IMG/VR virus record: IMGVR_UViG_3300042010_000106
Location: 186,001 to 250,000 of that record
Length of the DNA stretch: 64,000 bases
Direction: 5' to 3' (one strand)
The notes under the pieces are model-generated. The model was not told the DNA's origin, did no database searches, and was given only the letters and a program-made list of their open reading frames with translations. Each line of letters opens with the position of its first letter. Positions within the stretch are counted from its first letter, which is position 1. Positions 1-64,000 of this stretch are shown here, piece by piece. The position numbers and the translations under genes were made by a program.

Positions 1-189
1 ATGTTCCGCGTGTTGACGTTTGGACGGCGGGGCAGTTTTCGTGCTGGCACCATCGAGACTCAAGCCCGCTTTCTTGTAGCGTGAATTCGGGTGACTCTTC
101 AGGTATTTCGCTTGCTGATTCTTACTCGCACGATTCAGAAACCAATTGCCTTTCGGTTTGGTCTTAGCTTTCTTCGGTTTTAGGGCCAT
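1..189 (-). CDS. hypothetical protein, runs off the left edge
   Basis: Manual translation from ATG at 189: MALKPKKAKTKPKGNWFLNRASKNQQAKYLKSHPNSRYKK...; GGGGAGGG RBS upstream; open to position 1. Confidence 0.55.
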   Translation of the reverse strand, partial: MALKPKKAKTKPKGNWFLNRASKNQQAKYLKSHPNSRYKKAGLSLDGASTKTAPPSKRQHAEH

Positions 190-472
190 CTGGCGTCCCT
201 CCCCGCGCACGTTCGTTATCCAGAATACGTGCAAACGATTCACCAAAGAATCCGTATTTTGGATCGCGATATTTGCTAACGTCGATACGATTCCTTTGAT
301 TCGGAATCAATTCGTCAGCAGTGAAATCTGGTTCCGTATCAGGCATTACAAACGGCGGGAACATCTTGGCTGTGCGGCGTTCCGCAATGGCCTGCAATTC
401 CTGTGTGGCACCTTTGAAAATGTCTTTGAAATCTTTTGGTTCCTCGCTGGCAAGGCAGAGCATGATTTTCAT
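164..472 (-). CDS. hypothetical protein with shared N-terminal tag (MKIMLCLAS)
   Basis: 102-aa ORF in tightly packed minus-strand run. Confidence 0.6.
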   Translation of the reverse strand: MKIMLCLASEEPKDFKDIFKGATQELQAIAERRTAKMFPPFVMPDTEPDFTADELIPNQRNRIDVSKYRDPKYGFFGESFARILDNERARGGTPDGPKTEES

Positions 473-732
473 CGGGCTTCACCTTGTCGATTCATACGGC
501 CCAACCAATTCGATTTGGACACGTGCATTTTGTCGATGTAATCGTGAGGCATTGTCGCCCCTTGATCTTGAACCTGTGATTCGTTGGCAAGCAGGCTTTT
601 CTTCTTTGACCGTGGAATGTCACCGATCAATTCGTCATCGTCTGCCCAGCGTGCAATACGGGCGCCGCCGCGTTGGTCACTGTCGGTACTCTTTGATTCA
701 CGGCCTTGGATTTTAAGCGAGATTTTTGCCAT
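469..732 (-). CDS. hypothetical protein
   Basis: 87-aa ORF, ATGA overlap with downstream gene. Confidence 0.55.
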   Translation of the reverse strand: MAKISLKIQGRESKSTDSDQRGGARIARWADDDELIGDIPRSKKKSLLANESQVQDQGATMPHDYIDKMHVSKSNWLGRMNRQGEAR

Positions 733-738
733 TTGTTT

Positions 739-969
739 TTACTGGAAGCGCACGGTATCCACTATATCAATCCGCGTACGTTCCGCTCCTTTCGTATTGG
801 TGTCGATAATTCCCTTACGTTTCCGTTTGGGGATTTTCTTTGTCTTTTTGCCTTTCGTTTTGTAAACAGGTGGCTTACCTTCTTTCGCATTGTCGAAACT
901 GATATAGGGCAATGCGTCCCAACGGTCAGCACTTCGACTAGTACGAGCCAATGACAATTCAATTTCCAT
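739..969 (-). CDS. small basic hypothetical protein with shared N-terminal tag (MEIELSLAR)
   Basis: 76-aa ORF, K/R-rich C-terminal half. Confidence 0.6.
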   Translation of the reverse strand: MEIELSLARTSRSADRWDALPYISFDNAKEGKPPVYKTKGKKTKKIPKRKRKGIIDTNTKGAERTRIDIVDTVRFQ

Positions 970-995
970 TTGCGTTCCTCTGCTACAAAATTACG

Positions 996-1023
996 AAAAG
1001 AGCGGGGTTTTTAGGCCCCGCCC
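996..1023 (-). terminator. rho-independent terminator
   Basis: Minus strand GGGCGGGG-loop-CCCCGCTC followed by TTTT, just after the stop of 1030..3762. Confidence 0.7.
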
Positions 1024-1029
1024 ATTCGC

Positions 1030-3762
1030 TTAGTTGTAGCCTGCTGTATTGCGGTACTCTTCTGCGTTCTCAATCAAACCACGCAAAAGATCCGCAATGT
1101 TCTGCCCACTGTTCGCGAGGTTGTCTTCGTAATCTTCCAATTCATCTTCAGGGAAGTTATCGAAGAACTGACGCAAATCAGCCAGTTGTGAATCATCATC
1201 GTAACCAATCATCGACAGAATTTCTTCTGCAACCCGAACGATTTTGCTATTCAAATCAACCTTGGCATAGTTGCGATCTTCAATGATCTTTTTCGCTTCG
1301 TCTAAAACTTCAGCGTATTGTTCATCGTAGTTGTCGTCATCTGGATTGAGTGCAACACCCATTTCCTCGGTGTAAACCAATTCGCGGGCGGCTTCGTCTT
1401 CGTCCTGTGTTTCTTCGACTTCCAAAGATTCACAATAGTTTTCGAATTGCGTAATGGCTGTGCCCAGCATTGGCAACGACTTGATTGTACGAATGATTTG
1501 ACGATTGGAACGCGCCACTTCTTTCATACTGAAACGCGAAAATGCCAAGGTGTCTTCTTCCATACCACTGGCGTTTGCTGCATCTACGAGCAGGGGCAAG
1601 ATCGAAAGCATTTCAACTTTACGTGCGTTTTCATCCGTGCCGAAAACTACGTGACCGAACAGTTTGCCGAGTGGTGGGAAATCGTGTTCCTTATTCTCGT
1701 TGTACCATTCGTAGAACGCATCGTTATCCATGTCTTCCAGCGCGACTTTATGGCTGAGTGTCATTGGTGGATCGAGCAAGCGCCCGGTTGCCACACAAAG
1801 ACGCAGAACCAATTCAATAAAATCGTTTTCGTCTGGATCAATTGGATCGCCTTTCCATTCGTTAAGCTTGTCTGCAATGAATGGAACCATGTCGCTCAAG
1901 TTATTCGCAACGCTAGGCACGTTACGGTTTACGTACTTGAGCAAAGGCAGATGGAAGTGCGCCAGCATTTTGATGTTCCAATGCGTCCAGCGAGTCGAAT
2001 CAAAGTTCTCAGGCTCTGCTTCCATGTAATCAATAATGGCCTGCTTAATATCCTTGTACATATCCTGATTGGCAGCGTTTTGCATGCACTGTTGAAACGC
2101 CAACAGTTTTATGTGATCCATGAAAAAGCGCGTGCTGTTATTTTTCAAACGTTCCATCGCTTTGAATGGGCGACGTTTGCAAACCACTGGTGCCGCTTCT
2201 TCTACCGGTATTGCGAACACGGCGTCGGATTCCAGATACGAATCATCGTTATCCAGCAGCAAACACAGTGCAAGGCCAACGGTGGATGGGCCAACGTGCA
2301 TGCCTTCTTCTACAATGTCGGCATTGATTGTTTTCTCAGTGCCTTCAAGAAGCGCAACCAAATCATGCACTTGTTTTTCGAAATCTTTCACACCGAACAA
2401 CGGCATGTAACGTGCTGCACTTGCCATTGTGTATATCCACGATTTAACACGCGGACAATCTACAAACGTGTTTTCATCAGGCAGCGGATATGTACCATCC
2501 ATCAAGCCTGCAACCAATTCACGCATGCGGGAAACATTGTGTTCCTGTTCCATTCGCAGAACGTATTCACGCAGTACAGGCAAGCCGCTTTGTGCAAAAC
2601 GCCCGTGCAAACTTGGCGGGAATTCTTTGTAAGCAGACAACCGATCCTTGTTACCGAAGTCTTCCAAGAATCCAGCAGCACGACCAATCTGTGCAACAAC
2701 AGGATTCAATTTACCCATGGAAATTTGATTGGCGTATTCTTCCGCAAGTTTCGGACTGCCTTTCATCATTTCAGTCAGGGCTTTGATATCTTCGTCATGC
2801 AATGTGTCGGCAAAGCGAGCGATGTTCGCAATGATTGCACCTGATTCATCTGCGCCTTCGTCCATGCGTTGTTTTACGTACGGGACAATCAGCGATGGAT
2901 CTTCTGCAACGTCGTCCTGTGTGATTTCGCTGGTTTCACTGTCATTAACGCGATGGTGATGCGACGTACCGGCCCCGTCGTTGTAAAGGCCGCTGACAAC
3001 TTCGTAAAAACCTTCTGGAACGTGGGCGTTAATCTTGCGCAGGAAAGTATTCAACGTCTGTGAGAAACCGGGCACAGGGTTGCCGTAAACCCGCGTCTCA
3101 CGACGATACAAAACGTCACCGTCTTCGTTCACAAATGGTTTGACCAGACAGCGGCACAAAGGCTTCTGAATGTTCGTATCATCTGCACGAATTGCGTAGA
3201 CAACCAATGTACCTTCAGCAACGTCATTTTTCACGTGCTTGTTGTATTGCCCGTTGTCGTAACCTTCGCGGAAATCTTTCAAACGCATGCAGCTTTGATT
3301 GTCCCAATTACGGCCCGTAGACATACCAATAATGTCGTACGGATGGCAGGAAACAACCACTTGAATTCCGCTTTTATGGGGATCGCCACCAGTGGCTTTT
3401 GAGTTCTGCAATTGCGGGTCATTGTCGAACGCTGTTTTAGCGTGCACGTCTTTCGCAATTACTTTGCCAATGTTGAAAACGTTTTTCTGTTCTTTGTCAC
3501 TGGCTTTAACGCATTTCTTCGCCAGATAATCAGTGATGATATACCCGGCTTTCTGCACAGCCACACGAACAGCGGGCGGCACGGTGAAACGCATTTTCAT
3601 TTGCTTACCCGGTTCCAAATACAACCGGTAGCCTTTCTTTTTACCACCTTGCGGCATGAGACTTTGCAGAAGCTTTACAGCGGGGCCATTCTTGTTCCAG
3701 TCCCGACGATACTTCAACGCAGTCCGCATACTCACAGCGGCCAAGCTCATTTCGAGATTCAT
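1030..3762 (-). CDS. large hypothetical protein (paralog of 4016..6643), N-terminal tag MNLEMSLAA, acidic C-terminus
   Basis: 910 aa; first ~270 aa highly similar to the neighbour (TDYLAKKCVK..DKEQKNVFNIGKVI, SCHPYDIIGMSTGR.WD.QSCMRL, DVAEGTLV, YGNPVPGF). Confidence 0.8.
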   Translation of the reverse strand: MNLEMSLAAVSMRTALKYRRDWNKNGPAVKLLQSLMPQGGKKKGYRLYLEPGKQMKMRFTVPPAVRVAVQKAGYIITDYLAKKCVKASDKEQKNVFNIGKVIAKDVHAKTAFDNDPQLQNSKATGGDPHKSGIQVVVSCHPYDIIGMSTGRNWDNQSCMRLKDFREGYDNGQYNKHVKNDVAEGTLVVYAIRADDTNIQKPLCRCLVKPFVNEDGDVLYRRETRVYGNPVPGFSQTLNTFLRKINAHVPEGFYEVVSGLYNDGAGTSHHHRVNDSETSEITQDDVAEDPSLIVPYVKQRMDEGADESGAIIANIARFADTLHDEDIKALTEMMKGSPKLAEEYANQISMGKLNPVVAQIGRAAGFLEDFGNKDRLSAYKEFPPSLHGRFAQSGLPVLREYVLRMEQEHNVSRMRELVAGLMDGTYPLPDENTFVDCPRVKSWIYTMASAARYMPLFGVKDFEKQVHDLVALLEGTEKTINADIVEEGMHVGPSTVGLALCLLLDNDDSYLESDAVFAIPVEEAAPVVCKRRPFKAMERLKNNSTRFFMDHIKLLAFQQCMQNAANQDMYKDIKQAIIDYMEAEPENFDSTRWTHWNIKMLAHFHLPLLKYVNRNVPSVANNLSDMVPFIADKLNEWKGDPIDPDENDFIELVLRLCVATGRLLDPPMTLSHKVALEDMDNDAFYEWYNENKEHDFPPLGKLFGHVVFGTDENARKVEMLSILPLLVDAANASGMEEDTLAFSRFSMKEVARSNRQIIRTIKSLPMLGTAITQFENYCESLEVEETQDEDEAARELVYTEEMGVALNPDDDNYDEQYAEVLDEAKKIIEDRNYAKVDLNSKIVRVAEEILSMIGYDDDSQLADLRQFFDNFPEDELEDYEDNLANSGQNIADLLRGLIENAEEYRNTAGYN

Positions 3763-3774
3763 ATTGTGTTGTCC

Positions 3775-4011
3775 TTAGTGCGAGTACACACGCAAATCGA
3801 CATGATTACCTTTGAGGCTGTCGAGAACGGCGCTAAGCAATTCCATTTCCGCTGTCATGCGTTGCTTCATTGCAACCATTTGAGGATTGCCACCTTCCAT
3901 TGTGACCACGCTCATACGCACGCGTTTCAATGCGGCTTCAACCAGCTTTGCACATTCTTTTGCATCGCTGACTTTGATTTGTGCTGCTGCTGTTGCGAGT
4001 TCAATGTTCAT
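3775..4011 (-). CDS. small helical hypothetical protein with N-terminal tag (MNIELATAAA)
   Basis: 78-aa ORF filling the gap between the two large paralogs. Confidence 0.65.
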   Translation of the reverse strand: MNIELATAAAQIKVSDAKECAKLVEAALKRVRMSVVTMEGGNPQMVAMKQRMTAEMELLSAVLDSLKGNHVDLRVYSH

Positions 4012-4015
4012 AGAA

Positions 4016-6643
4016 TTAACTCAGTAAGTCGTCGAGAAGGGAATCGTCTTCGGCATTGATTTGGTCAGCAGTTTTCACGATGCGTTTGATCGAATCCAGT
4101 GTTTCCACTGCTTTCTCCGCTGCCTTTTTAATCTGGTAGAAAACGCCGCTAACACTGAACGCGTCTTTCTTAACCTGTTCATCGGTGTAGGCTTCAAGCC
4201 ATTCGACGTAGGGTTTCCAGTAATGCTCGCCGCCTGTTTCGTCTTCAGGGAAAGTTTCAACAAATTCCTGCAAGCGTGCCAAGTAGTTTTCACAGTCACG
4301 CAGAATTGCTTCCGGTTTATATTCCAAACGGGATTCAGGATCAGCAAAGAACACACGGCCAGCGCTATCTGCTGCTGTGAATTTCGAAGGCGCCCCGGCT
4401 GCACTGGCAAACGCTTGATACGTTCCAGAGTTGTACAGAATCGAGCCAAGCAACTGGCAGAATTCTTTAGGCGTTGGACTCTTCTTTTCCATGACTTGGA
4501 TGTAACGGAAACCACGATCATTACCCAAGAATTCATCAGGCGAAAGTGATTGTGCGTTACGCATGGTCAGCAGCATCGGGTATTTGATCAAGTCAATATT
4601 GGAGCTTTGCAGATTGGCTTTTTCCAGTGCACGCAAGGTATCGAACGAATCGAATTCAAACGTGAAATGTTCCGGTGCGTTTTTCTGAACCATTGCAACG
4701 GTGCCCAACATGTTCCAAAGGATTTGCTGGTCTGGATTACGTGCAACGTGCGAACCGGTAAGCTTTGCAAGTGCTGGCGCAATTTCGTCACCTTGTGGCA
4801 ACAGAATCGACAACATGTAACCGTCAACTTCCGGCGTGTGGGCTTCGATCATCGGGAACAATTCAGGCTTGTTGATCAACAGGCTAGGAAGTTCGTAGAA
4901 ATCGTCAACCATAATGCCACTGGATTGCACAGCCGCCATCAAATCACGTTGTGTGGAATTGTCACCTTTGTTGAAGGCAAGAATATTCATCACAGCGCCG
5001 GTCACGTATTGCTGAATGCGCTCAGGGAATCCTTGGCCTACCAATTTACGGCGCCATTTGCGGAATTCCAACAGCTTGTTAAAACTGGATTGTTGAATCA
5101 AATCCTCGGCCACGGTTTCCGCTTGGGAAACGCGATTATCACGCAGCAATTGCAGCATCCACGTACAGAAGATTTCAGGATCGTTTACGGTGTTCTGCAT
5201 CAGGATCATAAGCGGGCGGAAATCATCTTCGCTAATGCCCGGTTTTTCTGGTGCAGGAAGTTTACCCAATGCGGCATGCACGCTGTCTTGGAAATCATTC
5301 ACACCAAACATTGCTGCTTCACGATAAATGTTCAACACTTCCCAAATCATTTTGTGCAGGTTCGGGCGAGCGACAATATCTTTCGTGTTCAGGCTGATTC
5401 GACCGCGTACGTAATCCAGTGCAGTGCTAGACCAATCGGCATTATCGTCGTCCACGCCTTCCAGCAATTTGCTAGCGCCTTTCGGATCAACGTGAGACAT
5501 CGCACGTGAATTATGCACGTTGTAATCCGGCATCGCTTTGTGTACAGCGCGGGCCAGACGTTTGCTGGCGAGGAAACGACCTACACCATTCGCGTTACCG
5601 TGTTTAATCCCGTCTGCAAATGCTGCAACAGCTTCAGGATTATCGGCGATCAAACGTGCACCGATTTTGATGTTACGGGAATCGACATTCTTCGCATTGT
5701 TTCGCAGGAGCATCATTTGCTCACTGGCGCGATTCAGGTCTTTGCTCAAATCTTTGATTACGTACGAAACATAATCGGGGAATTCTTCTGGACTGGTCGC
5801 CAAATATTCGTGGATTTTAACCAAGCGCGACCAATTGGTGCCGCTGCTATTGCCCGATTCTTTCAAGGCAGTGCGGCCCACACCATCGTCATACAAACCC
5901 GACGACATTTCATACATTCCGTCTGGCACATTCTTATTCAGTTTGCGCAGGAATTTATTCAACGAGTCAGTAAAGCCGGGAACTGGATTGCCGTAAATCT
6001 TGAGTTCACGACGATACATCACGTCGCCTTTCTCACTGATAAACGGCTTCAACAGGCAGCGGCCTAACGGTGTGGTGATATTGCTGTCGCCACTTTTAAC
6101 CGCGTACGCAACTAAGGTGCCTTCTGCAACGTCGTTGTCTAGCTTGTCTGCGTTAATACCGTCGTCCATACCACCACGGCCATCGCGCAGGCGCATGCAG
6201 GATTGTGCATCCCAATCGCGCCCGGTACTCATGCCGATAATGTCATACGGGTGACACGACACAACCATTTCGAATTTGGCAGATTTCGAATTCTGCAATT
6301 GTGGATCGTTATCGAATGCTGCTTTTGCAATGTGATCTTTGCCAATCACTTTGCCGATATTGAAAACGTTCTTCTGTTCTTTATCGCCGACCTTTACGCA
6401 TTTCTTTGCAAGATAATCGGTGGCTACGTAGCCCGCTTTCGTGAGTGCATGCCGTACAGCCGCTGGAATCTTTACGCTGTGCGTTCCCAACGTGCCGCCG
6501 ATGGGAAAGTAAAGGCGATAACCGCGATTGTTCCCACGTGGCATAAGTTTCTGCAACAGCTTTACGGTCGGGCTTTTCTTGTCCCAATTGCGCCTGTATT
6601 TCAAAGCGCTTTTCATACTCACGGCAGCAATTGCGATTTCCAT
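4016..6643 (-). CDS. large hypothetical protein (paralog of 1030..3762), N-terminal tag MEIAIAA
   Basis: 875 aa; shared N-terminal domain, divergent C-terminal region that looks helical. Confidence 0.8.
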   Translation of the reverse strand: MEIAIAAVSMKSALKYRRNWDKKSPTVKLLQKLMPRGNNRGYRLYFPIGGTLGTHSVKIPAAVRHALTKAGYVATDYLAKKCVKVGDKEQKNVFNIGKVIGKDHIAKAAFDNDPQLQNSKSAKFEMVVSCHPYDIIGMSTGRDWDAQSCMRLRDGRGGMDDGINADKLDNDVAEGTLVAYAVKSGDSNITTPLGRCLLKPFISEKGDVMYRRELKIYGNPVPGFTDSLNKFLRKLNKNVPDGMYEMSSGLYDDGVGRTALKESGNSSGTNWSRLVKIHEYLATSPEEFPDYVSYVIKDLSKDLNRASEQMMLLRNNAKNVDSRNIKIGARLIADNPEAVAAFADGIKHGNANGVGRFLASKRLARAVHKAMPDYNVHNSRAMSHVDPKGASKLLEGVDDDNADWSSTALDYVRGRISLNTKDIVARPNLHKMIWEVLNIYREAAMFGVNDFQDSVHAALGKLPAPEKPGISEDDFRPLMILMQNTVNDPEIFCTWMLQLLRDNRVSQAETVAEDLIQQSSFNKLLEFRKWRRKLVGQGFPERIQQYVTGAVMNILAFNKGDNSTQRDLMAAVQSSGIMVDDFYELPSLLINKPELFPMIEAHTPEVDGYMLSILLPQGDEIAPALAKLTGSHVARNPDQQILWNMLGTVAMVQKNAPEHFTFEFDSFDTLRALEKANLQSSNIDLIKYPMLLTMRNAQSLSPDEFLGNDRGFRYIQVMEKKSPTPKEFCQLLGSILYNSGTYQAFASAAGAPSKFTAADSAGRVFFADPESRLEYKPEAILRDCENYLARLQEFVETFPEDETGGEHYWKPYVEWLEAYTDEQVKKDAFSVSGVFYQIKKAAEKAVETLDSIKRIVKTADQINAEDDSLLDDLLS

Positions 6644-6645
6644 GT

Positions 6646-7038
6646 TTATTCCTCGAAGGACTTGGCTGGTTTATACACCATCAACAAGCTGCCCCATTCT
6701 TCTTTGAAAAGCTTGAGTGTTTCTTGCATCGTCGCGTCCAATTTCAGCGCCGGACGGAAACCATTTTTGTAGAAGGTATGCAGACTGGCGACACTGGAAA
6801 CTTGACCGCCAATATCTGATTTGTATTTGCTCACAATGCCGCGCAGCAATTGATTACCGTAGCCTTGCCCGCGTTTGTCTTCGTCAATAACGAAATCAGT
6901 TACGCTGTGTTTGCATGGCGAATACTTCCCGCCAGTCTTCACGCAGATGTAACCATGGGCGCTACGGTATTCGGTGCCGAAGTGTTCATCGCGTTCTGTG
7001 ATTTTGATTGACGCTGCGACAGCCATTTCTACTTTCAT
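6646..7038 (-). CDS. GNAT-family acetyltransferase with N-terminal tag (MKVEMAVAAS)
   Basis: Acetyl-CoA motif A: FVIDEDKRGQGYGNQLL; motif B-like FYKNGF. Confidence 0.8.
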   Translation of the reverse strand: MKVEMAVAASIKITERDEHFGTEYRSAHGYICVKTGGKYSPCKHSVTDFVIDEDKRGQGYGNQLLRGIVSKYKSDIGGQVSSVASLHTFYKNGFRPALKLDATMQETLKLFKEEWGSLLMVYKPAKSFEE

Positions 7039-7545
7039 TTATTCGCCTATTCCTAATCCGACTGGATCGAAAGCGCCACTGTTACCAATTGCCGATTTGA
7101 TTTGCGAGGGATGAAAAACAATCCATTGCGGATGCGTACCGCCCACGTCGTAATGGTTCAGCAGCAACACACCATCACAACCTTTGCGCAAAGCTTCACG
7201 AATTACATCGGCGCGGCCTTCTTTGCCACCGTGGAAATCGTGCGTGTGCAATTTGTTGATTTTCAAATAGCACGGCAGCACGTGACCAATCACAGGCGAT
7301 GGAAAGTTTTCGTCGTAGCCTGCATAACGACCGGCAGTTTCTGCATCACTGGTAAAGAAAATACCGGATTCGCCTTCTGCTTTATTCAGGTGCGTCATGA
7401 AAGCGTGAAAGGATGGTTTGTTTGTGCCGTGATAAACACGCAAAGGTTTCCCGTGCGCGTCCACACATTTCGAATGACCAAACCACGCTTTAAACGCTGG
7501 GGTTTCTTGTTGCTTGGCAGTCGCTAAAGCGAGTTGGATTTTCAT
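7039..7545 (-). CDS. ADP-ribosyltransferase-like (ART-PolyVal type) protein with N-terminal tag (MKIQLALATA)
   Basis: TPAFKAWFGHSKCVDAHGKPLRVYHGT, GIFFTSD, DGVLL, WIVFHPSQIKSAIGNSGAFDP match recalled polyvalent-protein ART-like domain. Confidence 0.7.
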   Translation of the reverse strand: MKIQLALATAKQQETPAFKAWFGHSKCVDAHGKPLRVYHGTNKPSFHAFMTHLNKAEGESGIFFTSDAETAGRYAGYDENFPSPVIGHVLPCYLKINKLHTHDFHGGKEGRADVIREALRKGCDGVLLLNHYDVGGTHPQWIVFHPSQIKSAIGNSGAFDPVGLGIGE

Positions 7546-7817
7546 TTATTCACGACAACAGCTTCGTTGCTGTCCCATTCGTAACGAGTGGTGATTTCTT
7601 TTTCTTCACCGTTGGCACCAGTCAGATACAGAGTGAAATCAATTTTATCGAGTTGTTCTGTGTACTGATTGATGTTGTTGCGAATTGCTTCCTGCTTATC
7701 ACCTTTGCCGCGAGACAAAACAGGATTGCCGTGTTTCACATCACGGATTTCATAACCGCGAATTTTGAAACCACGTGGTGCCATATTTGCAGCAGCAACA
7801 GCCAATTGAATTTGCAT
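7542..7817 (-). CDS. hypothetical protein with N-terminal tag (MQIQLAVAAA)
   Basis: 91-aa ORF, overlaps downstream start. Confidence 0.65.
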   Translation of the reverse strand: MQIQLAVAAANMAPRGFKIRGYEIRDVKHGNPVLSRGKGDKQEAIRNNINQYTEQLDKIDFTLYLTGANGEEKEITTRYEWDSNEAVVVNK

Positions 7818-7822
7818 TGTGT

Positions 7823-8368
7823 TTAAACCTTTGCGTTCTGTTCAGGGCGGGCATTGATCGCAGCAGCGAAGGCCGCGTATGCCTCTGTGTGGTAGTCGGT
7901 GGCGCTGGCGGTCGCTACCTGCACCGTCATGGCCCCTGTCAGAGCCTCTACAGCGCTCGCCACGGCTTTAAAGTCGCGTGCCAGTGCCCGAACCTCACCC
8001 GCTGGCAGGAAATCGACTGCGGCGGGCCGGGAGACGTCCTGTACGGCCACGTCTTCGCGGCTCTTCACCATGATGCTATCCACGCACCGGGCAGGCAGCG
8101 CTTCGTAATACGCAAACGAACCATCGTGATTCGGCGTCATTAACGCAAGGTCATAAGTCACTTTGCAATCGCTGAATGCAACGCCAACAATCTTTGCAGG
8201 AATTGCGTAAGTGTTTGCTTCTGCCAACGTTAGGTTTTCAATCGCTGGATGGAAATAAACCTCTTCTTCCATTTTATAACGACTTGGGAAATGTTGCCCG
8301 ATACTGGAAAGCTCGACGTTCATTGTTTTAGGCCCTATAGAAACAGAGAAAGGGCGACATATAGTCAC
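7823..8368 (-). CDS. hypothetical protein (no tag)
   Basis: 181-aa ORF; 3' half noticeably GC-richer; start uncertain. Confidence 0.55.
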   Translation of the reverse strand: MTICRPFSVSIGPKTMNVELSSIGQHFPSRYKMEEEVYFHPAIENLTLAEANTYAIPAKIVGVAFSDCKVTYDLALMTPNHDGSFAYYEALPARCVDSIMVKSREDVAVQDVSRPAAVDFLPAGEVRALARDFKAVASAVEALTGAMTVQVATASATDYHTEAYAAFAAAINARPEQNAKV

Positions 8369-8386
8369 CCTTCCTTTAAATTACTG

Positions 8387-8851
8387 CTATTTGTGCAAAT
8401 GAATCTGCGATACGTCCATTGGAACATACGCAATTTCAGCGTCTTTGAATCGTTCGTGGATTGCATGCAGATTTGATTCATACACGGCAATGCCATCGTA
8501 ATGCGGCGCAGGGTATTCAGGCACACTCAAATAGGCCCACAATTCGTCGGCAAAGTTCATGTGCACAGGATCGCCCAGCTTGATTGGTTTAGCGGAACGC
8601 GTATTCAATTCATGCGGAACGAAATAGGTGTTGTAAATCTCTACTGCGCGCTTGTCCGTTCGGGTATCGAATAGACGTTTGATATCCACGTGCGCTTTCA
8701 TGATTATGTGCCCGTATTCCTTTGCGTAATCAATTGACGCCGAAAAGAACGCAGGCCGGTATTCAGAAAACTTTGTGAACTTCTTTTTGGTGCCATGAAA
8801 CAAAAGGTCAGGCACTTTCGATGTGCTGGCAATAGCCAGTTCAATCTTCAC
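8387..8851 (-). CDS. second ADP-ribosyltransferase-like protein with N-terminal tag (MKIELAIAS)
   Basis: LFHGT...AFFSASIDYAKEYG...YDGI pattern as in 7039..7545; GTG start at 8851 forms GTGA overlap with upstream stop. Confidence 0.6.
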   Translation of the reverse strand: MKIELAIASTSKVPDLLFHGTKKKFTKFSEYRPAFFSASIDYAKEYGHIIMKAHVDIKRLFDTRTDKRAVEIYNTYFVPHELNTRSAKPIKLGDPVHMNFADELWAYLSVPEYPAPHYDGIAVYESNLHAIHERFKDAEIAYVPMDVSQIHLHK

Positions 8852-9030
8852 GCGGCGCACTTCATTGTGCGGGCCAATTCAGGATATTCCTGTTCGAATT
8901 TGCGCCAGCTTTCAAGCATACGTGCGGTACGCTCTTTGTTCTCTGCGTAAATGCGATCCTTTTCTTCTTGCGGCAATGCGTCGAATTCAGCGCGAATTCT
9001 TTTTAGGTCGAATTTGTGTGCGTGGAGCAT
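8848..9030 (-). CDS. small charged hypothetical protein
   Basis: 60-aa ORF, stop overlaps next start. Confidence 0.5.
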   Translation of the reverse strand: MLHAHKFDLKRIRAEFDALPQEEKDRIYAENKERTARMLESWRKFEQEYPELARTMKCAA

Positions 9031-9232
9031 TTGAGCGTCCTTTCTTTTGTTTGAGATATGGGCGATTCAATTGTGGGCGAAACCCCGGTGGCCCTGCTTG
9101 ACCACGGCAACCACCAGCGCCGTCGTTCCAATCCTCTCCCGGTAGCCCTTCGTCTCCCAATGGGCCGTGTTCACCACGACAGCCAACTGAAAGGCCCAAT
9201 AGTGCAACTGCTAACGCCAATGAGTTACGCAT
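8987..9232 (-). CDS. putative small lipoprotein with Gly-X-Y repeats
   Basis: Signal peptide with lipobox-like LSVG-C; GEHGPLGDEGLPG and GQAGPPG collagen-like triplets. Confidence 0.55.
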   Translation of the reverse strand: MRNSLALAVALLGLSVGCRGEHGPLGDEGLPGEDWNDGAGGCRGQAGPPGFRPQLNRPYLKQKKGRSNAPRTQIRPKKNSR

Positions 9233-9628
9233 TTAATCACCATTTAAAATCACTGGCGGGCACCCAATGCACGCGCCCATTTGCAGAACGGAATCGAGGA
9301 AATAAATGTTGTTTGTGAAGCTGTCATTCTGCTGTGTGGCCCAACCGAACGTATTACCGGCAGCGGTCTTTTCACCCGTCACCGCATCCACACCGGCTGT
9401 TTCCACGTAGGCGCTGTATTCGTAGAATTTGCCACCGCTGAAACCGTAAGCCATCACATTCACACGCGCTTTGAATTCACCAGTTGTGATGTCCTCATAA
9501 CACTTGAACATTTTGACACTGGTTGCATCAGGATCACCCGGTTCAAAAGAGAAGCCACGCGATTCAAGCTTTTCTATGAACTGTGCGGCTTCGGTTGGAC
9601 TGGCAGCGACTGCTAATTGAATTTCCAT
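9233..9628 (-). CDS. hypothetical protein with N-terminal tag (MEIQLAVAAS)
   Basis: 131-aa ORF, coupled to upstream stop. Confidence 0.65.
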   Translation of the reverse strand: MEIQLAVAASPTEAAQFIEKLESRGFSFEPGDPDATSVKMFKCYEDITTGEFKARVNVMAYGFSGGKFYEYSAYVETAGVDAVTGEKTAAGNTFGWATQQNDSFTNNIYFLDSVLQMGACIGCPPVILNGD

Positions 9629-11301
9629 TAATCACCTTTCGTTGCCAGATCCATTGCTTTCTGAATCTTGCTATTTGGACGGGTATTCGTTTTCGCAAAT
9701 ACAGGCTCGAAAACAGACGGGTCGATGTAGTTCGCAATTGCCGTGGTGGCCGTCACGTTCTCGCCGCTCATATGTCCGAGTTCTTTACCGATGTTCAGGC
9801 ATTGCTTTTCAATCCACGCATTCACGTCTGCATCTTTCGCACGGGCACCGAACGGACATTTCGCCATCAGAACCATTGCCATTCCAGTACCACGCAATTT
9901 GCGGAATTTGTGAATGGTGAAGCCTTCAGGGAAACCGAGTTCGCGCAGGTATCCGTTGATGTTCGAATTGCTGATTGGTTTGCCACGGAACGTGAACACG
10001 TATTCACCGGGCTTTTTGTCAAAGCAGAATTCGTTGATGGATTCCTTGAGCATTTCGGTACGCTGCTCGTTGAATTTGATTACGTGTTTCTGTGCACCGC
10101 CTTTCTTCCCGGCGTACTTCATAATCACGCGTGTTTCATTCAAATTCAGATGCTTACGCAGCAGTGTGGAAATGCCGTAAGTGGTTTCGCCAGCGGTATT
10201 GGCTTTGGTTGAACCGATACGTGCACTGGTCTGATAAATCACTTCGCAAATTGCAGCAGCCGTACCTTTCAGTGTACCGGGGCCTTTGCCCAAATCCACC
10301 AGCCATTTCTTTGTCCACTTCGGCAAATCAGGAAGCATGCCCTGAATAATGCTGAAACTTTCAACACGACCTTCGGTACGCGATTTGATCGTCTGCACAT
10401 TCGTGAAATTGGCAGCAAACGGCGCCTTGTATTTGCACACATAGGCGTTGTCATCGTCGGGCCGGTATTTCGGATTCATTTCACCAATGCCAATTGGTTT
10501 GTTCAGCAATTGCAAACCGGCTTCTGTGTAGAAATTCCCTTTGTCGTCCATCTTGCCGACGAACCATTCAGGGATATCGTGCTGCACATTGGCTAAGCGC
10601 TCACGAATTACAACCACGTCCAAAAGGTGTTCCCCGGACTGGCGCACGACGTTGGCAATTGCTTTGTCATACACCGCTTTCCGTTGCCTGCGCATATCCA
10701 AATATTCTTGGTGTTGCGGCAGGTTAGAACCGAGTTCCTTTGCTTTCTCACGCCATGCTGTCAGCGTGGTTTCAGGCATCACGTTACCGCTGACTTTCCC
10801 GTGTGTTTTCACATGGTTAGCGAGCCGATCGTACAGCGCGGTTTGACTACTGGTTTGAACCTCTTCCCCTTCGTGCATAAACATTTTGCTGATATGCGAA
10901 TCTTTGAACAGACCCGCATTCTGCATCAAACGTTTGTTAGCACTTTCCGAACCATTCCGCGCCAGACGAATATCGTTGAACAAAGAAAGCTGCACTTTGT
11001 TCAGGCTGGTGTCTTTCTCGAACGCTTTCTTTTTCTCTTTCAGTTTGAGGAAACACGCGTCCATAAGCAGCGTGTATTTGTGGTCTGCAACGTCGTGCCC
11101 TTCGACCATTAATGCAATAGGCTTTTTGAATACGCGAGCAATCTGGAATTGATCAAGGAAAGGCTGCGCAGTGTGCGCCCACGTCTTGAGCTTTTTCAGA
11201 AAGTCTGTGCCGAAGTCGTATTCTGGCGCTTTCAAGAAGGCAATCAAAATCTTTAGGAAAGCGTCGGCACTGCCCGGTGCAGCGGCCAAAGAGATTTGCA
11301 T
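9628..11301 (-). CDS. type IB DNA topoisomerase with N-terminal tag (MQISLAAA)
   Basis: TopIB catalytic-domain motifs in order: SARIGS..TYGISTL..H, YAGKKG, FTIHKFRKLRGT, LGH, NYIDP (R,K,R,H,Y pentad apparently intact). Confidence 0.8.
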   Translation of the reverse strand: MQISLAAAPGSADAFLKILIAFLKAPEYDFGTDFLKKLKTWAHTAQPFLDQFQIARVFKKPIALMVEGHDVADHKYTLLMDACFLKLKEKKKAFEKDTSLNKVQLSLFNDIRLARNGSESANKRLMQNAGLFKDSHISKMFMHEGEEVQTSSQTALYDRLANHVKTHGKVSGNVMPETTLTAWREKAKELGSNLPQHQEYLDMRRQRKAVYDKAIANVVRQSGEHLLDVVVIRERLANVQHDIPEWFVGKMDDKGNFYTEAGLQLLNKPIGIGEMNPKYRPDDDNAYVCKYKAPFAANFTNVQTIKSRTEGRVESFSIIQGMLPDLPKWTKKWLVDLGKGPGTLKGTAAAICEVIYQTSARIGSTKANTAGETTYGISTLLRKHLNLNETRVIMKYAGKKGGAQKHVIKFNEQRTEMLKESINEFCFDKKPGEYVFTFRGKPISNSNINGYLRELGFPEGFTIHKFRKLRGTGMAMVLMAKCPFGARAKDADVNAWIEKQCLNIGKELGHMSGENVTATTAIANYIDPSVFEPVFAKTNTRPNSKIQKAMDLATKGD

Positions 11302-11302
11302 T

Positions 11303-11752
11303 TCATCGCTCCATATTTTTCAGGACGTAATCCATCCGCTCAAATTTAATGGCGTATTTCCGAGACTTGATGTCCTCGGCTGGAATACGGATACCCACGT
11401 AATAGCACGTGTGGTTCAAACGTTCTTTTGCGTCTTCGACAATTCGATTGTTATCGTCGAGGCACATCAGCACGGTATCAATGTAATCGCGTTTGCCATC
11501 AAGGCGAACTTTGTAGCCGTAGCACAATGTGTAATTGTGTTTCTCGGCGAAGGCAATAAACAAATCAACATTGTCCGGGTTCGGAATGTCGTCTGTGAAA
11601 TGCCCACGCTTCATTAGCGGCATTTGAATCAAACGCTGTCCGAGGTCACGCCACGTTGGCCGACTAACAGTCAGCCGTGTGATTACAGGCTTCGGTATGT
11701 AGTTCTTTACAGTGTTTAGAACGGCGCTTGCGCAACTGATAATAATCTTCAT
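11303..11752 (-). CDS. hypothetical protein with N-terminal tag (MKIIISCASA)
   Basis: 149-aa ORF coupled to tmk stop. Confidence 0.6.
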   Translation of the reverse strand: MKIIISCASAVLNTVKNYIPKPVITRLTVSRPTWRDLGQRLIQMPLMKRGHFTDDIPNPDNVDLFIAFAEKHNYTLCYGYKVRLDGKRDYIDTVLMCLDDNNRIVEDAKERLNHTCYYVGIRIPAEDIKSRKYAIKFERMDYVLKNMER

Positions 11753-12375
11753 TAGGGGATTCCGTAGAGTCGATCCAGTGCAGCGAAAATGTCTTGTTTT
11801 ACTTTCTCAATGGATTGCGATGCGTCGATGGTAATCCACGAATCTTTCTTGTCCGCAATGCGCTGGTACGTGGTGCGACACATGTTCAAATATGCGTGGC
11901 CGCGCTGTTCAATCTTGTCGAGTGCAACGCCTTTATCCACGCGGGATTTGATCATGCGTTCGACACTCAATTCGGCGGTAATGTCGAGGAAAATTGTCAG
12001 GTCTGGTTCGACAATGTACGGCACACTCAATTCGTGCACGGCCATAATCTCAGGGCAATTCTGATACACCCACGACGAAGCGTAATAACGTTCACTGAAA
12101 ACATGAATGCCTTCAGCCATCTTCGGACGGATTACGTGTTTCGTGTGGTCAATGCGACCGGCGTACGCACAAAGCGCTTCGGCCTGCACAGGCGGATCAA
12201 ATTCATCACTGATTACCAAACGACGGCAGATTTCAGCGAAAGGAGTTCCGCCAATTTCACGCGTCAAATAGAAAGGCAGTGCACGCGATTGGTAATACTC
12301 AGGCATGTATTCCGACACAGTGCCTTTGCCGCATGCTTCGATACCTTCCAGAACTGCAAATTTCCCATACGCCAT
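11752..12375 (-). CDS. tmk: thymidylate kinase
   Basis: P-loop VLEGIEACGKGT, TREIGGT, ERYYASSWVYQ, EPDLTIFLDI. Confidence 0.9.
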   Translation of the reverse strand: MAYGKFAVLEGIEACGKGTVSEYMPEYYQSRALPFYLTREIGGTPFAEICRRLVISDEFDPPVQAEALCAYAGRIDHTKHVIRPKMAEGIHVFSERYYASSWVYQNCPEIMAVHELSVPYIVEPDLTIFLDITAELSVERMIKSRVDKGVALDKIEQRGHAYLNMCRTTYQRIADKKDSWITIDASQSIEKVKQDIFAALDRLYGIP

Positions 12376-12944
12376 TATAAATACACCCGCTGTACTTGCA
12401 TTACATTACGCTTGGAGTCACCACCACGCCAAGCAAGTTTTTTGTATATCTGGTGTTTGCGTGTGATCGCCAAGGGACGACGTTTCGCACGCACTGCACA
12501 CCGAATTAATCCCGTGGTTTCACTGAGGGTCAAGATCCCGGCACCCTCTGCCACAATTTCAGCTTTGATTTCTGGATAGCAACGCGATTTCATAATCGAC
12601 GGCGGAAACACAAAGAACAATTGAGTTGTGTGACTCAAATATTCCCGCCATTTCTTATCGCTACGGTAATCAGCCAAACAGCTTTTGATTTCCACACCGA
12701 CAATGTTGCCCACAAAATCCATTGCCATAACGTCCAAACGGCGAGCGCCCCAACGCTCTACGCCCACTTCCCTGTGAACGCTGTATGTTTTCTTCGCCCA
12801 ATAATACACAGCCGCTTGATGCAATTTCTCTGTGATTAATTTGCGTCCTGTTAACGAAGTGTCATCAATGTTCACAGGTTTCGGTGCTGGGGTTGCACGG
12901 GGTTTTCTTTTTCCCCGTGGTCTAGATCGCCGTTTGTACGCCAT
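12375..12944 (-). CDS. mmcB: MmcB-family PD-(D/E)XK DNA repair nuclease with basic N-terminal extension
   Basis: RRLDVMA..GVEIKSCLADYRSDKKWREYL..LFFVFP. Confidence 0.75.
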   Translation of the reverse strand: MAYKRRSRPRGKRKPRATPAPKPVNIDDTSLTGRKLITEKLHQAAVYYWAKKTYSVHREVGVERWGARRLDVMAMDFVGNIVGVEIKSCLADYRSDKKWREYLSHTTQLFFVFPPSIMKSRCYPEIKAEIVAEGAGILTLSETTGLIRCAVRAKRRPLAITRKHQIYKKLAWRGGDSKRNVMQVQRVYL

Positions 12945-12946
12945 GT

Positions 12947-14287
12947 TTAACGCAGTCCCATCAGTTTCATGTAAGGAGTCAACACACCGTTACCGTCGTG
13001 CATTTTCAGGTATTCCGAAACGGCCTTTTGATACACGGCCATCGGTTGGCGCTGGTCATACGCACCTTTGAAATCCTGAATTGCGTTCATGATATCGGCA
13101 TCGGTAGCACCACCACGGCGCGTACGGTTGATCAACGACTTCAAGCGTGTTTCGGTATCCTTGTTCAGCAAACGAACTGGAAACAGTTTCCAGCGGCTGA
13201 AAAGAACACTTCGATCTTTTGTGTATTTCTTCATTGCAGTGCAGAACTTGTCGAACGGCAGCGCGTATATGTCCGGCGCGTCCGTGTATTCAGGCAGTGC
13301 AACCGAAATGCTCGGCGTGTTATAGGCTTCGCCCAGCACTTTTGCATCTTTGTAGTTGTAATTGCCAACGAACATCTTTTTCAAACTGGCATCGGTAAAC
13401 GCTTTGGTACTCTTCAGGTTTGTACCCTGCGTAACAACACGTTCTTTCGTCGTAATCAATTTGACGACCATTGCTTCGTGCGGAAAAGCCTCTTTCAATT
13501 TGGCTGCACACGTTTGCAAATCGTCTTCAGTGATTACCTTGTGCGTGTACCAAGACGACCAGTGCATCAAGGCGCCGGGAACACCGCGCTCTGCAATAAT
13601 TGCGTAAAACTCTTCGGTTGCATCACGCGCAATTTCTTCGTGCGTACCGGCCAGAATGATGTGGAAACCGAAGGTGTTAATCCTGTGCATTTCCGATTGA
13701 AACAGCGGGCCGTGGTTTGCGTGGATCAATGCCATAGCACGTTCTGGATCGGTCGGAAGTTTTTCAACACCTTTCACGTAGTTGTACAGGTGAATCATTT
13801 CGTGAATGATTGTGTTCGTGAAAAGCACACGGTCAATCATCGAACTTTCATTCACATGCAGAGTAAACAACGCTTTCCGATTCGGTGCCGTGGCAGAAGG
13901 CGACCATTTCATTTCGGCCATGCCCCACACGCCTGCTTTACGTGCTTTTACAATTTTCACAGGCGGGCATGCACCGTTGAAATACAGCTTATTGTAATAG
14001 TCGTAAAGAGGTTTGACCATTTCGATTTTCGGTTCAAACAAAAGGTACGGCGCATTGGTTGGATCGGGACGCACGGTCAAACGTTCTTCGCTCATTTTCA
14101 TAAGCGCGTTGCCTTCTTTCTTGGTCAGGCTGAACAGAATTTCCGGGTTGTGTTCATGAATCACGACATATTTGGTGCCGTGCAAATACATTTCGAATTG
14201 ATCGCCCATAACGAACGTCAAATAGTAATCAGGATGCGCGTCGTCGTATTGCACGTCAGCTTTGTTGATAAAACGATAGGTACTCAT
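12947..14287 (-). CDS. SprT-like zinc metalloprotease with extra N-terminal domain
   Basis: YDYYNKLYFNG, TIIHEMIHL (HEXXH), HGPLFQSEMHRIN. Confidence 0.8.
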   Translation of the reverse strand: MSTYRFINKADVQYDDAHPDYYLTFVMGDQFEMYLHGTKYVVIHEHNPEILFSLTKKEGNALMKMSEERLTVRPDPTNAPYLLFEPKIEMVKPLYDYYNKLYFNGACPPVKIVKARKAGVWGMAEMKWSPSATAPNRKALFTLHVNESSMIDRVLFTNTIIHEMIHLYNYVKGVEKLPTDPERAMALIHANHGPLFQSEMHRINTFGFHIILAGTHEEIARDATEEFYAIIAERGVPGALMHWSSWYTHKVITEDDLQTCAAKLKEAFPHEAMVVKLITTKERVVTQGTNLKSTKAFTDASLKKMFVGNYNYKDAKVLGEAYNTPSISVALPEYTDAPDIYALPFDKFCTAMKKYTKDRSVLFSRWKLFPVRLLNKDTETRLKSLINRTRRGGATDADIMNAIQDFKGAYDQRQPMAVYQKAVSEYLKMHDGNGVLTPYMKLMGLR

Positions 14288-14742
14288 GGCATTACCTGTT
14301 GAATGTACGTCACGCGGCCAGCATTGCGCAGCGGACTATTTATAAGGTCTTCTTGTGTGAGTGTGTTCGACATTCCGATTGCAGGAGGATCGGTAATGTA
14401 CAGGTAATAATTCGTCGCCAATGGAAGGCCCATTGTGATGTCGCGGATTTCAACGAATGGCTGTGCGTATTGCGGAATCACCATGTGCGGGTTGTCGAGT
14501 TCCCACTTGTGACACAACACAATAAACACAGGCATTTCATACGCAAAATCTTGTCGATGGTACGCGTACATCACGTCCTGATTGAGCCGGGTCATCAACG
14601 CAGTGTATGCGTCTTTGCACGTGTGCCCAATGATTGGAAAAATACCCACGTCACGGATTGGAAACGTTGGAAATAAACCTTCGTTTATGTCACCGGAATC
14701 CACAAGTTTGAATTCGTCCGATTTACCGTAGACGCAGCTCAT
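14284..14742 (-). CDS. hypothetical protein
   Basis: 152-aa ORF with ATGA overlaps at both ends. Confidence 0.6.
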   Translation of the reverse strand: MSCVYGKSDEFKLVDSGDINEGLFPTFPIRDVGIFPIIGHTCKDAYTALMTRLNQDVMYAYHRQDFAYEMPVFIVLCHKWELDNPHMVIPQYAQPFVEIRDITMGLPLATNYYLYITDPPAIGMSNTLTQEDLINSPLRNAGRVTYIQQVMP

Positions 14743-15587
14743 AGGCTCTCCGGTTTATCAATCAATTTCGCAACCATTTCTTTCAGCTCCGACACTTCGT
14801 TTTTCAGAGCGTCGATTTCTTTCTGCTGACCTTTGAACATTGATACCAGCGCGTTGATATTCTCAACGAACAAACCGGCCAATGTGCTGTAGAAAACTGC
14901 GAGTTTTCCGTCAGTGGTGCGCTCGACTGCTTCAGGGAAAACCTGTGCAACTTCCTGCGCAATCAAACCTGTGTAACGGCGCCCCGGCTGACCAATCTTT
15001 TCGAATGTGTTGCCGCTCAAACGATTGGTGATTGCGAGGCTGTCTTCGATACGGGTGATTTTGTTCTTCAACGAACGATCAGAACTGATTGCCACTTCGG
15101 TACTGCAAACGATTTGGCCTTTCTTCACGTTGATTTCAACAGTGTTTTTAACGCCGTCGTTCCACGTCATCATGCCGCGTGGTTCTGGATCGTCTTCACC
15201 CACAACCGCAGTCGAAGTGAACTGCAAATTGTCGTCAAATACTTGAGCTTTCATAGCTCCATTGAAATCAATTGCACCGAAATCATTCAGGGCCAGAGTA
15301 CCGGTTAATTCACCGCCCGCCGTTGGAATGAAATCGCCTTTGGAACCGCCGAGTGTTGCAGGAATCCAACCTGCGTTAGTCAGTGGTTTGCCGTAACCAA
15401 TTTCCCAATCTTCAAAGCCACCGGGAACGGTTACACGAACGATCATACCCGGCTTACGTGCTGCGATTGGAATAGCGTCACGGTCTGCAATAGACGCCGC
15501 TGTGCGATAACCACCACGCAAATCAGCATCTTGCAGAAGAAACGCACCACCTGTTCTTTCAAAGTTTGTGCTAAAACCAATTGCCAC
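14739..15587 (-). CDS. tail fibre/spike-associated protein with C-terminal intramolecular chaperone (peptidase S74) domain
   Basis: SSDRSLKNKI...TGLIAQEVAQVFPEAV...V.YSTL followed by coiled coil; N-terminal GGYR..RDAIP..RKPGM motif. Confidence 0.75.
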   Translation of the reverse strand: MAIGFSTNFERTGGAFLLQDADLRGGYRTAASIADRDAIPIAARKPGMIVRVTVPGGFEDWEIGYGKPLTNAGWIPATLGGSKGDFIPTAGGELTGTLALNDFGAIDFNGAMKAQVFDDNLQFTSTAVVGEDDPEPRGMMTWNDGVKNTVEINVKKGQIVCSTEVAISSDRSLKNKITRIEDSLAITNRLSGNTFEKIGQPGRRYTGLIAQEVAQVFPEAVERTTDGKLAVFYSTLAGLFVENINALVSMFKGQQKEIDALKNEVSELKEMVAKLIDKPESL

Positions 15588-15654
15588 GTTAATTCTCCAT
15601 CGCGTAATGAAAACGCGTGCTTTTGTAAGTAACTTCCCTTTAAATTAGCGCCAG

Positions 15655-15690
15655 AAACACAAAAGCCCACGGTTAGGCGGGCTTTGTGTT
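15655..15690 (-). terminator. rho-independent terminator
   Basis: AACACAAAGCCC...GGGCTTTTGTGTTT inverted repeat right after stop at 15698. Confidence 0.7.
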
Positions 15691-15697
15691 GGAGCAA

Positions 15698-15877
15698 TTA
15701 ACGCAAATATGTAGAAGGTTCTTCGCTCAGGTAACGGCCCATTGAGCGGGCCATTCCATTCTTTTGATTCGCAGTGATTGGCATTTTAATGTATCGAATG
15801 CCGTGCGGATCAGAGCGCCGAACGCCAACCAACAATTCGCCGGACATAAAAGATTTAACGTACTCAGGGCTAGCCAT
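15698..15877 (-). CDS. 59-aa hypothetical protein below ORF-track cutoff
   Basis: Manual translation MASPEYVKSFMSGELLVGVRRSDPHGIRYIKMPITANQKNGMARSMGRYLSEEPSTYLR*; GAGG RBS; fills gap before terminator. Confidence 0.55.
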   Translation of the reverse strand: MASPEYVKSFMSGELLVGVRRSDPHGIRYIKMPITANQKNGMARSMGRYLSEEPSTYLR

Positions 15878-15891
15878 AAGACGAACCTCGA

Positions 15892-16443
15892 TTATTTAAA
15901 TTGCATGGCTGTGCAACTAAGGCCCAAATTCCCTTCGATAAAGTTGGACGTACCTGTTTCCGACGCCACTGCCGTTTTGTAAAATGGTGTCAGAACAGCC
16001 AAGGTTGCTTCGCCCATAAACAAACTATCGTCGGGTACACCAGTAAGAGGCAGATAACGCTCTACGGAATTAACAGTTGTGTCTGCATAAACCGAACAAC
16101 GAAAAGTAACGCTATCAGACATGCGACGGCGAAATGCTTTAGTGTTGAGACGGGCGCACCATTCATCAACACGTTCTTTGCAGAACTGTTCAAAAGAACG
16201 CCGTGTAAACCCTGTTTCACTGGTCTTTATAATCAGGTCAAATACTTGCTGCCCTTTTTCAAAAATACCAGTAGCAAACCATTTGTTGTTAAGTGGCAAT
16301 TCTGTTTGGTCGGCAGCGCCAAGTTGGAAAACGGTTAGTTCAGTTTCAACAAACACACACATGTTTTTGCTGCGCTCTTCCAAAGGAATAGCATCACGGG
16401 CTGCTGGGGATGATACAACTCGAAATTGTGATGATACGGTCAT
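15892..16443 (-). CDS. hypothetical virion-associated protein
   Basis: N-terminal FRVV..RDAIPLEERSKNMCVFV resembles N-terminus of 14739..15587; sits next to baseplate gene. Confidence 0.55.
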   Translation of the reverse strand: MTVSSQFRVVSSPAARDAIPLEERSKNMCVFVETELTVFQLGAADQTELPLNNKWFATGIFEKGQQVFDLIIKTSETGFTRRSFEQFCKERVDEWCARLNTKAFRRRMSDSVTFRCSVYADTTVNSVERYLPLTGVPDDSLFMGEATLAVLTPFYKTAVASETGTSNFIEGNLGLSCTAMQFK

Positions 16444-16458
16444 GCGTCAAATCCTTTT

Positions 16459-17235
16459 TTAGTTCGTTTCGGAACGTTGCGAATCAATGATATGTTCACC
16501 ACTGATTTTCTCAGTGCGGGAACCTTGAACCGTTAAGGTATCACTGCCTTTCACGGTTACTGTGCGTGTGCCTTCGATAATGACTTCCTGATTCCCTTTG
16601 ATGTGAATCTTTTGGTTGCCAGTACCGCCGCTCACACCGCCCGCGCTTTTCGCTTGAATTTCCTGAATCTTTGTGTCGCTTGCATTCAGCAGATACGAAG
16701 GAATATCGCCCTTCGCTTTGCCAATTGTTTGCGTGTGCGAACCAATAATTGTTTGACTGAAATCGCCAAGCAATACGAGGTGCATGTCACCGGGATTCAA
16801 CATCAGAAATTCATTGCTTTTCCGGTCAATGATTGCGTAGAACCCATTCGATTCACGAATCACTTTACGGTACGGGTAATTCTTTTCCGCTTCAGGCAGA
16901 ATTGTTTTCTTGTCACCGGGATAAGGTGCCAGACTTGGCTTGTATTGATCGCCGGTTTTGAATTGCACACCGACTTTCGTACCCTTTAACGGAATGGAAA
17001 CTGTACCGCTACGTTCAGCAGTGTCGCCATTCGTTGCGTAATCCTGATTCATTGGCAAGGCCCATGGTAGAGCCTTGTCCGGGATTGCGTCCGAGTGAAT
17101 ATCTTTAATGCGTACACGTACACGACAGGCTTTGCGGGGATCGAGGTCATCAACCACGACCGCCGCATAAATCATCTTGGGATCAATCCCCTGTCGCTGC
17201 AAATGTTTTGTCGGATTAAGTGGCGACGTTGCCAT
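16459..17235 (-). CDS. baseplate hub/central spike protein (T4 gp5/VgrG-like)
   Basis: OB-fold motif VVVDDLDPRKACRVRVRI..LPWALP..IPLKGTKVGVQF..GD; C-terminal beta-helix-type repeats (V.G....TV.GS). Confidence 0.8.
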   Translation of the reverse strand: MATSPLNPTKHLQRQGIDPKMIYAAVVVDDLDPRKACRVRVRIKDIHSDAIPDKALPWALPMNQDYATNGDTAERSGTVSIPLKGTKVGVQFKTGDQYKPSLAPYPGDKKTILPEAEKNYPYRKVIRESNGFYAIIDRKSNEFLMLNPGDMHLVLLGDFSQTIIGSHTQTIGKAKGDIPSYLLNASDTKIQEIQAKSAGGVSGGTGNQKIHIKGNQEVIIEGTRTVTVKGSDTLTVQGSRTEKISGEHIIDSQRSETN

Positions 17236-17529
17236 TTAAGCCTGCAACCTGTTCAACACATACCAAATGATGCGCGCTTTTTCTTTTGCTTCAACGTGGA
17301 GCAAATTGAAATAGAACGCTTCAGTGGCCGCAGGATTATCAGGACTCAATTTCGCGTACGTAATCGAAGCAACATATGCGCTGACTGCATCGACGTAGGC
17401 TGTGCGTTGCACGTAGTCCAATTTCGCTTCACACAAATGAATCAGGTCGGCGCTAATCGTGCCGTGAGCAGCGCCCGCAAATTCATTGATAAAACTCAGT
17501 TGTTCTTCTGGTTCTAAACGTTCCCACAT
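17236..17529 (-). CDS. hypothetical protein
   Basis: 97-aa ORF between portal-like and gp5-like genes. Confidence 0.6.
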   Translation of the reverse strand: MWERLEPEEQLSFINEFAGAAHGTISADLIHLCEAKLDYVQRTAYVDAVSAYVASITYAKLSPDNPAATEAFYFNLLHVEAKEKARIIWYVLNRLQA

Positions 17530-17539
17530 TTCGTTGTCC

Positions 17540-19465
17540 TCAATAGAACGGTGTTACTGTGCGCTTCACGTTGTGTTGTGTACCTTGTTCCTGCATGCGG
17601 CGCAGTTGTGCAACGATCTTGCGGTTAGCGCGTTCGTTCGCCAATTTCTGGTTCGGCAGATAACGCTTTTTGCCCAACGAATCATGGCCGGGAACTTCTT
17701 GCAGCTCGCCGAAATCACGATTCGCCAAAGACATCATTTTGCCGGGGCCACGTGCCAGAACGTCAGAATGTGTGCTATCCAAATTCTGGTTGTAATAGCT
17801 GTTCGAAAGAGCGCGCATTTCATCCATCATCTGGTGCAGTTGACCGCTGTTCGCCATCGCTGCAATTTTGCCGTTCGATGCGAAACCACCATCACCACCG
17901 CCACCGCCCATAGCATCATCGCTAATGCCGTATTTCTTTTTCAATTCTTTTACGCTTTTCTGATATTCGTACACACGTTCTTGAATGTGCAAATCAGATT
18001 CTTGCGTAGCCAGCAGACGGTCGAGATTGAAACCCGCAGCGGCAGTCATTGCACGCATTGGAACCGGTACGCCTTTGTCTGTCAGCGCTTGCAGCATGTC
18101 CATGTATTGTTGATCGCCTTCAGGCTTCAACGTCTTTTCCCAATGCACAGAAGGAATCAACAAACGCGTGCCATCGCTCAAACGTTCGTAGCTGCCCAAA
18201 GGATCGAGTTTTTCCAAACTGTTACCACGGACAACCAATTTCCCGTTCGGGTTAATTGTGTAGCCTTTCATGGCGCTGATCATCGGGAAGATTTTGTTGT
18301 ACAGAACTTTCCGCGTCAGATAATCACGTTCGTTACGCACGCCGTCGATGAACAACGAAGTGGAAGTATCGCCGTTGGTGTACGTGGCGTCACCAGAAAG
18401 AAACGCATCGGAAATTCCGAGTGCTTTCATGATGTAGCCGTCGATTGCATCTTTGTTGTCAAAGATTGTCCAGCCGCCCGTTGGATCGCGAATTTCTTCG
18501 GTGGAAATACCACCACGCGTTGCAACCACTGCACCGATTGGATCGGCGTCGGCGTTCATGAACATATCCATTACGGCTTGCATGTCAGCAATGGTTGGTT
18601 CCCATTCGCCAGCACCGTCAAGCGTTACGTGGAGAATACCTTTTTGACGCATTGCAGAACGAACCAACGTCCCACGGAAAAGGTTTTTCTCCATCAAATA
18701 CCACGGGAGAACGCGACGGTAATAGCTGTTTGCTGTGCTGCCTGTAGAACCGCGACGGGGAACGTAAACCGTTGATTTTGGGTCTAATTCCAACGCCTCG
18801 TTACTCAGTTGTTTCATTACGTCCGAACCGAGGAATTCACGCAGTGCTTTCACACGCGGGCTATCCGATTGCATGGTCGAACGAACCGATTCAGGAAACG
18901 CAACGGTGATCAAAGGATCGGTGCCATGGAACGGCAATTGATCGACCTTTGTGTTTTCGTAACCGTGCGGCATGATGCGGCTAAATACTTGGTTGGTGCC
19001 GTTGTACAAAAGCGAACCAACGAACGCGCCTTTGACGTTGTAATCCACGTCAATTTCCGGCATCAATGTACGGATGTCGAGGCGATCAATGTTTTCCTGA
19101 AAGTCTTCAGAAACTTTACGATCAAGAATACCGCCGAGGGTGAATTCGGAGAACATCAATTGCGATTTGATATCGACAATCGAACCGGCAATGTTGTGGT
19201 TGTAATAAATGTCGGAATACAAACGCATGACCAGTTTTTTCTGTTCAAGGTCTTCCGAGAAAACGATATCTTTCAGCAGCGGATCAACGTCGATTTCAAT
19301 TGGCAGTTGCGACACGCTGGTATTGTGCGAGTTTGCAGTCGCCATGTATTCATCGCGAATTTCTGTCGAGCGATCATAATGCGTTTGACCGGCGCCTATA
19401 TCAACTTGACGGCCCCCGGTCGGCTGGTGGCGAGCTGAATACGTGGTGCGTTTGGTAAGTTTCAT
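17540..19465 (-). CDS. probable portal protein
   Basis: 641 aa, mainly helical, three genes from terminase; MKALGISDAFLSG..Y..TSLF..RNER..LTRKV..KIFP resembles portal wing/stem pattern. Confidence 0.6.
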   Translation of the reverse strand: MKLTKRTTYSARHQPTGGRQVDIGAGQTHYDRSTEIRDEYMATANSHNTSVSQLPIEIDVDPLLKDIVFSEDLEQKKLVMRLYSDIYYNHNIAGSIVDIKSQLMFSEFTLGGILDRKVSEDFQENIDRLDIRTLMPEIDVDYNVKGAFVGSLLYNGTNQVFSRIMPHGYENTKVDQLPFHGTDPLITVAFPESVRSTMQSDSPRVKALREFLGSDVMKQLSNEALELDPKSTVYVPRRGSTGSTANSYYRRVLPWYLMEKNLFRGTLVRSAMRQKGILHVTLDGAGEWEPTIADMQAVMDMFMNADADPIGAVVATRGGISTEEIRDPTGGWTIFDNKDAIDGYIMKALGISDAFLSGDATYTNGDTSTSLFIDGVRNERDYLTRKVLYNKIFPMISAMKGYTINPNGKLVVRGNSLEKLDPLGSYERLSDGTRLLIPSVHWEKTLKPEGDQQYMDMLQALTDKGVPVPMRAMTAAAGFNLDRLLATQESDLHIQERVYEYQKSVKELKKKYGISDDAMGGGGGDGGFASNGKIAAMANSGQLHQMMDEMRALSNSYYNQNLDSTHSDVLARGPGKMMSLANRDFGELQEVPGHDSLGKKRYLPNQKLANERANRKIVAQLRRMQEQGTQHNVKRTVTPFY

Positions 19466-20046
19466 AAAATACTCGCGTTTGTGGCGTAGATTACGCTGAC
19501 ACTTCCCAACCGATTAGTATCTTGAAGGGACATGACCGATTTATCTTTTAACGCCCAAAAAGCATCAAAGGTTTCCGGTTGGTTTGCGTTTTGATTTTGC
19601 AAGCCGTGAGCTGTGCGTGAGTCGATGCCCAGCCAACCCACATAAAAATGAAAGTCTGTGCTTTTCACAAACTTATCCCACATGCGCAGACCGGCCATGG
19701 TGGTTTGAATGTCACAACGAATTGAATCGTAGTGCTTCAGGAAATAGTTCGCCATCACGTCACGGGCCAATTCCGGTAGCGTGCTGCGTACCTCAACCTG
19801 CACAACCCTTTCGCCAAGCGTGTGATGATGTGCAACTTTGAAATAACAGGAGTAAACCAAAACGGTATCATCGTCGTACAGCAGCAATAATTCCGTGTCC
19901 TCAATTGTTTCATCTTTCAGCAAGTAGCCGATTAAAGACATGGTGCCAAAGGAATATTTGAAGTCTGGTGCATCCGGTTGCAGAAATGCGTAACGCACTT
20001 CATCATCAGACAATGGAATTGCAAAAGGGTCGGCAAGAATCGGCAT
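19462..20046 (-). CDS. hypothetical protein, possible GNAT-like fold (paralog of 20792..21346)
   Basis: ARDVMANYF..IRCDIQTTMAGLRMWDKFVK matches paralog ARLVMRYF..LVSDERQRKLGAEMWKRFVK. Confidence 0.55.
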   Translation of the reverse strand: MPILADPFAIPLSDDEVRYAFLQPDAPDFKYSFGTMSLIGYLLKDETIEDTELLLLYDDDTVLVYSCYFKVAHHHTLGERVVQVEVRSTLPELARDVMANYFLKHYDSIRCDIQTTMAGLRMWDKFVKSTDFHFYVGWLGIDSRTAHGLQNQNANQPETFDAFWALKDKSVMSLQDTNRLGSVSVIYATNASIL

Positions 20047-20049
20047 TTT

Positions 20050-20790
20050 TTATTTACCCGTAGGTTTCTTTGTAACTTTGGGCATTTTCGCCACGTCCGG
20101 CTGTTGTGCTTCAGGCTTTGGATTCACGATATTCACTTTGGGCAGTTTACCTGAATGATCAATCGTCACCTGCGTTACAACGGGTTCCATCGGGAACACG
20201 TCCGGTTCGTCTTCGTCATCCAGCACACCAAATTTCGGTGGTGGATTTGCTGCTGATTGTGGCATTGCATCAACACGATATTGCGGTTTAGGGCCGCGAA
20301 TCATGTAGATAAAATAACGGCCTTGCGACGGCGCTGCTTCCAGTGCGTCAACTTCTTTCGGCGTTACCTTTTCGTATGCCCACACGGCACCGTTACGGAA
20401 TTCAACGTAAAGCGTTTTGTGCTTTATGTCATAGGTGCAATGCAGAAGGTTTGAACTGTCGATTTCCAGCACACGAAGCGCCGGATCTTTCGGAACTTTC
20501 TTCTCTTTATCGAGTCCGCCTTTACCTGCATTTACAGTTATTTTGCGAACTTTGCCTGACCAACCTTTCGAATGTTCGATCAAACGATCCACTTCAATCT
20601 TTTTCAGAGTGAAGAGAATGTCCGGGGTTGTCTTGTGAACAACAGTATATTTCCCGCGCAGCAACCGAACGCCAAACACGTTACCCGGATGCAGTTCAAG
20701 AATATATTCTTTGTTGTGTCGGTTTTCTTCAAACGACAGCAGCTTGCCGCCGTATTTGTACCATTTGAAAAGGTCGTACCTGATCATCAT
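20050..20790 (-). CDS. KTSC-domain protein
   Basis: IDSSNL..TYD..KTLYVEFRNGAVWAYEKV..L..APSQGRYF; start moved to ATG 20790 to avoid overlap with upstream gene. Confidence 0.8.
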   Translation of the reverse strand: MMIRYDLFKWYKYGGKLLSFEENRHNKEYILELHPGNVFGVRLLRGKYTVVHKTTPDILFTLKKIEVDRLIEHSKGWSGKVRKITVNAGKGGLDKEKKVPKDPALRVLEIDSSNLLHCTYDIKHKTLYVEFRNGAVWAYEKVTPKEVDALEAAPSQGRYFIYMIRGPKPQYRVDAMPQSAANPPPKFGVLDDEDEPDVFPMEPVVTQVTIDHSGKLPKVNIVNPKPEAQQPDVAKMPKVTKKPTGK

Positions 20791-20791
20791 G

Positions 20792-21346
20792 TCACCATTT
20801 TGAGCGCACGCGCCCATTCACAGGTTTATCGGAAACCACGAAAAGTTTATCCGTTGCATTGCCCTGATAGGCGAATGACAGCATCATATTTTTCGTGTGC
20901 GGTTCAACCAACGATAAACCATTGGTATGTTGCACGTAAACGAACCGGTCGTTTGTGTCTTCCTTGACAAAACGTTTCCACATTTCAGCACCGAGTTTAC
21001 GCTGTCGTTCATCCGACACAAGAATGTTTCCATTCTGGCTGAAGTAACGCATGACCAACCGGGCAAACCCTTTAGGGCAACCCGGTAACTGCCAAACGTT
21101 TTTCTGCACGTAAACATCACGGCCTTGGTAACTGAATTTGTGCACGAAACAAATGTACAATTGTGCTTCGTCGTTCGCATCCATGCGCGTGTAAATAAAA
21201 CCGTCTTCGTATGGGCGAACCTGTACGAAGTGACCGTCTACGGAAACAGTTTCTGTTGCAGGTTTCCATGATGCTTCCCGCATGGCTTTTGTAGGCTCAT
21301 TACGGGCAGGTGCTAACCCATAAGGAGCGGCCAGACTTATTTCCAT
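20792..21346 (-). CDS. hypothetical protein, possible GNAT-like fold, N-terminal tag (MEISLAA)
   Basis: Paralog of 19462..20046; directly follows terminase. Confidence 0.6.
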   Translation of the reverse strand: MEISLAAPYGLAPARNEPTKAMREASWKPATETVSVDGHFVQVRPYEDGFIYTRMDANDEAQLYICFVHKFSYQGRDVYVQKNVWQLPGCPKGFARLVMRYFSQNGNILVSDERQRKLGAEMWKRFVKEDTNDRFVYVQHTNGLSLVEPHTKNMMLSFAYQGNATDKLFVVSDKPVNGRVRSKW

Positions 21347-21361
21347 TTGTTAGGCTCCGAT

Positions 21362-24300
21362 TTAACGACGGCCTGCTGCAAACAACGCAATAGGTGCACC
21401 GTTAATCATAGTTTGCCCGCCACTTGCATTACCGACTGTTACGCCTGCACCCATTGCGAGTTTAGACGCGGCCAGCGCGTTAGGTCGAGCCATTGCACCA
21501 TCGAAATTTTCTTCCGAAAGTAACAACGTGTAATCCTCGACTTGTAAGCCCCACAAACACAGAGCCATTGCACGCCAGTTATCATCGGTATAGCCATCGC
21601 CTTTACCAACGCCTTTCAACTGATCTTTAATCGTGAACATCTGTTTAAACAAGTGGGCGATTGGTTTGTCCTGATAAAAATCACGATAATCCGAGTCCAC
21701 TGCATCAACGAGCGTTTTCACTTTGATTTCAGATTTCGGAATGGAAACGTTGCCCTGTTCCATTCGCGTTCGCACACCAACCATGTCCACGTATTTCAGA
21801 CTGTATTGTTTTGCGATAAAGGTCGGGATATCCTCTTCAGGATCGCCCATATCAGCCGCAGCATCATCCAGAAGTTTAATACTGTTCCAACGGTCAGCAA
21901 GCAAAACTTTGCAATTACGCGCTTGCATAAGTGGCAGAATAACGTCTGAATAAATCAGGCTATGGTTTAAGCGATAACCCGGCAGCGGAATGATTTCACA
22001 CACTAGGTCTATACTTAAATTAAAGCCGTCGGTGGTGCCACCTACGAGACTGAAACTGTTATCTGTTACACCGGCGTCGATTGCCATCAAAGACGCTTTA
22101 CCGCTTTTCTTAACCTTTTCAACCTTGCCGTAAATATACGATTGCCCAAGGCGTTTGGAATTCCTGTAAACCGGTTTGATTTTGCAGGCGTTCTTACGCG
22201 TTGGATCTTCGCACCGCATAATGAAATCGTGGTTAGCGAGGAATGGGTTTGCAATCAACGGCGGGTTGGCCCCGAAGTTTTTCTCTGCCGATTCAGGGTC
22301 TTTCCGGTACGCTTCAACAATGAATGTTGAATTGCGTTTGAAGTTCGGGTTTACATCCCATGTTGCACGGTGAATGCCGTACATCGAGCGTGAATTCACA
22401 GCACGTTCAAGCAACACGTGAATCATATCGTTTTTTGCGGTCGGGCTAGAAACGTTCATGGCGTACGCTGGCAACACGTCGTCATATCCGCGTTCAATCA
22501 AAGCGTCTGCTGCTGTACGAACTGTTGCAAGGCTGTTCGCCAATGCGTCGTAAACTTCAAAGGCGTTGATCTTTACTTTGCCGCTGTCTTTCTCTGCGTC
22601 GAAGTATGCAATTTCGTCGATTGAAAAACCAAAGCGAGTTCGCCCCCGCATTACCCGTTTATCTGGCCCCATCGGGAAACAGTTGTGCTGGATAATTCCG
22701 TTGGCAACAAATGCGTGGTCGTCAACGTCCACAGTGATATCGTAAACGTTTTGACGGCCCGCATCTGTAACACTTTCAACTTCTTCGTAAAGCGCTTTGA
22801 CTGTCCCAAATTCTTTCGGGGCCACGGCAATAAAATCACCGGGCTTTAGTTTGTCGAGTTCAACCCATTGCGGATTTTTGTCGGCATCAAAAGAAAGTAT
22901 CGGGTGATTGCCTGTACCGGTCAGCTCAAAACCGTTTTTGGTCTTGAGCGTGTACACGTGTTTTTCACCGTTAGAATGCCAACCACACACGCGGTTGTAT
23001 CCATCTAAGCCCTTCACACGGTCGCCTAAGACGATTTCGGTAATGGGCACAGGGCCACGTTCGGTTTCAACGATGGTGCTGCCCACAACGCATTGCAGGC
23101 CCCGTACGCGGTAATCGACAAACGTGTCAGTCAGTTTGAAAAGCGTTTCGCCGTAAACACCTTCATAGTGACGCAGCATCGAGTGATATTCTTTGTACCA
23201 ACGCGTTTCGGTAAGTGCGCCGAAAAACGGTGTCCACAGCGTATCCTTTGCTTGCGTGTAAGTCAGTGCCGCAAATGTTCCCTGTAGCATTGTGGTACGT
23301 GACAGACCGTAGAATTGCGCAGGCTTTTGCAGCTTGAGCAAACGGTGAATCAAATACGGAAACATGTACGTGCCAACGGTGTGAGATTTGCCGCTGTTGT
23401 GACTGAGAATTGCGCCGGTCAAAAACTGGTGCGTTTCAGGCAAAGTAAAATCGTACGTCGCTTCGTATCCGCCGTCAGTTACCAACGCGATAGAATCGTC
23501 GTGCGTTCCTACAGACCATTTCCCGGCCCGCAGATTTGCCAATTGTTCGTCTGTCAGTGTAATCGACACGCCGGTAATCTGGTGTGGATAACCCGCGTTG
23601 AGCAACATGCTGCTGATATCTTGCAGAGCAGGCTTCGCAAGAAACACGCGTTCATTTCCTTGGCGGAAAAGTCCTTGCAGAAAAGCAGTTGTCGATTCTT
23701 CGTCGGCTATTCGAATCGCACGCGGAACAACGGTGTTGTAAAACATCGCGCCGACAGTTTCAGCCTGACGAATTACACCCTTGCCGAAAATGCGCTGACC
23801 ATATTGAACGGTCAGTGTGTCGCCGACCTTCACGTCTTTCAGTTTGGTGAACGTTTCATTCACAAAAATCGGATGATCGTGTGTGCCAGAAACGCGAAAA
23901 CCCATCGCCGTTTGTACACGGATAATGGGTTCTGGTTCAGCACGGAAAAAATGGGATGTAACTTCCATTTCTTTGCCGTTGTACACGTACCGATAGAATT
24001 CTGAGAATCCCACGGGCGCGTCTGGACTGATTTCGTCCATGTGTTCCATGCCTTGCGACGTGAAAACACTTGTCGAACCAATCACGCAACGTTGACCGGC
24101 GTTAATTGCCAGTTCGTTGTAGAAAGGCATTTTACCTTTCTTGATCATCTGCGAACGGCCCTTGCCACAGTTGGGACAAACGCCGTTGTGCAGCAGCGAA
24201 ACTTTCCGCTCCAATTTCGAATACGTGTCGTCAACTTTGTGCGAGTGCAGCAACCATTCAAGGTCAGTGCACTTGTTGTTGTAACACACGTCGTTGAAGG

Positions 24301-24658
24301 TAACGAGGCCCCAAATCAATTGCTCAAGAAAGGGGCGTTCATCACCGATGGTGCCGAAACGATCTTCAGTTACCCATTCGTAAAAATTGCGGGCTTCCGG
24401 CAAATCGGCGTCGTCAATTTTCATGTCTTTCGGCACGATAACTTTCGAGTCGATCAGGTTCCGAATAGATTCCGCAATGTTCGATTCTGTTTGCACGTTC
24501 ATGGAAGTGATAAGTTTAGTAGCAGACTTATTCATGTTTTCCAGATCGTCATGAATCGCCGCCCGACCAGTTTCTTTCAGAGAAAGCAAATAGTCGAACG
24601 GGTCTTTGTAGTTTCGTAGCGCTTTGTTAGCTTCTTTTGTTTCCTTGGATATTTTCAT
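21362..24658 (-). CDS. terL: large terminase subunit precursor containing two inteins
   Basis: Walker A reconstituted as NAGQR|SGKS after intein removal; Walker B FSIDEIAY; RNaseH-like nuclease MAIDAG..DNSFS, DRWNS, C-terminal DD; ~730 aa after splicing. Confidence 0.85.
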   Translation of the reverse strand: MKISKETKEANKALRNYKDPFDYLLSLKETGRAAIHDDLENMNKSATKLITSMNVQTESNIAESIRNLIDSKVIVPKDMKIDDADLPEARNFYEWVTEDRFGTIGDERPFLEQLIWGLVTFNDVCYNNKCTDLEWLLHSHKVDDTYSKLERKVSLLHNGVCPNCGKGRSQMIKKGKMPFYNELAINAGQRCVIGSTSVFTSQGMEHMDEISPDAPVGFSEFYRYVYNGKEMEVTSHFFRAEPEPIIRVQTAMGFRVSGTHDHPIFVNETFTKLKDVKVGDTLTVQYGQRIFGKGVIRQAETVGAMFYNTVVPRAIRIADEESTTAFLQGLFRQGNERVFLAKPALQDISSMLLNAGYPHQITGVSITLTDEQLANLRAGKWSVGTHDDSIALVTDGGYEATYDFTLPETHQFLTGAILSHNSGKSHTVGTYMFPYLIHRLLKLQKPAQFYGLSRTTMLQGTFAALTYTQAKDTLWTPFFGALTETRWYKEYHSMLRHYEGVYGETLFKLTDTFVDYRVRGLQCVVGSTIVETERGPVPITEIVLGDRVKGLDGYNRVCGWHSNGEKHVYTLKTKNGFELTGTGNHPILSFDADKNPQWVELDKLKPGDFIAVAPKEFGTVKALYEEVESVTDAGRQNVYDITVDVDDHAFVANGIIQHNCFPMGPDKRVMRGRTRFGFSIDEIAYFDAEKDSGKVKINAFEVYDALANSLATVRTAADALIERGYDDVLPAYAMNVSSPTAKNDMIHVLLERAVNSRSMYGIHRATWDVNPNFKRNSTFIVEAYRKDPESAEKNFGANPPLIANPFLANHDFIMRCEDPTRKNACKIKPVYRNSKRLGQSYIYGKVEKVKKSGKASLMAIDAGVTDNSFSLVGGTTDGFNLSIDLVCEIIPLPGYRLNHSLIYSDVILPLMQARNCKVLLADRWNSIKLLDDAAADMGDPEEDIPTFIAKQYSLKYVDMVGVRTRMEQGNVSIPKSEIKVKTLVDAVDSDYRDFYQDKPIAHLFKQMFTIKDQLKGVGKGDGYTDDNWRAMALCLWGLQVEDYTLLLSEENFDGAMARPNALAASKLAMGAGVTVGNASGGQTMINGAPIALFAAGRR
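22682..23092 (-). mobile_element. intein 2 (137-aa mini-intein) in terminase ATPase domain
   Basis: Starts CVVGSTIV, block B TGTGNHPIL, ends VYDITVDVDDHAFVANGIIQHN, +1 Cys; no endonuclease domain. Confidence 0.9.
23396..24088 (-). mobile_element. intein 1 (231 aa) in terminase Walker A, with degenerate LAGLIDADG remnant
   Basis: Starts CVIGSTSV, block B SGTHDHPIF, ends YDFTLPETHQFLTGAILSHN, +1 Ser; central AFLQGLF remnant. Confidence 0.85.
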
Positions 24659-25407
24659 CAGCGACGACTGCCAGTAACTCCCACAGTGTTGACGGGAACT
24701 GTTTTATCCGTTGCGCGGATGCGAGCATGCTGTAGCTCTTGGTTCATGCGCAGGTGTTCACGGGCCGCTTCGCCAACATCATGCTTGTGCATAGCGTCCA
24801 TGGTTTTTTCTGCAAGAAGTTTAGACATTCTTTTCAGGTAAGCATGCTTGTACGTTTCTGGCATTTTCGTTTGATTAACGAGCGCCGCAATTGCGTCCAA
24901 GCGAGAGATAGGAACGAACGCGCTAAGCAGCGCGCCGTCCAATTCGATACCAACTTCCAACCCATCGCGTAATCCAGCCTTGACGTATTCTTGTGCATCG
25001 TCAAAAGCAAGCAGGTTGGCAGCAGTCCTGTAGAAGTGGTCTTTGTAGACCGGCAGCACGTTACCAACAGAGTCATTAAAAGCGACCAATTCGGAATCGG
25101 GCACTTCGACTTCATTCATGGCAAGTGGGTGATTTGAATCTAGGTAATTGATTCCGCTTTCTTGTGGGAAAGTTTTCGGTTCGGGAGGAATCACCATGCT
25201 TATCGTGTCCTGCATAAGCATTGGCGGTAAGCACGGGTCGAACTCGAAAACGCCGTCCTTCAACGGCTCGTAATCAATTGTGAAAACAGTATGATGCGAC
25301 GGGCGATTGTCCCTTGCCGCATCAATTTCTATATTCCCTGTCATGCGCTGAAGCTGAATATCACGATCCAGCTTTGCGTCTTCAAGCGAGCGCGGGAGGC
25401 CCATCAT
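24658..25407 (-). CDS. hypothetical protein immediately upstream of terL (small terminase candidate by position only)
   Basis: C-terminal part of the 336-aa ORF; its first ~87 codons lie inside the DnaB tail in another frame, so start placed near 25407 (uncertain). Confidence 0.5.
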   Translation of the reverse strand: MMGLPRSLEDAKLDRDIQLQRMTGNIEIDAARDNRPSHHTVFTIDYEPLKDGVFEFDPCLPPMLMQDTISMVIPPEPKTFPQESGINYLDSNHPLAMNEVEVPDSELVAFNDSVGNVLPVYKDHFYRTAANLLAFDDAQEYVKAGLRDGLEVGIELDGALLSAFVPISRLDAIAALVNQTKMPETYKHAYLKRMSKLLAEKTMDAMHKHDVGEAAREHLRMNQELQHARIRATDKTVPVNTVGVTGSRR

Positions 25408-26884
25408 CAGAACGGAGAAGTTTGGATTTTTTCTTTTTCTTGCCTTTGTCTTTGCTGGATTTTTTAGTTCCAGTGTCGTCTGGTTTGGACTTTTTGGACT
25501 TAGACTTTTTACCGTCTTTGTCTTTGTCTTTACTGGACTTCTTGGACTTCCTCGTTGGGGTTTCGGTGTCTTCATCGTCTTCGAATTCAAGGTTTCCTCC
25601 GCCCGATGTTGACGCTGCATCGCCCATGTTGAACGCAGACATAATGTCGAAACGTTCAGCCAGTTCAAAGCGCATCAATTCACCGTCACGATCTTTAGAC
25701 ACTTCCATCGGAATAATCCGAAGCTCGCGCTGTTCAGGTTTGGCATAGTTCCACTGCCACAGAACGTCGGCGTGTTCCTTCATACCTTTGGAGTAACGCA
25801 GTTTTTCTTTTTCGTCGTCGAGCTGTGCAAGCAGAATAACGAGTGTGCCAGTTTCACGCGTGTAGTTTTTCGCCACACGTGCCGCGTCCATCAACGATTT
25901 CCATTGATCAGAACCGCTGTCCTCTTCCAACAGACCCACGTAGTCGATCACGATAACTTTGTAACCGAACGGTTTAGCCAAACGCAAGCAGTCGTCCATC
26001 GAAAGGTTGCCCTTTGGACTATGCGTCGTATAGTTAATTCCGTGTTTTTTACCGTGGGCATCCATGTTTGCTTTCGCTGCACGGATTTTACGTTTGTCGT
26101 CAGCAGTAAGTTTTGCTTGCGAGAAACGTTTAAGAGGAATCCCGGTTAAGTGGGACATGAGGCGCTGTGTCTCTTGAATTTCCTGCATTTCCAAAGTGAT
26201 TCGGAATGTACTCAGGTTATTCACTAGATACATGTGACGGCAGATGTTCATGGCGATAGTGGATTTACCGCCGGACGTTGTACCAGCCAGAATGATAACC
26301 CCCATTGTAGGGAAGCCACCATTCGTCGTGTCGTAGTCTGTATACCCCGTAGAGATACGAGGCATTGTTTCATTTCGACAAATTGCTTCAACAATATCGT
26401 CGTTGTTGCTTTGCGCACCGAAGTGCAAAAAGAAATCTTCGTCCGCACGTGTTGTGTTTGCGCGGGCAACTGCCGTGGACAAATCCATCAGCAGTGCTTC
26501 GGTATCTACTTGTGTGGCATTGAGCTTTTCAATCGTACCCATGCACGCTTCGTGCATGATGCGAATCTTTCGGAATTCCTCAAGCGTTTCGAGTGTTTCG
26601 TCACGGTGGGCTTTCTTCAAGCACGGTTTTTCACGTGCTTGAGCTAAGATGTCGCGTATGTCTTCGTTCAGCCGTGGATCTTCAAGCAGGCTTTTGAAGC
26701 TTACGATCTTGAAACGTTTTTTCGCCAGCGTGTCGATACGCTCGAAAGCCATTCGACACGGTGGAGAATAAAACAGTTCTTTACTCAGTTTGCCGAGCCA
26801 CAGTGTTCGCTTTTCTTCGGAGATTTTTTCGGACGTGATTGTTAGTAACGCACGAAGCTCCGCAGTTTGACTGTGTATCTGCAT
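25382..26884 (-). CDS. dnaB: DnaB-like replicative helicase with K-rich C-terminal tail
   Basis: Walker A ILAGTTSGGKST, TLEM, Walker B VIVIDYVGLL, LAQL, HAD, KDRDG. Confidence 0.9.
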   Translation of the reverse strand: MQIHSQTAELRALLTITSEKISEEKRTLWLGKLSKELFYSPPCRMAFERIDTLAKKRFKIVSFKSLLEDPRLNEDIRDILAQAREKPCLKKAHRDETLETLEEFRKIRIMHEACMGTIEKLNATQVDTEALLMDLSTAVARANTTRADEDFFLHFGAQSNNDDIVEAICRNETMPRISTGYTDYDTTNGGFPTMGVIILAGTTSGGKSTIAMNICRHMYLVNNLSTFRITLEMQEIQETQRLMSHLTGIPLKRFSQAKLTADDKRKIRAAKANMDAHGKKHGINYTTHSPKGNLSMDDCLRLAKPFGYKVIVIDYVGLLEEDSGSDQWKSLMDAARVAKNYTRETGTLVILLAQLDDEKEKLRYSKGMKEHADVLWQWNYAKPEQRELRIIPMEVSKDRDGELMRFELAERFDIMSAFNMGDAASTSGGGNLEFEDDEDTETPTRKSKKSSKDKDKDGKKSKSKKSKPDDTGTKKSSKDKGKKKKKSKLLRSDDGPPALA

Positions 26885-26895
26885 TTACACACCTT

Positions 26896-27234
26896 CTAGG
26901 CGGGCTGAAGTGACTGGATATATTCTTGGTATTTGTTCCACTTGCGCATTTTGTGTCTTTTCTTGTTGACGTGGCTGGTGGTGCCAGTTTCATCAATTGG
27001 CACCGGGTGAATCCCAATCACACCGAACAAGCTAAGCGAAGCCAGCGCACAGTCAAATTCAACCTTTGTAACGTTCCACAAGCTCTTACAAAGCTCACGA
27101 TAGAGGCGCCCGGTAGTCTGGTTCGACTCTTTATCAATGACCTTGAAAAGCTCTGTCATGACGTGACGCTTATACGTGGCGGTGGCGTCAACCTTCCAAC
27201 ACGCAAACAATTGTTTTTCCAGCGTTTCCATCAA
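26896..27234 (-). CDS. hypothetical protein, possibly winged-helix
   Basis: 112 aa; helix-rich pattern followed by short beta hairpin. Confidence 0.5.
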   Translation of the reverse strand: MMETLEKQLFACWKVDATATYKRHVMTELFKVIDKESNQTTGRLYRELCKSLWNVTKVEFDCALASLSLFGVIGIHPVPIDETGTTSHVNKKRHKMRKWNKYQEYIQSLQPA

Positions 27235-28358
27235 GCGAACTCCTTATGCGCGATCAGCGTTTGTCCCACGCTGTTAACGAACTTCATAAACGCTTCACGT
27301 ATGACGCCGAGGTATTCCGCGAGCGTGTACAGGAATGTTTTATGCCCTACACGACGCTGGTAGTCGGTGTGGTCGTCTTCGTCTTTGAGAGAACCCTTTT
27401 GACGCAGGTACTCGTTAAATTTTTCGTTGTGGTGGCCCGCCATGATTTCCAAGGCCGACCGTTTGCGCCCGGTGAATTTCCCCAACAACCGTTCATAAAC
27501 AATTGCCGATTCGACCTTGCGTACTTCGTCACTGCTAATGTTGTTGGTCACGCCTTCATACGAATATTCCTGACCATTTTCACCCATGACGCGGTGTTGG
27601 TTTTCAGATTCGCAGACCAGCTCAAACTTGTTACCGCCGAAACTATCGGTGCCGGTGTTGACCAGACGCTGACGTTTATCAGTGGTGTGAAAGCTAATCA
27701 AATTCAGTACGTGGTTGGTTCCTGTGCTGCGCAGGTAATTCAAAACCTCCGCGTCACTAACCTTTGTCGGGATCTTTTGGTAATAGGCGCTCAGCACCTT
27801 GCACGACACGTCGCTATGGAAATCTTTCAGCGCTGTGTTTTCAGAATTTGCAACGAACCGAAGTTTCGTATACACCTTCATTTTGATGTGCTTCATTACC
27901 TTCGGGATATGTTCTTCAAATGCCCGAATGTCTTTACGCATTGCCGTCAGCGTTACGTCATGCACGGTCAAATGGCGATAGCGCGCATTGTCCCGTACCA
28001 TGTTTTTGATTTTACGTCGGGCGAACAATTCGCGGAACAGTTGAACGTCCGCGCTATTCAAATACCCTTGCAACTTGTTGAAGGTGTCCGCATTGGTTGG
28101 CGAAAGGCCGATGAACAATGCAGCGTACTTGATATTTACAGTTAAATAACAGTGGGTTTGAAGCTCTAACCGCAAATCTTTTCCACTCATTCCAGTGGGC
28201 GTAAGGTCAATGTTTTTAACGGCGTGTTGGAACTCGAAAGCCCCCGTTACGCCAGTCAGACAAAGCACACACTCTTCTAGCAAACGCTGCCCGTCAGCCG
28301 AGCGCGTATCAATACCAATAGACTTAACGTATTCAACCAGCATTTCAATTGCCCCCAC
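27231..28358 (-). CDS. hypothetical protein, possible divergent sigma-70-like factor
   Basis: KDFHSDVSCKVLSAYYQK..LNYLRSTGTNHVLNLI..KRQR resembles region 2; LLGKFTGRKRSALEIMAG resembles region 4 start. Confidence 0.4.
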   Translation of the reverse strand: MGAIEMLVEYVKSIGIDTRSADGQRLLEECVLCLTGVTGAFEFQHAVKNIDLTPTGMSGKDLRLELQTHCYLTVNIKYAALFIGLSPTNADTFNKLQGYLNSADVQLFRELFARRKIKNMVRDNARYRHLTVHDVTLTAMRKDIRAFEEHIPKVMKHIKMKVYTKLRFVANSENTALKDFHSDVSCKVLSAYYQKIPTKVSDAEVLNYLRSTGTNHVLNLISFHTTDKRQRLVNTGTDSFGGNKFELVCESENQHRVMGENGQEYSYEGVTNNISSDEVRKVESAIVYERLLGKFTGRKRSALEIMAGHHNEKFNEYLRQKGSLKDEDDHTDYQRRVGHKTFLYTLAEYLGVIREAFMKFVNSVGQTLIAHKEFA

Positions 28359-29169
28359 TTACGTTAACAATGACATCGCCACCAGAAGTTCGGCTACGCT
28401 TGACATCGGTATCGTAAATTTTGGCCTTGCCTTTAACGGTGTAACCAGCGGCTGCATCGTCAACCAGCGAGATAAGATCCGGCAGACCTTTCTTACGGGC
28501 TTTCTTGATGCCGTTGCCTGCAAACACTTGGTCAATTGTGGAGACGGTCGAAGGATCGTCTTTATCAACCAGATTCAAATCGTATTCTTCTTCACTACGG
28601 AAACGACGGGAGATTAATTGCTCAACGTCTGGATCTACCAACGCGCCTTTGCGAATCATCTTCGCCGACATTTCTGCAAATTCATCCTCTGTGTGAATGA
28701 TTGGTTTGCAGTGTTCACCGAAGGTCATAACGCAGCGCCCGTCGAGGCTCATAAGTTTGTAATGTTTCGGGGTCGCATACATCACATACGCTTCCATGAA
28801 ATTCGACAGGTAGTTGCGGTTAGACGCGCCACGATAACGCACGAAAACCTTTTGCATGAAACGCAGTTTTTGCTTGATCGTTTTGTCTTCGTTGAACAGA
28901 AGAACACCGAGTGCACGCCGTGCTTCTGGCGTCATGGTGTGGATCAAATTTGCTAACGCCCCTAAGTTCCCCGCCCCGTCTACGTTCTTTGGATTAGGAA
29001 CGAATTGCTGACAAGGCTTTGACGTTTTAATCACGTCGAGTTTTGAGCATACTGCTTTATTATTCTCTATGAGAATTTCGCAGTTGAATCCGCTACAGTC
29101 TCCACAGTTGGGCGATACTTCCCGTGCTGCTGTTTTGACCTTCGCGTTGATTCCGTTTTGAATGCTCAT
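28345..29169 (-). CDS. hypothetical protein with N-terminal Cys cluster
   Basis: CGDCSGFNC..C..C; 274 aa. Confidence 0.6.
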   Translation of the reverse strand: MSIQNGINAKVKTAAREVSPNCGDCSGFNCEILIENNKAVCSKLDVIKTSKPCQQFVPNPKNVDGAGNLGALANLIHTMTPEARRALGVLLFNEDKTIKQKLRFMQKVFVRYRGASNRNYLSNFMEAYVMYATPKHYKLMSLDGRCVMTFGEHCKPIIHTEDEFAEMSAKMIRKGALVDPDVEQLISRRFRSEEEYDLNLVDKDDPSTVSTIDQVFAGNGIKKARKKGLPDLISLVDDAAAGYTVKGKAKIYDTDVKRSRTSGGDVIVNVSGGN

Positions 29170-29614
29170 TATCCAGATAACCCCTAGTCTTTAAAGTTTC
29201 ACCGAGTGCAAGCAGAATCGCTTTTTCCAGCGATTTGGCGTTGCTGTCCATTTTGAACATATGCAGTGCTGTGTGCAACGCGGGACTAGCCTTGAACTGC
29301 ATGACATACTGTTTTCCACGAACAGTTTCATCACTCAAGATAGCATCCACAAGTATTTTCAAATACTGTGCCGCGTTGGATTCCATTTCGGTGTTTGCCC
29401 AATACCTGCGGCGAATCGCCCGACCTGTTTTGTGCCGTGCTACTAACGCCAATGAATGCGCGTGTAGCAAGTTGTGGCATTGAGCGCACAACGGGATTTG
29501 CAGACTATCCTTCCCGCCTAAAGACTGCGGAACGGTATGGTGCCAGTGAAGCAAGGAGAAATACTTTCGACAAATCGTGCAATCCCCTTGTTCATATTTG
29601 CCGCTGTCACTCAC
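29093..29614 (-). CDS. HNH endonuclease-domain protein
   Basis: CTIC..HWHHTVPQSLGG..LCAQCHNLLH. Confidence 0.8.
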   Translation of the reverse strand: MSDSGKYEQGDCTICRKYFSLLHWHHTVPQSLGGKDSLQIPLCAQCHNLLHAHSLALVARHKTGRAIRRRYWANTEMESNAAQYLKILVDAILSDETVRGKQYVMQFKASPALHTALHMFKMDSNAKSLEKAILLALGETLKTRGYLDNEHSKRNQREGQNSSTGSIAQLWRL

Positions 29615-30876
29615 TTGTTATGCTTGCGGATAGACGCGTCGGTTTTAACCGAACTGTTGCCGTGTTTTTCAATCGACTTGTCAATCAGCTTGCGAGTTTC
29701 GGCAGGCATTGCACCGTGGCTCAAACGAACCGGGGCCATGTTGTGACGCGGGATATCCCAATCAACGCGACGGGTGCGCAGACTGGCTTCCAGCATCTTG
29801 CGACTGTGTTCGGTCATGATCCAAACCAGCACAATTTTCGGGTTATGCGGGTTACGCACAATCGTTTGTGAAGCAATTGCAAATTTCTTTGGTGCACGAC
29901 GGTTAACGATTTCGAGAACTTCCTCGATTGCATCCATCAGCGCACTAGAGTTATTTACAGTTTTCAGTTTGGTTTTGTCACGGCTAGGACGAAGCGAAGC
30001 CTCGATACCCATACGTTCCAGATTCATGCAAAGCAGCATTTGATTTTCTAACACGATGAAATGGTCGCCAACCGGCGTAACCTTGAAACCGGCGCGCTCC
30101 AACTTGCCGGGATCTTTCATTGCATTAATATCGTCGAACAGTGGAACCACCGGGTGTGCAATCGCACTGAATGGCGCGCCGTGTGGAATCTCTTTCGGGA
30201 TACTGTCTTTCAAATGCTTGTACGACTCAGACAATTGCGCGTATTCGTCGTCGTGCTTTTTGGTCAGCTCACGCTTGATAATGCCAGCGTGTTGTTTTGC
30301 ATCCTTGCCATGCAATGCGTTCCAGAAATCTTCGTACGTGTAATCGTGAAGCATGTCCGAAGTAATGGCGCGCAATTGCGATGCGGTGAAGTTGTGCGAC
30401 AGGTACATACCAACGTCGTCGATAACGTCTTGGCCGTCGTACTGGTGCCCGCCAATAATGGTTTTGCCGGGGTTGTAGTCTTTCAGCAGGCGATTGATTT
30501 CGGCGGTTTTGTTTTCGTCCGTTTCGTAATCACGCGCTTGCTCTTTGTCGGCGTCTGTAACTGTGCCCGTTACAGCTTTAACCAACAGGGTGTGCAGCGG
30601 CCCCAATTTGTCACGGCTGATATCCAAACGCAATTCGGAAAAAGAAATTTCCTTGTTGTTCAACCCGGTCAGCGCGGCTTCGCACAATTTGTTGATGCGG
30701 GCCAGTACCGATTTAGAACCTTGTGGAAGTTTCCCACGGTTCGAAAGCACGGTTGCGCTGGTGATGATTTCTTTCAGCATTGCTTTGATCAGGCTGGGCT
30801 TCAGCAGAGTGCCTTCGGCCAACCCTTTTTCGAATGCCGTTAGTTGTTCGAATATTGCATCAAAGTCTTTCGACAC
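29611..30876 (-). CDS. hypothetical protein
   Basis: 421-aa ORF with typical codon usage. Confidence 0.7.
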   Translation of the reverse strand: MSKDFDAIFEQLTAFEKGLAEGTLLKPSLIKAMLKEIITSATVLSNRGKLPQGSKSVLARINKLCEAALTGLNNKEISFSELRLDISRDKLGPLHTLLVKAVTGTVTDADKEQARDYETDENKTAEINRLLKDYNPGKTIIGGHQYDGQDVIDDVGMYLSHNFTASQLRAITSDMLHDYTYEDFWNALHGKDAKQHAGIIKRELTKKHDDEYAQLSESYKHLKDSIPKEIPHGAPFSAIAHPVVPLFDDINAMKDPGKLERAGFKVTPVGDHFIVLENQMLLCMNLERMGIEASLRPSRDKTKLKTVNNSSALMDAIEEVLEIVNRRAPKKFAIASQTIVRNPHNPKIVLVWIMTEHSRKMLEASLRTRRVDWDIPRHNMAPVRLSHGAMPAETRKLIDKSIEKHGNSSVKTDASIRKHNK

Positions 30877-30949
30877 GGTGTGAATCCCCTTTTAAACGTA
30901 GGATAGGCCAAATCGGCCCGGTAAAGAGAAATTACCATTTACGCTTTCG

Positions 30950-31438
30950 TTATTCCCCCGGCGCATTCTTGCGCATAACGTGCTGCCACTCGTACATCGT
31001 TGGCATATTTGGAATCCTGCACACCGTATGCAACCCAAGTTTTTTATACAGCTCCCGTGCTGCGACATTGCTCCCAACACAATGCAGCATCACTGGATAA
31101 TTCGCTTTGCCTTTCATTCCCGGAACACCACGCCAATGCTGGATTGTGTATTCCAGAAACTTGAACATCTTTGTAGCGATTCCTTTCCGGTTAAAATTCG
31201 CGTGCACATTCACAAGATGCACATACGTACCGTCGATGGAACCTGTAGCCATGATGTAACCGAACGCATCTAAACCGTCGTGTGCAACAATCAGAAAGCT
31301 ACCAGCACGCGGAATGTGGTCGGCAATAAAACCGATTTCATCTTTGTACGTGTCTTTCAGAATGTCCATACACCGGAAGTCATTCATTTCGTAACGAGTG
31401 CATACAACGCCTAACGGTTCAGCACTGAATTCATCCAT
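30950..31438 (-). CDS. GNAT-family (RimI-like) acetyltransferase
   Basis: VNVHANFNRKGIATKMF; LHCVGSNVAARELYKKLG; likely start MDEFSAE at 31438. Confidence 0.8.
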   Translation of the reverse strand: MDEFSAEPLGVVCTRYEMNDFRCMDILKDTYKDEIGFIADHIPRAGSFLIVAHDGLDAFGYIMATGSIDGTYVHLVNVHANFNRKGIATKMFKFLEYTIQHWRGVPGMKGKANYPVMLHCVGSNVAARELYKKLGLHTVCRIPNMPTMYEWQHVMRKNAPGE

Positions 31439-31515
31439 TCTAAACTTCCCTAGATCCGTGAGTGCGTGCCGAGCGGGCACACGCTGGCCGGGTCGTGTAG
31501 CTGACCAGCGGCGGC

Positions 31516-31544
31516 ATGGTATAGCGCCGGGTGTATGGCGTCAA
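31516..31544 (-). promoter_or_regulatory. sigma70-type promoter
   Basis: TTGACG-N17-TACCAT on the minus strand, ~80 nt upstream of the GNAT start. Confidence 0.65.
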
Positions 31545-31605
31545 GCGACCGGCCCCCTTGTAAATCAGGCACTTACGAACCATTTGTTACATCACGTTTA
31601 CAGGT

Positions 31606-32121
31606 TCACAGAAGTTCCCCGGTGCCGACGAACGGCATAGGCGGGGTCGCGGTGGGGCGGGCGGTCGCCGGGTCGGTAGGGTGGTAGCGGTCGCGTCGGT
31701 GGTCGTAGCCTATGAGCGCGTACAGGTCGAACACGCCGCCAGCCTCGACCGTGGGCACGTCGTCAAGCTCAGACGGTGCGCCTGCATCGCGCATGCCTGC
31801 CCATACGGCGTTATCGACTTGCCACTGGCGGGAGTCGCGCACGTCGTACCACACTGCAAGGCTGGTGTATACCATGCGTGCGTTGGGGTCAGTAGCGAGG
31901 CGAGCGTTAAACGTTTTGATGTCTTTGTCGTAATGTTTTGAAAGACGCAATGTGCAACGACGACGAAAACCATTCAGGCTTTTCAATTCTGCGTACGCGC
32001 CTTTTTCTTTGCGGTCTTTTAAAACGGTGTGGAGAATGCGCACGGGTTTATTTCCGTGGTACTCGATGATCCAGTATTGCCGCGCCATTTCTGGACTGTT
32101 ATCGAATTCTATTTTTGCCAC
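31606..32121 (-). CDS. hypothetical protein, tandem paralog family member 1
   Basis: YWIIEYHG ... FDLYALIGYD motifs shared with next two genes. Confidence 0.65.
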   Translation of the reverse strand: MAKIEFDNSPEMARQYWIIEYHGNKPVRILHTVLKDRKEKGAYAELKSLNGFRRRCTLRLSKHYDKDIKTFNARLATDPNARMVYTSLAVWYDVRDSRQWQVDNAVWAGMRDAGAPSELDDVPTVEAGGVFDLYALIGYDHRRDRYHPTDPATARPTATPPMPFVGTGELL

Positions 32122-32537
32122 GTCATCACCTTCGAATCAGGAAGCCATTTTTTGTTCGGATGATCCCAACCAACGTGCGCATAAAACTCGGCCATAGACT
32201 TGCAGTCGATACGCTCAATTATCCGATTGAAAACAAGGATTTGATTCTCGCCGGGAACAGGAAGTGCTTTTGCATTTTTACGGTCGTAGTGACATTCCTC
32301 AAACGCGCCTTGGCTGCATTTGTAGTCGTCTTCCCACGCACAGTAGTACCAAAGCCCGCCACCAGACTTTCGCCATGCCATGTTCGACGTGGTGCGTTTT
32401 TGTTCACGTGTCTTAAACGATTCGTAGCTGCGCGAATTTCTGTACCAATCTTTCTCGCCGTGTATAGGTAGTGGCATATCGAAAAAGCGTTGTGGGCCTT
32501 TTCCGCTGCAATGCTCAATGATAACGAAATGGGCCAT
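32109..32537 (-). CDS. hypothetical protein, tandem paralog family member 2
   Basis: FVIIEHCSG ... AEFYAHVGWD..LPDS. Confidence 0.65.
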   Translation of the reverse strand: MAHFVIIEHCSGKGPQRFFDMPLPIHGEKDWYRNSRSYESFKTREQKRTTSNMAWRKSGGGLWYYCAWEDDYKCSQGAFEECHYDRKNAKALPVPGENQILVFNRIIERIDCKSMAEFYAHVGWDHPNKKWLPDSKVMTWQK

Positions 32538-32546
32538 GATGTTTCC

Positions 32547-32918
32547 TCAGTGCACCGTTGCTTGGCGCATGGCTGCGCTGTCTGGCGCGAATTCGTAAGT
32601 TTCCGAATCAAAACCGATGTAGTCGAAGAATTCTTTCACGGTGTTGAGTCCGCACGACGTAGTTTTGTACGGCACTTCTGGTTCACCGTCGAGGATGGCT
32701 TCAATCATTTTCTTCACGGTTTCTTTGCCAACGTCTTTCGAAACTTTGTAGCGTACCAGCAACGGGCGATGTTCGGCGCACACGCTAATCATCCGTGTGT
32801 AATCCACACCAACCAGAATTGCTAATTGCTTGTTGTCTTCTGGTACATCTTTTTTCAAGTGCAGCAGGAAGCCGCGTAGAATTTGTTTGCCGCGATATTC
32901 AATCACATAGTAGCGCAT
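32547..32918 (-). CDS. hypothetical protein, tandem paralog family member 3
   Basis: YYVIEYRG ... KEFFDYIGFD..APDS; AGGA RBS. Confidence 0.65.
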   Translation of the reverse strand: MRYYVIEYRGKQILRGFLLHLKKDVPEDNKQLAILVGVDYTRMISVCAEHRPLLVRYKVSKDVGKETVKKMIEAILDGEPEVPYKTTSCGLNTVKEFFDYIGFDSETYEFAPDSAAMRQATVH

Positions 32919-32927
32919 GGCGTTTCC

Positions 32928-33413
32928 TTAGTTTAGGAGTCGTTTGATTCGTGTACCGCACTGGTACGTTTCGAGAACAGCAGGCCGCGTACAAGCCTTG
33001 CCACAATACACACGCTCTTCAGGCATTTCCTCTTCGGAAATCAATTTGCAATCCGGGTGGTTGTTCAAATATTTCGTGCGCTCGCTAGGGCTGCATGACG
33101 CAAACATTACGCAAATCATCATCACCGCAAAACCTGCAAGGATTGGCGTGGCCGGATTTATATCTGGCGTGTACTGATACCTGCGTTGCTCTTCAGCTTC
33201 GTTTGCCTGTCTGCGTATTTCTTCACGCGTGGGCGGCGGCTCTACTCCGCGTGCTTTCCATTTGCGCTGGCGTTCGTTTCGTTCGCGGGTTTCTTGCCCG
33301 TACGATTTGCCTTCAGTGTCGTAGACGTTGTGCGTAAGCTCAATATCTTTTACGTCCACCAAGTTTTTATTCGATTCCACTTTCGCAGTCTCCAAAGAAA
33401 AATAGGGCACCAA
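32928..33413 (-). CDS. single-pass membrane protein with Cys-rich C-terminal domain
   Basis: TM-like ILAGFAVMMICVMFAS then four further Cys. Confidence 0.6.
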   Translation of the reverse strand: MVPYFSLETAKVESNKNLVDVKDIELTHNVYDTEGKSYGQETRERNERQRKWKARGVEPPPTREEIRRQANEAEEQRRYQYTPDINPATPILAGFAVMMICVMFASCSPSERTKYLNNHPDCKLISEEEMPEERVYCGKACTRPAVLETYQCGTRIKRLLN

Positions 33414-33433
33414 TCGGCACCCTATCTTTACAC

Positions 33434-34402
33434 TTATGCTTCCAGCTCTTCCAGCGTCACAACGTATTCAATTGCAGGATCAGCAACACCACATTCCGTT
33501 GCGTATTGCCTGCCGATGGCAAGGCACGGGCGCACTTGGTCTTCAAACAGCATACGCGCCAGCGAATCATGCACGCACACTGTGCGACCACTGTTCCCGT
33601 TCTGCATGGGCGCTCTGCTGAATTTGATAATTGCCCGGTGCAATTCGTAAGGAGAAAGCGCTTTGAATTGCGGGCCAAAACGCACAGGATGCAAAACCTG
33701 CGTAGTGACCGTCGCCAGTTCACGACCTTCTGCCAACAACTTTTCAGCAACCTTTGTCCACGACAAAACAATTGGCGGTGCGAAGCGCAAACCCTTCACC
33801 GAATTTTTGATCGGCTTTGCATCAGGATCAACAGCTTCCTCTATGTCGTCTTCCCCAAGATAAACACTGTGTGATTTGCTTGGGCGGTCGAGGCGGGTAC
33901 GGCTGAACTGTACGTGTTCGCCGTAGATGTGCCAATCGTCTGTGTTTTCCCGTTCCGTTTTCCATTTCTCGAAAAGGGAACCGAAGAACGAAGCTTCGAT
34001 ATCACGATTGGCAAAAAGAATTTCTAAGTCTTTGTATTCGCCAATACCGTTTTTACCACAGTTGGCGATGGTGAGGACTTCGACTGTTTCGGTGATCTTG
34101 TCAAAATGTTCTGCGCCGATATAGCGCATTTCAGGAAGCATTACGATGTAGCCAGAAAAACCTTTGCCCCGCATTTCGCAAGACTTTGTATCTACGCCTG
34201 CACAACGGATGTTTTCAGTGATTGCACCCTTCAGCAGATTTGACACGTAGGCAGTCGCGCTAGCTTCGGTTGTCCCGAACACTACCACGTTTACACAGCC
34301 TGATACTTTTGCAGTTTCCTTGCGCGAATATCCGAGCAGTAACGATTTAACCGTTACGTCGAAATTGTGATCGGACATGAAAAATGAACTGTTGATACTC
34401 AT
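33434..34402 (-). CDS. hypothetical protein, possibly degenerate clamp-loader-like AAA+ subunit
   Basis: Start at 34402 with AAGGAG RBS; YIVMLPEMRYIGAEHFDKITETVE loosely resembles HolB/DnaX IIDEA..AFNALLKTLEE; no intact Walker A. Confidence 0.35.
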   Translation of the reverse strand: MSINSSFFMSDHNFDVTVKSLLLGYSRKETAKVSGCVNVVVFGTTEASATAYVSNLLKGAITENIRCAGVDTKSCEMRGKGFSGYIVMLPEMRYIGAEHFDKITETVEVLTIANCGKNGIGEYKDLEILFANRDIEASFFGSLFEKWKTERENTDDWHIYGEHVQFSRTRLDRPSKSHSVYLGEDDIEEAVDPDAKPIKNSVKGLRFAPPIVLSWTKVAEKLLAEGRELATVTTQVLHPVRFGPQFKALSPYELHRAIIKFSRAPMQNGNSGRTVCVHDSLARMLFEDQVRPCLAIGRQYATECGVADPAIEYVVTLEELEA

Positions 34403-34434
34403 TGCGTTTCTCCTTTGGCCTATCGCCAATAGTG

Positions 34435-34462
34435 AAAAGGGGCCAACACTTTTGCTGGCCCC
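34435..34462 (-). terminator. rho-independent terminator after recA
   Basis: GGGGCCA-loop-TGGCCCC followed by TTTT on minus strand. Confidence 0.7.
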
Positions 34463-34468
34463 GATTTG

Positions 34469-35968
34469 TTACTCTTCGTCTGCCGAATCGTCGTCGCCTT
34501 TGGACTTCGCTTTCGCAGCTTTTTTGGTGTGGCTGTTTTTGATTTCGTCGAGATAAAGATCGTAACCTTTACCGCTGGCGATTTGCTTGCGGCACCATTC
34601 GTAAATACGAACAGGCTTCGGCAGTTTCATGGATTGGCAGCCTTTCTTAATCAGCTCTGCATCACCATCAACCATCGCTTTGAATTCAAACCACGACAGA
34701 ACTTTACCAGCGAACGGCGTACCTTCACCGAACTTGATTTTGTTCCGTTGTCCGCTGACTTGTCCGGTTTCTTTCAGGTATGTGTAGCAATCCCACACCC
34801 GGTCGAAACCCAAACCTTCCCCGTTGGCATTCGCAACGTACAGACGCAAAGTCATGTTCGCTTTTTGCGGGCCACCGAGTTTGTTTTTGAAAGCGTGACA
34901 GCGAATATAACGGTACGTGTCGATACCTTCACCGGTCAACGAATCCTCTTCTTCCATCATCCCTTTTCCGTGAGGAATTGAGATTGGAGTCATACGGAAA
35001 CGCGCATCAGCAAAGAAGCGCAACGCAGTACCGCACGGCTCTTTCTTATCAGGGCCGTACATCGCCATTGGAACTTCACGCAATTGGTTAATACCGAAAA
35101 CCAGAACGCGTTTTTCTTTCATGCGGCCTTTAACACGTTTGATGCCATCGGCAAACATACGCGCTTGAGACGCCAGACCATCCGAACCGTCGTCCTTATC
35201 GTCTGCGCGGCGGGAAAGCATCGCAGGATAGGAGTCAACAAGGAAAATCGCTTGCGGCAAACCGTGTGGCGCAGGGACTTTGAACTTGTTGAAACGCTTG
35301 AAGTATTTGGCGCAGTATTGGCCCTTCAGCATTTTCTGGTTGGATTTGGTGTTCGCATAAATGAAGTAGTAATCGCCGTCGATCAGCAGAACAGACGGGA
35401 GAATTTTCAACACTTTTGCGAGTGAGTCGAAGAAGTCTTCACCTACAGCCGGTGCGTAGTAACGAATACGCGGCTTGACGATGTAGTTACCTTCTTTGTC
35501 CTGCACACCAAATACTTCGGACGCAGAAGAATTCTTCCCGAGTCCGTTGTACGTCCACATTTGGTTTGCGTATTCCGCCGAGAACGAACCTTCGTAGTCG
35601 AAGAAAAACGCCATACCTTTAAATTCGACCATACGAATGATCGAACCCATAACGGTTGTTGCAAGCGTGGTTTTACACGATTGTTCTTCACCGTAAAACG
35701 TGTACCAGCCACCGGCCACCAGACCGCCAGCCATCATCAGGTTCAGGCACAACAGGCCCGTATCCAAACGATCTTCTTTTTCGTTAACCGACATGGAAGT
35801 AAGGCCGACCGCCTTTTCCATATTGTCGATTTCTACGTCCAAGTGCGCATACGGGTTAAAGCCGCTAACCTCCGCGCTTTTCTTGGTTGCTAATTCTTTC
35901 TTTGCCTGAGCTGGCGTCAACTTGGGCGCCAAATTCAGCTTCTTCGACTTTACAACTTCTTTAGCCAT
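34469..35968 (-). CDS. recA: RecA/UvsX-like recombinase
   Basis: GEEQSCKTT (Walker A variant), FLVDSYPAM, LASQARMF, INQLRE, GTALRFFAD. Confidence 0.9.
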   Translation of the reverse strand: MAKEVVKSKKLNLAPKLTPAQAKKELATKKSAEVSGFNPYAHLDVEIDNMEKAVGLTSMSVNEKEDRLDTGLLCLNLMMAGGLVAGGWYTFYGEEQSCKTTLATTVMGSIIRMVEFKGMAFFFDYEGSFSAEYANQMWTYNGLGKNSSASEVFGVQDKEGNYIVKPRIRYYAPAVGEDFFDSLAKVLKILPSVLLIDGDYYFIYANTKSNQKMLKGQYCAKYFKRFNKFKVPAPHGLPQAIFLVDSYPAMLSRRADDKDDGSDGLASQARMFADGIKRVKGRMKEKRVLVFGINQLREVPMAMYGPDKKEPCGTALRFFADARFRMTPISIPHGKGMMEEEDSLTGEGIDTYRYIRCHAFKNKLGGPQKANMTLRLYVANANGEGLGFDRVWDCYTYLKETGQVSGQRNKIKFGEGTPFAGKVLSWFEFKAMVDGDAELIKKGCQSMKLPKPVRIYEWCRKQIASGKGYDLYLDEIKNSHTKKAAKAKSKGDDDSADEE

Positions 35969-35985
35969 TCACTACCCTGCAAGGT

Positions 35986-36007
35986 GCGCAGGCCCGAAGG
36001 CCCACGC
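35986..36007 (-). promoter_or_regulatory. cUUCGg tetraloop hairpin between ssb and recA
   Basis: GCGTGGGCC-TTCG-GGCCTGCGC on minus strand, no U-tract. Confidence 0.55.
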
Positions 36008-36021
36008 GGTGCTAATTCAGA

Positions 36022-37191
36022 TTACTTCTTTTTCTTTTTCTTCGCAGGTGCTTCGTCTTTCGACGATTTCTTTTTCTTCGAAGACTTTTCTTCTACCGCT
36101 GCCTTTTTCTTTTTCTTCGGCTTTGGTTCGTCGTCATCGTCATCGTCGATCTTGGTTTTCTTTTTCTTCTTCGGTTTGATGTCGTCTTCGTCGTCGTCAT
36201 CGTCTACCGATTTCTTTTTCTTTTTCTTGGCTTTTGGTTCGTCGTCTTCGTCGTCTTCATCGGCGAAAGGCTTTTTACCGCTGCCTTTTTTGCTTTTCTT
36301 CGACTTTGGTTCGTCGTCATCATCGTCATCGTCGAGGCTGCGTTTCTTTTTGCCTTTCGATTTCGGTTCGTCGTCTTCGTCATCGTCGTCATCGTCAGCA
36401 AGATCGGCGCCGACAACTTTCATACGCTTAACGTCTTCGTTCGCTTGCTCTTCAGTCATACGACCGGTTGCGTCGAGCAGTTTTTCGGTCAGTTCCCAAA
36501 CCAAATACGCGCGTTCTTCTTTGGTCAACGGAACAGCGCCGTCGTCCACTTTGTCGATGCTGTATTTGTCAGTACCCGGTGCATCTTTCTTGTATTTCAC
36601 TTTCACGTCGAAACCGTAATCGGCGTCGGTCGCGTCGTACTGTTCTTTCTTGCCGGTCTTTTTGTTTTTGCGCTTGTTGTCTTCCGACAATTCGTTCATA
36701 CGCATGATCATGGTCATGGTAAAACGAGCAACGCCTACCGGTGTCCAAGTTTCAGAATTGATATCCTTGAAACCGGTCTTCGCTTCTTCCTTGGTAGGCT
36801 TCGGCGATTTGCGCGGTGCGCCTTCTTCTTGCTTGTCACGGTCGATTGCGTTGAACAACCAGAAATCGCCGGAACGTGCAGGAGAGGTTTTGCGGTCTGC
36901 TGTGATCAGCGCTTTGAACGGGCAACGAACGCCTTTCTTCGGTTTGTCCGGGTTGGCCGGGTCGAAAGAAATGTCGTAACGAGGAATCTGGATTTCCTTG
37001 TTTTCGGCGCCGGTGTAAATGTTGATCCAGATTTGACGAACCTGCAACGGGGCAAGTGGCAGCAGACGAATCGGCTTCCATTTCTTGTCCACGTATTTGA
37101 TCATTTCAACGACTTCTTCCATACGGACAGAATCGTTGCGGGAATTGGTCTTGATAGAACCAAAACCCTTAAACGACGATAGACCACTCAT
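36022..37191 (-). CDS. ssb: gp32-like single-stranded DNA-binding protein with long D/K block tail
   Basis: IRLLP start, YGFDVKVKYKK..KYS in core; position next to recA; ~115-aa tail of alternating poly-D/E and poly-K. Confidence 0.65.
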   Translation of the reverse strand: MSGLSSFKGFGSIKTNSRNDSVRMEEVVEMIKYVDKKWKPIRLLPLAPLQVRQIWINIYTGAENKEIQIPRYDISFDPANPDKPKKGVRCPFKALITADRKTSPARSGDFWLFNAIDRDKQEEGAPRKSPKPTKEEAKTGFKDINSETWTPVGVARFTMTMIMRMNELSEDNKRKNKKTGKKEQYDATDADYGFDVKVKYKKDAPGTDKYSIDKVDDGAVPLTKEERAYLVWELTEKLLDATGRMTEEQANEDVKRMKVVGADLADDDDDDEDDEPKSKGKKKRSLDDDDDDDEPKSKKSKKGSGKKPFADEDDEDDEPKAKKKKKKSVDDDDDEDDIKPKKKKKTKIDDDDDDEPKPKKKKKAAVEEKSSKKKKSSKDEAPAKKKKKK

Positions 37192-37312
37192 GCACTTACC
37201 TCAATATAGTTTGTTTTCAACACTCGAAAGGCGTGACCATTCGGAATGTCATTTACAGTTTTCGCGACGAATTCCACGCCAGCTTTAACCAGCAAAACAA
37301 GGCATGGAAAAT

Positions 37313-37813
37313 TCATTTCGTTTCAACCGGTGTGTTGTTCCATGCTTCCATCGCTTCGTTGTACGTCGGGTAAAGCTTGTCACCGACTTTGTACTGTTCA
37401 GAAGGGAGGAAAGGAAACGTGATTTCTTCGTTCGGTCGAGTACGATAAGAACCGTCGCGCTCTACAAGTTTGATGCCTTCCACGTCGAGAGTTTTCCCGG
37501 TGCCGACATGCCGAACCAAACGTGTGCAACGTTTGTGCTGTAGGTATTCACCAGCACGTTTTTCCCATTGGTCGGGAGTGTCTACAACGGGCGTTAGCGG
37601 ATCTTGGCGTGCCAGACAAAGCACCATTCCCATAATTGGGTCGAAGGCAGCGCCTGACATTCCCTGCGCATCAATCGCGTACAGGATTTGCAGAACAGAA
37701 TTGTGCAAATCTTCCTGCAACTGAATATCACTTGGAATTGTTTCGGGCGATGCTTTGAACTGCGTCATAAGCAAAGCCAATTCGCTTTTTGCGTGATCAA
37801 TCAACGTGGACAT
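37313..37813 (-). CDS. hypothetical phage protein
   Basis: 166-aa ORF with GGAG RBS. Confidence 0.65.
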   Translation of the reverse strand: MSTLIDHAKSELALLMTQFKASPETIPSDIQLQEDLHNSVLQILYAIDAQGMSGAAFDPIMGMVLCLARQDPLTPVVDTPDQWEKRAGEYLQHKRCTRLVRHVGTGKTLDVEGIKLVERDGSYRTRPNEEITFPFLPSEQYKVGDKLYPTYNEAMEAWNNTPVETK

Positions 37814-37900
37814 AAAGCTCTCCGGTGTTTACCAAAATGCCGAGTCTGTTGCCCGGCTATTCCAGAAGAATTTCTTTGTTGCTTTGATGTCTTTACAGTT

Positions 37901-38914
37901 TTATGCCAGCCCTTCGGCGCGCATATGGTCAAGCATTTTGAATCGTTCGTCATGGGTAAAGTATTCACCGATATCCATACTCAAACGAGCCAATCCGATT
38001 GGATCGACTTTCTTGGCAAGCTTCTGCACAAGAATAATCTGTTGATCTTTTTCCAAATCTTTTTCCATGGGTGCATTGTCTGCAAGCACGGCATGCAAAC
38101 CCATTTCCCCATCTTCGTCATCGCCACCATAAACCGCGTCGAGGCTGGTACTGAAATTCACTTCGGTACTGGTGCCTTCGTACAATTTTTTACGCTGCGT
38201 CTGCGGCACAGTGTAGGCAATTCCGTATTCGTGTTCTTTCGTTGTCGTCGTGGCGTTCTTTGCCCACGTTCCGATGTACGAAGTAAGCGCACCTTTGCGA
38301 CTGTCGTATTTATCCAGCGCAGTAATTACACTGCGGTGAATTGACTGCACCAAATCTCGATAGCTTGAATTGCTGCCGGGGTTGGTGGTGTGTGCTTTGG
38401 CGAGCTTGTTGTTATTTTTTATGTAGTGACCGATTACAGCGTTCCGGTATTCATAAAATTTCTTCAGGTACGGCGCCGAGATTTGCACAGCTTTGTACAT
38501 TTCGTGGCGACTGCACCGTCCAATTTCTGCGGCGTATTTGTCGAACTTAACTTGCTGCGCACGTGTAGGATTCGACATGAACAGGTTGTAGTCTCGCACG
38601 TAGCCTTCGGTATCCTTTACGAATGCACGAATGAAACGATGAATAAAACTACGTTCAATGCGGGTGTCACGAACGAGTGCAAACTTTTGGTGGCGGTCAC
38701 TCACCGACAAAAACGCAGCAAGCTTTTCGACCACGACTTCACGGTCAAGCGAACTGAGTTTTCGTTTCCGGTTGGTGGCAATCAGCAGCAGTAAATACTC
38801 AACCTGTGCGTCGAAAACGTTGGTGTAAAGAATCAGAGGCTCAAGGGCTTTGAACAGAAACATATCCATGATCTGCTGTATCTGTTCACCCGTCATATTT
38901 TTATCAGCAGACAA
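37901..38914 (-). CDS. phage sigma-70-like transcription factor
   Basis: Region 2-like SYRDLVQSIHRSVITALDKYDSRKGALTSYIGTWAK; region 3-like FSTSLDAVYGGDDEDGEMGLHAVLAD; GGAGG RBS. Confidence 0.75.
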   Translation of the reverse strand: MSADKNMTGEQIQQIMDMFLFKALEPLILYTNVFDAQVEYLLLLIATNRKRKLSSLDREVVVEKLAAFLSVSDRHQKFALVRDTRIERSFIHRFIRAFVKDTEGYVRDYNLFMSNPTRAQQVKFDKYAAEIGRCSRHEMYKAVQISAPYLKKFYEYRNAVIGHYIKNNNKLAKAHTTNPGSNSSYRDLVQSIHRSVITALDKYDSRKGALTSYIGTWAKNATTTTKEHEYGIAYTVPQTQRKKLYEGTSTEVNFSTSLDAVYGGDDEDGEMGLHAVLADNAPMEKDLEKDQQIILVQKLAKKVDPIGLARLSMDIGEYFTHDERFKMLDHMRAEGLA

Positions 38915-38924
38915 TTTAACCTCC

Positions 38925-39191
38925 TTAAAACGGTTCGTTTCCGGTTTTCATCGCATCGCGTTTGTCGCGTTGGATAATGAGTGTGCAACGTTCATCGCCC
39001 ACCAAACATTCGTCTGGCATTCCTTTGCATTCGCTCTGACAACAATCAGCACAAATCCAACCACATTCACCGCGTGCGGCTTGGTCTGTCCACGCACGCA
39101 TACTTTCGTTCATGCCTTCGATGTGTGCGTCGAGTTTGTGTGCAGGAATATCAGAAACTTTTACAAATTCACTTTCGTGCACAGTTGTCAT
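38925..39191 (-). CDS. small Cys-rich hypothetical protein
   Basis: C..WICADCC..C....C....C; ATGA-coupled start at 39191. Confidence 0.55.
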   Translation of the reverse strand: MTTVHESEFVKVSDIPAHKLDAHIEGMNESMRAWTDQAARGECGWICADCCQSECKGMPDECLVGDERCTLIIQRDKRDAMKTGNEPF

Positions 39192-39400
39192 TCGACAAGT
39201 TCCCAATCGTCGGCGGTCAAATCGCCAATGGAAGGAACCCAACCCGGTTGGATATCACCGTTCGGTTTTTTCATGATGAAATACGGTTGCACACGGGCAC
39301 CGCCAACAGCGAATTCTACGTGCATGCCTTTGCCGTTCCAGCCGGTACGGGTCAGTTTTTTATTTGCTTTGAGTTCAAGAAGAGCAGCACTGAAATCCAT
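39188..39400 (-). CDS. DUF2829/Tad2-like protein
   Basis: MDFSAALLELK..KLTRTGWNGKGM..PYFIMK..GWVPSIGDLTADDW. Confidence 0.8.
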   Translation of the reverse strand: MDFSAALLELKANKKLTRTGWNGKGMHVEFAVGGARVQPYFIMKKPNGDIQPGWVPSIGDLTADDWELVE

Positions 39401-39406
39401 GATGTT

Positions 39407-39571
39407 TTATCCTGTGATGGAGTGAATCCAAGGCTTGACGTATTGCCATGCCCACGGAACCGCGACGAAAAGAATAAAGCCAATTGCAACACCGCCACCA
39501 ATGCAGCACAGGCCAATAAATTTCATGGCGCCGCCAATGTCGATGTATCCGCGTTGTTTGTTTTTGTTCAT
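39407..39571 (-). CDS. small membrane protein
   Basis: Hydrophobic IGLCCIGGGVAIGFILFVAVPWAW; ATGA-coupled start at 39571. Confidence 0.55.
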   Translation of the reverse strand: MNKNKQRGYIDIGGAMKFIGLCCIGGGVAIGFILFVAVPWAWQYVKPWIHSITG

Positions 39572-40026
39572 GATGTAAAACCATCCCCGAGTCTGGTGTG
39601 CACGGATTTTGCAAACTGTTCGCGCCATTCACCTTCAATGTCGGCCACCTTAAATCGTTTGCTGGTGCCGCCCCACTGGAAACCATTTCCTACGCGGTCG
39701 GTCGAGCTTGTCTGACAGCCCCCGTCGGAATCGAACGTGTACGAAATCGAATCACGATAACGTAAAACAATTGTCGCTGTGTGCGGCGTGAAAGTCACAA
39801 CGTAATCGTACTTCGCGATAATTGGCAGCATGCGCAAAACAGGAATCATTGCGACGGTAGATAACCCGTCTTGATCCATGTTGATCGCAACGTTGTTATA
39901 GTCTTCCGGCAACAAATCGTGAATTTTATCCGCCTGATTCAGCGAGATATGATCATGCAAACTGTTCAGATACGCCAACGTCGGGTGCAGTTGTTCGTCC
40001 CACGCTTTCCAGTCGATATTGTTCAT
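39568..40026 (-). CDS. hypothetical protein (paralog of 40028..40471)
   Basis: MN.IDW..W, VL.MLP, ATIVL shared with neighbour. Confidence 0.6.
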   Translation of the reverse strand: MNNIDWKAWDEQLHPTLAYLNSLHDHISLNQADKIHDLLPEDYNNVAINMDQDGLSTVAMIPVLRMLPIIAKYDYVVTFTPHTATIVLRYRDSISYTFDSDGGCQTSSTDRVGNGFQWGGTSKRFKVADIEGEWREQFAKSVHTRLGDGFTS

Positions 40027-40027
40027 G

Positions 40028-40471
40028 TCAGTTATCCAGAATACTCAGAAGTTTTTTCAGAGTGCGTTCACGTCCGCGCTTTACCGTCACGTTCACACCA
40101 CCTTCGATTTCAACACCGTGTGACGGACTGCATTCGGTGTACGAAAGTTTGTAGTTGAGGTATGAACTTTCGTCGATTGTGAAGAGCAGGTGCATGTCGT
40201 CACGCAGAACCAAAATGGTTGCGGACTTTCCATCTTCGGCCATGCGGAAAACGTACGGGCGCATGAACGTTACAGGAAGCACTTGCAGAACACGACCAAA
40301 CAATCCGCCGTCAATATGCTGAAGCATGCCGATGTTCATATTGCCGTGCATCACAGGTGGCAAACTTTCGAGAACTTCACGCACAGTTAAAGCGCTCACG
40401 TTTCCTACGTCTGCCATTGCCGCGACCATTGGATCGACAGCGGTGTACCACTCGTCCCAATCAAAATTCAT
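40028..40471 (-). CDS. hypothetical protein (paralog of 39568..40026)
   Basis: MNFDWDEW, VLQVLP, ATILVL; GAGG RBS. Confidence 0.6.
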   Translation of the reverse strand: MNFDWDEWYTAVDPMVAAMADVGNVSALTVREVLESLPPVMHGNMNIGMLQHIDGGLFGRVLQVLPVTFMRPYVFRMAEDGKSATILVLRDDMHLLFTIDESSYLNYKLSYTECSPSHGVEIEGGVNVTVKRGRERTLKKLLSILDN

Positions 40472-40480
40472 GATGTTTCC

Positions 40481-40687
40481 TCAGTCAAATATGCGCACCG
40501 GGATTATAAAAGTCGCCGGGTCACGCACTTTAAGTTCTTCCATTATTTGAATCTTTTTGTCGGGACTGTAACGGTTCCAGTCGCAGACTTCTTCAATCGT
40601 TCTTTTGCACCCCTTGCACAAGTCGTCGCCAACGTTGTGCGAACATTTACCGATGCAAGGAGTATTGCGTGGGCGGCTTACACTCAC
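40481..40687 (-). CDS. DUF1289-family Cys-rich (predicted Fe-S) protein
   Basis: TPCIGKC..LCKGCKRTIEEV.DW. Confidence 0.8.
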   Translation of the reverse strand: MSVSRPRNTPCIGKCSHNVGDDLCKGCKRTIEEVCDWNRYSPDKKIQIMEELKVRDPATFIIPVRIFD

Positions 40688-41124
40688 AACGCGTTGTAGA
40701 CCTGCGCAGCCGTGCCCGGTTTGAAACGGTCGGTGTATTTTGTACGCAGGTGTTTCTGGAAATCACCGATAGACACAGGGCCGTCGAGAACAAGTTCAAC
40801 CAGAATTGTGCGCAGCTCTTCTTCGGTCAGCAGCGTAGGCAGGTACTGCGACAGCATTGTGTTCTGCTTTTCCAGAAACAGAATTTTGTCCGCATAGTCT
40901 TCTTGAGTCGATGCGCGTAGCAGGCCGATGGTTTCGGTGTTGGCTACGGTAATCAGGCGGATGATTTCGATCAACGCGCCGTCACCAACTTTTGGTTTCT
41001 TCAGCGTTGCACCAGTTTGATAATCACCGAGAATTTGCGTGAGGATTTGATACGCTGGTGTATCACGCGACTGGCGAGCAATTGCGCGGTCAGCGACGAT
41101 ACGGTCTAGCACAGTTACGGTCAT
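40684..41124 (-). CDS. GatB/YqeY-like protein
   Basis: 146 aa helical; LEKQNTMLSQYLPTLLTEEELRTI pattern. Confidence 0.65.
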   Translation of the reverse strand: MTVTVLDRIVADRAIARQSRDTPAYQILTQILGDYQTGATLKKPKVGDGALIEIIRLITVANTETIGLLRASTQEDYADKILFLEKQNTMLSQYLPTLLTEEELRTILVELVLDGPVSIGDFQKHLRTKYTDRFKPGTAAQVYNAL

Positions 41125-41842
41125 ACGCTATTGTGTCCTTTTTAGAAAATGGTAGAAGCACCACAGTGGCTCTGTACATAACGCCGCCAGTGGAATTTTT
41201 CTTGTTTGTTGGGTAGTTGTACACACCACCAACTTCCCACGTTGCATCGTAGCCTTCCAATTCTTTTTCGACAGCTTCCAATAGGCTGCGGTAGGCCGCA
41301 ATTGAATCCTCTGCTGGTTCACCGAAAATTGATTTGGATTTTATGTATACTCGCTCGCCTGTCATTGCGTCGAGGCGCACTACGCTGCCGCGCCCGCTTG
41401 GGCCGAAAGGCATTTCCTCAACTTCCACACCCATCAACGCCAAATCAGCAGCGAATTTATCAGGACGTGTTTTCACTTCTGTCGGTTGACGGCCAGTTTC
41501 TTCAGGCAGACGCAAGGTGCCGTACGTGATGTGAATGTACACGCCACAATCGTTGATATCATTTTTCGTTTTACCAATCCGCAAATCGCACGGGCGAAAG
41601 AACAGATAATTGAAAAGTTTTGACTGTTCAATCATGTGTTCCCGCACAAGTTGTTCGGCGCCTTCACGTGTGTCAGCAGTCGCTTGAAAAACACGTTCTT
41701 CAAGGGCATGAACCTGACGACTAATGTTTACACGTGTGCGAAATAATTCGTGCTGGCGTACTTTCTGGATGTGGTCGAAATGATTCACAGCCATTATGTA
41801 TGCGTGCTGGTGTTCGGGCAATTTGTACACGGCACACCTCAC
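41090..41842 (-). CDS. hypothetical protein
   Basis: 250-aa ORF. Confidence 0.6.
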   Translation of the reverse strand: MRCAVYKLPEHQHAYIMAVNHFDHIQKVRQHELFRTRVNISRQVHALEERVFQATADTREGAEQLVREHMIEQSKLFNYLFFRPCDLRIGKTKNDINDCGVYIHITYGTLRLPEETGRQPTEVKTRPDKFAADLALMGVEVEEMPFGPSGRGSVVRLDAMTGERVYIKSKSIFGEPAEDSIAAYRSLLEAVEKELEGYDATWEVGGVYNYPTNKKNSTGGVMYRATVVLLPFSKKDTIAYDRNCARPYRR

Positions 41843-42114
41843 GCGATCAGGTACGGTTCCAGCGTGGCGATATTTTCAGTGACGTAGGCCACCGATTGCC
41901 CAACACATTGCGGCAACGACAGACGATACGCAGTGACCACCAGCAGCACGCATTTACGTACTTTGGTTTCGTCGAGGTCGGCACCGTTCAGATGCGCGCT
42001 GTACGCGTCAGTCTGTTCAATCACGCGTGTAAGCGCAGCGACTTTCTGCGTTTGTTTGTTGCGTTGGAATTCTGCCAAATCTTTTTCGATGCGTAGAAGC
42101 AATTCGGTTTTCAT
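41839..42114 (-). CDS. hypothetical protein
   Basis: 91-aa ORF, ATGA overlap. Confidence 0.6.
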   Translation of the reverse strand: MKTELLLRIEKDLAEFQRNKQTQKVAALTRVIEQTDAYSAHLNGADLDETKVRKCVLLVVTAYRLSLPQCVGQSVAYVTENIATLEPYLIA

Positions 42115-42788
42115 AGGTTGTTATCCATTGCGATTTTCGCGAGTGCTACCAAGTGCTTGCAAAGGCCGACAGCAAGGCCGGGGTTTTTAAACACTGGTGG
42201 TTCACCGTTGCAGTACAGCATGTATGCCGCACCGAAATAGGCGTTCGCATATTCGTAGGTGTAGACGTACGATTCGCACGTGCATTGCACCAAAACTTTA
42301 CGATGCCTGTTGACAGGTTTTGTCTGGTCTGGATCGAGGCCGATGATATACGTTTCGTGGTAACGTTTTACTTTCAGCGGGCGCCACGGATCGTTTGTAA
42401 CCATGATGCCGCGAATAACAGGTTTGCCGGTTTTTGTTGCACCGATCTTGTACCTGTGTGCGTCAACGTCTACAGCATTGGCAAGGAAATACGAAGGTGT
42501 GTTTCGAATCAACTGCCGTAGCGTCTGGCCTTTGCGTGTGAACATTGTTTCAGGCAGCAGGCGCGGCCCAAGGCTTTCGAATTTACGCAGACGATACGGA
42601 ACACCACGGACGGTTACGATGCGAGCGCTGCGCGGGGTATGGGCTTTGCCTTTGCGCTTGCGTTCTTTCACTTTCTCCGCGTCACGTGTTGCAGCCGTTT
42701 TCTTCGGCTTTGTTTCGATTCGTTTTTTCTTAACGCTCTGCGTTTTAATTCTTGGCTTGTCCGGCGAGTGTGTTCGAACTTTACCCAC
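42111..42788 (-). CDS. SWIM-like zinc-finger protein with basic N-terminal extension
   Basis: VQCTCESY ... GLCKHLVAL. Confidence 0.7.
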   Translation of the reverse strand: MGKVRTHSPDKPRIKTQSVKKKRIETKPKKTAATRDAEKVKERKRKGKAHTPRSARIVTVRGVPYRLRKFESLGPRLLPETMFTRKGQTLRQLIRNTPSYFLANAVDVDAHRYKIGATKTGKPVIRGIMVTNDPWRPLKVKRYHETYIIGLDPDQTKPVNRHRKVLVQCTCESYVYTYEYANAYFGAAYMLYCNGEPPVFKNPGLAVGLCKHLVALAKIAMDNNL

Positions 42789-42791
42789 GGG

Positions 42792-43568
42792 CTAACCTCC
42801 TAGCTGTTTCTTCAGCCGGTTGAATCGGTAAGTCGATGTGCACAGGGTTAACATGCGGTTCCCTTTCTTGCGCATCTTTTCTGACTTCGCGATTTTGATG
42901 CCGGAAATATCGAGAATGTATGCACCTTTTTCTGGTACGGGTTCACGATAGCCTTTGTACAAAATGAAATGCACCTTCGCATCCGCAAATGCAAAAGACG
43001 TACTCGACATTTCTTCAGCTTCGAAATACTCAGTCGTGAATTTCTTTACCTTCACGTCGAAGCCGATTTTGTGTGCTTGATACAGCAGCGAGTGTACGAC
43101 TGCCGGATCGACCACGATAGAAATGTAACCGCCCGGTTTCAACACGCGGTACAAATGTTTCATCATTTCCATGTCGTGGTCACGCCAAGCTTGTGGCGTC
43201 ATCCAGTTCATTGCGTTCATCACGTGATGTTCTGGATAGGCGTAAATATATGAAAACTTTTCAGTTCCCAAACGACGTAAAGAATGCAGCAACGTTCCTT
43301 GCCACAACGTCATATATTTACATTTAAATTCAGCGGCAGGCACGTCGATGTTATGGCAGACAACTACCCATCCGTTGTGTTCTTCGCAACGAGAAAGCGT
43401 GGGTATGTCTCCCGTTGCGTGGCATCCACAACTAAATAGGCTGATCATCTTGTCGTAACGACCCATCGAGTTCACCACCATTAACCCATTGCTGCACACA
43501 CGCAATAAACAATCCGTATGACGCGAGAATGTCCACGGGTAATTCTGCAAGCCCGTAAATTGCGTCAC
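42792..43568 (-). CDS. degenerate DNA methyltransferase-like protein
   Basis: LYRVLKPGGYISIV and HFILYK typical of N6/N4 MTases, but IYAYPEH replaces (D/N/S)PPY; true start probably near 43481. Confidence 0.4.
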   Translation of the reverse strand: MTQFTGLQNYPWTFSRHTDCLLRVCSNGLMVVNSMGRYDKMISLFSCGCHATGDIPTLSRCEEHNGWVVVCHNIDVPAAEFKCKYMTLWQGTLLHSLRRLGTEKFSYIYAYPEHHVMNAMNWMTPQAWRDHDMEMMKHLYRVLKPGGYISIVVDPAVVHSLLYQAHKIGFDVKVKKFTTEYFEAEEMSSTSFAFADAKVHFILYKGYREPVPEKGAYILDISGIKIAKSEKMRKKGNRMLTLCTSTYRFNRLKKQLGG

Positions 43569-43746
43569 CGTTTCGCGTTATGGCGTATTCCATTTGAACA
43601 GTTCGGCCAACTCCAAGCGTTGCGATAAATGCGAAAGTGTCATCCCCGTGGGTAATGATCTTATGCGTCAACGCTTCGTCCTGTAAGTCTTGAATCTGCT
43701 GTGAGAATTTTAATGCTTTCTGACTCAATTCCGAAAATGGTCGCAT
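43432..43746 (-). CDS. hypothetical protein
   Basis: C-terminal 104 aa of ORF 43432..44073 starting MRPFSELSQ; overlaps both neighbours. Confidence 0.4.
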   Translation of the reverse strand: MRPFSELSQKALKFSQQIQDLQDEALTHKIITHGDDTFAFIATLGVGRTVQMEYAITRNGDAIYGLAELPVDILASYGLFIACVQQWVNGGELDGSLRQDDQPI

Positions 43747-44404
43747 CGTCTTTACCAAGCTCCATTGATTTTTTGTAGTCCAGCAACGCCGGTAAATCCT
43801 CAAGCGTGGCGAGCGCGCAGCCGTAGAGGCCGTCGAGGTCTGCGGAGAACAGAGACGGGTACGGGGATTCATTGAATTTTTCAAGGAATGTTGCGCGGGA
43901 ATCAATGCCTGCGTAATCCGGTTTCGGTAAACCACGGGCAAGGATTTCAGAGAGGGTTTCAACGGTGGTGTTGCTGTACGTGAGAGTTTCCGTAAAACCG
44001 CGCCATAGGACGGCCAACGTATTCTCAGTTTTTTGACACGCATGAAATGCGAGTGGGATAGGATCTTTAACATTTGCCATGACGGCAGTAAGCAAAGTTT
44101 CTATCAGATGCAATTCAACCCGTGCTGCTTCCAGCGAAGGTTGTGCAATTAGATATCGGGCGCCGTCCTCTAACAGAGTGGCTTTAGCCCGTAGCTTTGT
44201 GGTTTCTGTTTCGGCTGTAGTATCCAGCGTTTTACGCGATTGTACTTGTCGGCTTTGACTGCGATACGATTCAGAAAAACCTGAAGCGATTGCAAACCGG
44301 CGATCCTCACGAAGTTCATAAAGAACACGTGCGAATTCTGTCCACGTGAAACAAGCTGATCCAACACGATAAACCATCTGGTCAAGTGAGTGTAGCCAGT
44401 GCAT
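43661..44404 (-). CDS. helical hypothetical protein
   Basis: 247-aa ORF with coiled-coil-like centre; start uncertain. Confidence 0.55.
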   Translation of the reverse strand: MHWLHSLDQMVYRVGSACFTWTEFARVLYELREDRRFAIASGFSESYRSQSRQVQSRKTLDTTAETETTKLRAKATLLEDGARYLIAQPSLEAARVELHLIETLLTAVMANVKDPIPLAFHACQKTENTLAVLWRGFTETLTYSNTTVETLSEILARGLPKPDYAGIDSRATFLEKFNESPYPSLFSADLDGLYGCALATLEDLPALLDYKKSMELGKDDATIFGIESESIKILTADSRLTGRSVDA

Positions 44405-44410
44405 AGACCG

Positions 44411-44438
44411 AAAAAAGGGGACACTAGGCCCCCTTTTC
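44411..44438 (-). terminator. rho-independent terminator
   Basis: AAGGGGG-loop-CCCCTT then TTTT on minus strand after 44459..45040. Confidence 0.65.
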
Positions 44439-44458
44439 TCACGCCTTACGTTTCGAGA

Positions 44459-45040
44459 TTAATCGAAGTTGTAGGCTTTCTTTTTCTTGCCGTCTTTGCC
44501 AGCTTTTTTGGAAGATTTTTCTTCCTTGCCAGCTTTGGCTTTTTTGTCGCCTTTGGATTTCTTCGAAGGCTTTTCTTCGGCTTCGGCTTTCTTCGCTTTC
44601 TTGCCTTTGGTCGGAGCTTCTTCAGCTACTTCCTTTTTAGCTTTCTTCGAAGGTTTGGCTTCGGCTTCGGCCTTGGCTTTCTTACCCTTTACCGGGGCGG
44701 CTTCTTCTTTGGCAGCTTTGGCTTTCTTGCCTTTGGTCGGAGCTTCTTCAGCTTCGGCCTTGGCGCCTTTCTTGGCTTTGGCTGGCTTGGCGTCGGCCTT
44801 GTCAGCTTTAGCGCCTTTAGCAGCCTTTGCAGGAGCTTTGGCGGCTTTGGCCGGGGCAGCGGTGGTGCCGCTCAGTTTGCCTTCCAGTTCAGCGATTTGC
44901 GCGGTCACGTCGCTAACTTGAGCGTCGAGGGTTTCGCCGGTTTTGCCGTGGGTCTTTTGTGCTGCTTCCAGAGCGCGCAGGCCCTTACGCAGACGGGAGA
45001 TTTCCGCTTTACCGTTCAGGGTAACTTCGTTCTTAGCCAT
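44459..45040 (-). CDS. histone-like K/A/E-rich protein with N-terminal coiled coil
   Basis: Repeats EEAP(T/V)KGKKAK, KPSKK; ends KKKKAYNFD. Confidence 0.75.
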   Translation of the reverse strand: MAKNEVTLNGKAEISRLRKGLRALEAAQKTHGKTGETLDAQVSDVTAQIAELEGKLSGTTAAPAKAAKAPAKAAKGAKADKADAKPAKAKKGAKAEAEEAPTKGKKAKAAKEEAAPVKGKKAKAEAEAKPSKKAKKEVAEEAPTKGKKAKKAEAEEKPSKKSKGDKKAKAGKEEKSSKKAGKDGKKKKAYNFD

Positions 45041-45065
45041 GATGCTTTATTTCCTTAACGTTATG

Positions 45066-45093
45066 AGACACGGCACACCGTTGCACCGTGTCT
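45066..45093 (-). promoter_or_regulatory. stable leader hairpin
   Basis: AGACACGG(TGCA)-ACGG-(TGTG)CCGTGTCT, ~25 nt before ATG of 44459..45040; no U-tract. Confidence 0.5.
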
Positions 45094-45153
45094 TGAATTA
45101 TTGCGAACTGATTAGAAGTTTTCTAAAGAGTTTAGAGCGCCGGGGCCGAGGAC

Positions 45154-45696
45154 TTATTCGTCGTCGTCTTCGTCTTCGTCGTCTTCTTCTTCTTCTTCGT
45201 CGTCTTCTTCTTCTTCGTCGTCTTCTTCTTCGTCTTCGTCGTCGTCGTCTTCTTCGTCTTCGTCGTCTTCTTCGTCGTCTTCTTCGTCTTCGTCGTCTTC
45301 GTCTTCGTCGTCTTCTTCTTCTTCTTCGTCGTCTTCTTCTTCTTCGTCGTCTTCTTCTTCGTCTTCGTCGTCGTCGTCTTCTTCTTCGTCGTCTTCTTCG
45401 TCGTCTTCTTCTTCTTCGTCGTCTTCTTCGTCGTCTTCTTCTTCTTCTTCGTCGTCTTCGTCGTCGTCGGACTCTTCAGCCTCTTCACGTTCCGAATCTA
45501 CGGAGTCGATGAATTCCAGAACGTCGTCGATGGTTTCCAGATCGTTGTCGGCCAGCGTAACCATGACCTGACGCAGAATGTCGAAGTTCAGCAGGTTCAG
45601 TGCATCGAGGCTCACTTGTGGTTTGGCTTTGCCTTTACCTTTTGCAGCGGCTTTCTTTGCAGGGGCTTTCTTTGCAGCAGCTTTCTTACCAGCCAT
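45154..45696 (-). CDS. protein with basic N-terminus and 104-residue poly-D/E tail
   Basis: MAGKKAAAKKAPAKK; short helical core; residues 77-180 only D/E; GGAG RBS. Confidence 0.8.
   Translation of the reverse strand: MAGKKAAAKKAPAKKAAAKGKGKAKPQVSLDALNLLNFDILRQVMVTLADNDLETIDDVLEFIDSVDSEREEAEESDDDEDDEEEEEDDEEDDEEEEDDEEDDEEEDDDDEDEEEDDEEEEDDEEEEEDDEDEDDEDEEDDEEDDEDEEDDDDEDEEEDDEEEEDDEEEEEDDEDEDDDE
45157..45468 (-). repeat. 312-nt (GAA/GAC)n codon tract with internal direct repeat
   Basis: Only two codons used; DDDDEDEEEDDEEEEDDEEEEEDDEDEDD occurs twice. Confidence 0.9.
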
Positions 45697-45877
45697 GTTT
45701 GTAACTCCGATTTATCTAGTGAGGTGTTATTGCGAATTAAGTATGCGGGCAGATTCACTTAACCTGAACCTGTCCACACTTTACAGTTTTCGTGTGAGGC
45801 GATTTCGCTGTATGCGCAACGAGGTTCGCCACTAACCTTTACAGTTTGTTAGAAGTCGTCAACACGTCGAGTGCGAC

Positions 45878-46453
45878 TTACTTCTTTTTTGCTTTTTTGC
45901 CACCGTCTTTGATGTCGGTAACTTTAGCTTTTTTCTTGCCTTCTTTTTCAGAAGAAGCTTTTGCACCGCGTCCGGATTGTTGCGAACCTTCCAGATCCAG
46001 CGCTTTGATTTCGTAAGAAACCTTGTCGTTGCTGGTGTACTTTACAGTTTCGCCATTGCCAGTTACGACGATGGTGTCACCTTCGAACTTCAGCACGCCG
46101 GTTGCTTCGGTGAACTTGCGACGTTGCAGAACGGTAATGCTACCGATTTCGTCAACCTTGCCGAGCTGTTCCAGAACATCGCTGTTGGCGAAAACGGAAA
46201 CGGCCATTTTCTTCGAAGCAGAAGAAACTTTGTGACGGAAAACGGTGTGCGTATCGGAACGCAGAACCAGATAGCCCGGAATTTCAACCGGCATGGTGGA
46301 GAAACCGGTTACGGTGAACAGGCCGCTCTTCATGCTGAATGGAGTTTTTGCGCTGGTGCCAGTCAGTTTGCGTTCCAGTTTGGTGGTACGCGAAACTTTA
46401 GTACGTGCAACGCCCGGTTTTGCGCCTTTGGTTTTGCTTTCAGTCTTAGCCAT
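45878..46453 (-). CDS. beta-rich hypothetical protein with K-rich termini
   Basis: 191 aa; AGGA RBS. Confidence 0.7.
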   Translation of the reverse strand: MAKTESKTKGAKPGVARTKVSRTTKLERKLTGTSAKTPFSMKSGLFTVTGFSTMPVEIPGYLVLRSDTHTVFRHKVSSASKKMAVSVFANSDVLEQLGKVDEIGSITVLQRRKFTEATGVLKFEGDTIVVTGNGETVKYTSNDKVSYEIKALDLEGSQQSGRGAKASSEKEGKKKAKVTDIKDGGKKAKKK

Positions 46454-46472
46454 GATTCTTTACTTCCTTACT

Positions 46473-47354
46473 TTACAGTTTTTTAGTGAGGTTAATGCTA
46501 ACGCCAATGTTAGCACTCGCCGGGAGGTGTTCTGCATGTGTTACCGCTTGAACGCTTGCGGAAATGTCGTCTGCACAAAGTGCGTTGAACAGTTCCAGAA
46601 CGCTTGGACGTGTCTTGAAATTAGCTACGTCAAAAACGATGTCGAGCGACGTTTCAATTCCTGTTGCTTTCATGAGGTTCCGAACAACCTTGGCGTAGGA
46701 AGCAGAAACATCAGAAAGTTTTGCAGAACTGTCGGTCAACCCGGCAGCATGAACGTAAACGCTAACGATCAGCTCTACGTCATTTACAGTTTGGTGCGAA
46801 GCGGTTTGCGATACCTTGTTGGAAATCGCTACGCTCGTTGTGTAGAAATCAGAACGACTGATTGCGTATTCTTCACCGGGCGCTTCGAAAGCTGCACCGG
46901 CAAAGCTATCAACCAATTGTTTTTGAATTTGTTTCAGCAGTGCATCAGCACGTGCGTTGATTTGTTCGTCATCCGCTGCGAGGAAAACGTAATTGGTTGC
47001 TTCCATGCCTTTCAGCATGTCATACAGCGCAGTCAGAGGTTTGATTGCAATGCCATTCTTGGCGAGCGAAAGAGGACGCAGCAAACTATAGGTTTGTCCG
47101 TCTTCCTCGTATTCTTTTACAGTTTCCACAACGGAGTTAACAAAGTTATCGACAGCGCCGATAAAGATTTCAACACGTGGAATGAAACGCACAGGCCATT
47201 CATATGCGTAGGTGCCTTGCACCGGGGTGAAATCGTTGGTGTTACGCGGGGCCGCTGTTACAGCCGGTTGCGGTGCTTCGCCCAAACGACGTTCACGCAT
47301 TGCAATCTGTGTGGTCTGGTGAATTTGTGGGTCAAGAACTTCTAATTCGTTCAT
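46473..47354 (-). CDS. hypothetical protein
   Basis: 293 aa; GAGG RBS. Confidence 0.7.
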   Translation of the reverse strand: MNELEVLDPQIHQTTQIAMRERRLGEAPQPAVTAAPRNTNDFTPVQGTYAYEWPVRFIPRVEIFIGAVDNFVNSVVETVKEYEEDGQTYSLLRPLSLAKNGIAIKPLTALYDMLKGMEATNYVFLAADDEQINARADALLKQIQKQLVDSFAGAAFEAPGEEYAISRSDFYTTSVAISNKVSQTASHQTVNDVELIVSVYVHAAGLTDSSAKLSDVSASYAKVVRNLMKATGIETSLDIVFDVANFKTRPSVLELFNALCADDISASVQAVTHAEHLPASANIGVSINLTKKL

Positions 47355-48637
47355 ACATCAATCCTCGAAACGTCGATAAAGCGAACACTTGCGGTTGCGC
47401 TTGGGTGATAGATAAGGGCTTCTACTTTCGCGTCTAACGCTTTCTCAAATAACTTTACAGTTTTTGATACGTCGCTAGTTTCAGCAATGTGACCCACGCA
47501 CTCTAGTGCAGGATGGTTTGTACTCATGAATCCCAACGATTGCAAATGCGCACGATGGGTACGGCACAATTCCAACGTAAACAAACCGCGCCGGTTCCAT
47601 TTATAGAGTTCGTGCGCGACATAACGCAGCTTAGCTTTAGGACGCGTTAGCGTATACGCTTCATACTCGGCTTGAGGATTCGCGTTCTTTACTACGTCTG
47701 CATATTCCGCCGCTTTACGACGGGCTTTGATCAACTCATTACGAACTTGTGCCGGTGGTTGCTGGCCGTTATCCGTATAGCGTTTCGTTGATCGTTCATG
47801 TCTGTTTACAGTTTTTTCAGCCTCGGCCAAAGCTTCGATATAAAAGCCGATATCAAATGATTCACGCGTACGTTCAACGGTATCGTCATCGAGGTATGCG
47901 CGAAGCTGTTCATGCGCGTCAATCTTGCCTTTGCCGATTGATTCAGGCACATAAATTGTTGCAGCAACAACGTACATCGAATTCTGTCCGAATGGTTCGT
48001 ACGAATTGATAATTACTTTGTCGCGGAGTTCACCAAACGCACGCGGAAATCCAAGGTCAATCAGTTTGTCGATTGCCAAGAAAATATCCTCACCGTCGCG
48101 ATAGAAACCAGCGTACAGGTGCGGGACATAACCGGGAACGTGACGATAGATCAAATACACGCGCACGCCTTTCAAACGCGGCGCAACGAACATGCCGGGT
48201 TTGAGTTCGGATTGGTGTTTGTGGTCGTGAATTTGGTCAATGATGTTTAGGCAGGGGTATATCAGGCTATCCGGGTAAATTTCAGCGGGGGCGGCGTGGG
48301 CATGCTTCAAAGCCTCTTCACAGGACGCGTCAAAGGGCTTTGTAGCGTGTACTAACGTGGCGTGGGCCGTCCACACCTTCGCCAGCTCTTCGTTGTATGG
48401 TAAGCCGTAGCCAACGTTATAGAGCATGGCAACCGTAACCATGTCGGGCAGACTACCCGCCGAGGCACGTTTAACGATGTTCAACAATTCAGTCTTTTTC
48501 ATGCGGACATCGACCGTAAGGCGCTGGTGTGCAACGCGCCCCATGTATTCATAGGTAAACGAATGCACGTGATTGGACACTTCACAGATTTGCAAAATGC
48601 CCTGTTCATGGAGCCGGTGAATTGTGCTAGTCAGCAT
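47351..48637 (-). CDS. degenerate NAD-dependent DNA ligase adenylation-domain-like protein with a Sel1-like repeat
   Basis: FVAPRLKGVRVYLIY aligns to LigA motif I (EPKIDG..SLLY) without catalytic K; HLQSLGF; VAMLYNVGYGLPYNEELAKVW Sel1-like. Confidence 0.45.
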   Translation of the reverse strand: MLTSTIHRLHEQGILQICEVSNHVHSFTYEYMGRVAHQRLTVDVRMKKTELLNIVKRASAGSLPDMVTVAMLYNVGYGLPYNEELAKVWTAHATLVHATKPFDASCEEALKHAHAAPAEIYPDSLIYPCLNIIDQIHDHKHQSELKPGMFVAPRLKGVRVYLIYRHVPGYVPHLYAGFYRDGEDIFLAIDKLIDLGFPRAFGELRDKVIINSYEPFGQNSMYVVAATIYVPESIGKGKIDAHEQLRAYLDDDTVERTRESFDIGFYIEALAEAEKTVNRHERSTKRYTDNGQQPPAQVRNELIKARRKAAEYADVVKNANPQAEYEAYTLTRPKAKLRYVAHELYKWNRRGLFTLELCRTHRAHLQSLGFMSTNHPALECVGHIAETSDVSKTVKLFEKALDAKVEALIYHPSATASVRFIDVSRIDV

Positions 48638-48869
48638 TGGCGTTACTCACAACTTGATTTATTACATCGCGATACTTTTCGAGCGCGTGCGTTTTCACAA
48701 CGAGCAGTGCCCCATCTTTACAGGGCATGATTTGTATCACGGTTGGGCATTGCATTGTTAAGGCAGCAGCGGCATCTTCAGCCGATACGCTCATGGTATT
48801 ACCAACAAAAAAGATTTCGTCTTCTGCTGACAATCCCAAAATATAAGTCAAAAGATCCGCTGCTTCCAT
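48627..48869 (-). CDS. hypothetical protein
   Basis: 80-aa ORF. Confidence 0.55.
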   Translation of the reverse strand: MEAADLLTYILGLSAEDEIFFVGNTMSVSAEDAAAALTMQCPTVIQIMPCKDGALLVVKTHALEKYRDVINQVVSNANAD

Positions 48870-48875
48870 TTTCGT

Positions 48876-49319
48876 TTACGCCTGTACCATTGCGACGATA
48901 TCAGCACCCGACATGAAAATCTTGTCGTTGTTTGCGTGCACTATGAAACCGCCGTCCGTTTCCTGAATGTAATAGGAAATCTTGCCTTGTCGAAGCACAA
49001 CAGATTTGCCCATCGTTTTACCGCCGATGCTGCGCGCCAGTTCTGCGACAGCGTGCGATGGTTCCTTTACAGTTTCGGAAAAGAATTCCAGAAACTTTGG
49101 AAGGTCAGCGAAACGATGCACGTAGCCGTACGTTTCCAGCTTAACGATACTGCCTTCGTGTTCAACGGTTACGGTCGCTTCGTACTGCGGCGTTTTGATG
49201 TTCACGTGCGGGCCAATCAGGCCGGTGTAAACAGCTTCGTGGCTGAAATCCCCGCCGTGGTTGGTGTGGGCCAGTTGCAAGGCCAAATCAATGTTGTGGA
49301 TCTTTTGGGAACGGTTCAT
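48876..49319 (-). CDS. hypothetical protein
   Basis: 147-aa ORF with AGGA RBS. Confidence 0.65.
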   Translation of the reverse strand: MNRSQKIHNIDLALQLAHTNHGGDFSHEAVYTGLIGPHVNIKTPQYEATVTVEHEGSIVKLETYGYVHRFADLPKFLEFFSETVKEPSHAVAELARSIGGKTMGKSVVLRQGKISYYIQETDGGFIVHANNDKIFMSGADIVAMVQA

Positions 49320-49341
49320 TTTTTCCTACTCCAGATTACGC

Positions 49342-49374
49342 AAAAAGGGAATACACCGTAAAAGTGCATTCCCC
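49342..49374 (-). terminator. rho-independent terminator
   Basis: GGGAATGCAC-loop-GTGTATTCCC then TTTTT. Confidence 0.75.
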
Positions 49375-49386
49375 TTCGCGAATTGA

Positions 49387-50739
49387 TTACAAGTTGTTGA
49401 GGTGGTCAATGACGGTTTGCATGCTGCCAGTTTCCAGCTCTACTTCACCGTTGTTTTCCAGACGGTACTTGTCGATTTCTTTTACGTTCGCAAACATTTC
49501 GCGACGGATAGTCAGACGCAGGTTGTAATCAACGTCACGCATGCCGACGCCGTTATCGTTGGGAACAACGCGAGACATAAGAATGACCAGCGCGCCATCG
49601 GTGATTTCCGAGGCTGTATCGTTCGGCAACTTCGCCGCAATTTCTTGCAGGATTTGCGCGAAACGTTCGGCGTGTTCATCAGCTTCACTTACCGCTGCTT
49701 CTGCAATCGCCGCATCAGGTGCACGTTCGCCGCCCATTGGTGCAACGCGGGCAGGTTCTTCGGTCACAACGGTTTCAACCGGTGTTTCGATTTCAACGGT
49801 TGGCGCCGCTACTTCGTCTTCAGTTGGGAACGCGTCCGGCTCTTCTTCTGCAAAGAAAGTGTCGGGTTCGTCTTCACTGAAAATTTGTTCAACTTCAGTT
49901 TTGGCCGGTGGCGCTTTGAATTCTTCGTACAATTCCAGAACGCGGTTAACAACCGACATCGGGAAATCACTCACGTCGTTGAATTCGACAAACGAATCGA
50001 ATTGTTCAACACCGGTTTCCAGCTTAACGCGAATGAACGCGACGGCTTCTTCGTCCTTACGCAGAACGTCGAGGTTTTCGAGCTGTTCAACGGTCAGCAT
50101 ATCTTCGTTGAACGGTTCGTCTTGAACAACGTCGCCGGTTGCATTCAAACCGGTATCTTCAGCTTCGAAGGTTTCCGGTTCTTCGTCGTCTTCTTCGACT
50201 TCAGGCGCCAGTTCGACAGGGCCGGTCGCATGGAAGCCTTGAGGGCCACCATTAGCAGGTGCTACAGGCTCGCTAGGGGCGATTGGTTGTTCAACCGGGG
50301 CCGGTGCATTGTCGGCGTTCGGAACGAGCGACAGCGGATGCACAGAAGCCGTGCGGCGTGGCTCTTCGTCTTCCACGGTGAACAGGGTTTCGATTGCCGA
50401 CATCGCCACGTCTTCAGACGCCAGATAAACGACGATCAAACCGGAATCTTCGTCATGCGCCACGTTTACGAAAATGCCGACGTACTGTTGCGTAATGTCA
50501 GCGGCAGCGCTGTAGGCGAATTCCAATTGTTCGGCGAACGAAATCAATTCGAACGTCGGCAATTCCAAACGGTACAGGTAAACCGTTTCGTCGGTGGTCA
50601 GATCCAGCAGCACTGGATCGAAACCCAACCATTGCAGAAGGTGTTCTGCTTTGGTGTCGAGGGCCTTTTGCATTTCGCTGAAAAAGAAAGCCTGCGCTTG
50701 GTTGTAAGTGCTGGCTTTCAAAGTCTCAATGTATTTCAT
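49387..50739 (-). CDS. acidic multidomain hypothetical protein
   Basis: 450 aa; E/D/P-rich linkers with EPETF/EPDTF/EPDAF motifs. Confidence 0.75.
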   Translation of the reverse strand: MKYIETLKASTYNQAQAFFFSEMQKALDTKAEHLLQWLGFDPVLLDLTTDETVYLYRLELPTFELISFAEQLEFAYSAAADITQQYVGIFVNVAHDEDSGLIVVYLASEDVAMSAIETLFTVEDEEPRRTASVHPLSLVPNADNAPAPVEQPIAPSEPVAPANGGPQGFHATGPVELAPEVEEDDEEPETFEAEDTGLNATGDVVQDEPFNEDMLTVEQLENLDVLRKDEEAVAFIRVKLETGVEQFDSFVEFNDVSDFPMSVVNRVLELYEEFKAPPAKTEVEQIFSEDEPDTFFAEEEPDAFPTEDEVAAPTVEIETPVETVVTEEPARVAPMGGERAPDAAIAEAAVSEADEHAERFAQILQEIAAKLPNDTASEITDGALVILMSRVVPNDNGVGMRDVDYNLRLTIRREMFANVKEIDKYRLENNGEVELETGSMQTVIDHLNNL

Positions 50740-50763
50740 TTCGGTAAGCCTCTAAATCGAATG

Positions 50764-50789
50764 AATAACGGCGGGGTTTAATCCGCCGT
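50764..50789 (-). terminator. possible terminator or attenuating hairpin
   Basis: ACGGCGG-loop-CCGCCGT followed by weak TATT. Confidence 0.4.
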
Positions 50790-50802
50790 ATTGCCGTTGG
50801 TC

Positions 50803-52644
50803 TTACTCGCCTTCTTGCACAGCAGCCAGAAGGGATTCCAGATTCACGCCAGCTTTTGCAACTGGTTTATCCATACCGACCAGCAGAGGCGAACCGTCTT
50901 TGTTCAGGCCGACCAGAATGTATTGCTTGTCTTCCATTGCAACGGTGTGGCCCGGTTCGATTTCGTAACCGATGATATCGAACACGTCTTGAGTTGCGTA
51001 CCACAGCTTAACGTAAGCGGTGATGTTGCGACCCGGCATCAGTTTTTCCAGACGGGCTTTTGCGTTTTCAACGAGTTCGGTAACGTCGAGCGGGAAAGTG
51101 GTTTCGGCTTCTTCTTCCTCTTCGAAAGATTCAGGCTCTTCCTCTTCTTCGTCTTCGTCGTCGAAGGTTTCCGGCTCTTCTTCTTCGTCGTCTTCGTCTT
51201 CTTCGTCGAAGGTTTCCGGCTCTTCTTCTTCGTCGCCTACTTCCGGCTCTTCCTCTTCTTCGTCTTCTTCCTGTTCCAGCAATTCATGCGATTCGAAATC
51301 CGCAGGCTTGCCAGTCGGCGCAACGTGACCTTGCGATTCTTGCAGTTTCGCAAAACCGTTTTCCAGCTCTTTTACTTTGCGTGCGATGTCGGCTTTGTTG
51401 GCGTCGGTCGCGGCGAAAGCGAAAGTAACGGTCATCATGTTGCTACCGTTCTGAGTTGCAGTCGCCGAAACCAGATCAATGTTATAGGCTTCTTGCAGAC
51501 CCATCAGAACGCATTCACGCAGGTGGTCTTTTACGTCCAGAGTGGTGTCGTAATCGAACGCGTCAACGTCCAGCTTTTTAACGGTTTGCGACGGCGCGGT
51601 ACGGTTGCGAGGAACAGCGGTGCCAGTGCGCGGCAAATCTTTACCGGTGTAAACGAAACCGGAACCGTCACGGGCGATTTCTTCAACGCTGCATTTGAAA
51701 CCGCGATCAGTTTCAACGGTGTTGTTTTTGAAAGTTTTGGTAACGGTGTGAGTTACCTTGCCGACTTTCAGCGCTTGGTTTTTCACTTCGTTACGGGACA
51801 CGGCAGCCGGTTTTTTCGCAGCAGCAGCTTTTGCGAGTGCAGCGGCGTGCAATTCTTCCAGCTCTTCGGCGTATTCGTCGGAGATTACAGCGAAGCCACC
51901 ACCGACCAGACTTTTGCGAACGTCTTCGATTTGGAATTCTTCACCGCTTTCAGTTACGCAGCGACCGGATTTGTAAGTGGTTTCAACGGTGAAATCTTCG
52001 CCGTCGATTGCAACGACTTTGCCGCGAATGTCTTTCGTGGTCAGCAGGCCGGGAGCGCTGAACAGGGTATCAACAGCATTTGCAGCGGTCGAAGCTTTTG
52101 CAGCCTTGGCAGGTTTTGCGGTCACGCCGCCTTTGGCAACAGCGCCACCTTTTGTAGCAGCAGCTTTTACAGCGCTTGCAGGAACGGCGGTTTTGTTGTC
52201 GGTGGTAACGAAGCCTTTGCCTTTACGAACGACGTTCGCCAGTTCGATACGTTGACCATCGGCCAGCACGACAATGCCTTTCGAACGGATTTGTTTTTCA
52301 ACGGCAACGCCGTTTACTTTTTTGCCGTCGAGTTCGTCAGCGGTAACAGCGGCGGCAGGTGCACGGCCAGCAGGAGCTTTTGCAGCAGGAGCAGCGGCAG
52401 CGGTTGCCTTCTTGCTGTTCTCGGCAGGAGCTTTTGCAGTTGCGCCTTTACCTGCAACGTCGATGAACAGACCTTTGCCGCGATTGTACAGATCAGCAGC
52501 CGGATATTCAGCGCCCGATTCGGTGCGGATGATCCCTTTGCTGGTCAGGTGTTTCACAATCACTTCTTGCACCTTGGTTTCTTTCGGGGTGCCTTTGCGG
52601 GAAATGATGTTCAGAGTACGGCCAGCGTGGTTAACAGTAGACAT
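50803..52644 (-). CDS. multidomain protein: four repeated beta modules, A/K-rich linkers, acidic tract
   Basis: Repeats KGIIRTESG..Y, KGIVVLADG..I, GRCVTESG..F, NTVETDRG each followed by G.GF; AGGAG RBS; strong codon bias suggests high expression. Confidence 0.8.
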   Translation of the reverse strand: MSTVNHAGRTLNIISRKGTPKETKVQEVIVKHLTSKGIIRTESGAEYPAADLYNRGKGLFIDVAGKGATAKAPAENSKKATAAAAPAAKAPAGRAPAAAVTADELDGKKVNGVAVEKQIRSKGIVVLADGQRIELANVVRKGKGFVTTDNKTAVPASAVKAAATKGGAVAKGGVTAKPAKAAKASTAANAVDTLFSAPGLLTTKDIRGKVVAIDGEDFTVETTYKSGRCVTESGEEFQIEDVRKSLVGGGFAVISDEYAEELEELHAAALAKAAAAKKPAAVSRNEVKNQALKVGKVTHTVTKTFKNNTVETDRGFKCSVEEIARDGSGFVYTGKDLPRTGTAVPRNRTAPSQTVKKLDVDAFDYDTTLDVKDHLRECVLMGLQEAYNIDLVSATATQNGSNMMTVTFAFAATDANKADIARKVKELENGFAKLQESQGHVAPTGKPADFESHELLEQEEDEEEEEPEVGDEEEEPETFDEEDEDDEEEEPETFDDEDEEEEEPESFEEEEEAETTFPLDVTELVENAKARLEKLMPGRNITAYVKLWYATQDVFDIIGYEIEPGHTVAMEDKQYILVGLNKDGSPLLVGMDKPVAKAGVNLESLLAAVQEGE

Positions 52645-52697
52645 GTGAATCTCCTAAACTTACCTAGAAATGTGAGTGCCTTTTAAATCGGGCATGG

Positions 52698-52930
52698 GTT
52701 TCGACGGTTCCAATCTATCAAACGGCTATTGAACAAGCAAGCGCTATTCAACGTAGGCAACCATTAACCATCTAATGGGCCTAACCATTTGAGCCAGTAG
52801 CATTGGAACGGGTAACGCTCATTGCTACGGCATCAACACTCAAGGGGTTCCGAGGCGCCTATATAGTGGGCTGTGAAACGAAACTTACCTTGATCCGTGA
52901 GCGTTACGCTTTAGGGTCGAAACGTTACGG
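52698..52930 (-). ncRNA. candidate structured ~230-nt leader RNA or ncRNA
   Basis: Nested helices 52698-52705/52916-52923, 52707-52714/52802-52809, 52812-52821/52898-52907 plus internal hairpins; begins just after a promoter. Confidence 0.55.
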
Positions 52931-52937
52931 ACGATTA

Positions 52938-52966
52938 AAGGTACAGCGGCACTCGGTATACGTCAA
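52938..52966 (-). promoter_or_regulatory. sigma70-type promoter
   Basis: TTGACG-N17-TACCTT on minus strand. Confidence 0.65.
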
Positions 52967-52979
52967 CGACTATTAGCCT

Positions 52980-53768
52980 TTATCGTTCACCCGCTGGCGA
53001 TACCCGGCGCATAAGGGCCTGTATAGCCATTGCATCGCGTTGGCGGGTATCCAGCATATTGCGCAGCGTCTTTGCCTGTTCAACCGTGAACACGTTAGGC
53101 GCGGCGTATTCCGTATGCAGTTGATCTAACGCAGGGCCAGCGTTCGCCACGGCTTCGGCGGCGTTGCAATCGTAGGTCACGCTAACGGACGGAGTAACGA
53201 CACAACGGCGGCTCGCCTTGCCTTTCATAATGCAGCAACCGCTTTCAATAACACTGCGCGGCGTTTTGACAAGGTTATAAAGGGAAATACGAATCAGGCG
53301 AATGGTGCCATCGGTCAAACACAGAACTGGAACGGCTACCATCATCGGCGGCACATTTTCAGAACGCGAAGACATCAAAGCTTTGAGGCTCAGGATTTCG
53401 CGGAACGGCGCAGCAATGGTTGGCTGCAATTCAGTTCCATGAATCATGATTTCGAGACGTGCAAAAACGCTGTCGAGTTCAGGCAGGAACATGAACGGTT
53501 CGGAGCGGATGTATTGCAGCGCGGGAGTTTTGCGTACCCGCATAAATGCAGGCAGCGTGGAATCTGTTTTTTGGTTGACTGGTGCAACCAAAACTTTTAC
53601 GTCGTCGAGTACGATGCGAACGCCCATTGCGAGCAGAACGTTTACAACGAAATTGTAGTTGGTGGTTCCCGAACTGTATTGCTCCAGCATATCCACGGCG
53701 CGAATCAGTTCATGTACGGTAAGCTTGCCGCTAAGAATTTGGCTAATGATTCCGCTAGCGTTGATCAT
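52980..53768 (-). CDS. hypothetical protein
   Basis: 262-aa ORF with AAGG RBS. Confidence 0.65.
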   Translation of the reverse strand: MINASGIISQILSGKLTVHELIRAVDMLEQYSSGTTNYNFVVNVLLAMGVRIVLDDVKVLVAPVNQKTDSTLPAFMRVRKTPALQYIRSEPFMFLPELDSVFARLEIMIHGTELQPTIAAPFREILSLKALMSSRSENVPPMMVAVPVLCLTDGTIRLIRISLYNLVKTPRSVIESGCCIMKGKASRRCVVTPSVSVTYDCNAAEAVANAGPALDQLHTEYAAPNVFTVEQAKTLRNMLDTRQRDAMAIQALMRRVSPAGER

Positions 53769-53787
53769 ATTTTTTCCCTTAGAAAGT

Positions 53788-53815
53788 AAAAAAGCGACCT
53801 ATCGCTAGGCCGCTT
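53788..53815 (-). terminator. rho-independent terminator
   Basis: AAGCGGCCT-loop-AGGTCGCTT then TTTT. Confidence 0.75.
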
Positions 53816-53840
53816 CTTGTGTAACGCGCCGAATTAAAGC

Positions 53841-54443
53841 TTAGGCTTTTTTAGCTTTCGGAGCTTTGGCAACCGGGGCAGCAGCAGGAGCGGCTTTCGG
53901 TGCTTTGGCTTTAGCGCCACCTTTCACAGCAGGTGCAGGAGCGGCAACAGCAGCAGCTTTCGGAGCTTTTGCTTTCGGTGCTTTGGCAACTGGTGCAGTT
54001 ACGGCAGCGGCTTTAGCAGCCTTCAGTTTTGGAGCGCCGGTTTTGGTAACGCCGACAGCAACAGGAGCAGCGGCAACTTTCGGAGCTTTGGCTGGCTTGG
54101 CAGCTTTTGCTTTTTCAGCGGCTTTTGCTTCTTTGGCTTTCAGAGCAGCAGCGGCGCGTTCTTCGCCTTGCAGTTTCTTCAGAGCGGCTTTGTCGTCGGC
54201 GATTTCAGCGGTCAGAACGGTGACGGCATTGGACAGGGTTTCAACGGCGGTTGCCGATGCTTTCTGAACGTTGGCGACAACTTTCGGAGCGGTAGCCAGA
54301 ACCAGTTTCGAATGCGCTTTCACGTGAGCGTTGGCAGCAGTCAGTTGTGCTTTCACGGTGGCGAGGGTAGCCACTTTGCCAGCGATGGTTTTGGTCAGAG
54401 CGGATTCGGCTTTGGACAGCTTTGGAGTGGTAACGGTGGTCAT
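53841..54443 (-). CDS. histone H1-like (AlgP-type architecture) K/A/P-rich protein
   Basis: N-terminal coiled coil then KAPKA/KAAKPAKAPK repeats. Confidence 0.75.
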   Translation of the reverse strand: MTTVTTPKLSKAESALTKTIAGKVATLATVKAQLTAANAHVKAHSKLVLATAPKVVANVQKASATAVETLSNAVTVLTAEIADDKAALKKLQGEERAAAALKAKEAKAAEKAKAAKPAKAPKVAAAPVAVGVTKTGAPKLKAAKAAAVTAPVAKAPKAKAPKAAAVAAPAPAVKGGAKAKAPKAAPAAAPVAKAPKAKKA

Positions 54444-54471
54444 CTTCTTTCTTCCTTCAGGGGTAGTGGCT

Positions 54472-55320
54472 TTAGTGCCGTTTGTAAGCTAATGCCCGTT
54501 GTTTGATTTCGGACAGTGCGTATTTGTTGCAAAGCTTTGTAAATTCTTTCACGTCTAACGGTGAAATTGACATGTCCAATTCTGACACGTCGTAGGCATC
54601 CAAAGCAAACGTTATCAGCTTTCGATTCAGCTTCAATCGCTGCTTTATATTTACAGTTTTCTGCGCGCCTTTCGGAAAGCGTTCTAATGGAATCTTTTCA
54701 GCCTTTCCAAACTCTTCGATCAGCTTAACTGCGGTTGTAGGCCCAATGCCGGGGATTCCGTCAATGCCATCGACTTTATCACCATCCAGCATTAGGAAGT
54801 CAACCATTCGTTTTGGTTCAACGAGGAATACTTCTTTACAGTTTTTACGCGTGATCGTGAGTTTCTTTTGCGGGTTAATCAAACGAATGTGTTTGTGCAC
54901 AAGGCATTGCGCAAAATCTTTATCCGTTGACAGGATATACGCACGGCCACCATCGTAATACACGGCAGCAGCCGCCACGATGTCATCCGCCTCAATCCCG
55001 CGAATGCCCACAACACAAATGCCCATCGCGATCAACATTTCCACGATGATTGGCGTTTGTATTTTCAGCGCGGCAGACTTTTCAGGATCTTTGATACGCC
55101 CGCCTTTGTAATCCGGGTGCAGTTTGTGCCTGAAATTGTTCGTGCCGGGGCGGTCGAAGGTCACAACACACTCTGTCGCTTTGGTATCGCGCAGATTCGC
55201 TAACAGGATTCCGAAAAATCCGTGAATAACGTTTGTCGGTGTGCCCTTGTGTGAGCTAGGCCGTACCGCGTGGTAGGCCCGGTGCATTGCGTTGGTGCCG
55301 TCAACTACAAGGCGAGTCAT
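54472..55320 (-). CDS. 5'-3' exonuclease / flap endonuclease (PolA N-terminal, T4 RNase H-like)
   Basis: VVDGTN, FD, YKGGR, EADD, STDKD, GDKVDGIDGIPGIGPTTA. Confidence 0.9.
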   Translation of the reverse strand: MTRLVVDGTNAMHRAYHAVRPSSHKGTPTNVIHGFFGILLANLRDTKATECVVTFDRPGTNNFRHKLHPDYKGGRIKDPEKSAALKIQTPIIVEMLIAMGICVVGIRGIEADDIVAAAAVYYDGGRAYILSTDKDFAQCLVHKHIRLINPQKKLTITRKNCKEVFLVEPKRMVDFLMLDGDKVDGIDGIPGIGPTTAVKLIEEFGKAEKIPLERFPKGAQKTVNIKQRLKLNRKLITFALDAYDVSELDMSISPLDVKEFTKLCNKYALSEIKQRALAYKRH

Positions 55321-55725
55321 TTAGTCATCCTTATAGACCCGCACAGGCGCGTTTTCGACTGCACGATTCAACAGGTCGTTTTCGTTTGAAATAAGCCGGA
55401 TGCCTGTACGCAAAATGCGGAACGTTTGAGCGCTTCGCAACAGGGCTAAAACCAGACGGTCTTTGACAAAAGGCACAGCCACATAGCCAACGCCTTCTGT
55501 AGTGGTTCCAATAATTGCTTTTCCACCGGACGTGATCGCCTTGTGTACTTCGCTAAGGTCTGCATTTTCTTTTGCGTAGATTGTCCAACGCTTGTACACC
55601 GTAAACGCTTTCGGCTCACGATCATTCAGCAACTTGACCAACAGCGATTGCGATCCCGGCTCAAATGTCACAGCCATCAAAAGCGTTTCGCCTTTTACTC
55701 GCTTATTCACAGATCCTTTCAGCAT
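55321..55725 (-). CDS. hypothetical protein
   Basis: 134-aa ORF coupled to exonuclease start. Confidence 0.6.
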   Translation of the reverse strand: MLKGSVNKRVKGETLLMAVTFEPGSQSLLVKLLNDREPKAFTVYKRWTIYAKENADLSEVHKAITSGGKAIIGTTTEGVGYVAVPFVKDRLVLALLRSAQTFRILRTGIRLISNENDLLNRAVENAPVRVYKDD

Positions 55726-55734
55726 GTCACGTCC

Positions 55735-56223
55735 TCAATGATCGAAGATCAGGAAGGCCGGTTGTGCAGAGCCGACACGCACACCGAATTTATCTTTGCA
55801 TTGGAGCGAGGTTCGCGCCATGCACCGGGCCTTGCCTTTTCGATCCACGTAGAATTGCAGGTAAGCGCATTCCTCACCGACGAAGGCGAGGAACGTCAAA
55901 TACTTTCTGTGTCCGCTCACGGGCGTAAGCACACGCACTTGATGGAGAGTACAGAAATCAATAACGTTCAGAATCTTTTTCTTATCGTCAGGGATTTCGT
56001 GGCCGCTAATTGTTGCTTTAACGGCCTTGTACTTTTCCACGAAATCATCAACGAATCCGTGGTATCCATTTTCGTGTTGGGTGTACTCTTCCAGCGGTTC
56101 GAAAGGCTCGCCGATCTTGACAACCGTTGCCTTACCTTTGATTCCGATCAGGGCGAATTTATTACGTGGGCATAACCAGAGTTCCATTTGATTCTCCGGG
56201 GTTTTCGGCCTCATAGATCGCAT
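55735..56223 (-). CDS. hypothetical protein
   Basis: 162-aa ORF; start may be MELWL near 56187. Confidence 0.6.
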   Translation of the reverse strand: MRSMRPKTPENQMELWLCPRNKFALIGIKGKATVVKIGEPFEPLEEYTQHENGYHGFVDDFVEKYKAVKATISGHEIPDDKKKILNVIDFCTLHQVRVLTPVSGHRKYLTFLAFVGEECAYLQFYVDRKGKARCMARTSLQCKDKFGVRVGSAQPAFLIFDH

Positions 56224-56449
56224 GAGTCTGGTTAATGAACGCCTTCAAATCTTTCGGAGCCGCGAGTGCAGATGCGAAGAAATAAAGGGAGCGGGGAATA
56301 CGCTTGTTTTTAATCGCGCCGATGGCAACGCTGCGCATCACTTCTGTAGCTTTGGCAGAATTTTCATCACCGCCGTGCAAGTAATATGCAAGTTGCATCG
56401 TCACAATCAGGTCAAGCATGATCAAACGGTCGGTCGCTGGCTTGTCCAC
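56162..56449 (-). CDS. hypothetical protein
   Basis: 95-aa ORF. Confidence 0.55.
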   Translation of the reverse strand: MDKPATDRLIMLDLIVTMQLAYYLHGGDENSAKATEVMRSVAIGAIKNKRIPRSLYFFASALAAPKDLKAFINQTHAIYEAENPGESNGTLVMPT

Positions 56450-56460
56450 GTTTATTTACC

Positions 56461-56949
56461 TTAGTCGCGTGCTGCGCCTTTGGATGCAATGGCCCAATGT
56501 CCGATCAGCGGCGGCACGTACAACGTGTTGTCGAATTTCGGATAGTTTTCTGCGATTGGCGTACGGCTATAAATCACGTCGTGTCCAAAACCGGTCGAGG
56601 TAAACCGGCTCAGGCCGTAACGGAAACACAGCAGTTCCATATGACGCAGCAGGAAACGTTTATCGGTCGGATGATCGTCGGCCAGTTCGGTGTCGATGTA
56701 ATCGCTGATTGCTTGACCAGCAGCCGCAAATTTCACCAAACCTTCGTCGGTGATTTCTGCGTCGGCTTGCACGTTGCGCGAACCCAAATATACGAACACG
56801 ATGGTCATGTCCGGCACGTTCGTTTTTTCGTAGTGATTCACGATGTCCGCACGTGTAACTTTATGCAGATTCAGTTTCGTACGAACGTGTGTTGCAATGT
56901 CAGCGGCTGCAACAACAGACGAATGGCCTTCATACAGTGGACGTGTCAT
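56461..56949 (-). CDS. hypothetical protein
   Basis: Start moved to MTRPLYE at 56949 (AAGGA RBS), removing overlap with upstream gene. Confidence 0.6.
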   Translation of the reverse strand: MTRPLYEGHSSVVAAADIATHVRTKLNLHKVTRADIVNHYEKTNVPDMTIVFVYLGSRNVQADAEITDEGLVKFAAAGQAISDYIDTELADDHPTDKRFLLRHMELLCFRYGLSRFTSTGFGHDVIYSRTPIAENYPKFDNTLYVPPLIGHWAIASKGAARD

Positions 56950-56960
56950 GGTTTGTTTCC

Positions 56961-57503
56961 TTAGCGTTTGTTTTTGCCACCACATGTTGTGCACGGCCTT
57001 GGCTGCACACGTTTGCGGATAGCGTTGTATGTTTCGTTGTTGGACTCGATGCCCATGATGGACGATGCGGTTGCGCCCACTTCGTTGAAGCGTCGAGTCA
57101 TTGCGAATTTGTCGAACATCGTTTCGTACGGGAAAGGTTTGTTGTGTGTCTTTTCCCACAGCGGAATATCAAACGATTCTGCTTTGACCTTGTTCAGTTC
57201 GAAACCTTCCAGAACCGGGGCCATAAGTGTGTTCACACGATGTGCCTTTACAGTTCGGCCAGCAGCGTCAATGATCATCAACGCCGACAATTCTACGTTG
57301 TTGTTTACCAACGAAACCATAGGGCCGTGCTGAATTGCAGCGATTGCAAACCACGTGTCCACCAGCGGCAATTCTTGCCCGCCTTCAAACATCGGCAAAT
57401 GGATTGCACGCATGCAGGCATACACAACGGTGTTGAAGTGCATGTCACTGCCGAAAACAAAAACACTTTTCTGTTCTGGAACTGGTGTTTGTTCTTCACT
57501 CAT
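56961..57503 (-). CDS. hypothetical protein with C-terminal CxxC
   Basis: 180 aa ending PRPCTTCGGKNKR; GAGG RBS. Confidence 0.65.
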   Translation of the reverse strand: MSEEQTPVPEQKSVFVFGSDMHFNTVVYACMRAIHLPMFEGGQELPLVDTWFAIAAIQHGPMVSLVNNNVELSALMIIDAAGRTVKAHRVNTLMAPVLEGFELNKVKAESFDIPLWEKTHNKPFPYETMFDKFAMTRRFNEVGATASSIMGIESNNETYNAIRKRVQPRPCTTCGGKNKR

Positions 57504-57521
57504 AACACACCTCGTTGAAAA

Positions 57522-58673
57522 TTAATCCCAGCTAAGCGCGCCGCCAGTCTGGTATTCGATTACGCGGGTTTCGAAGAAGTTTTTCTCTTTCTTCAAATCC
57601 ATGATTTCCGACATCCACGGGAACGGGTTTGCAGTCGAAGGGTATTCTTCTTTCAAACCGATTTGCGACAGGCGACGGTTTGCAATGAATTTCAGATAGT
57701 CTTCCATCATTGCAGCGTTCATGCCCAGCACACCGCGTGGCATTGTGTCGCGTGCGTATTCGATTTCCAGTTGAGTGCCTTGCAGAATCATCTGCGTAGC
57801 CTCTTCTTTCATTTCGGCATCCCACAACTGCGGATTTTCGATCTTGATTTGGTTAATCACGTCGATACCGAAGTTCAGGTGCATGGATTCATCACGCAGA
57901 ATATATTGGAACTGTTCTGCAACGCCGGTCATTTTGTTGCGACGACCCATCGACAGAATTTGCGTGAAACCACAGTAGAAGAAAATGCCTTCCAGAACGC
58001 AGTAGTACGCGATCAGGTTACGCAGCAATTCCTTGTCGGTTTCGATGGTGCCGGTTTCGAATTTCGGATCAGAAATCGACTGCGTGTATTTCAGGCCCCA
58101 CGTAGCTTTCTTCGCGACCGATGGAATTTCGTGGTACATATTGAAAATTTCGCCTTCGTCCATCTGCAAAGATTCGATGCAGTATTGGTAGGCGTGGGTG
58201 TGGATCGCTTCTTCAAATGCTTGACGCAAAATGTACTGGCGACATTCAGGGTTGGTAATCAGGCGATACACAGCCAGCACCAAATTGTTTGCCACCAACG
58301 AATCGGCAGTCGAGAAGAAACCGAGGTTGCGCATGACGATACGACGTTCATCATCGGTCAGACCGTTAGGATCTTTCCAGAGGGCAATGTCGGTGGTCAT
58401 GTTTACTTCTTGTGGCATCCAGTGGTTAGAGCAACCATCCAGATATTTTTGCCATGCCCAATCGTATTTGAACGGTACAAGCTGATTCAAATCTGCGCGG
58501 CAATTGATCATCATTTTTTCGTCAACTGCAACGCGTGCCGCTGCGCCTTCCAGTGAAGCCAGACCGTCTGCGATGTCGAGTTGATTCAGTGATGATTTTG
58601 CACGAATGATCGCCGGGGTATCAGTGGCAGTCACTGCGCGTGCTTCTTTTACGTAGTCATCTTGGTTAGACAT
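57522..58673 (-). CDS. nrdB: class Ia ribonucleotide reductase beta subunit
   Basis: [45 protein letters not shown]; resembles Pseudomonas NrdB. Confidence 0.95.
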
Positions 58674-59073
58674 TGTTGTTTCCGAAATCGAGTTTTACAA
58701 AAAGAGGATTGAAACCGTAACCTAGCAGGCCAGAGCCAGACAGCTTGACCATGTACCCGTCGAAACCATATTCAGGCCGCGAGCTAATGTGTTCAACGCC
58801 ATAGCGCCGCCCATCTGCAAGGCCGTACAATTCGATTTCTTTCACAGGTTCGCTAGTGCGGAATTGAAACGCAAACCCTTGACCGACCACACCGAAAATA
58901 TTCAGGTACACGGCTTTGAGTTGGCTGGCGTGCACAGACTCGACGAAACTGAATTCGCCGCGATCCTTTTGCACGTTGAGTTTTGGATAACCTTTGTCGC
59001 ATTCGTTGATTTCAGAAAGGCGACGGAGTGCGCCGCCTTCTGTCACGATGCGTCCGATGTCGTGGACGTACAT
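58666..59073 (-). CDS. hypothetical protein
   Basis: 135-aa ORF. Confidence 0.55.
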
Positions 59074-59084
59074 GAAATTTCCCT

Positions 59085-60713
59085 TTAAATTTCCAGACCA
59101 GAGTGTGCCTTGTCAGGGTTTTTCATGTACGTTTTCATCCGCGCTTCAGTATCACGCGCCGCACGTTCACCCGGATTCTTGGCGTCCGCTTTCAGGATCT
59201 TGATTTCGTCTTTGAATGCTTTGATTTTTTCCTTCAGAGCATCCGCGTCCATCTTCGACAGTTGGCGGATTTTCCGATCAAGAATAATCTTGGCATCTTC
59301 CAGCGGAATCTTGAAATGCTTCGCCAGTTTCGCATCAGGATCTTTTGCCATCAGGATAGACGGCAGGATCTTGAGCAATTCTTTCAGGTTCAAAATACCG
59401 AACAGATAAACTTCGTTGAGGTGCAGAAGTTTTTCGTTTTGATCCAGCTTGTATGCGATCATCCGCTCTTCAAGTTGAATGCGGTATTGAACCCAACCGG
59501 TGAAGAAATCCACGTAGTTCAGATAGCGGAATTCGTTCTGGATTGTGCCCAATCGGCGGATGGTGATACCCAACCGATAATTGACAGAAGAGCGCACGAT
59601 GTTATCGACCTTGTGGCAGATTTCATCAAAACGATCTTCGTCCATATTCTTCGGACAATCGACGGTGCACAGCGCACCGAATGGGCCAGCGTGTTTAACC
59701 TGCTTGCCCGGTGTGTTTTCTGCGTTCTTCACGCCGTCGATATTCAGGATCTTGTTCAGCGTTTTATCAATGCTTTCAACAGACGCCAAAGTCATCGGCA
59801 CGTGCGATTGCAAATAGATTGTGCGCTTCGGAATATCCGTGTGCGTTAAGGGCGCATACGTCACGTTTCCTTTACCGGTTGTCATCAGGGTTTCGATATC
59901 AGAATCTTTCGAAACGTCGATGCAGCCGTATGGGTGTTTGATTTCCAGCGTGTCAGAAAGTTTTTTGCCGGTGTAGGTTTTACCCTTCAGCATGTCGATA
60001 ACGACTTTCGCAACAGACTTCAGCGAGAACGCAGGGTTGCCCGCTTTCACGCCGTAGGCCGGTGCTGGAATGTTCGTGATGAACAGCAGCGATGGCAGCA
60101 GCGCAGGAAGGTACAGCGGAATTTTCTGATCGTTCGAAAAGTTCATGTCATACGGCACGACTTTCAGATAATCAGGATCGAGCAAAAACGTGTTCGTGAA
60201 ACGAGACATTTTCGCTTCGGTGTAACGCTGTGCAGATGCTGGCGTGCTTGGCGAACCGTAACCACCTTGACCGTCAACGAATGGCGGCAAAGCGTTTGTG
60301 ATTGTCACCATGGCATCGTACGCGGCTTGGTCGCCGTGTGGGTGATACATACCAATGGTGTCGCCGATTGTACGTGCGGATTTTTTATAGCCTTTGTCTG
60401 GACGCAAACCCAAACCAGCCATAGACCAGAGAACCGCACGGTGTACAGGTTTCAAACCGTCGCGGTAATCTGGAACGGCCCGCTGTTCAACCACATACGA
60501 ACCGTAAGTTTTCAAAGCGCCTTCAGTGAAGAATGAAAGCGTCTGGTCAATCGTTTCGCCAGTGGCAACAGGGAACTTGGAAACCATCGCCCATTCTTTT
60601 GCGGTGACGACTTCCTTGGATTTCTTCGGTGCTTTTGTCAGGTCTTTGTTTTTCTTGACCGCAACTTCTTTCGATTTCGATTTCTTTTCAGATTTTTTCG
60701 GTTTGAGAGCCAT
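59085..60713 (-). CDS. gyrA: type IIA topoisomerase A subunit (GyrA/ParC/gp52-like, no C-terminal pinwheel)
   Basis: DGLKPVHR, YHPHGD, ASAQRYTE (catalytic Tyr), LP.LL; K-rich N-terminal extension. Confidence 0.9.
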   Translation of the reverse strand: MALKPKKSEKKSKSKEVAVKKNKDLTKAPKKSKEVVTAKEWAMVSKFPVATGETIDQTLSFFTEGALKTYGSYVVEQRAVPDYRDGLKPVHRAVLWSMAGLGLRPDKGYKKSARTIGDTIGMYHPHGDQAAYDAMVTITNALPPFVDGQGGYGSPSTPASAQRYTEAKMSRFTNTFLLDPDYLKVVPYDMNFSNDQKIPLYLPALLPSLLFITNIPAPAYGVKAGNPAFSLKSVAKVVIDMLKGKTYTGKKLSDTLEIKHPYGCIDVSKDSDIETLMTTGKGNVTYAPLTHTDIPKRTIYLQSHVPMTLASVESIDKTLNKILNIDGVKNAENTPGKQVKHAGPFGALCTVDCPKNMDEDRFDEICHKVDNIVRSSVNYRLGITIRRLGTIQNEFRYLNYVDFFTGWVQYRIQLEERMIAYKLDQNEKLLHLNEVYLFGILNLKELLKILPSILMAKDPDAKLAKHFKIPLEDAKIILDRKIRQLSKMDADALKEKIKAFKDEIKILKADAKNPGERAARDTEARMKTYMKNPDKAHSGLEI

Positions 60714-62773
60714 CAGTCATCCAACCCCAGCAGGCGGCGGCGGTGCACGGCATCTTCTGCCACAACACCAAAGAAGAAATTGCGCTGTTCAACGTTCGCA
60801 AAAGGATTGATTCGAATCAGGCGGCGTTGCTTAGGATCGAAGGCGATTGGGCCAACTTCTTTTTCGCTAACTTCACCCCAACCTTTGATACGAATGATTT
60901 CCTGATCCTTTACAGCTTTCGGCGCGTTGGCACGGCATTCATCGAAATTGTCACCGCCGTAAACGATCCCTTTATGCAGTGCAGCAAACAGCGGAGCCTG
61001 TACGCACCACACGCGGCCTTCTTTGAAAAGGTCAGGCATGAGACGAACCAGCGCAGCCAAATACAGAACAGCAATGTGCCCGCCATCCGGGTCAGGGTCA
61101 ACAAGGAAAATCACGTTTGCTACGCGAAGTTTTTCAGTGCTGAGTGTTGGGTTTTCTGCTTTCGGATCGAGCGTTTTGATATCGGCGCCCAAACAAATCA
61201 GCATGTTCATGATTTCTTTGTGTGCCAAGATTTTCGCGAGTGTTGCGCTCAGTGCGTTGAGTGGCTTACCGCCAGCGGCCAACACTTCCTGATAATAACC
61301 ATTGCGAGCGTTTACGCTTGGGCCTTTTGCAGAGTCACCTTCCACGATGAACAATTCACGTTCGTGTGGTTTGCATTTCGATGCAGCAGCCAGCGCAGCA
61401 GGCAGAGCGTTACCCTTGCCTTTCTTTTTCACGTCGGCCATGGATTTCACAACAGCCGCCAATTCAACGCGGGTTTTTGTCATGAATTGCGCACGCTTGA
61501 TAATCATCTTGGCGACTTTCGGATTCGCGTCGAAGTATTTATCAAGTTCAGGCTGAATCAGGTCGGTGACTTCTTTGTCAACGCGTGACGAAAGTTTGTC
61601 TTTTACCTGAGACGAATATGCAGCGCCGTGCATACGCCAGTCAAACACACCAGTCAAACCCATGAGCAAATCGGAACCGGTGAAGCCTTGGCCTTTTGCA
61701 CCCTTTTTATCGGGCATGTGTTTTTTGATAACGGTGCTGAGTGCTTGCGTGAAACCTGTTACGTGCCAGCCGCCATCGGCAGTCGGCGAAGTGTTCACGA
61801 AAGTCAGGAAGTTTGCAGCGTCCGTGTGGTCAGACCAAACCAGTGCGCAAGTGATGTTGTCATTCTTGAAAGTGAATGGCTTACCCTGTGCTTCCAGTTC
61901 GCGTTCTTCACACATGAATTTCGGCACGTATGCCAAATCTTTCTTGTTGATGAACGTGTGGTCATGACGTTTCTTGTCACGGATTGTGGAGAAACGAATT
62001 TCCAGACCCGGATTCATCAGCGCCATGTTTTGCAACCATTGTTGCACGCTGTCTGCACTCGGTTCTGCTTTGCGGAAACCTTTTGGCAGAGCCTTGCCGC
62101 GTTTCGAATCCTCAGACACAACGGTCTGGTCGAGTTTCATCGCGACAATCGTACCGTATTTTTGCGTCTTGTCTTTCAGCAGTGTCAGCACGTCTTTATC
62201 AACGGCTTTTACTTTAACTGGATGCGGGCCTTTGGAAGTGATTTCACCCTTACCATATGACTGGAAATGCAGACCGCCTTTGTATGTTGTCCAAGCGCGT
62301 AACTCTTCGGACACAGCCACAACAGCAGACATACCAATGCCGTGCGTGCCAGCCGACGTTTTATACGCCTTGTCATTGAATTTTGCGCCTGCGTGAGTGC
62401 GGGTATACGCCGCTGTCATGATCGAAATCTTTTCGCCAGACTTCAGCGTTTTCATTTCGAGCGGAATACCACCAGCGCAGTCAGCCACAATGAAAATGTC
62501 GGTGTCGTAGTTCAGAATCACTTCGATGATTTTGTTACGACCGGCAATGTGTTCATCGTATGCGTTATCTACAGCCTCTTTCACACAGCGATAAGCCATG
62601 AATGGGCCGAGGTCGCCGAGATACATTGACGGGTTTAAACGCAGACCGTCCAAGCCTTCCGCAATTTGGAATCCGTCTTGCGTTGCGCTGTCTTTCTTGT
62701 TGGCCTTTTTAACACCCTCGGCAATCTTTGTTTTCTTCGTTGCCTTTTCGACCGGGGCCGATTTCTTAGCCAT
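60713..62773 (-). CDS. gyrB: type IIA topoisomerase B subunit (GyrB/ParE-like)
   Basis: EAVDNAYDE, DCAGGIP, HAGAKF, GTHGIG, IVEGDSA, DPDPDGGHI, KGWGE. Confidence 0.9.
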   Translation of the reverse strand: MAKKSAPVEKATKKTKIAEGVKKANKKDSATQDGFQIAEGLDGLRLNPSMYLGDLGPFMAYRCVKEAVDNAYDEHIAGRNKIIEVILNYDTDIFIVADCAGGIPLEMKTLKSGEKISIMTAAYTRTHAGAKFNDKAYKTSAGTHGIGMSAVVAVSEELRAWTTYKGGLHFQSYGKGEITSKGPHPVKVKAVDKDVLTLLKDKTQKYGTIVAMKLDQTVVSEDSKRGKALPKGFRKAEPSADSVQQWLQNMALMNPGLEIRFSTIRDKKRHDHTFINKKDLAYVPKFMCEERELEAQGKPFTFKNDNITCALVWSDHTDAANFLTFVNTSPTADGGWHVTGFTQALSTVIKKHMPDKKGAKGQGFTGSDLLMGLTGVFDWRMHGAAYSSQVKDKLSSRVDKEVTDLIQPELDKYFDANPKVAKMIIKRAQFMTKTRVELAAVVKSMADVKKKGKGNALPAALAAASKCKPHERELFIVEGDSAKGPSVNARNGYYQEVLAAGGKPLNALSATLAKILAHKEIMNMLICLGADIKTLDPKAENPTLSTEKLRVANVIFLVDPDPDGGHIAVLYLAALVRLMPDLFKEGRVWCVQAPLFAALHKGIVYGGDNFDECRANAPKAVKDQEIIRIKGWGEVSEKEVGPIAFDPKQRRLIRINPFANVEQRNFFFGVVAEDAVHRRRLLGLDD

Positions 62774-62970
62774 CAGTAAAATTCCTCTTCTGCAATGCGA
62801 CTGCGCAGAATGTCGTAGTAGACGTGCATGGCCTCAAGCTGTTTCAGGATTCGCCGTTGTCCACCGCTATGAATGGTTTTGTATTCGGGGCCGTCGAATA
62901 CTGCTTGCAAACGTTTCATTTCTTTTTCGAGGTTTGCTTTTTCAGCAAGCATCAATTCTTGTGTGGTCAT
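62773..62970 (-). CDS. small helical phage protein (crAss001_48-like pattern)
   Basis: E...L......L..F....L.KQLEAM..Y..IL.SRI. Confidence 0.5.
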   Translation of the reverse strand: MTTQELMLAEKANLEKEMKRLQAVFDGPEYKTIHSGGQRRILKQLEAMHVYYDILRSRIAEEEFY

Positions 62971-63398
62971 TGCTTGGTCGCCTTTGGTTTGCGTGCACGG
63001 GGCTTGCTCGGTTTCTTTGCAGCCATACCGCCGACATCCAAAGACGCGGCCACTTCAGCCTTCGCTGCTGCTTTTACTTTGGGAGACTTGCGTTTCTTTT
63101 TGACCTTAACCGCAGGCATTTCGCTTTCGAGTTGGGTCAAACCAATCTTGAACATTTCCGAATGGTTAGCACCTGCGTCCGAAGCCACACGGATAATTCC
63201 GCTTTCTGTTTTCTCAATGATCAGGAACGTTCCCGATTGCGGATGTTTGACGACCGTTGTGTATGTGGTGCCGTCTTTGTGTGTATTGCTGCGATGAAAA
63301 GTATCATCGTGGCGGGTGTGTGGGTGTGAATAGAAGCTGCCAACAATGGCGTGCATCACTTCGCGAGTGTTCAACTTGCCAATCAATTGCGTAAGCAT
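62967..63398 (-). CDS. hypothetical protein with K-rich C-terminal tail
   Basis: 143 aa; AGGAGG RBS. Confidence 0.65.
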   Translation of the reverse strand: MLTQLIGKLNTREVMHAIVGSFYSHPHTRHDDTFHRSNTHKDGTTYTTVVKHPQSGTFLIIEKTESGIIRVASDAGANHSEMFKIGLTQLESEMPAVKVKKKRKSPKVKAAAKAEVAASLDVGGMAAKKPSKPRARKPKATKQ

Positions 63399-63451
63399 AA
63401 AGAATTCCTCCTTTCGTATAGGAGTTATTTACAGTTTTTCGGCCCTATATG

Positions 63452-63485
63452 AAAAAGCCCCCGAATCCATTAAGGAAACGAGGGC
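63452..63485 (-). terminator. rho-independent terminator
   Basis: GCCCTCG...CGGGGGC then TTTTT after stop of 63490..63960. Confidence 0.55.
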
Positions 63486-63489
63486 CATT

Positions 63490-63960
63490 TTATTTCAGGT
63501 ATTCCATCCAATTCTCGAAATACTTCGTCAACTGGTCACTGCGTTTGTGTGTACGCTTGTGGGCGTGCAGGAAATCCCTTTGGTTTTGTTTCTTGTCTGC
63601 AATGAGCATGAACCGCAAATCCTCAAGAAGAGGGCCAACGGCTTCACTGATTTCGTCCTGCGTCCAACTGTCTGTGTGTGGTTTGCACAGATAAGCATTT
63701 GCCGCACGGCGGTAATCCAAAGCCAACACCAATGCAGCAGAGTTAACCTTTGGATCGTTCCCGATTTTGTCGATGAACATTGTGTATTCTGCGTCACCCT
63801 GCAAAAGCGGATGCAAACAGAATGCAGCTTTCACATAATCTTTTGCACCGAGTTCCGTAAGGATTTCAATGCCTTCGTCAATGTGATTCATCAACGGGAT
63901 TCCGCTGCGTCTTGCACAGCGGTCGCCGTAGTATTCTGAAATCAGTTGATGCTCATACAT
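63490..63960 (-). CDS. HD-domain-like (RelA/SpoT hydrolase-like) protein
   Basis: YGDRCARRSGIPLMNHIDEG..IL..KAAFCLHP; HP in place of HD. Confidence 0.5.
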   Translation of the reverse strand: MYEHQLISEYYGDRCARRSGIPLMNHIDEGIEILTELGAKDYVKAAFCLHPLLQGDAEYTMFIDKIGNDPKVNSAALVLALDYRRAANAYLCKPHTDSWTQDEISEAVGPLLEDLRFMLIADKKQNQRDFLHAHKRTHKRSDQLTKYFENWMEYLK

Positions 63961-64000
63961 GACAGTGCCCTTAGTTGCAGCGTTCCGGCAGCAACGTTTC

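What the first reader, a model, noticed from the sequence alone, without database searches (positions are those of the whole stretch)
45154..45696. Protein with 104 consecutive Asp/Glu residues behind a histone-like basic N-terminus
Seen: 180 aa made of a ~26-aa K/A-rich head, a ~50-aa helical core and 104 uninterrupted D/E encoded only by GAA and GAC, with a ~29-residue internal duplication. It has an RBS, two upstream AAACTGTAAA motifs, and is co-oriented with a K-rich histone-like gene directly downstream. Established: long acidic tails act as nucleic-acid mimics or chaperones (Firmicute RNAP delta subunit, nucleoplasmin). Inference: chaperone or decondensation partner for the phage's histone-like proteins, a DNA mimic against host DNA-binding defences, or the scaffold of the proposed condensate.
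Basis: partly seen in the sequence, partly recalled or inferred. Interest (0 to 1): 0.72.

Follow-up and report, generated by a model that had tools for sequence, protein, structure and literature searches.

The report
Phage protein with 100-residue polyanionic tail
A jumbo Pseudomonas-type phage makes, at the time it copies its DNA, a small protein that ends in 104 consecutive acidic residues; the protein is conserved and always sits next to lysine-rich DNA-coating-like proteins, so it probably acts as their electrostatic partner or as a DNA look-alike.

Summary
ORF 45154..45696 (-) encodes 180 aa: a K/A-rich head (1-26), a helical hairpin (27-76) and 104 uninterrupted D/E (77-180), coded only by GAA and GAC.

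The window lies in a complete 312-kb jumbo phage related to Pseudomonas phages Lu11, HRDY3 and PaBG. The protein is not an assembly quirk. Fourteen syntenic orthologues, three from cultured phages, keep the same head, core and tail; tails are 83-109 residues in the full-length genes but one, which has 58.

In the poly-E orthologues GAA and GAG are interleaved far more than chance allows. That argues for selection for a genetically stable tract.

The gene sits in a three-gene cassette: a basic beta-core protein, the acidic protein, and a lysine-rich coiled-coil protein with an aromatic-acidic tip. The cassette is seen in Lu11-like phages, PaBG and NCTB; the acidic/lysine-rich pair also in Dickeya, Erwinia and Yersinia phages.

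It is driven by two copies of AAACTGTAAA. In this genome that motif precedes DNA polymerase, clamp loader, SSB, primase, thymidylate synthase and SbcCD. Capsid and tail genes use a different motif.

Best reading (about 0.4): a replication-phase polyanion that competes with DNA for the phage's own lysine-rich proteins. Main rival: a Gp44-like DNA mimic aimed at host proteins. Expression, partners and the exact tract length remain untested.

The parts
45154..45696 (-). CDS of the acidic-tail protein (P0001, 180 aa, net charge -107)
   Evidence: 14 syntenic orthologues
45619..45696 (-). Residues 1-26: K/A/P-rich basic head. Its composition resembles the start of the lysine-rich tail of the downstream protein
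   Evidence: predicted disordered, pLDDT about 41
45469..45618 (-). Residues 27-76: conserved helical hairpin core, itself net acidic. No detectable relatives outside the clade
   Evidence: alignments A1/A2; pLDDT 84-87; pN/pS about 0.26; profile search of 1.84 billion proteins found only a fragment of a near-identical relative
45157..45468 (-). Residues 77-180: 104 consecutive D/E coded only by GAA and GAC. Coding strand free of T
45290..45384 (-). Copy 1 of the 95-nt exact direct repeat inside the tract
   Evidence: offset 129 nt
45161..45255 (-). Copy 2 of the 95-nt exact direct repeat
45705..45708 (-). Shine-Dalgarno GGAG, conserved in the orthologues
45780..45789 (-). Proximal AAACTGTAAA (motif A, replication-class promoter motif)
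   Evidence: annotated as 'putative middle/late promoter' at the same place in Lu11
45838..45847 (-). Distal AAACTGTAAA. Two or three tandem copies are present in all Lu11-like orthologous loci
45066..45093 (-). 12-bp RNA hairpin without a U tract between the acidic gene and the K-rich gene. It may be a processing, stability or attenuation element
   Evidence: z = -2.35
44459..45040 (-). Downstream gene: N-terminal coiled coil, then a lysine-rich tail (52 K, net +27), then a C-terminal aromatic-acidic tip (YNFD here; Y/F-D-x-F-E in relatives)
   Evidence: phrog_36478, unknown function
44409..44441 (-). Intrinsic-terminator-like hairpin followed by U6, which ends the acidic/K-rich transcription unit
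   Evidence: -26 kcal/mol, z = -3.3
45878..46453 (-). Upstream cassette gene: 191 aa with basic termini (net +18) and a beta-rich core. It has its own motif A at 46472-46481
   Evidence: (phrog_22271); model quality too low to classify

Best explanation
P0001 is an abundantly made, replication-phase, largely disordered polyanion. It works as the electrostatic counterpart of the phage's own lysine-rich DNA-coating proteins. These are the co-transcribed coiled-coil K-rich protein, the basic protein encoded just upstream, and probably the poly-K blocks of the phage SSB tail. The roughly 100-charge D/E tail acts as a DNA-like competitor. It would bind the lysine-rich tails without folding, keep them off RNA and ribosomes, and make their binding to replicating phage DNA fast-exchanging and reversible. 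In that way it would set how condensed the phage DNA-protein mass is, and could help strip those proteins off DNA. The short basic head and the helical hairpin would place the protein on DNA or on a partner. Shown here: the architecture, conservation of tail length but not tail sequence, selection on codon arrangement, the conserved gene cassette, the operon structure, and a promoter motif shared with replication genes. Inferred, not shown: expression timing, binding to the K-rich proteins, and any effect on DNA compaction.
For: (1) The tail is conserved as a charge, not as a sequence. Full-length orthologous genes on contigs of 140-314 kb and in the three isolates carry 83-109 D/E; one on a 39-kb contig has 58, and two genes cut by a contig end are not counted. 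The tails are pure poly-E in 11 loci (HRDY3 and ten IMG/VR) and D/E mixes here, in Lu11 and in PaBG. (2) In the poly-E genes the longest run of one codon is 2-5. Shuffles of the same codons average 7-9, and for seven of the eight poly-E loci analysed at most 9 of 2000 shuffles (none for six of them) were as short; for L014 it is 6%. This indicates selection to keep a long tract genetically stable. (3) The core is under purifying selection, pN/pS about 0.26. (4) The gene order basic beta protein, acidic protein, K-rich coiled-coil protein holds in all 14 Lu11/PaBG-type loci and in NCTB. The acidic/K-rich pair also holds in Dickeya JA29, Erwinia Alexandra and Yersinia fHe-Yen9-02, whose portals are only 35-42% identical. 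(5) The acidic and K-rich genes share one unit: tandem promoters, then a hairpin without a U tract, then a terminator only after the K-rich gene. (6) Motif A directly precedes DNA polymerase, clamp loader, a 221-aa polymerase-family protein, SSB, primase, thymidylate synthase, SbcC and SbcD. Tail sheath, a 1203-aa virion protein and the capsid operon carry a different motif, GTAATTTA. (7) The same phage gives its SSB a 125-aa tail of alternating poly-D and poly-K blocks. Polyelectrolyte interactions are therefore a recurring design in its replication proteins (also in NCTB). (8) From established knowledge: prothymosin-alpha with histone H1, and the nucleoplasmin poly-Glu tracts, show that disordered polyanions bind lysine-rich chromatin proteins very tightly and speed their exchange on DNA.
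Against: There is no direct evidence of binding; the complex prediction returned no answer. The charges do not balance one to one (-107 against +27 and +18). Gene adjacency alone is weak evidence for physical interaction. The promoter class is inferred from motif association, not from transcript data. The lysine-rich proteins are not shown to bind DNA. A polyanion this strong would also bind many host proteins, so a host target is not excluded.
Confidence: 0.4

Rival explanations
1. A DNA-mimic decoy aimed at the host, as in Bacillus phage SPO1 Gp44. The basic head tethers the protein to DNA. The disordered polyanion occupies the nucleic-acid-binding surfaces of host RNA polymerase, nucleoid proteins (HU, MvaT/MvaU, AlgP-type H1-like proteins) or defence nucleases.
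For: The general architecture matches Gp44: a small N-terminal module, then an acidic disordered region with no basic residues. Gp44 binds RNAP beta and beta' through a 67-aa region that is 57% D/E (PMC8208478). High expression is implied by the tandem promoters. The phage encodes its own sigma factor, so host sigma-dependent transcription is dispensable (PaBG gp118).
Against: No sequence or fold similarity to Gp44 or any other mimic was found. The gene carries the replication-class motif rather than lying in an early host-takeover module. The conserved pairing with a phage lysine-rich protein is not explained by a purely host-directed role.
Confidence: 0.25
2. A head-assembly component: either a scaffold-like polyanion that nucleates or fills the prohead, or an internal head protein packaged with the lysine-rich proteins.
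For: There is a weak PHROG match of residues 3-71 to a head scaffolding family (phrog_2932, E = 0.0018). T4 proheads contain highly acidic internal peptides and basic internal proteins (established knowledge). A 628-aa protein just upstream of the capsid gene also carries a 47-residue D/E tract.
Against: The promoter motif is the one used by replication genes. Capsid and sheath genes use a different motif. The 14 major virion bands of PaBG do not include gp124-126 (PMC7412058 Table 1). This is weak evidence, because such proteins stain and digest poorly. The PHROG match covers mostly low-complexity basic sequence.
Confidence: 0.08
3. An RNA-polymerase accessory factor analogous to the delta subunit of Firmicute RNAP. 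The acidic tail would displace nucleic acids from RNAP and sharpen promoter selectivity in favour of the phage sigma factor.
For: The outline is the same as delta: a small N-terminal domain plus a roughly 100-aa acidic tail (established knowledge). A phage sigma factor is encoded about 6.2 kb downstream on the gene strand (window 37901..38914; Sigma70_r2).
Against: No match to the delta N-terminal domain or to any Pfam family, even at E up to 1. Nothing links it to RNAP genes. The pairing with the K-rich gene is left unexplained.
Confidence: 0.07
4. A bulk sink for counter-ions (Mg2+, polyamines), or a non-specific solubiliser or 'shield' protein, with no specific partner.
For: A pure carboxylate polymer made in large amounts. 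The tail sequence is free to vary between E-only and D/E mixes.
Against: It does not explain the conserved hairpin core under purifying selection, the basic head, or the conserved cassette.
Confidence: 0.05
5. An assembly or slippage artefact: the tract is inflated or the ORF is not a real gene.
For: The tract holds a 95-nt exact repeat. Short-read contigs from public runs break inside it, and the read tool masks it. The exact count of 104 could therefore be off by one 43-residue unit.
Against: Three cultured phages with finished genomes have tails of 86, 99 and 109 residues at the same locus. All 11 IMG/VR relatives have the gene. The N-terminal part is conserved in this reading frame. Synonymous codons are interleaved non-randomly.
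Confidence: 0.02

Closest known systems
Bacillus phage SPO1 Gp44 (DNA-mimic inhibitor of RNA polymerase; PMC8208478)
   Same: A phage protein with a small N-terminal nucleic-acid-directed module followed by an intrinsically disordered, strongly acidic region that lacks basic residues and acts by charge mimicry of nucleic acid.
   Different: The Gp44 acidic region is 67 aa and 57% D/E, lies in the middle of a 237-aa protein, and follows a folded Xis-like DNA-binding domain; Gp44 is an early host-takeover gene. Here the tail is 104 aa and 100% D/E, it is C-terminal, and the N-terminal part is a basic disordered head plus an acidic helical hairpin. No similarity was found. The gene carries the replication-class promoter motif and is paired with a lysine-rich phage protein.
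Prothymosin-alpha / histone H1 and the nucleoplasmin or NAP-type acidic tracts (eukaryotic histone chaperones)
   Same: A disordered polyanion whose function depends on charge and length rather than sequence. It would act on lysine-rich, H1-tail-like DNA-binding proteins as a competitor with DNA. This is what the conserved acidic/K-rich gene pair suggests.
   Different: There is no sequence or fold relationship and no nucleoplasmin core. The system is bacterial-viral, the partner has a coiled coil rather than a winged-helix globular domain, and no binding has been demonstrated.
Delta subunit (RpoE) of Firmicute RNA polymerase
   Same: A small N-terminal domain followed by a roughly 70-100-residue D/E tail that acts as a nucleic-acid mimic.
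   Different: There is no HARE-HTH domain (no Pfam match at E up to 1). The relatives' hosts are Gram-negative, and no link to RNAP was found.
Acidic proteins of the distant relatives (NCTB 294 aa, Dickeya JA29 266 aa, Erwinia Alexandra 267 aa, Yersinia fHe-Yen9-02 260 aa)
   Same: They occupy the same position, directly before the K-rich coiled-coil gene. They share the MAK(A)K start, basic linkers and long D/E tracts.
   Different: They are built from two to four helix-loop-helix modules, each followed by an interrupted acid tract whose longest uninterrupted D/E run is 20-26 residues, instead of one hairpin and one tail of about 100. Profile comparison aligned only the basic linker (probability 63%), so homology is not demonstrated.

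Membership tests
SPO1 Gp44-type DNA mimic | Folded N-terminal dsDNA-binding domain (Xis-like winged helix) | tested here: not met
   The model shows a disordered head and a two-helix hairpin. No significant match by PDB sequence, Foldseek or VIA-align.
SPO1 Gp44-type DNA mimic | Long acidic disordered region devoid of basic residues | tested here: met
   104 consecutive D/E, more extreme than the 57% D/E of Gp44.
SPO1 Gp44-type DNA mimic | Binds host RNAP beta/beta' and inhibits growth | not testable with these tools
   Needs pull-down and expression assays.
SPO1 Gp44-type DNA mimic | Early host-takeover expression | tested here: inconclusive
   The gene carries the motif shared with DNA polymerase, SSB, primase and related genes. 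Timing is inferred, and no transcript data were available.
RNAP delta subunit (RpoE) | N-terminal HARE-HTH domain | tested here: not met
   No Pfam family at E up to 1 for residues 1-80.
RNAP delta subunit (RpoE) | Acidic C-terminal disordered tail | tested here: met
Nucleoplasmin / NAP histone chaperones | Nucleoplasmin beta-core pentamer or NAP fold | tested here: not met
   No Pfam hit. The model is helical. No fold match.
Nucleoplasmin / NAP histone chaperones | Binds lysine-rich chromatin proteins through poly-acidic tracts | not testable with these tools
   Only context supports it: a conserved operon with a K-rich protein. The complex prediction gave no answer.
Structured DNA mimics (Ocr, ArdA, Arn type) | Folded protein that displays carboxylates in B-DNA-like geometry | tested here: not met
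   The tail is homopolymer-like and low-complexity. Its long predicted helix is a low-confidence default (pLDDT 60-73).
Phage head scaffolding protein (phrog_2932) | Significant profile match and co-regulation with capsid genes | tested here: not met
   E = 0.0018 over the basic head and hairpin only. The capsid operon and sheath genes use a different upstream motif.
SAP / HeH / Rho_N helix-extension-helix motif | Profile match to the roughly 35-aa motif with basic DNA-contacting residues | tested here: not met
   The resemblance in hydrophobic spacing is my impression only. No Pfam match in P0001 or in the distant acidic proteins. The hairpin is net acidic.

The most novel reading that the evidence does not exclude
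The Lu11/PaBG-group jumbo phages, which lack the Chimalliviridae protein-shelled nucleus, build a membrane-less replication compartment by complex coacervation of a dedicated polyelectrolyte set. The set would comprise a roughly -100 polyanion (this protein), two or more lysine-rich polycations, and an SSB with an alternating poly-D/poly-K tail. The polyanion would tune the fluidity of the compartment and exclude host DNA-binding proteins.
Probability: 0.15. Interest if true: 0.85.

Novelty: new variant of a known kind. Interest (0 to 1): 0.62.

Why it matters
Charge-driven, disordered polyanion/polycation pairs are established regulators of eukaryotic chromatin. In phages they are almost undescribed; the only comparable case found was SPO1 Gp44. 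This study finds a conserved, apparently strongly expressed phage family with one of the purest long acidic tails imaginable. It is genetically linked to H1-tail-like proteins and to the replication regulon. It also shows a clear signature of selection for a stable tract: synonymous codons are interleaved, or D is mixed with E. Three cultured phages (Lu11, PaBG, HRDY3) carry it, so the idea can be tested directly in Pseudomonas laboratory strains. If the partner model holds, it would show how large non-nucleus-forming phages organise hundreds of kilobases of replicating DNA. It would also provide a minimal natural polyelectrolyte system for biophysics.

Tried and rejected
- **Pfam:** P0001 and seven neighbours gave nothing. 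Repeats at E up to 1, including the distant acidic proteins, also gave nothing meaningful.
- **tblastn against 50,697 phage records:** the whole protein gave no match because of low-complexity filtering. Residues 1-80 gave only an E = 0.5 hit to HRDY3.
- **Word-indexed protein searches:** residues 1-80 of P0001 and residues 1-62 of the K-rich protein both returned nothing.
- **Profile search of the core against 1.84 billion representatives:** it found only an 80-aa fragment of a near-identical relative and an unrelated tail-fibre repeat protein.
- **Structure-based searches:** the PDB sequence search, Foldseek and VIA-align gave only generic helical matches (Z of 5.4 or less). ESM Atlas searches gave no usable leads.
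- **AlphaFold2 of the upstream 191-aa protein:** pLDDT 47, not usable.
- **Complex prediction of P0001(1-90) with the K-rich protein:** no answer, so it counts neither for nor against binding.
- **The search for related loci with the K-rich protein:** found nothing because of low complexity.
- **T-rich 9-mers as a possible second promoter:** they are the antisense of lysine codons, so the idea was rejected.
- **Read check of the tract length:** the tool masks the repeat and the contigs break inside it, so the result is inconclusive.
- **Lu11 genome paper:** not held in the library.
- **PaBG annotation 'similar to Utp1 assembly factor':** judged a low-complexity artefact.

Full report
**Observation.** The minus-strand ORF 45154..45696 encodes 180 residues.
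- Residues 1-26 are a K/A/P-rich basic head.
- Residues 27-76 are a helical segment.
- Residues 77-180 are 104 uninterrupted Asp/Glu (48 D, 56 E), coded by only two codons, GAA (56) and GAC (48).

In the rest of this genome Glu is 86% GAA, but Asp is only 53% GAC. Exclusive GAC therefore has a probability of about 5e-14. The coding strand of the tract has no T in 312 nt. A GGAG lies 9 nt before the ATG. Two AAACTGTAAA motifs lie 91 and 149 nt upstream of the ATG. The window has 15 copies of this 10-mer, all on the gene strand, against 0.18 expected. The lysine-rich gene 44459..45040 follows 113 nt downstream. All elements of the observation are confirmed.

**Where it is.** The window is bases 186001-250000 of a 312,325-bp virus record with direct terminal repeats, estimated 100% complete.
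- Its portal is 70%, 72% and 55% identical to those of Pseudomonas phages HRDY3, Lu11 and PaBG. It is 35-42% identical to those of phage NCTB and of Dickeya, Erwinia and Yersinia jumbo phages. This is the group that the PaBG paper calls 'Lupandier' (PMC7412058).
- Near-identical flanking sequence occurs in three rhizosphere metagenomes from three different studies.
- The window also holds the portal, terminase, DnaB-like helicase, UvsX-like recombinase, SSB, topoisomerase II, a 5'-3' exonuclease and a sigma-70-type factor.

**It is a conserved gene, not an artefact.** At the syntenic position HRDY3, Lu11 (Lu11_0161) and PaBG (PaBG_00125) encode proteins of 176, 159 and 150 aa with the same plan. 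Their acidic runs are 109, 99 and 86 residues.
- All 11 related IMG/VR loci carry the gene.
- Tails are 83-109 residues in the full-length genes on contigs of 140-314 kb, and 58 on a 39-kb contig. Two further genes are cut by a contig end.
- The head and a roughly 40-residue two-helix core are conserved (alignments A1 and A2). The core has a crude pN/pS of about 0.26.
- The tail sequence is not conserved. Eleven loci (HRDY3 and ten IMG/VR) have pure poly-Glu. The window, Lu11 and PaBG have D/E mixtures.
- In the poly-Glu genes GAA and GAG are interleaved so that the longest run of one codon is only 2-5. Shuffles of the same codons average 7-9. For six of the eight poly-Glu loci analysed none of 2000 shuffles was as short; the other two gave 0.45% and 6% (L012, L014). 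I read this as selection against a pure triplet repeat, meaning selection to keep a long tract stable.
- The window's phage reaches the same end by mixing GAC with GAA. Its own longest identical-codon run (5) is not significantly short.
- The exact number 104 could not be verified against reads. The read tool masks 45151-45476, and public short-read contigs break inside the tract. An error of one 43-residue repeat unit is possible. The cultured relatives show that tails of about 100 residues are real.

**No relatives outside the clade.** Searches by Pfam, PDB sequences, a profile search of 1.84 billion representative proteins, Foldseek and VIA-align and the ESM Atlas gave nothing meaningful. 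One weak PHROG match to a head-scaffolding family (E = 0.0018) covers mainly the basic head. AlphaFold2 predicts a disordered head and a confident hairpin (pLDDT 84-87). The tail comes out as a low-confidence helix. The hairpin is itself net acidic, so the only basic part is the 26-residue head. The head's composition resembles the start of the neighbour's lysine-rich tail.

**A conserved three-gene cassette.** In all Lu11/PaBG-type loci the order is as follows.
- A basic protein of about 185 aa with a beta-rich core, net about +18.
- The acidic protein, net -56 to -108.
- A protein of about 180-205 aa, net +19 to +31. It has an N-terminal coiled coil, a lysine-rich tail built from short repeats that each pair two acidic residues with a proline and a lysine cluster, and a C-terminal aromatic-acidic tip (Y/F-D-x-F-E; alignment A6).

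NCTB has the whole cassette: 171 aa basic, 294 aa acidic, and a 194-aa coiled-coil K/R-rich protein ending in an EEFDFDN tip. Dickeya JA29, Erwinia Alexandra and Yersinia fHe-Yen9-02 also have an acidic protein (260-267 aa) directly before a K-rich coiled-coil protein with the same kind of tip. In these distant phages the acidic protein is modular: it has helix-loop-helix units, each followed by an interrupted acid tract whose longest pure D/E run is 20-26 residues. Profile comparison does not establish homology with the Lu11 type. The pairing is therefore conserved more deeply than the sequence.

**Transcription unit and regulon.** A strong hairpin followed by U6 lies just after the K-rich gene. 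Between the acidic and K-rich genes there is only a 12-bp hairpin without a U tract. The two genes therefore look co-transcribed from the tandem motifs.

Genome-wide, the exact 10-mer AAACTGTAAA occurs 38 times, always on the local gene strand. Its 8-mer core is the most enriched upstream word. Lu11's annotators marked the same motif as 'putative middle/late promoter'.
- The annotated genes directly behind this motif are all DNA-metabolism genes: DNA polymerase, clamp loader, a 221-aa polymerase-family protein, SSB, primase, thymidylate synthase, SbcC and SbcD.
- A second motif, GTAATTTA, precedes both tail-sheath paralogues and a 1203-aa virion protein. A close variant of it precedes the capsid operon.
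- All Lu11-like orthologues keep two or three tandem copies of the first motif before the acidic gene.

I infer that the gene belongs to the replication-phase regulon and is strongly expressed. No transcript data were available.

**A wider habit of the phage.**
- The SSB (36022..37191) ends in about 125 residues of alternating poly-Asp and poly-Lys blocks. The NCTB SSB does the same.
- A 613-aa protein (50803..52644) combines A/K-rich and Glu-rich repeats.
- A 200-aa A/K/P-rich protein lies at 53841..54443.
- A 628-aa protein before the capsid gene has a 47-residue acid tract.

**Interpretation.** What is conserved is charge and length, not sequence. Together with the hard-wired pairing with lysine-rich proteins and the replication-class promoter, this points to a polyelectrolyte partner role. 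The tail would compete with DNA for the lysine-rich tails, chaperone them, and keep their DNA binding dynamic. Prothymosin-alpha does this for histone H1, and nucleoplasmin poly-Glu tracts do it for basic nuclear proteins (established knowledge). I put this at about 0.4.

The main rival (0.25) is a host-directed DNA mimic like SPO1 Gp44. Gp44 has a DNA-binding N-domain and a 67-aa, 57% D/E disordered region that binds RNAP beta and beta' (PMC8208478). A head-assembly role is disfavoured by the promoter class and by the absence of gp124-126 among the 14 major PaBG virion bands, although that absence is weak evidence. A delta-subunit-like role lacks any domain support. The complex prediction gave no answer and is not evidence either way.

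**Novelty.** No paper describing this family was found. The records I read (HRDY3, Lu11, PaBG) call it hypothetical, and PaBG adds 'similar to Utp1', a low-complexity artefact. It is a new variant of a known kind, namely acidic disordered chaperones and DNA mimics. Its unusual points are a pure tail of about 100 residues, a signature of selection at the codon level, and a conserved polyanion/polycation operon in a phage. Cultured relatives make it directly testable.

Noticed in passing
window 36022-36400 (C-terminal part of the SSB gene 36022..37191, minus strand); also L045:550-1848 (NCTB): The phage SSB (phrog_15004) ends in about 125 residues of alternating poly-Asp/Glu and poly-Lys blocks and finishes in poly-K rather than an acidic tip. 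The NCTB SSB has the same blocky design, with D/E runs up to 21.
   Followed up: partly
window 46041, 46783, 47116, 47454, 47805, 49066 (minus strand): Six further AAACTGTAAA copies lie inside coding regions in the 3.3 kb upstream of the acidic gene. All are in the same reading frame (x-T-V-K/N). Three of them keep their position in nearly all Lu11-like relatives. They may be a battery of internal promoters feeding the cassette.
   Followed up: partly
whole genome (G000); e.g. 11697, 302839, 159393-163004, 4650: There are two upstream motif classes. AAACTGTAAA precedes replication and nucleotide-metabolism genes. GTAATTTA precedes tail sheath, virion and capsid-operon genes, and in 11 of its 12 occurrences it lies upstream of a gene.
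   Followed up: yes
window 50803-52644 (minus strand): A 613-aa protein with no family match. It combines A/K-rich stretches with a Glu-rich repeat region (acid blocks separated by P-E-T/S-F).
   Followed up: no
window 53841-54443 (minus strand): A 200-aa protein with 68 Ala and 36 Lys in PAKA/KAPK-type repeats (net +28). It resembles H1-tail or AlgP-like proteins and has no family match. Two motif-A copies lie inside the upstream 5'-3' exonuclease gene.
   Followed up: no
genome 5158-7044 (outside the window, L039): A 628-aa protein of phrog_20988 ('ATPase') sits upstream of the major capsid gene. It carries a 47-residue D/E tract followed by a lysine-rich stretch, and is a better candidate than P0001 for a scaffold-like acidic protein.
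   Followed up: no
window 21362-24658 (minus strand): The large terminase ORF is 1098 aa, against 720 aa in PaBG. The PHROG match comes in two stretches, and the best covers only residues 660-1098. This suggests an N-terminal extension or an inserted element.
   Followed up: no
window 37901-38914 (minus strand): A phage sigma-70-type factor (Sigma70_r2, just above the Pfam cut-off), syntenic with PaBG gp118. It is a candidate reader of one of the two promoter motifs.
   Followed up: partly
L002, L005, L008-L012, L014 acidic tails: In the poly-Glu orthologues GAA and GAG alternate almost strictly, with a longest same-codon run of 2-5. This codon-level pattern could be used to tell selected homopolymer tracts from slippage products.
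   Followed up: yes

What the first reader, a model, noticed from the sequence alone, without database searches (positions are those of the whole stretch)
45780..49075. Oriented 10-mer AAACTGTAAA repeated at least 15 times, with near-regular spacing in one cluster
Seen: exact TTTACAGTTT (+ strand) at 29954, 37252, 37892, 45780, 45838, 46041, 46472, 46783, 47116, 47454, 47805, 49066, 54650, 54835, 63428, with near-matches at 20531, 31597, 57247. An equal-base model expects about 0.06 per strand in 64 kb. I saw none in the opposite orientation and no exact copy in the first 29 kb (manual scan, not exhaustive). Five consecutive copies are 311, 333, 338 and 351 nt apart. Copies occur both intergenically (19-84 nt upstream of starts at 37191, 37813, 45696, 46453, 63398) and inside genes in different frames (KTVK, KNCK, KL-stop), so selection is at nucleic-acid level. 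Inference: most likely a phage-sigma promoter element akin to T4 late TATAAATA, stacked before abundant genes. Alternatives: an RNA-processing site or a parS-, Chi- or KOPS-like DNA site.
Basis: partly seen in the sequence, partly recalled or inferred. Interest (0 to 1): 0.75.

Follow-up and report, generated by a model that had tools for sequence, protein, structure and literature searches.

The report
Jumbo-phage promoter motif, stacked array
The repeated 10-mer is real and is most likely the single-element promoter read by this uncultured giant phage's own sigma factor; it was already predicted in the relative Lu11, but here it also forms a conserved stack of promoters, four of them inside genes, ahead of the region's most strongly codon-biased genes.

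Summary
There are 15 exact TTTACAGTTT copies, all on the + strand, which is the sense strand of the minus-strand genes (AAACTGTAAA). Dinucleotide shuffles expect 0.35. The 8-nt core ACTGTAAA is 19:0 sense to antisense. Synonymous-codon shuffles give 0.6 intragenic copies against 9 seen.

The window is an uncultured relative of Pseudomonas jumbo phage Lu11. Lu11's GenBank record already marks the same motif as 'putative middle/late promoter'.

Evidence for a promoter:
- In Lu11, all 36 ACTGTAAAT copies follow gene direction through seven strand blocks.
- 20 of those 36 lie in the 5% of the genome that is non-coding.
- There is no -35 element, and a conserved A sits 8 nt after the core.
- The motif persists between the sigma and SSB genes down to 36% sigma identity.

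New here is the architecture of the flagged cluster. Four intragenic copies sit at fixed codons in two genes, with 2-3 tandem intergenic copies after them. This layout is conserved in about 14 contigs of Lu11-like phages. The motif copies are the longest invariant nucleotide runs in those two genes. The stack precedes strongly codon-biased genes for basic or acidic proteins.

No transcript data exist, so promoter function remains inferred. This is a new member of a known kind, with moderate interest.

The parts
63428..63437 (-). Motif copy, intergenic. It lies about 14 nt after a terminator-like hairpin and 29 nt before the ATG at 63398.
63452..63486 (-). Terminator-like hairpin plus T-run immediately upstream of the 63428 copy. 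Lu11 has the same arrangement at 18968.
   Evidence: read from the sequence
57247..57256 (-). Core-only copy (GAACTGTAAA), 87 nt before the start at 57159.
54835..54844 (-). Motif copy inside the exonuclease gene 54472-55320. It is the only copy in the K-N-C-K frame.
54650..54659 (-). Motif copy inside the exonuclease gene, 206 nt before the strongly codon-biased H1-like gene 53841-54443. Lu11 (115604) and L007 also carry a copy inside the corresponding exonuclease gene.
49066..49075 (-). Motif copy inside gene 48876-49319, upstream of gene A. Relatives have an upstream copy at a different position, about -826.
47805..47814 (-). Intragenic copy 1 in gene A (codon 276). Invariant 11-nt run in four phages, and the position is conserved in about 14 Lu11-like contigs.
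47454..47463 (-). Intragenic copy 2 in gene A (codon 393). Invariant 11-nt run in four phages, and the position is conserved.
47116..47125 (-). Intragenic copy 3, in gene B. It is retained in all relatives but displaced by 21 nt here relative to Lu11, HRDY3 and L007.
46783..46792 (-). Intragenic copy 4, in gene B. It forms the longest invariant nucleotide run in gene B.
46472..46481 (-). Copy that overlaps the stop codon of gene B (CTG TAA), 18 nt before the ATG of gene C. It is specific to this phage.
46041..46050 (-). Copy inside gene C. It is specific to this phage and absent from Lu11 and HRDY3.
45838..45847 (-). First of the tandem intergenic pair upstream of gene D. Every relative has 2-3 tandem copies at this place.
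45780..45789 (-). Second of the tandem intergenic pair, 83 nt before the ATG of gene D.
37892..37901 (-). Copy abutting the stop codon of the sigma gene, 78 nt before the Tad3-like gene.
37252..37261 (-). Copy 60 nt before the SSB gene. Every relative examined also has a copy directly upstream of its SSB gene (Lu11, L013-L017), in most of them filling the sigma-SSB spacer.
29954..29963 (-). Intragenic copy in gene 29611-30876. Lu11 has a copy in the syntenic gene (gp181, at 135574).
28135..28144 (-). Core-only copy (TAACTGTAAA followed by T), intragenic.
20531..20540 (-). Core-only copy (TAACTGTAAA followed by T), intragenic.
11706..11715 (-). Core-only copy (ACACTGTAAA), intragenic. This is the weakest candidate.
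37901..38914 (-). Phage sigma-70-family factor (337 aa), the presumed reader of the motif. It corresponds to Lu11 gp174.
47351..48637 (-). Gene A (428 aa, function unknown, phrog_35683). It carries two conserved internal motif copies.
46473..47354 (-). Gene B (293 aa, function unknown). It carries two internal copies plus one on its stop codon.
45878..46453 (-). Gene C (191 aa, lysine-rich tail). Strong codon bias, Nc 35.
45154..45696 (-). Gene D (180 aa): basic N-terminus followed by a tail of about 110 aa of Asp and Glu.
44459..45040 (-). Gene E (193 aa): helical N-terminus plus a histone-H1-like Lys/Ala-rich tail. It has the lowest Nc in the window (30.4).
44411..44436 (-). GC-rich hairpin plus T-run that closes the A-E transcription unit.
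   Evidence: read from the sequence

Best explanation
AAACTGTAAA (core ACTGTAAA, usually followed by T or G) is the single -10-type promoter element of a phage-specific transcription class in an uncultured Lu11-like jumbo phage. The phage's own sigma-70-family factor (37901-38914) most likely directs the host core RNA polymerase to it, and transcription most likely starts at a purine 8 nt after the core. No -35 element is involved. This architecture matches the phiEco32 gp36 promoters.

The flagged 3.3 kb is a conserved multi-promoter stack. It has one copy upstream of gene A, two inside gene A, two inside gene B and one on B's stop codon, one inside gene C, and a tandem pair before gene D. 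All of them fire in the same direction. Transcript dosage should therefore rise stepwise towards genes C, D and E, which encode lysine-rich, acidic and H1-like proteins and end at a strong terminator.

Shown here: the enrichment, the strand rule, nucleotide-level purifying selection on the intragenic copies, and their positional conservation. Inferred: that the sites initiate transcription, that the phage sigma reads them, and that the purpose is dosage.
For: Enrichment and selection:
- 15 exact copies against 0.35 expected, all on one strand. The core is 19:0 sense to antisense.
- Codon-preserving shuffles give 0.59 intragenic copies against 9 observed.
- ACT-GTA spells 11 of 24 T-V-K/N tripeptides against 3.1% expected, P = 4e-11.

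Promoter-type behaviour:
- Lu11's record annotates the same motif as 'putative middle/late promoter', including the tandem pair before gp164 and the site before the SSB gene.
- In the whole Lu11 genome, 36 of 36 ACTGTAAAT copies are co-oriented with genes across seven strand blocks. This includes the lone reversed primase gene.
- 20 of those 36 lie in the 5.3% of the genome that is non-coding, P = 1e-16. In the window the figure is 6 of 15, P = 1e-4.
- In 61 aligned instances nothing upstream of -3 is conserved, and A is present in 44 of 61 at the position 8 nt after the core.
- A terminator-like hairpin lies directly upstream of the 63428 copy, and Lu11 18968 has the same arrangement.

Conservation:
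- In four-phage codon alignments the two longest invariant nucleotide runs of gene A are the two motif copies, although only 14% of third positions are conserved. The longest invariant run in gene B is also the motif. One B copy moved 21 nt but was kept.
- The same four intragenic positions, plus 2-3 tandem intergenic copies, recur in about 14 Lu11-like contigs at 49-56% protein identity.
- The motif, or a C-to-G variant, lies directly upstream of the SSB gene, next to the sigma gene, in relatives down to 36% sigma identity.

The sigma and the downstream genes:
- The sigma has a genuine region 2, with the Y and W of regions 2.3/2.4 conserved, and matches E. coli sigma70 by fold. No region 3 or 4 is detectable by sequence.
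- Genes downstream of motif copies are the most codon-biased in the window: E 30.4, the 53841 gene 31.1, C 35.1 and SSB 40.0, against a median of 49.6.
- phiEco32 gp36 gives experimental precedent. Its promoters are a single element, tAATGTAtA, with the start 6-8 bp downstream, and its sigma lacks region 4 (PMC8948821).
Against: There is no transcript evidence of any kind. The RNA runs that hold 'words' of the region match only the low-complexity acidic repeat. The runs that were laid are contigs and show no molecule ends.

The copy at 46472 lies only 18 nt before an ATG. A start 8 nt after the core would cut into the Shine-Dalgarno sequence.

The strongly codon-biased 613-aa gene (50803-52644) has a 335-nt upstream spacer with no motif, so high expression does not always need this element.

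The conserved A after the core falls on a second codon position in the intragenic copies, so there it may partly reflect protein constraint.

That the phage sigma, rather than the host sigma or another factor, reads the motif rests only on co-occurrence.
Confidence: 0.72

Rival explanations
1. The motif is the binding site of a phage protein other than sigma, such as a transcription activator, an anti-terminator loader or one of the abundant basic proteins encoded next to it. It marks promoters or a chromatin-like hub without being the -10 element itself.
For: The densest cluster sits next to genes for H1-like and acidic proteins. No -35 element is present and no sigma binding has been shown. 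The cluster is conserved as a unit.
Against: The strict co-orientation with genes genome-wide and the fixed short distance to gene starts and to a conserved purine fit a core promoter element. The motif co-occurs with the sigma gene across very distant relatives. A characterised single-element sigma promoter has the same layout.
Confidence: 0.1
2. On top of acting as promoters, the stack is a transcription-primed replication origin, as with the T7 phi1.1A/B tandem promoters or the T4 oriF/oriG R-loop origins. This reading does not exclude the best explanation.
For: Cumulative GC skew reaches its minimum at about 46 kb in the window, and near 125-130 kb in Lu11, with no change of gene orientation there. 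In a model of orientation plus replication direction for Lu11, the best-fitting origin is at 124 kb, which is the position of the array. The region is surrounded by replication genes.
Against: The fit improves the residual sum of squares only from 0.1771 to 0.1709, which is not significant after scanning two change-points. No AT-rich unwinding element and no iterons beyond the 10-13-nt motif were found. The skew patterns of the window and Lu11 do not agree in detail.
Confidence: 0.08
3. The motif acts in RNA, as an endonuclease processing site, a stability signal or a translation signal.
For: It is on the sense strand and is often near gene boundaries. Two copies overlap or abut stop codons.
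Against: One copy follows a terminator-like hairpin, and Lu11 18968 shows the same sequence arrangement; upstream transcripts should have ended before such copies. There is no consistent RNA structure around the copies: mean z is -0.52 against -0.28 +/- 1.1 for controls. Rfam finds no family. The conserved purine at a fixed distance downstream, and the absence of conserved flanks, fit a promoter.
Confidence: 0.06
4. The motif is a DNA polarity or segregation signal of the Chi, KOPS, parS or pac kind, or a strand-specific nick site.
For: It is strictly oriented and over-represented. One dense cluster exists.
Against: Orientation flips with every gene block in Lu11, even for a single reversed gene, and not with genome arms. 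The sequence is asymmetric and dispersed before genes, unlike parS. Over half of the Lu11 copies lie in the 5% of the genome that is intergenic.
Confidence: 0.03

Closest known systems
'Putative middle/late promoter' features in the GenBank record of Pseudomonas phage Lu11 (NC_017972; Adriaenssens et al. 2012, J Virol 86:6369, paper not held)
   Same: The core is the same (CTGTAAAT...). Both place it before the SSB gene and as a tandem pair before the gp164 homologue. Synteny is shared across the whole window.
   Different: The Lu11 features are in-silico predictions of 16 nt that stress the downstream T-A...GTA part. The four copies inside gp161 and gp162 are not annotated there. In the window phage the information shifts upstream (AAA before the core) and the T-A after it is relaxed. 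Protein identity is only 36-51%.
phiEco32 gp36-dependent middle/late promoters (tAATGTAtA)
   Same: Each is a single conserved element of about 9-11 nt containing TGTA, with no -35 element. The start is 6-8 bp downstream in phiEco32 and is inferred at 8 nt after the core here. A phage-encoded sigma-70-family protein without recognisable region 4 works with the host core polymerase.
   Different: The sequences differ and the phage family is unrelated (a 77-kb podovirus). [quoted passage not shown]
T4 late promoters (TATAAATA, read by gp55 with gp33 and the gp45 clamp; established knowledge)
   Same: Both are -10-only promoters. Lu11's TGTAAATA differs from TATAAATA at one base. Many copies lie inside upstream genes.
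   Different: The sigma here is a 337-aa protein with a clear sigma-70 region 2 and a sigma70-like fold. No test against gp55 or gp33 was run. The motif precedes replication genes and is absent from Lu11's tail and baseplate block, so the class looks middle rather than true late.
Tandem promoter pairs before highly expressed or origin-linked genes (rRNA P1-P2; T7 phi1.1A/1.1B; established knowledge)
   Same: Two or three co-oriented promoters lie 35-78 nt apart before a highly expressed unit.
   Different: Here the stack extends about 2 kb upstream into two coding sequences, at codon positions conserved across a phage clade.

Membership tests
Sigma-70-family-dependent promoter (phage-sigma class) | Transcripts start at a fixed short distance downstream of the element | not testable with these tools
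   No usable RNA data. The only indirect support is a conserved A 8 nt after the core, present in 44 of 61 instances.
Sigma-70-family-dependent promoter (phage-sigma class) | The element is co-oriented with the genes it precedes | tested here: met
   19:0 in the window. 36 of 36 in Lu11 across seven strand blocks.
Sigma-70-family-dependent promoter (phage-sigma class) | Enrichment in spacers upstream of genes | tested here: met
   20 of 36 Lu11 copies lie in 5.3% non-coding DNA, P = 1e-16. In the window, 6 of 15, P = 1e-4.
Sigma-70-family-dependent promoter (phage-sigma class) | A cognate sigma is encoded and co-inherited with the element | tested here: met
   A sigma with region 2 and a sigma70-like fold. 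The motif lies next to the sigma gene in relatives at 36-93% identity. Binding itself was not tested.
Single-element (-10-only) promoter, phiEco32 gp36 type | No conserved -35 element, and a sigma without region 4 | tested here: inconclusive
   No information content upstream of -3. No region 4 by Pfam or PDB profile search. However, the model shows a small C-terminal three-helix unit (residues 283-333) whose nature is unresolved.
T4-type late promoter | TATAAATA element read by a gp55-like sigma, with gp33 and a sliding clamp | tested here: inconclusive
   The element is ACTGTAAA(T/G), not TATAAATA. The sigma matches sigma-70 region 2 and the sigma70 fold, but no search against gp55 or gp33 was made. 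The motif is absent from Lu11's tail and baseplate block.
KOPS / Chi-like replichore or end-polarity signal | Orientation is set by genome arm or replication direction, not by individual genes | tested here: not met
   Orientation flips with each gene block in Lu11, including the single reversed primase gene at 104.9-106.0 kb.
parS-like centromere | A palindromic or inverted-repeat site clustered at one locus | tested here: not met
   The motif is asymmetric with no inverted copies. Copies are dispersed over 280 kb in Lu11.
Structured RNA element or known RNA family | Conserved secondary structure, or an Rfam match | tested here: not met
   No Rfam hit in the window. Fold z-scores around the copies are no different from controls.

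The most novel reading that the evidence does not exclude
The conserved stack is more than a dosage device. Four promoters are held at fixed codons inside two genes, followed by a tandem pair, and together they act as a transcription-activated replication origin or R-loop zone for Lu11-like jumbo phages. This would explain why sites that constrain protein sequence have been kept for so long, and why the weak GC-skew minimum falls on the array in two genomes.
Probability: 0.08. Interest if true: 0.65.

Novelty: new member of a known kind. Interest (0 to 1): 0.4.

Why it matters
Most jumbo phages have no RNA polymerase of their own and are thought to redirect the host enzyme with their own sigma factors. 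For the large, mostly uncultured family around Lu11 and PaBG, no promoter has been verified.

This analysis gives a sharply defined, testable sigma-promoter pair. The pair is conserved across at least 118 sigma clusters' worth of diversity. It provides a ready list of predicted start sites.

It also gives a clean natural example of promoters kept under purifying selection inside coding sequence. There the promoter dictates both the amino acids (T-V-K/N) and the codons.

The element would also help with annotating operons and timing classes in metagenomic jumbo-phage genomes. It could serve as an orthogonal promoter-sigma pair in Pseudomonas.

Tried and rejected
- RNA evidence. Two run searches found only DNA metagenomes holding the phage. 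The 'RNA' runs share words only with the GAA/GAC acidic repeat. Laying four runs (contigs) gave no molecule ends. It gave 24 strain variants, none inside the 90 nt of motif, but only 0.6 were expected there, so this is uninformative.
- Internal protein repeats as the cause of the roughly 330-nt spacing. BLASTP of gene A against gene B shows no repeat, and no DNA repeat longer than 10-13 nt exists. The spacing is a by-product of conserved positions. In relatives it ranges from 293 to 372 nt, with extra copies at 90 and 222 nt.
- Host-type promoters. Sigma-70 consensus matches are not enriched: 10 against 15 in shuffles, and 15 against 19.
- Function of genes A, B and C. Pfam, PHROGs and the protein atlas gave nothing usable.
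- Literature. Searching for the motif string returned only noise. The Lu11 genome paper is not held. No paper on HRDY3 was found.
- PaBG-like distant relatives lack the intragenic array and use AAAGTGTAAA. The array is therefore specific to the Lu11-like clade.
- Slippery-site or frameshift reading of the A-run before the core. This was rejected by inspecting the frames.
- Replication origin from GC skew. The best-fit location coincides with the array, but the gain in fit is not significant.

Full report
**Observation.** TTTACAGTTT occurs 15 times in the window, always on the + strand and at exactly the coordinates listed. Dinucleotide-preserving shuffles give 0.35 copies on average and never more than 2. 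All long open reading frames of the window lie on the minus strand, and my own gene call puts coding density at 94%. In the sense orientation the motif is therefore AAACTGTAAA. With one mismatch there are 25 matches, again all in the sense orientation. The 8-nt core ACTGTAAA is present 19 times in sense and never in antisense. The spacings of 311, 333, 338 and 351 nt are correct.

**Nucleotide-level selection.** Shuffling synonymous codons within each gene gives 0.59 intragenic copies (maximum 4 in 1000) against 9 observed.
- Eleven of the 12 intragenic core copies use the same frame, ACT GTA AAx (T-V-K/N).
- One copy reads K-N-C-K, and one lies on a stop codon as CTG TAA.
- The third frame contains TAA, so inside genes the motif can hardly sit anywhere else.

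Selection on the DNA is shown more directly by codon choice. Of 24 T-V-K/N tripeptides, 11 are spelled ACT-GTA where codon usage predicts 3.1% (P = 4e-11). The tripeptide itself is 2.4 times more frequent than amino-acid composition predicts. The motif shapes both the codons and the protein sequence.

**What genome this is.** Megablast finds almost nothing. Protein-level searches place the window in the Lu11/HRDY3 group of Pseudomonas jumbo phages, part of the 'Lupandier' group of PMC7412058. The source is a 312-kb IMG/VR contig from a rhizosphere sample. The window is syntenic with Lu11 from about 108 to 150 kb in reverse orientation. The shared genes include topoisomerase II subunits, ribonucleotide reductase, an exonuclease, the sigma factor, SSB, a RecA-like protein, the DnaB helicase, terminase and portal.

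**The motif is already annotated in Lu11.** The Lu11 record carries 16-nt 'putative middle/late promoter' features that begin CTGTAAAT. Two stand in tandem before gp164 and one before the SSB gene. These are the orthologous places of the window copies at 45838/45780 and 37252. The annotation is a prediction. I found no experimental work on it.

**Tests of the promoter reading.**
1. *Orientation.* I fetched the complete Lu11 genome. All 36 ACTGTAAAT copies point the same way as the local genes through seven strand blocks. That includes the single copy in front of the lone reversed primase gene between two forward blocks. This rules out a signal set by genome arm or replication direction.
2. *Position.* Twenty of the 36 Lu11 copies lie in intergenic spacers, which make up 5.3% of the genome (P = 1e-16). 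In the window, 6 of 15 touch non-coding DNA (P = 1e-4).
3. *Context.* The copy at 63428 follows a terminator-like hairpin with a T-run by about 14 nt and precedes a Shine-Dalgarno sequence and an ATG by 29 nt. Lu11 has the same arrangement at 18968. A processing site just after a terminator would make little sense, whereas a promoter there is classical.
4. *Shape of the element.* I aligned 61 instances from four phages. Nothing is conserved upstream of position -3, so there is no -35 element. The conserved block is (A)AAACTGTAAA followed by T or G, then A or G. A further A, present in 44 of 61 instances, lies 8 nt after the core. If that A is the start, TGTAAA(T)(A) occupies -14 to -7, which is the geometry of a -10 element.
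5. *RNA alternatives.* Rfam finds no family in the window. Folding 80 nt around each copy gives z-scores no different from random positions.
6. *Host promoters.* Sigma-70 consensus matches are not enriched.

**The sigma factor.**
- The 337-aa protein of 37901-38914 matches Pfam Sigma70_r2 and PHROG 17569.
- A profile of 48 homologues aligns to regions 2.1-2.4 of RpoD, with the Tyr and Trp of regions 2.3/2.4 invariant.
- The AlphaFold model (pLDDT 79) matches E. coli sigma-70 chains in Foldseek.
- No region 3 or region 4 is detectable by sequence. A small C-terminal three-helix unit remains unassigned.
- The family is large: 118 clusters down to 32% identity, mostly on contigs of 200-314 kb.
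- In five relatives sampled at 68, 49, 44, 38 and 36% sigma identity, the SSB gene directly or closely follows the sigma gene and is preceded by the motif.
- In three of these relatives the motif is AACTGTAAAT, in one AACTGTAAAG, and in one (as in PaBG) it is the variant AAAGTGTAAA. The sigma and the element have travelled together over a very long time.
- The closest characterised analogue is phiEco32 gp36. Its promoters are a single element, tAATGTAtA, with starts 6-8 bp downstream, and its sigma lacks region 4 (PMC8948821).

**The flagged cluster.** In the sense direction the region reads as follows.
- A copy lies inside the small gene 48876-49319.
- Gene A (47351-48637) has copies at codons 276 and 393.
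- Gene B (46473-47354) has two internal copies and one on its stop codon.
- Gene C (45878-46453) has one internal copy.
- A tandem pair 58 nt apart follows.
- Gene D comes next, with a basic N-terminus and then about 110 residues of Asp and Glu.
- Gene E follows, with a helical N-terminus and a Lys/Ala-rich H1-like tail.
- A GC hairpin with a T-run closes the unit at about 44411-44436.

Codon alignments of the window, Lu11, HRDY3 and a metagenomic relative put the two gene-A copies at identical alignment columns. They form the two longest invariant nucleotide runs of the whole gene (11 nt each), although only 14% of third codon positions are conserved. In gene B the longest invariant run is again the motif. 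The other B copy has moved 21 nt in the window phage but was kept. A wider scan recovered 17 loci. About 14 of them are Lu11-like contigs at 49-56% identity, and some are near-identical to each other. These all carry copies near +820, +1170, +1460-1515 and +1825-1860 relative to the start of gene A, and 2-3 tandem copies near +2760-2950. The two PaBG-like loci (29% identity) keep only the intergenic copy. In Lu11 this cluster is the densest in the genome, with 6 copies in 2 kb. The 'near-regular spacing' is thus a conserved set of positions rather than a strict period. No repeat longer than 10-13 nt exists, and genes A and B show no detectable sequence similarity to each other by BLASTP.

**What the stack is for.** Effective number of codons (Nc) ranks the genes just downstream of motif copies as the most biased in the window. 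The values are gene E 30.4, the H1-like gene 53841-54443 (preceded by two copies inside the exonuclease gene) 31.1, gene C 35.1, SSB 40.0 and gene D 41.0, against a median of 49.6. The simplest reading is additive initiation. Each promoter adds transcripts that run to the terminator after gene E, so dosage rises from A to E. This is inference. It is weakened by one counter-example: the strongly biased 613-aa gene 50803-52644 has a 335-nt upstream spacer without the motif.

**Timing class.** In Lu11 the motif precedes the genes for DNA polymerase, clamp loader, primase, topoisomerase II, SSB and thymidylate synthase. It is absent from the 38-kb baseplate and tail-fibre block at 175-214 kb. The class therefore looks 'middle' (replication and nucleoid proteins) more than T4-style 'late'.

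**Origin idea.** Cumulative GC skew has its minimum at about 46 kb in the window and near 125-130 kb in Lu11, without a change of gene orientation. A model with orientation and replication direction places the best Lu11 'origin' at 124 kb, on the array. The fit improves only from 0.1771 to 0.1709, which is not significant. I keep this as the novel case at low probability.

**Limits.** No primary transcript data exist for this phage or any relative in the resources available. Promoter activity, the identity of the factor that reads the motif and the dosage function are therefore inferred from comparative and statistical evidence.

**Verdict.** The element itself is a new member of a kind already predicted in Lu11 and characterised in principle in phiEco32. 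The conserved intragenic promoter stack is the part that had not been described.

Noticed in passing
window 37313-37813 (-); L013 1960-2187 and 3393-3980; L015 12376-12723: An anti-defence locus flanks the sigma gene. The window has a Tad3-like Thoeris inhibitor (Pfam E = 7e-14) directly after a motif copy. Relatives carry Tad2-like, Tad3 and Acb2/Tad1-like genes at the same place.
   Followed up: partly
window 53841-54443, 50803-52644, 45154-45696, 44459-45040 (all -): A set of strongly codon-biased, low-complexity proteins. Two have helical N-termini with Ala/Lys/Pro-rich histone-H1/AlgP-like tails. One has a tail of about 110 aa of Asp and Glu. One is a 613-aa protein with Ala/Lys linkers and an acidic block. 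Function is unknown; they may be phage chromatin or condensate proteins.
   Followed up: partly
window 52645-52979: A 335-nt spacer upstream of the codon-biased 613-aa gene. It has no motif copy, no Rfam match and no convincing sigma-70 promoter, so a different promoter class or an unknown RNA may lie here.
   Followed up: partly
window 45727-45736 and 45098-45107 (-): The 10-mer TTCGCAATAA occurs exactly twice in the window, once in each of the 5' leaders of genes D and E. It may be a shared operator or a chance match.
   Followed up: partly
window 45060-45095 (-): A 7-bp GC-rich hairpin without a T-run lies between genes D and E. It may be an RNA stabiliser or processing structure rather than a terminator.
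   Followed up: no
L013 (contig start 2.2 kb before sigma), L014 (4.7 kb before sigma): Two independent assemblies of 200-280 kb end a few kb upstream of the sigma gene. The likely cause is that the acidic and Lys-rich repeat genes next to the array break assemblies.
   Followed up: no
window 44000-46000; Lu11 about 124-130 kb: The cumulative GC-skew minimum lies near the promoter stack in both genomes without a change of gene orientation. AT skew of -0.40 at 44-46 kb is explained by the GAA/GAC acidic repeat.
   Followed up: yes
L016 20523-20963; L017 6387-8366 and 8409-9998: Distant relatives with the same sigma encode an RNA-polymerase alpha-CTD-like protein (PF03118). They also carry a 7-deazaguanine-type gene set (radical SAM, GTP cyclohydrolase I, PTPS) and a gene with an intein signature just upstream of sigma.
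   Followed up: no
window 48627-48637 / 47351-47354: The third-longest invariant nucleotide run in gene A is CGAGGATTGA at its 3' end. It is probably a conserved Shine-Dalgarno plus overlapping stop and start that couples translation of gene B to gene A.
   Followed up: no
window 45154-45480: 'RNA' sequencing runs from many unrelated organisms share 31-mers with the GAA/GAC repeat of gene D. This is a low-complexity artefact that mimics expression evidence.
   Followed up: yes

What the first reader, a model, noticed from the sequence alone, without database searches (positions are those of the whole stretch)
52651..52966. Candidate structured RNA with its own promoter ahead of the 613-aa repeat protein
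Seen: a ~335-nt intergenic gap in an otherwise packed genome. TTGACG-N17-TACCTT is followed directly by nested helices: GTTTCGAC 52698/GTCGAAAC 52916 (closing), GTTCCAAT 52707/ATTGGAAC 52802, and GTAACGCTCA 52812/TGAGCGTTAC 52898 extended by ACGG/CCGT and ATCAA/TTGAT; there is also a CCATTA/TAATGG hairpin near 52761. An alternative pairing (GTAGCA 52797 with TGCTAC 52823) hints at a switch. The 10-mer AAACTTACCT occurs both inside the structure (52881) and next to the RBS (52656). I do not recognise it as tRNA, tmRNA or a ribozyme. Inference: a new cis-regulatory leader (possible translational autoregulation) or a phage ncRNA.
Basis: partly seen in the sequence, partly recalled or inferred. 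Interest (0 to 1): 0.7.

Follow-up and report, generated by a model that had tools for sequence, protein, structure and literature searches.

The report
Structured leader with tandem early promoters
The 335-base gap ahead of a 613-aa jumbo-phage gene is a conserved control region: two tandem early-promoter units, the upstream one giving the mRNA a long folded 5' leader not found in any Rfam (RNA family) model, whose regulatory role is inferred, not shown.

Summary

The window belongs to a 312-kb jumbo phage related to Pseudomonas phages Lu11 and HRDY3. The gap, with the same gene order around it, recurs in about 19 distinct relatives in 8 lineages.

Three helices are supported across lineages:
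- a closing helix, P1;
- the base of a long hairpin, P2a;
- a helix in the third arm, P3c.

No Rfam family, tRNA, conserved ORF or terminator lies in the gap, so it is a 5' leader, not a separate small RNA.

Two points are new.
- The repeated 10-mer is part of a 20-nt module (CTCAC-N10-AAGTT, containing the ribosome-binding motif) that sits about 66 nt after a TTGAC -35 box. In 7 other places in this genome it lies 4-6 nt before a start codon.
- The gap holds two such units in tandem. The conserved "loop" motifs GCTTG and TTTGRTAG fit the -35 and extended -10 of a second, internal promoter.

The function (control of translation or mRNA stability) is inferred. There are no usable transcript data.

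The parts
52938..52966 (-). Promoter 1: -35 TTGACG (52966..52961), 17-nt spacer, -10 TACCTT (52943..52938); predicted start near 52932
   Evidence: Sequence. TTG(A/C)C-17-TAnnnT is conserved in 18 relatives, with a -35-to-module distance of 66-69 nt. Other early genes of this genome have the same layout. It falls below the threshold of the simple consensus scan.
52916..52923 (-). P1, 5' strand (GUUUCGAC) of the closing helix
   Evidence: Pairs with 52698..52705. L014 has GUUUCGAG/CUCGAAAC, a compensatory change. Other lineages pair different sequences at the same place. Cognate versus non-cognate duplex energy: -16.6 versus -13.4 kcal/mol; 10 of 20000 permutations were as good.
52882..52901 (-). 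Module 1: CTCACGGATCAAGGTAAGTT, the first copy of the shared early-leader module; no start codon follows it
   Evidence: Nine copies in the 312-kb genome, 7 of them 4-6 nt before an ATG. Nearly invariant across the 18 leaders. Also present in Lu11 and HRDY3.
52898..52907 (-). P2a, 5' strand (GUAACGCUCA); overlaps the CUCA of module 1
   Evidence: Pairs with 52812..52821. On the covariance-model alignment of 23 loci, 79% of cells are paired, against 27-44% when the partner is slid. One pair is G-C in 13 sequences and A-U in 4; another is C-G in 18 and U-A in 1.
52857..52871 (-). Apical hairpin H of P2: GCC, loop CACUAUAUA, GGC (TATATAGGC occurs once in the genome)
   Evidence: ATAGG is invariant in 9 aligned leaders. 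The stem is seen in most single-sequence folds. Its flanks show no significant covariation (3563 of 20000 permutations as good).
52812..52821 (-). P2a, 3' strand (UGAGCGUUAC)
   Evidence: As for the P2a 5' strand.
52794..52830 (-). Alternative hairpin: CCGUAGCA (52830..52823) with UGCUAC-U-GG (52802..52794); it crosses P2a and P3a, so it excludes them
   Evidence: L014 and L018 have CCGAAGCA/UGCUU-UC-CGG (U-A changed to A-U). L005 has a shifted GCAUU/AAUGC. Enforcing the helix costs 1.8 (window), 0.0 (L004), 2.3 (L014) and 4.2 (L005) kcal/mol.
52802..52809 (-). P3a, 5' strand (GUUCCAAU)
   Evidence: Pairs with 52707..52714. L014 has GUUUCAAU/AUUGAAAC, a compensatory C-G to U-A change (sequences; the automatic alignment puts L014 out of register here and scores these pairs as broken).
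52785..52792 (-). P3c, 5' strand (UCAAAUGG)
   Evidence: Pairs with 52718..52725. Each lineage has its own complementary pair (L014 11 bp, L005 9 bp, lineage C GGGAAGCC/GGCUUUCCC). Cognate -15.7 versus non-cognate -11.75 kcal/mol; 1 of 20000 permutations as good.
52712..52740 (-). Candidate internal promoter 2: -35 TTGCTT (52740..52735), 17 nt, TG-extended -10 TAGATT (52717..52712); its spacer is the 3' strand of P3c (52718..52725)
   Evidence: TTGnnn-17/18-TA(G/A)nnT is kept in lineages A, A', B, C, E and F, 63-67 nt before module 2. It is absent in lineage D and in Lu11. The consensus scan flags it in L007: TTGACG-17-TAGATT, 9 of 12 matches, TG present.
52698..52714 (-). 3' strands of P3a (AUUGGAAC, 52714..52707) and P1 (GUCGAAAC, 52705..52698); the predicted start of promoter 2 falls here
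52677..52694 (-). Small hairpin UGCC-N10-GGCA directly before module 2
   Evidence: Predicted in the consensus fold. L075 has UGUC...GACA, one compensatory change.
52657..52676 (-). Module 2: CTCACATTTCTAGGTAAGTT, the second copy, next to the real ribosome-binding site
   Evidence: CTCAC-N10-AAGTT spacing is kept in most lineages.
52642..52655 (-). Shine-Dalgarno AGGAG (52655..52651) and ATG (52644..52642) of the 613-aa gene
   Evidence: M1 is invariant in homologs. The site is about 50% unpaired in partition-function folds of all 18 leaders.
50803..52644 (-). 613-aa gene (P0001): four small beta-barrel repeats, an alpha/beta middle domain, an acidic disordered stretch (439-515) and a C-terminal domain; function unknown
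50768..50789 (-). Terminator-like hairpin just after the 613-aa stop codon
   Evidence: 7 pairs, 6 of them G-C; weak T-run.

Best explanation
The gap is the control region of an early, monocistronic gene of a Lu11-like jumbo Pseudomonas phage. It consists of two tandem copies of the phage family's 'early unit': a sigma-70-type promoter, about 30 nt, then the 20-nt module CUCAC-N10-AAGUU that normally carries the ribosome-binding motif.

The upstream promoter yields an mRNA with a leader of about 290 nt. That leader folds into a three-way junction:
- P1 pairs the 5' end with the segment about 20 nt before module 2, which directly precedes the true ribosome-binding site.
- P2 is a long irregular hairpin whose 5' strand is the first, start-codon-less copy of the module.
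- P3 is a variable arm. Its 3' half also encodes the internal promoter, which would give a short leader of the ordinary type.

Shown: conservation, covariation in P1, P2a and P3c, absence of an ORF or terminator, and the module's distribution.

Inferred: the long leader acts in cis on the stability and/or translation of the 613-aa mRNA. A paired 5' end would protect the transcript, the ribosome-binding site stays open, and a near-isoenergetic alternative hairpin would free module 1. The two promoters would then give two differently controlled mRNA forms.
For: - The gap and the gene order are conserved in all homologous loci found.
- Conserved blocks persist although the downstream proteins are only 30-40% identical.
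- Covariance model R1 (module 1, P2a and hairpin H) finds all 23 loci at E < 1e-7, and finds one full copy in the phage's own genome.
- P2a: 79% of cells paired versus 27-44% with the partner slid, with G-C to A-U and C-G to U-A exchanges.
- Lineage A/A' consensus fold: 77 pairs, 13 with compensatory changes, 94.7% paired versus 29-42% slid.
- Lineage-specific complementarity: 10 of 20000 permutations as good for P1, 1 of 20000 for P3c.
- MFE z-scores are negative in all 13 leaders tested.
- No conserved ORF, no terminator between promoter and ATG, no Rfam or tRNA hit.
- Module distribution.
- Internal promoter.
- Alternative hairpin.
Against: - No transcript evidence. The only RNA-labelled run gives low-depth contigs over the 613-aa and 450-aa genes and none over the leader.
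- Folding z-scores are modest, and weak in some lineages (-0.8 to -1.2 in L015, L009, L013 and Lu11).
- There are only about 8 lineages. Many helices do not vary, and the permutation tests are not corrected for relatedness.
- The architecture is not identical everywhere. Lineages C, D and F use UUUGCCG/CGGCAAA and place the closing helix elsewhere, and lineage D lacks most of P3.
- Part of the conservation is explained by the internal promoter rather than by RNA.
- Pairing of the module's ribosome-binding-like core inside P2 is not better than shuffles (mean z -0.74).
- Blocking module 1 in silico does not change access to the true ribosome-binding site.
Confidence: 0.55

Rival explanations
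1. Promoter 1 makes a separate small RNA of about 190-220 nt (P2 plus most of P3). It ends at the G+C-rich P3c stem and the U-rich UUUGAUAGAUU tract. The gene is expressed from the internal promoter. The small RNA would display module 1 as a decoy acting in trans.
For: The internal promoter is placed like the promoters of ordinary early units. The 3' strand of P3c is followed by a U-rich stretch in lineages A', C and E. In HRDY3 another module is followed at once by a perfect hairpin and a U-rich tail.
Against: No terminator passes the scan in the window, L006 or L007. In lineage A the stem encloses about 60 nt with two hairpins. P1 and P3a need sequence downstream of the U-rich tract, and P1 co-varies. 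Lineage D and Lu11 lack the internal promoter yet keep P1 and P2.
Confidence: 0.15
2. The conservation is a DNA-level signal only: two tandem promoters plus factor-binding sites (the modules lie at a fixed distance from each promoter). The RNA helices are incidental.
For: Both modules lie 63-69 nt from a -35 box. The GCTTG and TTTGRTAG blocks fit -35 and extended -10 elements. Module conservation does not depend on a following ATG. Folding z-scores are modest.
Against: Promoter spacers and the initial transcribed sequence change between lineages while staying complementary to distant partners. P2a shows compensatory exchanges. Lineage D and Lu11 keep P1 and P2 without promoter 2.
Confidence: 0.12
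3. The leader is the operator for translational autoregulation by the 613-aa protein, in the manner of the phage T4 gene 32 leader.
For: Leader and gene always occur together. The protein has four tandem small beta-barrels with weak Tudor/PRC-barrel-like fold matches, and an acidic region. The gene sits in a replication-gene neighbourhood.
Against: No RNA- or DNA-binding family was recognised. PDB fold matches are all at E > 0.1. The module is shared with unrelated early genes, so it is not specific to this mRNA.
Confidence: 0.1
4. The leader is a ligand- or temperature-sensing switch that toggles between the three-way junction and the alternative hairpin.
For: The two folds are within 0-2.3 kcal/mol in lineages A and A', and the alternative helix has one compensatory change.
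Against: No riboswitch family matches even at E = 10. No terminator was found, and neither fold sequesters the ribosome-binding site. The alternative helix is not clearly kept in lineages C to G.
Confidence: 0.06

Closest known systems
Phage T7 early region: tandem promoters A1-A3 followed by the RNase III site R0.3 ahead of gene 0.3 (from my own knowledge; not tested here)
   Same: Host-polymerase early promoters in tandem, then a long irregular hairpin in the untranslated leader of an early gene.
   Different: RNase III cleavage could not be tested. Here one promoter lies inside the folded leader, and the leader contains a copy of the gene's own ribosome-binding module.
Phage lambda N leader: about 220 nt, with nutL and an RNase III-sensitive hairpin next to the N ribosome-binding site (from my own knowledge)
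   Same: A long structured leader on an early phage gene, thought to tune translation.
   Different: No sequence or Rfam similarity. No boxA/boxB-like element was identified. The architecture is a three-way junction.
5' UTR stabilisers such as the E. coli ompA leader, and the phage T4 gene 32 autoregulatory leader (from my own knowledge)
   Same: A base-paired 5' end next to an open ribosome-binding site, acting in cis on one gene.
   Different: This leader is much longer, has three arms, carries an embedded promoter and a duplicated module, and no binding protein is known.
CsrA/Rsm target sites: consensus (A/U)CANGGANG(U/A), and the SELEX consensus RUACARGGAUGU, as cited in PMC6849547
   Same: Module 1 reads UCACGGAUCA in the window and UCACGGAUCU in several other early units of this genome, which matches 9 of 10 consensus positions. 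In the other early units, and in lineages C and D, a second GGA lies in the adjacent AAGGRAAG motif; the window's own module 1 (AAGGUAAG) has none there. The related cultured phages infect Pseudomonas, which has RsmA, RsmE and RsmI.
   Different: The first GGA is missing in lineages E and F. In P2 it is not presented in a hairpin loop. GGA is not enriched in the leader. The phage encodes no CsrA. This is a lead only.

Membership tests
Any Rfam 15 family (riboswitches, ribozymes, group I/II introns, phage RNAs) | Covariance-model score at or above the family's gathering threshold | tested here: not met
   No match in the 64-kb window at gathering thresholds. No match at E <= 10 on 52500-53100 with permissive filters.
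tRNA / tmRNA | Cloverleaf or tmRNA detected by ARAGORN | tested here: not met
   No genes found in the window.
Sigma-70-type promoter (promoter 1) | -35 and -10 hexamers 16-18 nt apart, close to consensus | tested here: inconclusive
   TTGACG-17-TACCTT has 8 of 12 matches and is not listed by the scan. It is conserved in 18 relatives and has the same layout as six other early genes of this genome.
Sigma-70-type promoter (internal promoter 2) | -35 and -10 hexamers 16-18 nt apart, with TG-extended -10 | tested here: inconclusive
   The window has TTGCTT-17-TAGATT with TG. The layout is conserved in 6 of 8 lineages. It passes the scan in L007 with 9 of 12 matches and TG. No start-site data exist.
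Independent small RNA gene | Own promoter and own intrinsic terminator | tested here: not met
   A promoter is present, but no terminator-like site lies on the coding strand between 52979 and 52645. The same holds in L006 and L007.
Protein-coding leader (small ORF) | An ORF conserved in frame and length across relatives | tested here: not met
   ORFs of 25 aa or more differ in strand, frame and sequence among 10 leaders. The annotated Lu11_0153A lies across the promoter.
Translation-controlling riboswitch or thermosensor | An alternative fold that sequesters the Shine-Dalgarno sequence or start codon | tested here: not met
   The ribosome-binding site is about 0.4-0.6 unpaired in all 18 leaders, and this does not change when module 1 is blocked. 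The alternative hairpin does not touch it.
CsrA/Rsm binding site | A GGA core within (A/U)CANGGANG(U/A), ideally in a hairpin loop, with at least two sites | tested here: inconclusive
   9 of 10 consensus positions match in module 1 of lineages A-D and Lu11. GGA is absent in lineages E and F. It is not in a loop.
RNase III processing site | Cleavage of an irregular hairpin of about 20 bp or more by RNase III | not testable with these tools
   P2 has about 25-30 predicted pairs with internal loops. No cleavage data exist.
Transcription-primed replication origin (as in phage T7 or T4) | Promoter(s) followed by an A+T-rich unwinding element; a shift in skew | tested here: not met
   G+C is 43-51% across the gap, against 48.7% for the genome. 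The cumulative GC-skew extremes are at about 5 kb and 145 kb, not at 238.8 kb.

The most novel reading that the evidence does not exclude
The leader is a bistable RNA (three-way junction versus alternative hairpin). Its buried copy of the early-gene module would serve as a regulated decoy for a trans-acting factor, either a host Rsm/CsrA-type protein or a phage protein, that recognises the same module on all early mRNAs. Expression of the 613-aa protein would then be coupled to control of the whole early gene set by a 'sponge' built into an mRNA.
Probability: 0.12. Interest if true: 0.75.

Novelty: new member of a known kind. Interest (0 to 1): 0.45.

Why it matters
- Regulatory RNAs of jumbo phages are almost unknown. 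This is a candidate new structured leader family with comparative support.
- It has a cultivable representative (Lu11 on Pseudomonas putida), so it can be tested directly.
- The shared 20-nt early-leader module and its tandem duplication point to a common control step for early genes in this phage group.
- It also shows that blocks which look like conserved RNA loops can be embedded promoters.

Tried and rejected
- **Rfam and ARAGORN:** Rfam at gathering thresholds and at E <= 10, and ARAGORN, found nothing.
- **DNA similarity to GenBank phages:** none.
- **RNAalifold on MAFFT alignments of all lineages:** failed because the variable arms misalign. I therefore used lineage-level folds, a covariance model and cognate/non-cognate duplex tests.
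- **Simple anti-anti-Shine-Dalgarno switch:** not supported.
- **Specific sequestration of the module's AAGG core by the 3' arm of P2:** not better than shuffles.
- **Covariation around hairpin H:** not significant.
- **Group I intron or excised insert between the two module copies:** no Rfam intron match, and no evidence for splicing.
- **TATATAGGC as a phage-polymerase promoter:** it occurs only once in the genome.
- **Small ORF in the leader:** none conserved.
- **Transcript evidence:** two read-laying runs were uninformative.
- **Further relatives:** profile-based locus searches could not run, and extra pattern scans gave no new lineage.
- **Protein function:** Pfam, PHROGs, PDB by sequence, Foldseek against PDB and AFDB gave only generic small beta-barrel resemblance.
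- **Phage-encoded CsrA:** none.
- **Replication origin:** no skew or A+T signal.

Full report
**Where the feature lies.** The window is bases 186001-250000 of a 312,325-bp virus record with direct terminal repeats and 48.7% G+C. All genes near the finding are on the minus strand. The gap 52645..52979 separates a 262-aa ORF from the 613-aa ORF P0001. By protein similarity the nearest named phages are Pseudomonas phage HRDY3 (313.7 kb) and Pseudomonas phage Lu11 (280.5 kb, host P. putida).

**Check of the observation.** Every helix, the TTGACG-17-TACCTT site and both copies of AAACTTACCT are at the stated coordinates. Folding is moderately better than chance:
- z = -2.34 for the whole gap;
- z = -2.53 for the predicted transcript;
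- z from -0.8 to -4.0 (mean -2.07) for 13 homologous leaders.

Rfam gives nothing at gathering thresholds or at E <= 10, and ARAGORN gives nothing.

**Conservation.**
- Homologs of P0001 (30-98% identity) were traced to contigs. In each contig that extends far enough, the gene order is the same: 5'-3' exonuclease, 200 aa, 262 aa, gap, 613 aa, 450 aa, 147 aa, 80 aa, 428 aa. The gap is 222-469 nt.
- Pattern scans added more loci, and Lu11 and HRDY3 were added.
- In all there are about 19 distinct leaders in 8 lineages: A (window, L002, L042, L004), A' (L014, L018 with L075), B (L005), C (L006, L015, L023, L008, HRDY3), D (L009, L011, L013 and others), E (L007, L012), F (L010, L054) and Lu11.
- Blocks of the gap are nearly invariant although the flanking proteins are far diverged.
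- No ORF is conserved in it. Lu11_0153A, annotated across the promoter, is probably spurious.

**The repeated 10-mer is part of a shared module.**
- CTCAC-N10-AAGTT occurs 9 times in the 312-kb genome, always on the local coding strand. Seven copies lie 4-6 nt before an ATG.
- Those seven precede other genes, five of which encode proteins under 120 aa; six of the seven have TTGAC 66-70 nt upstream.
- Lu11 has 2 copies and HRDY3 has 5.
- The module contains the ribosome-binding motif AAGGRAAG.
- The finding's gap holds two copies: module 1 (52901..52882), 66 nt after the -35 box and not followed by a start codon, and module 2 (52676..52657), next to AGGAG and the ATG.

**A second promoter inside the 'structure'.**
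- The conserved motifs GCTTG and TTTGRTAG, which look like loops in the fold, are spaced as a -35 box and a TG-extended -10 box. In the window this reads TTGCTT (52740..52735), 17 nt, TAGATT (52717..52712).
- The arrangement TTGnnn-17/18-TA(G/A)nnT is kept in lineages A, A', B, C, E and F. It lies 63-67 nt before module 2, mirroring the 66-69 nt of promoter 1. It is missing in lineage D and Lu11.
- In L007 the consensus scan lists it independently: TTGACG-17-TAGATT, 9 of 12 matches, TG present.
- The gap is therefore two tandem early units. No start-site data exist, so promoter 2 remains a candidate.

**RNA structure.** Single-sequence and lineage-level consensus folds agree on a three-way junction.
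- **P1** joins the 5' end (GUUUCGAC) to GUCGAAAC, about 20 nt before module 2. L014 and lineage E have GUUUCGAG/CUCGAAAC. Lineages C, F and Lu11 pair quite different sequences at the same places. Duplex energies of cognate 5' and 3' windows beat non-cognate combinations: -16.6 versus -13.4 kcal/mol, with 10 of 20000 permutations as good.
- **P2a** (GUAACGCUCA/UGAGCGUUAC) includes the CUCA of module 1. On an alignment made with covariance model R1, 79% of cells are paired, against 27-44% with slid partners. There are G-C to A-U (4 sequences) and C-G to U-A exchanges. R1 finds all 23 loci at E < 1e-7, and only one full copy in the phage's own genome.
- **P3a** (GUUCCAAU/AUUGGAAC) becomes GUUUCAAU/AUUGAAAC in L014 (sequences).
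- **P3c** has as its 3' strand the spacer of promoter 2, and it is complementary in a lineage-specific way: -15.7 versus -11.75 kcal/mol, with 1 of 20000 permutations as good.
- **Lineage A/A' consensus:** 77 pairs, 13 with compensatory changes, 94.7% paired versus 29-42% slid.

The weak points are these:
- The upper part of P2 shows no significant covariation.
- Pairing of the module's AAGG core with CCUU is not better than shuffles.
- Lineage D lacks most of P3.
- Lineages C, D and F place some helices differently.

**The alternative pairing.** CCGUAGCA (52830..52823) can pair with UGCUAC-U-GG (52802..52794). This crosses P2a and P3a, so it excludes them. L014 and L018 carry CCGAAGCA/UGCUU-UC-CGG, one compensatory exchange. 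Enforcing the helix costs 0-2.3 kcal/mol in lineages A and A' and 4.2 in B. In L004 it is part of the minimum-energy fold. A conformational switch is therefore possible but unproven.

**Leader or separate RNA.** No terminator-like site lies between the promoter and the ATG, in the window or in L006 and L007. One follows the 613-aa stop codon (50789..50768). P1 and P3a need sequence beyond the internal promoter. The true ribosome-binding site is about half unpaired in all leaders, and this is unaffected by blocking module 1 in silico. The best reading is a long cis-acting leader on the promoter-1 transcript, alongside a short ordinary leader from promoter 2.

**Transcript data.** One RNA-labelled run holds low-depth contigs over the 613-aa and 450-aa genes but not over the leader or the upstream genes. 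Another run of unknown kind holds one 151-nt piece across the promoter. This neither supports nor refutes transcription from either promoter.

**The downstream protein.** The AlphaFold2 model (mean pLDDT 67) shows four small beta-barrel repeats, an alpha/beta domain, an acidic disordered stretch (439-515) and a C-terminal domain. Fold matches are weak and generic: Tudor and PRC-barrel in AFDB, and nothing at E <= 0.001 in PDB. Pfam, PHROGs and PDB sequence searches are empty. Autoregulation therefore has no support beyond co-occurrence.

**A lead on the module.** UCACGGAUCU matches 9 of 10 positions of the Rsm/CsrA consensus cited in PMC6849547. The phage encodes no CsrA. The GGA is absent in lineages E and F, so this stays a lead.

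**Verdict.** This is a real, conserved, structured 5' leader not present in Rfam. It is built on a tandem duplication of the phage's early promoter-plus-module unit, with a probable internal promoter. The mechanism is inferred.

Noticed in passing
G000 41.9-55.2 kb and 105.8 kb (outside the window); window 31443..31462 (minus strand): Seven other genes, five of them encoding proteins under 120 aa, carry the CTCAC-N10-AAGTT module 4-6 nt before their ATG. Six of them have TTGAC 66-70 nt upstream. Four of their leaders share CCAGATCGGCAATTATGCC, a hairpin with apparent covariation (GGCA/TGCC versus GGCG/CGCC).
   Followed up: partly
L081 (HRDY3, PQ015379 around 282.1 kb): A module copy is followed at once by its perfect complement (AAGGGAAGT-TTAGG-ACTTCCCTT) and a T-rich tail. 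The gene's own GAGGA ribosome-binding site and ATG come about 40 nt later. This is a smaller case of a start-codon-less, hairpin-buried module.
   Followed up: partly
L078 (Lu11, JQ768459 around 134.3 kb): A module copy is followed by more than 250 nt without an obvious ORF. This may be a second long leader or a non-coding RNA in Lu11.
   Followed up: no
L071 2117-2323 (Lu11_0153A): The annotated 68-aa ORF lies across the conserved promoter and the 5' leader and has no counterpart in relatives. It is probably a spurious gene call.
   Followed up: partly
L010/L054 leaders (lineage F): A third module copy (CTCACGACATAAGGGAAGTTT) lies inside the P3 arm, just before the internal -35 box.
   Followed up: no
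window 51170-51280: The acidic Glu/Asp-rich coding stretch of the 613-aa gene attracts unrelated contigs from every run laid on it. This produces depth spikes and false joints.
   Followed up: no
window 50000-52450 versus 52576-55500: In the one RNA-labelled run, contigs cover the 613-aa and 450-aa genes but none of the three genes upstream of the gap. This would fit a promoter in the gap, but the depth (2-5) is too low to conclude.
   Followed up: partly
window 49387-50739 (450-aa ORF): The gene at the equivalent position in Lu11 (Lu11_0155) is annotated 'putative polyphosphate kinase'. Pfam and PHROGs find nothing for the window's copy.
   Followed up: no
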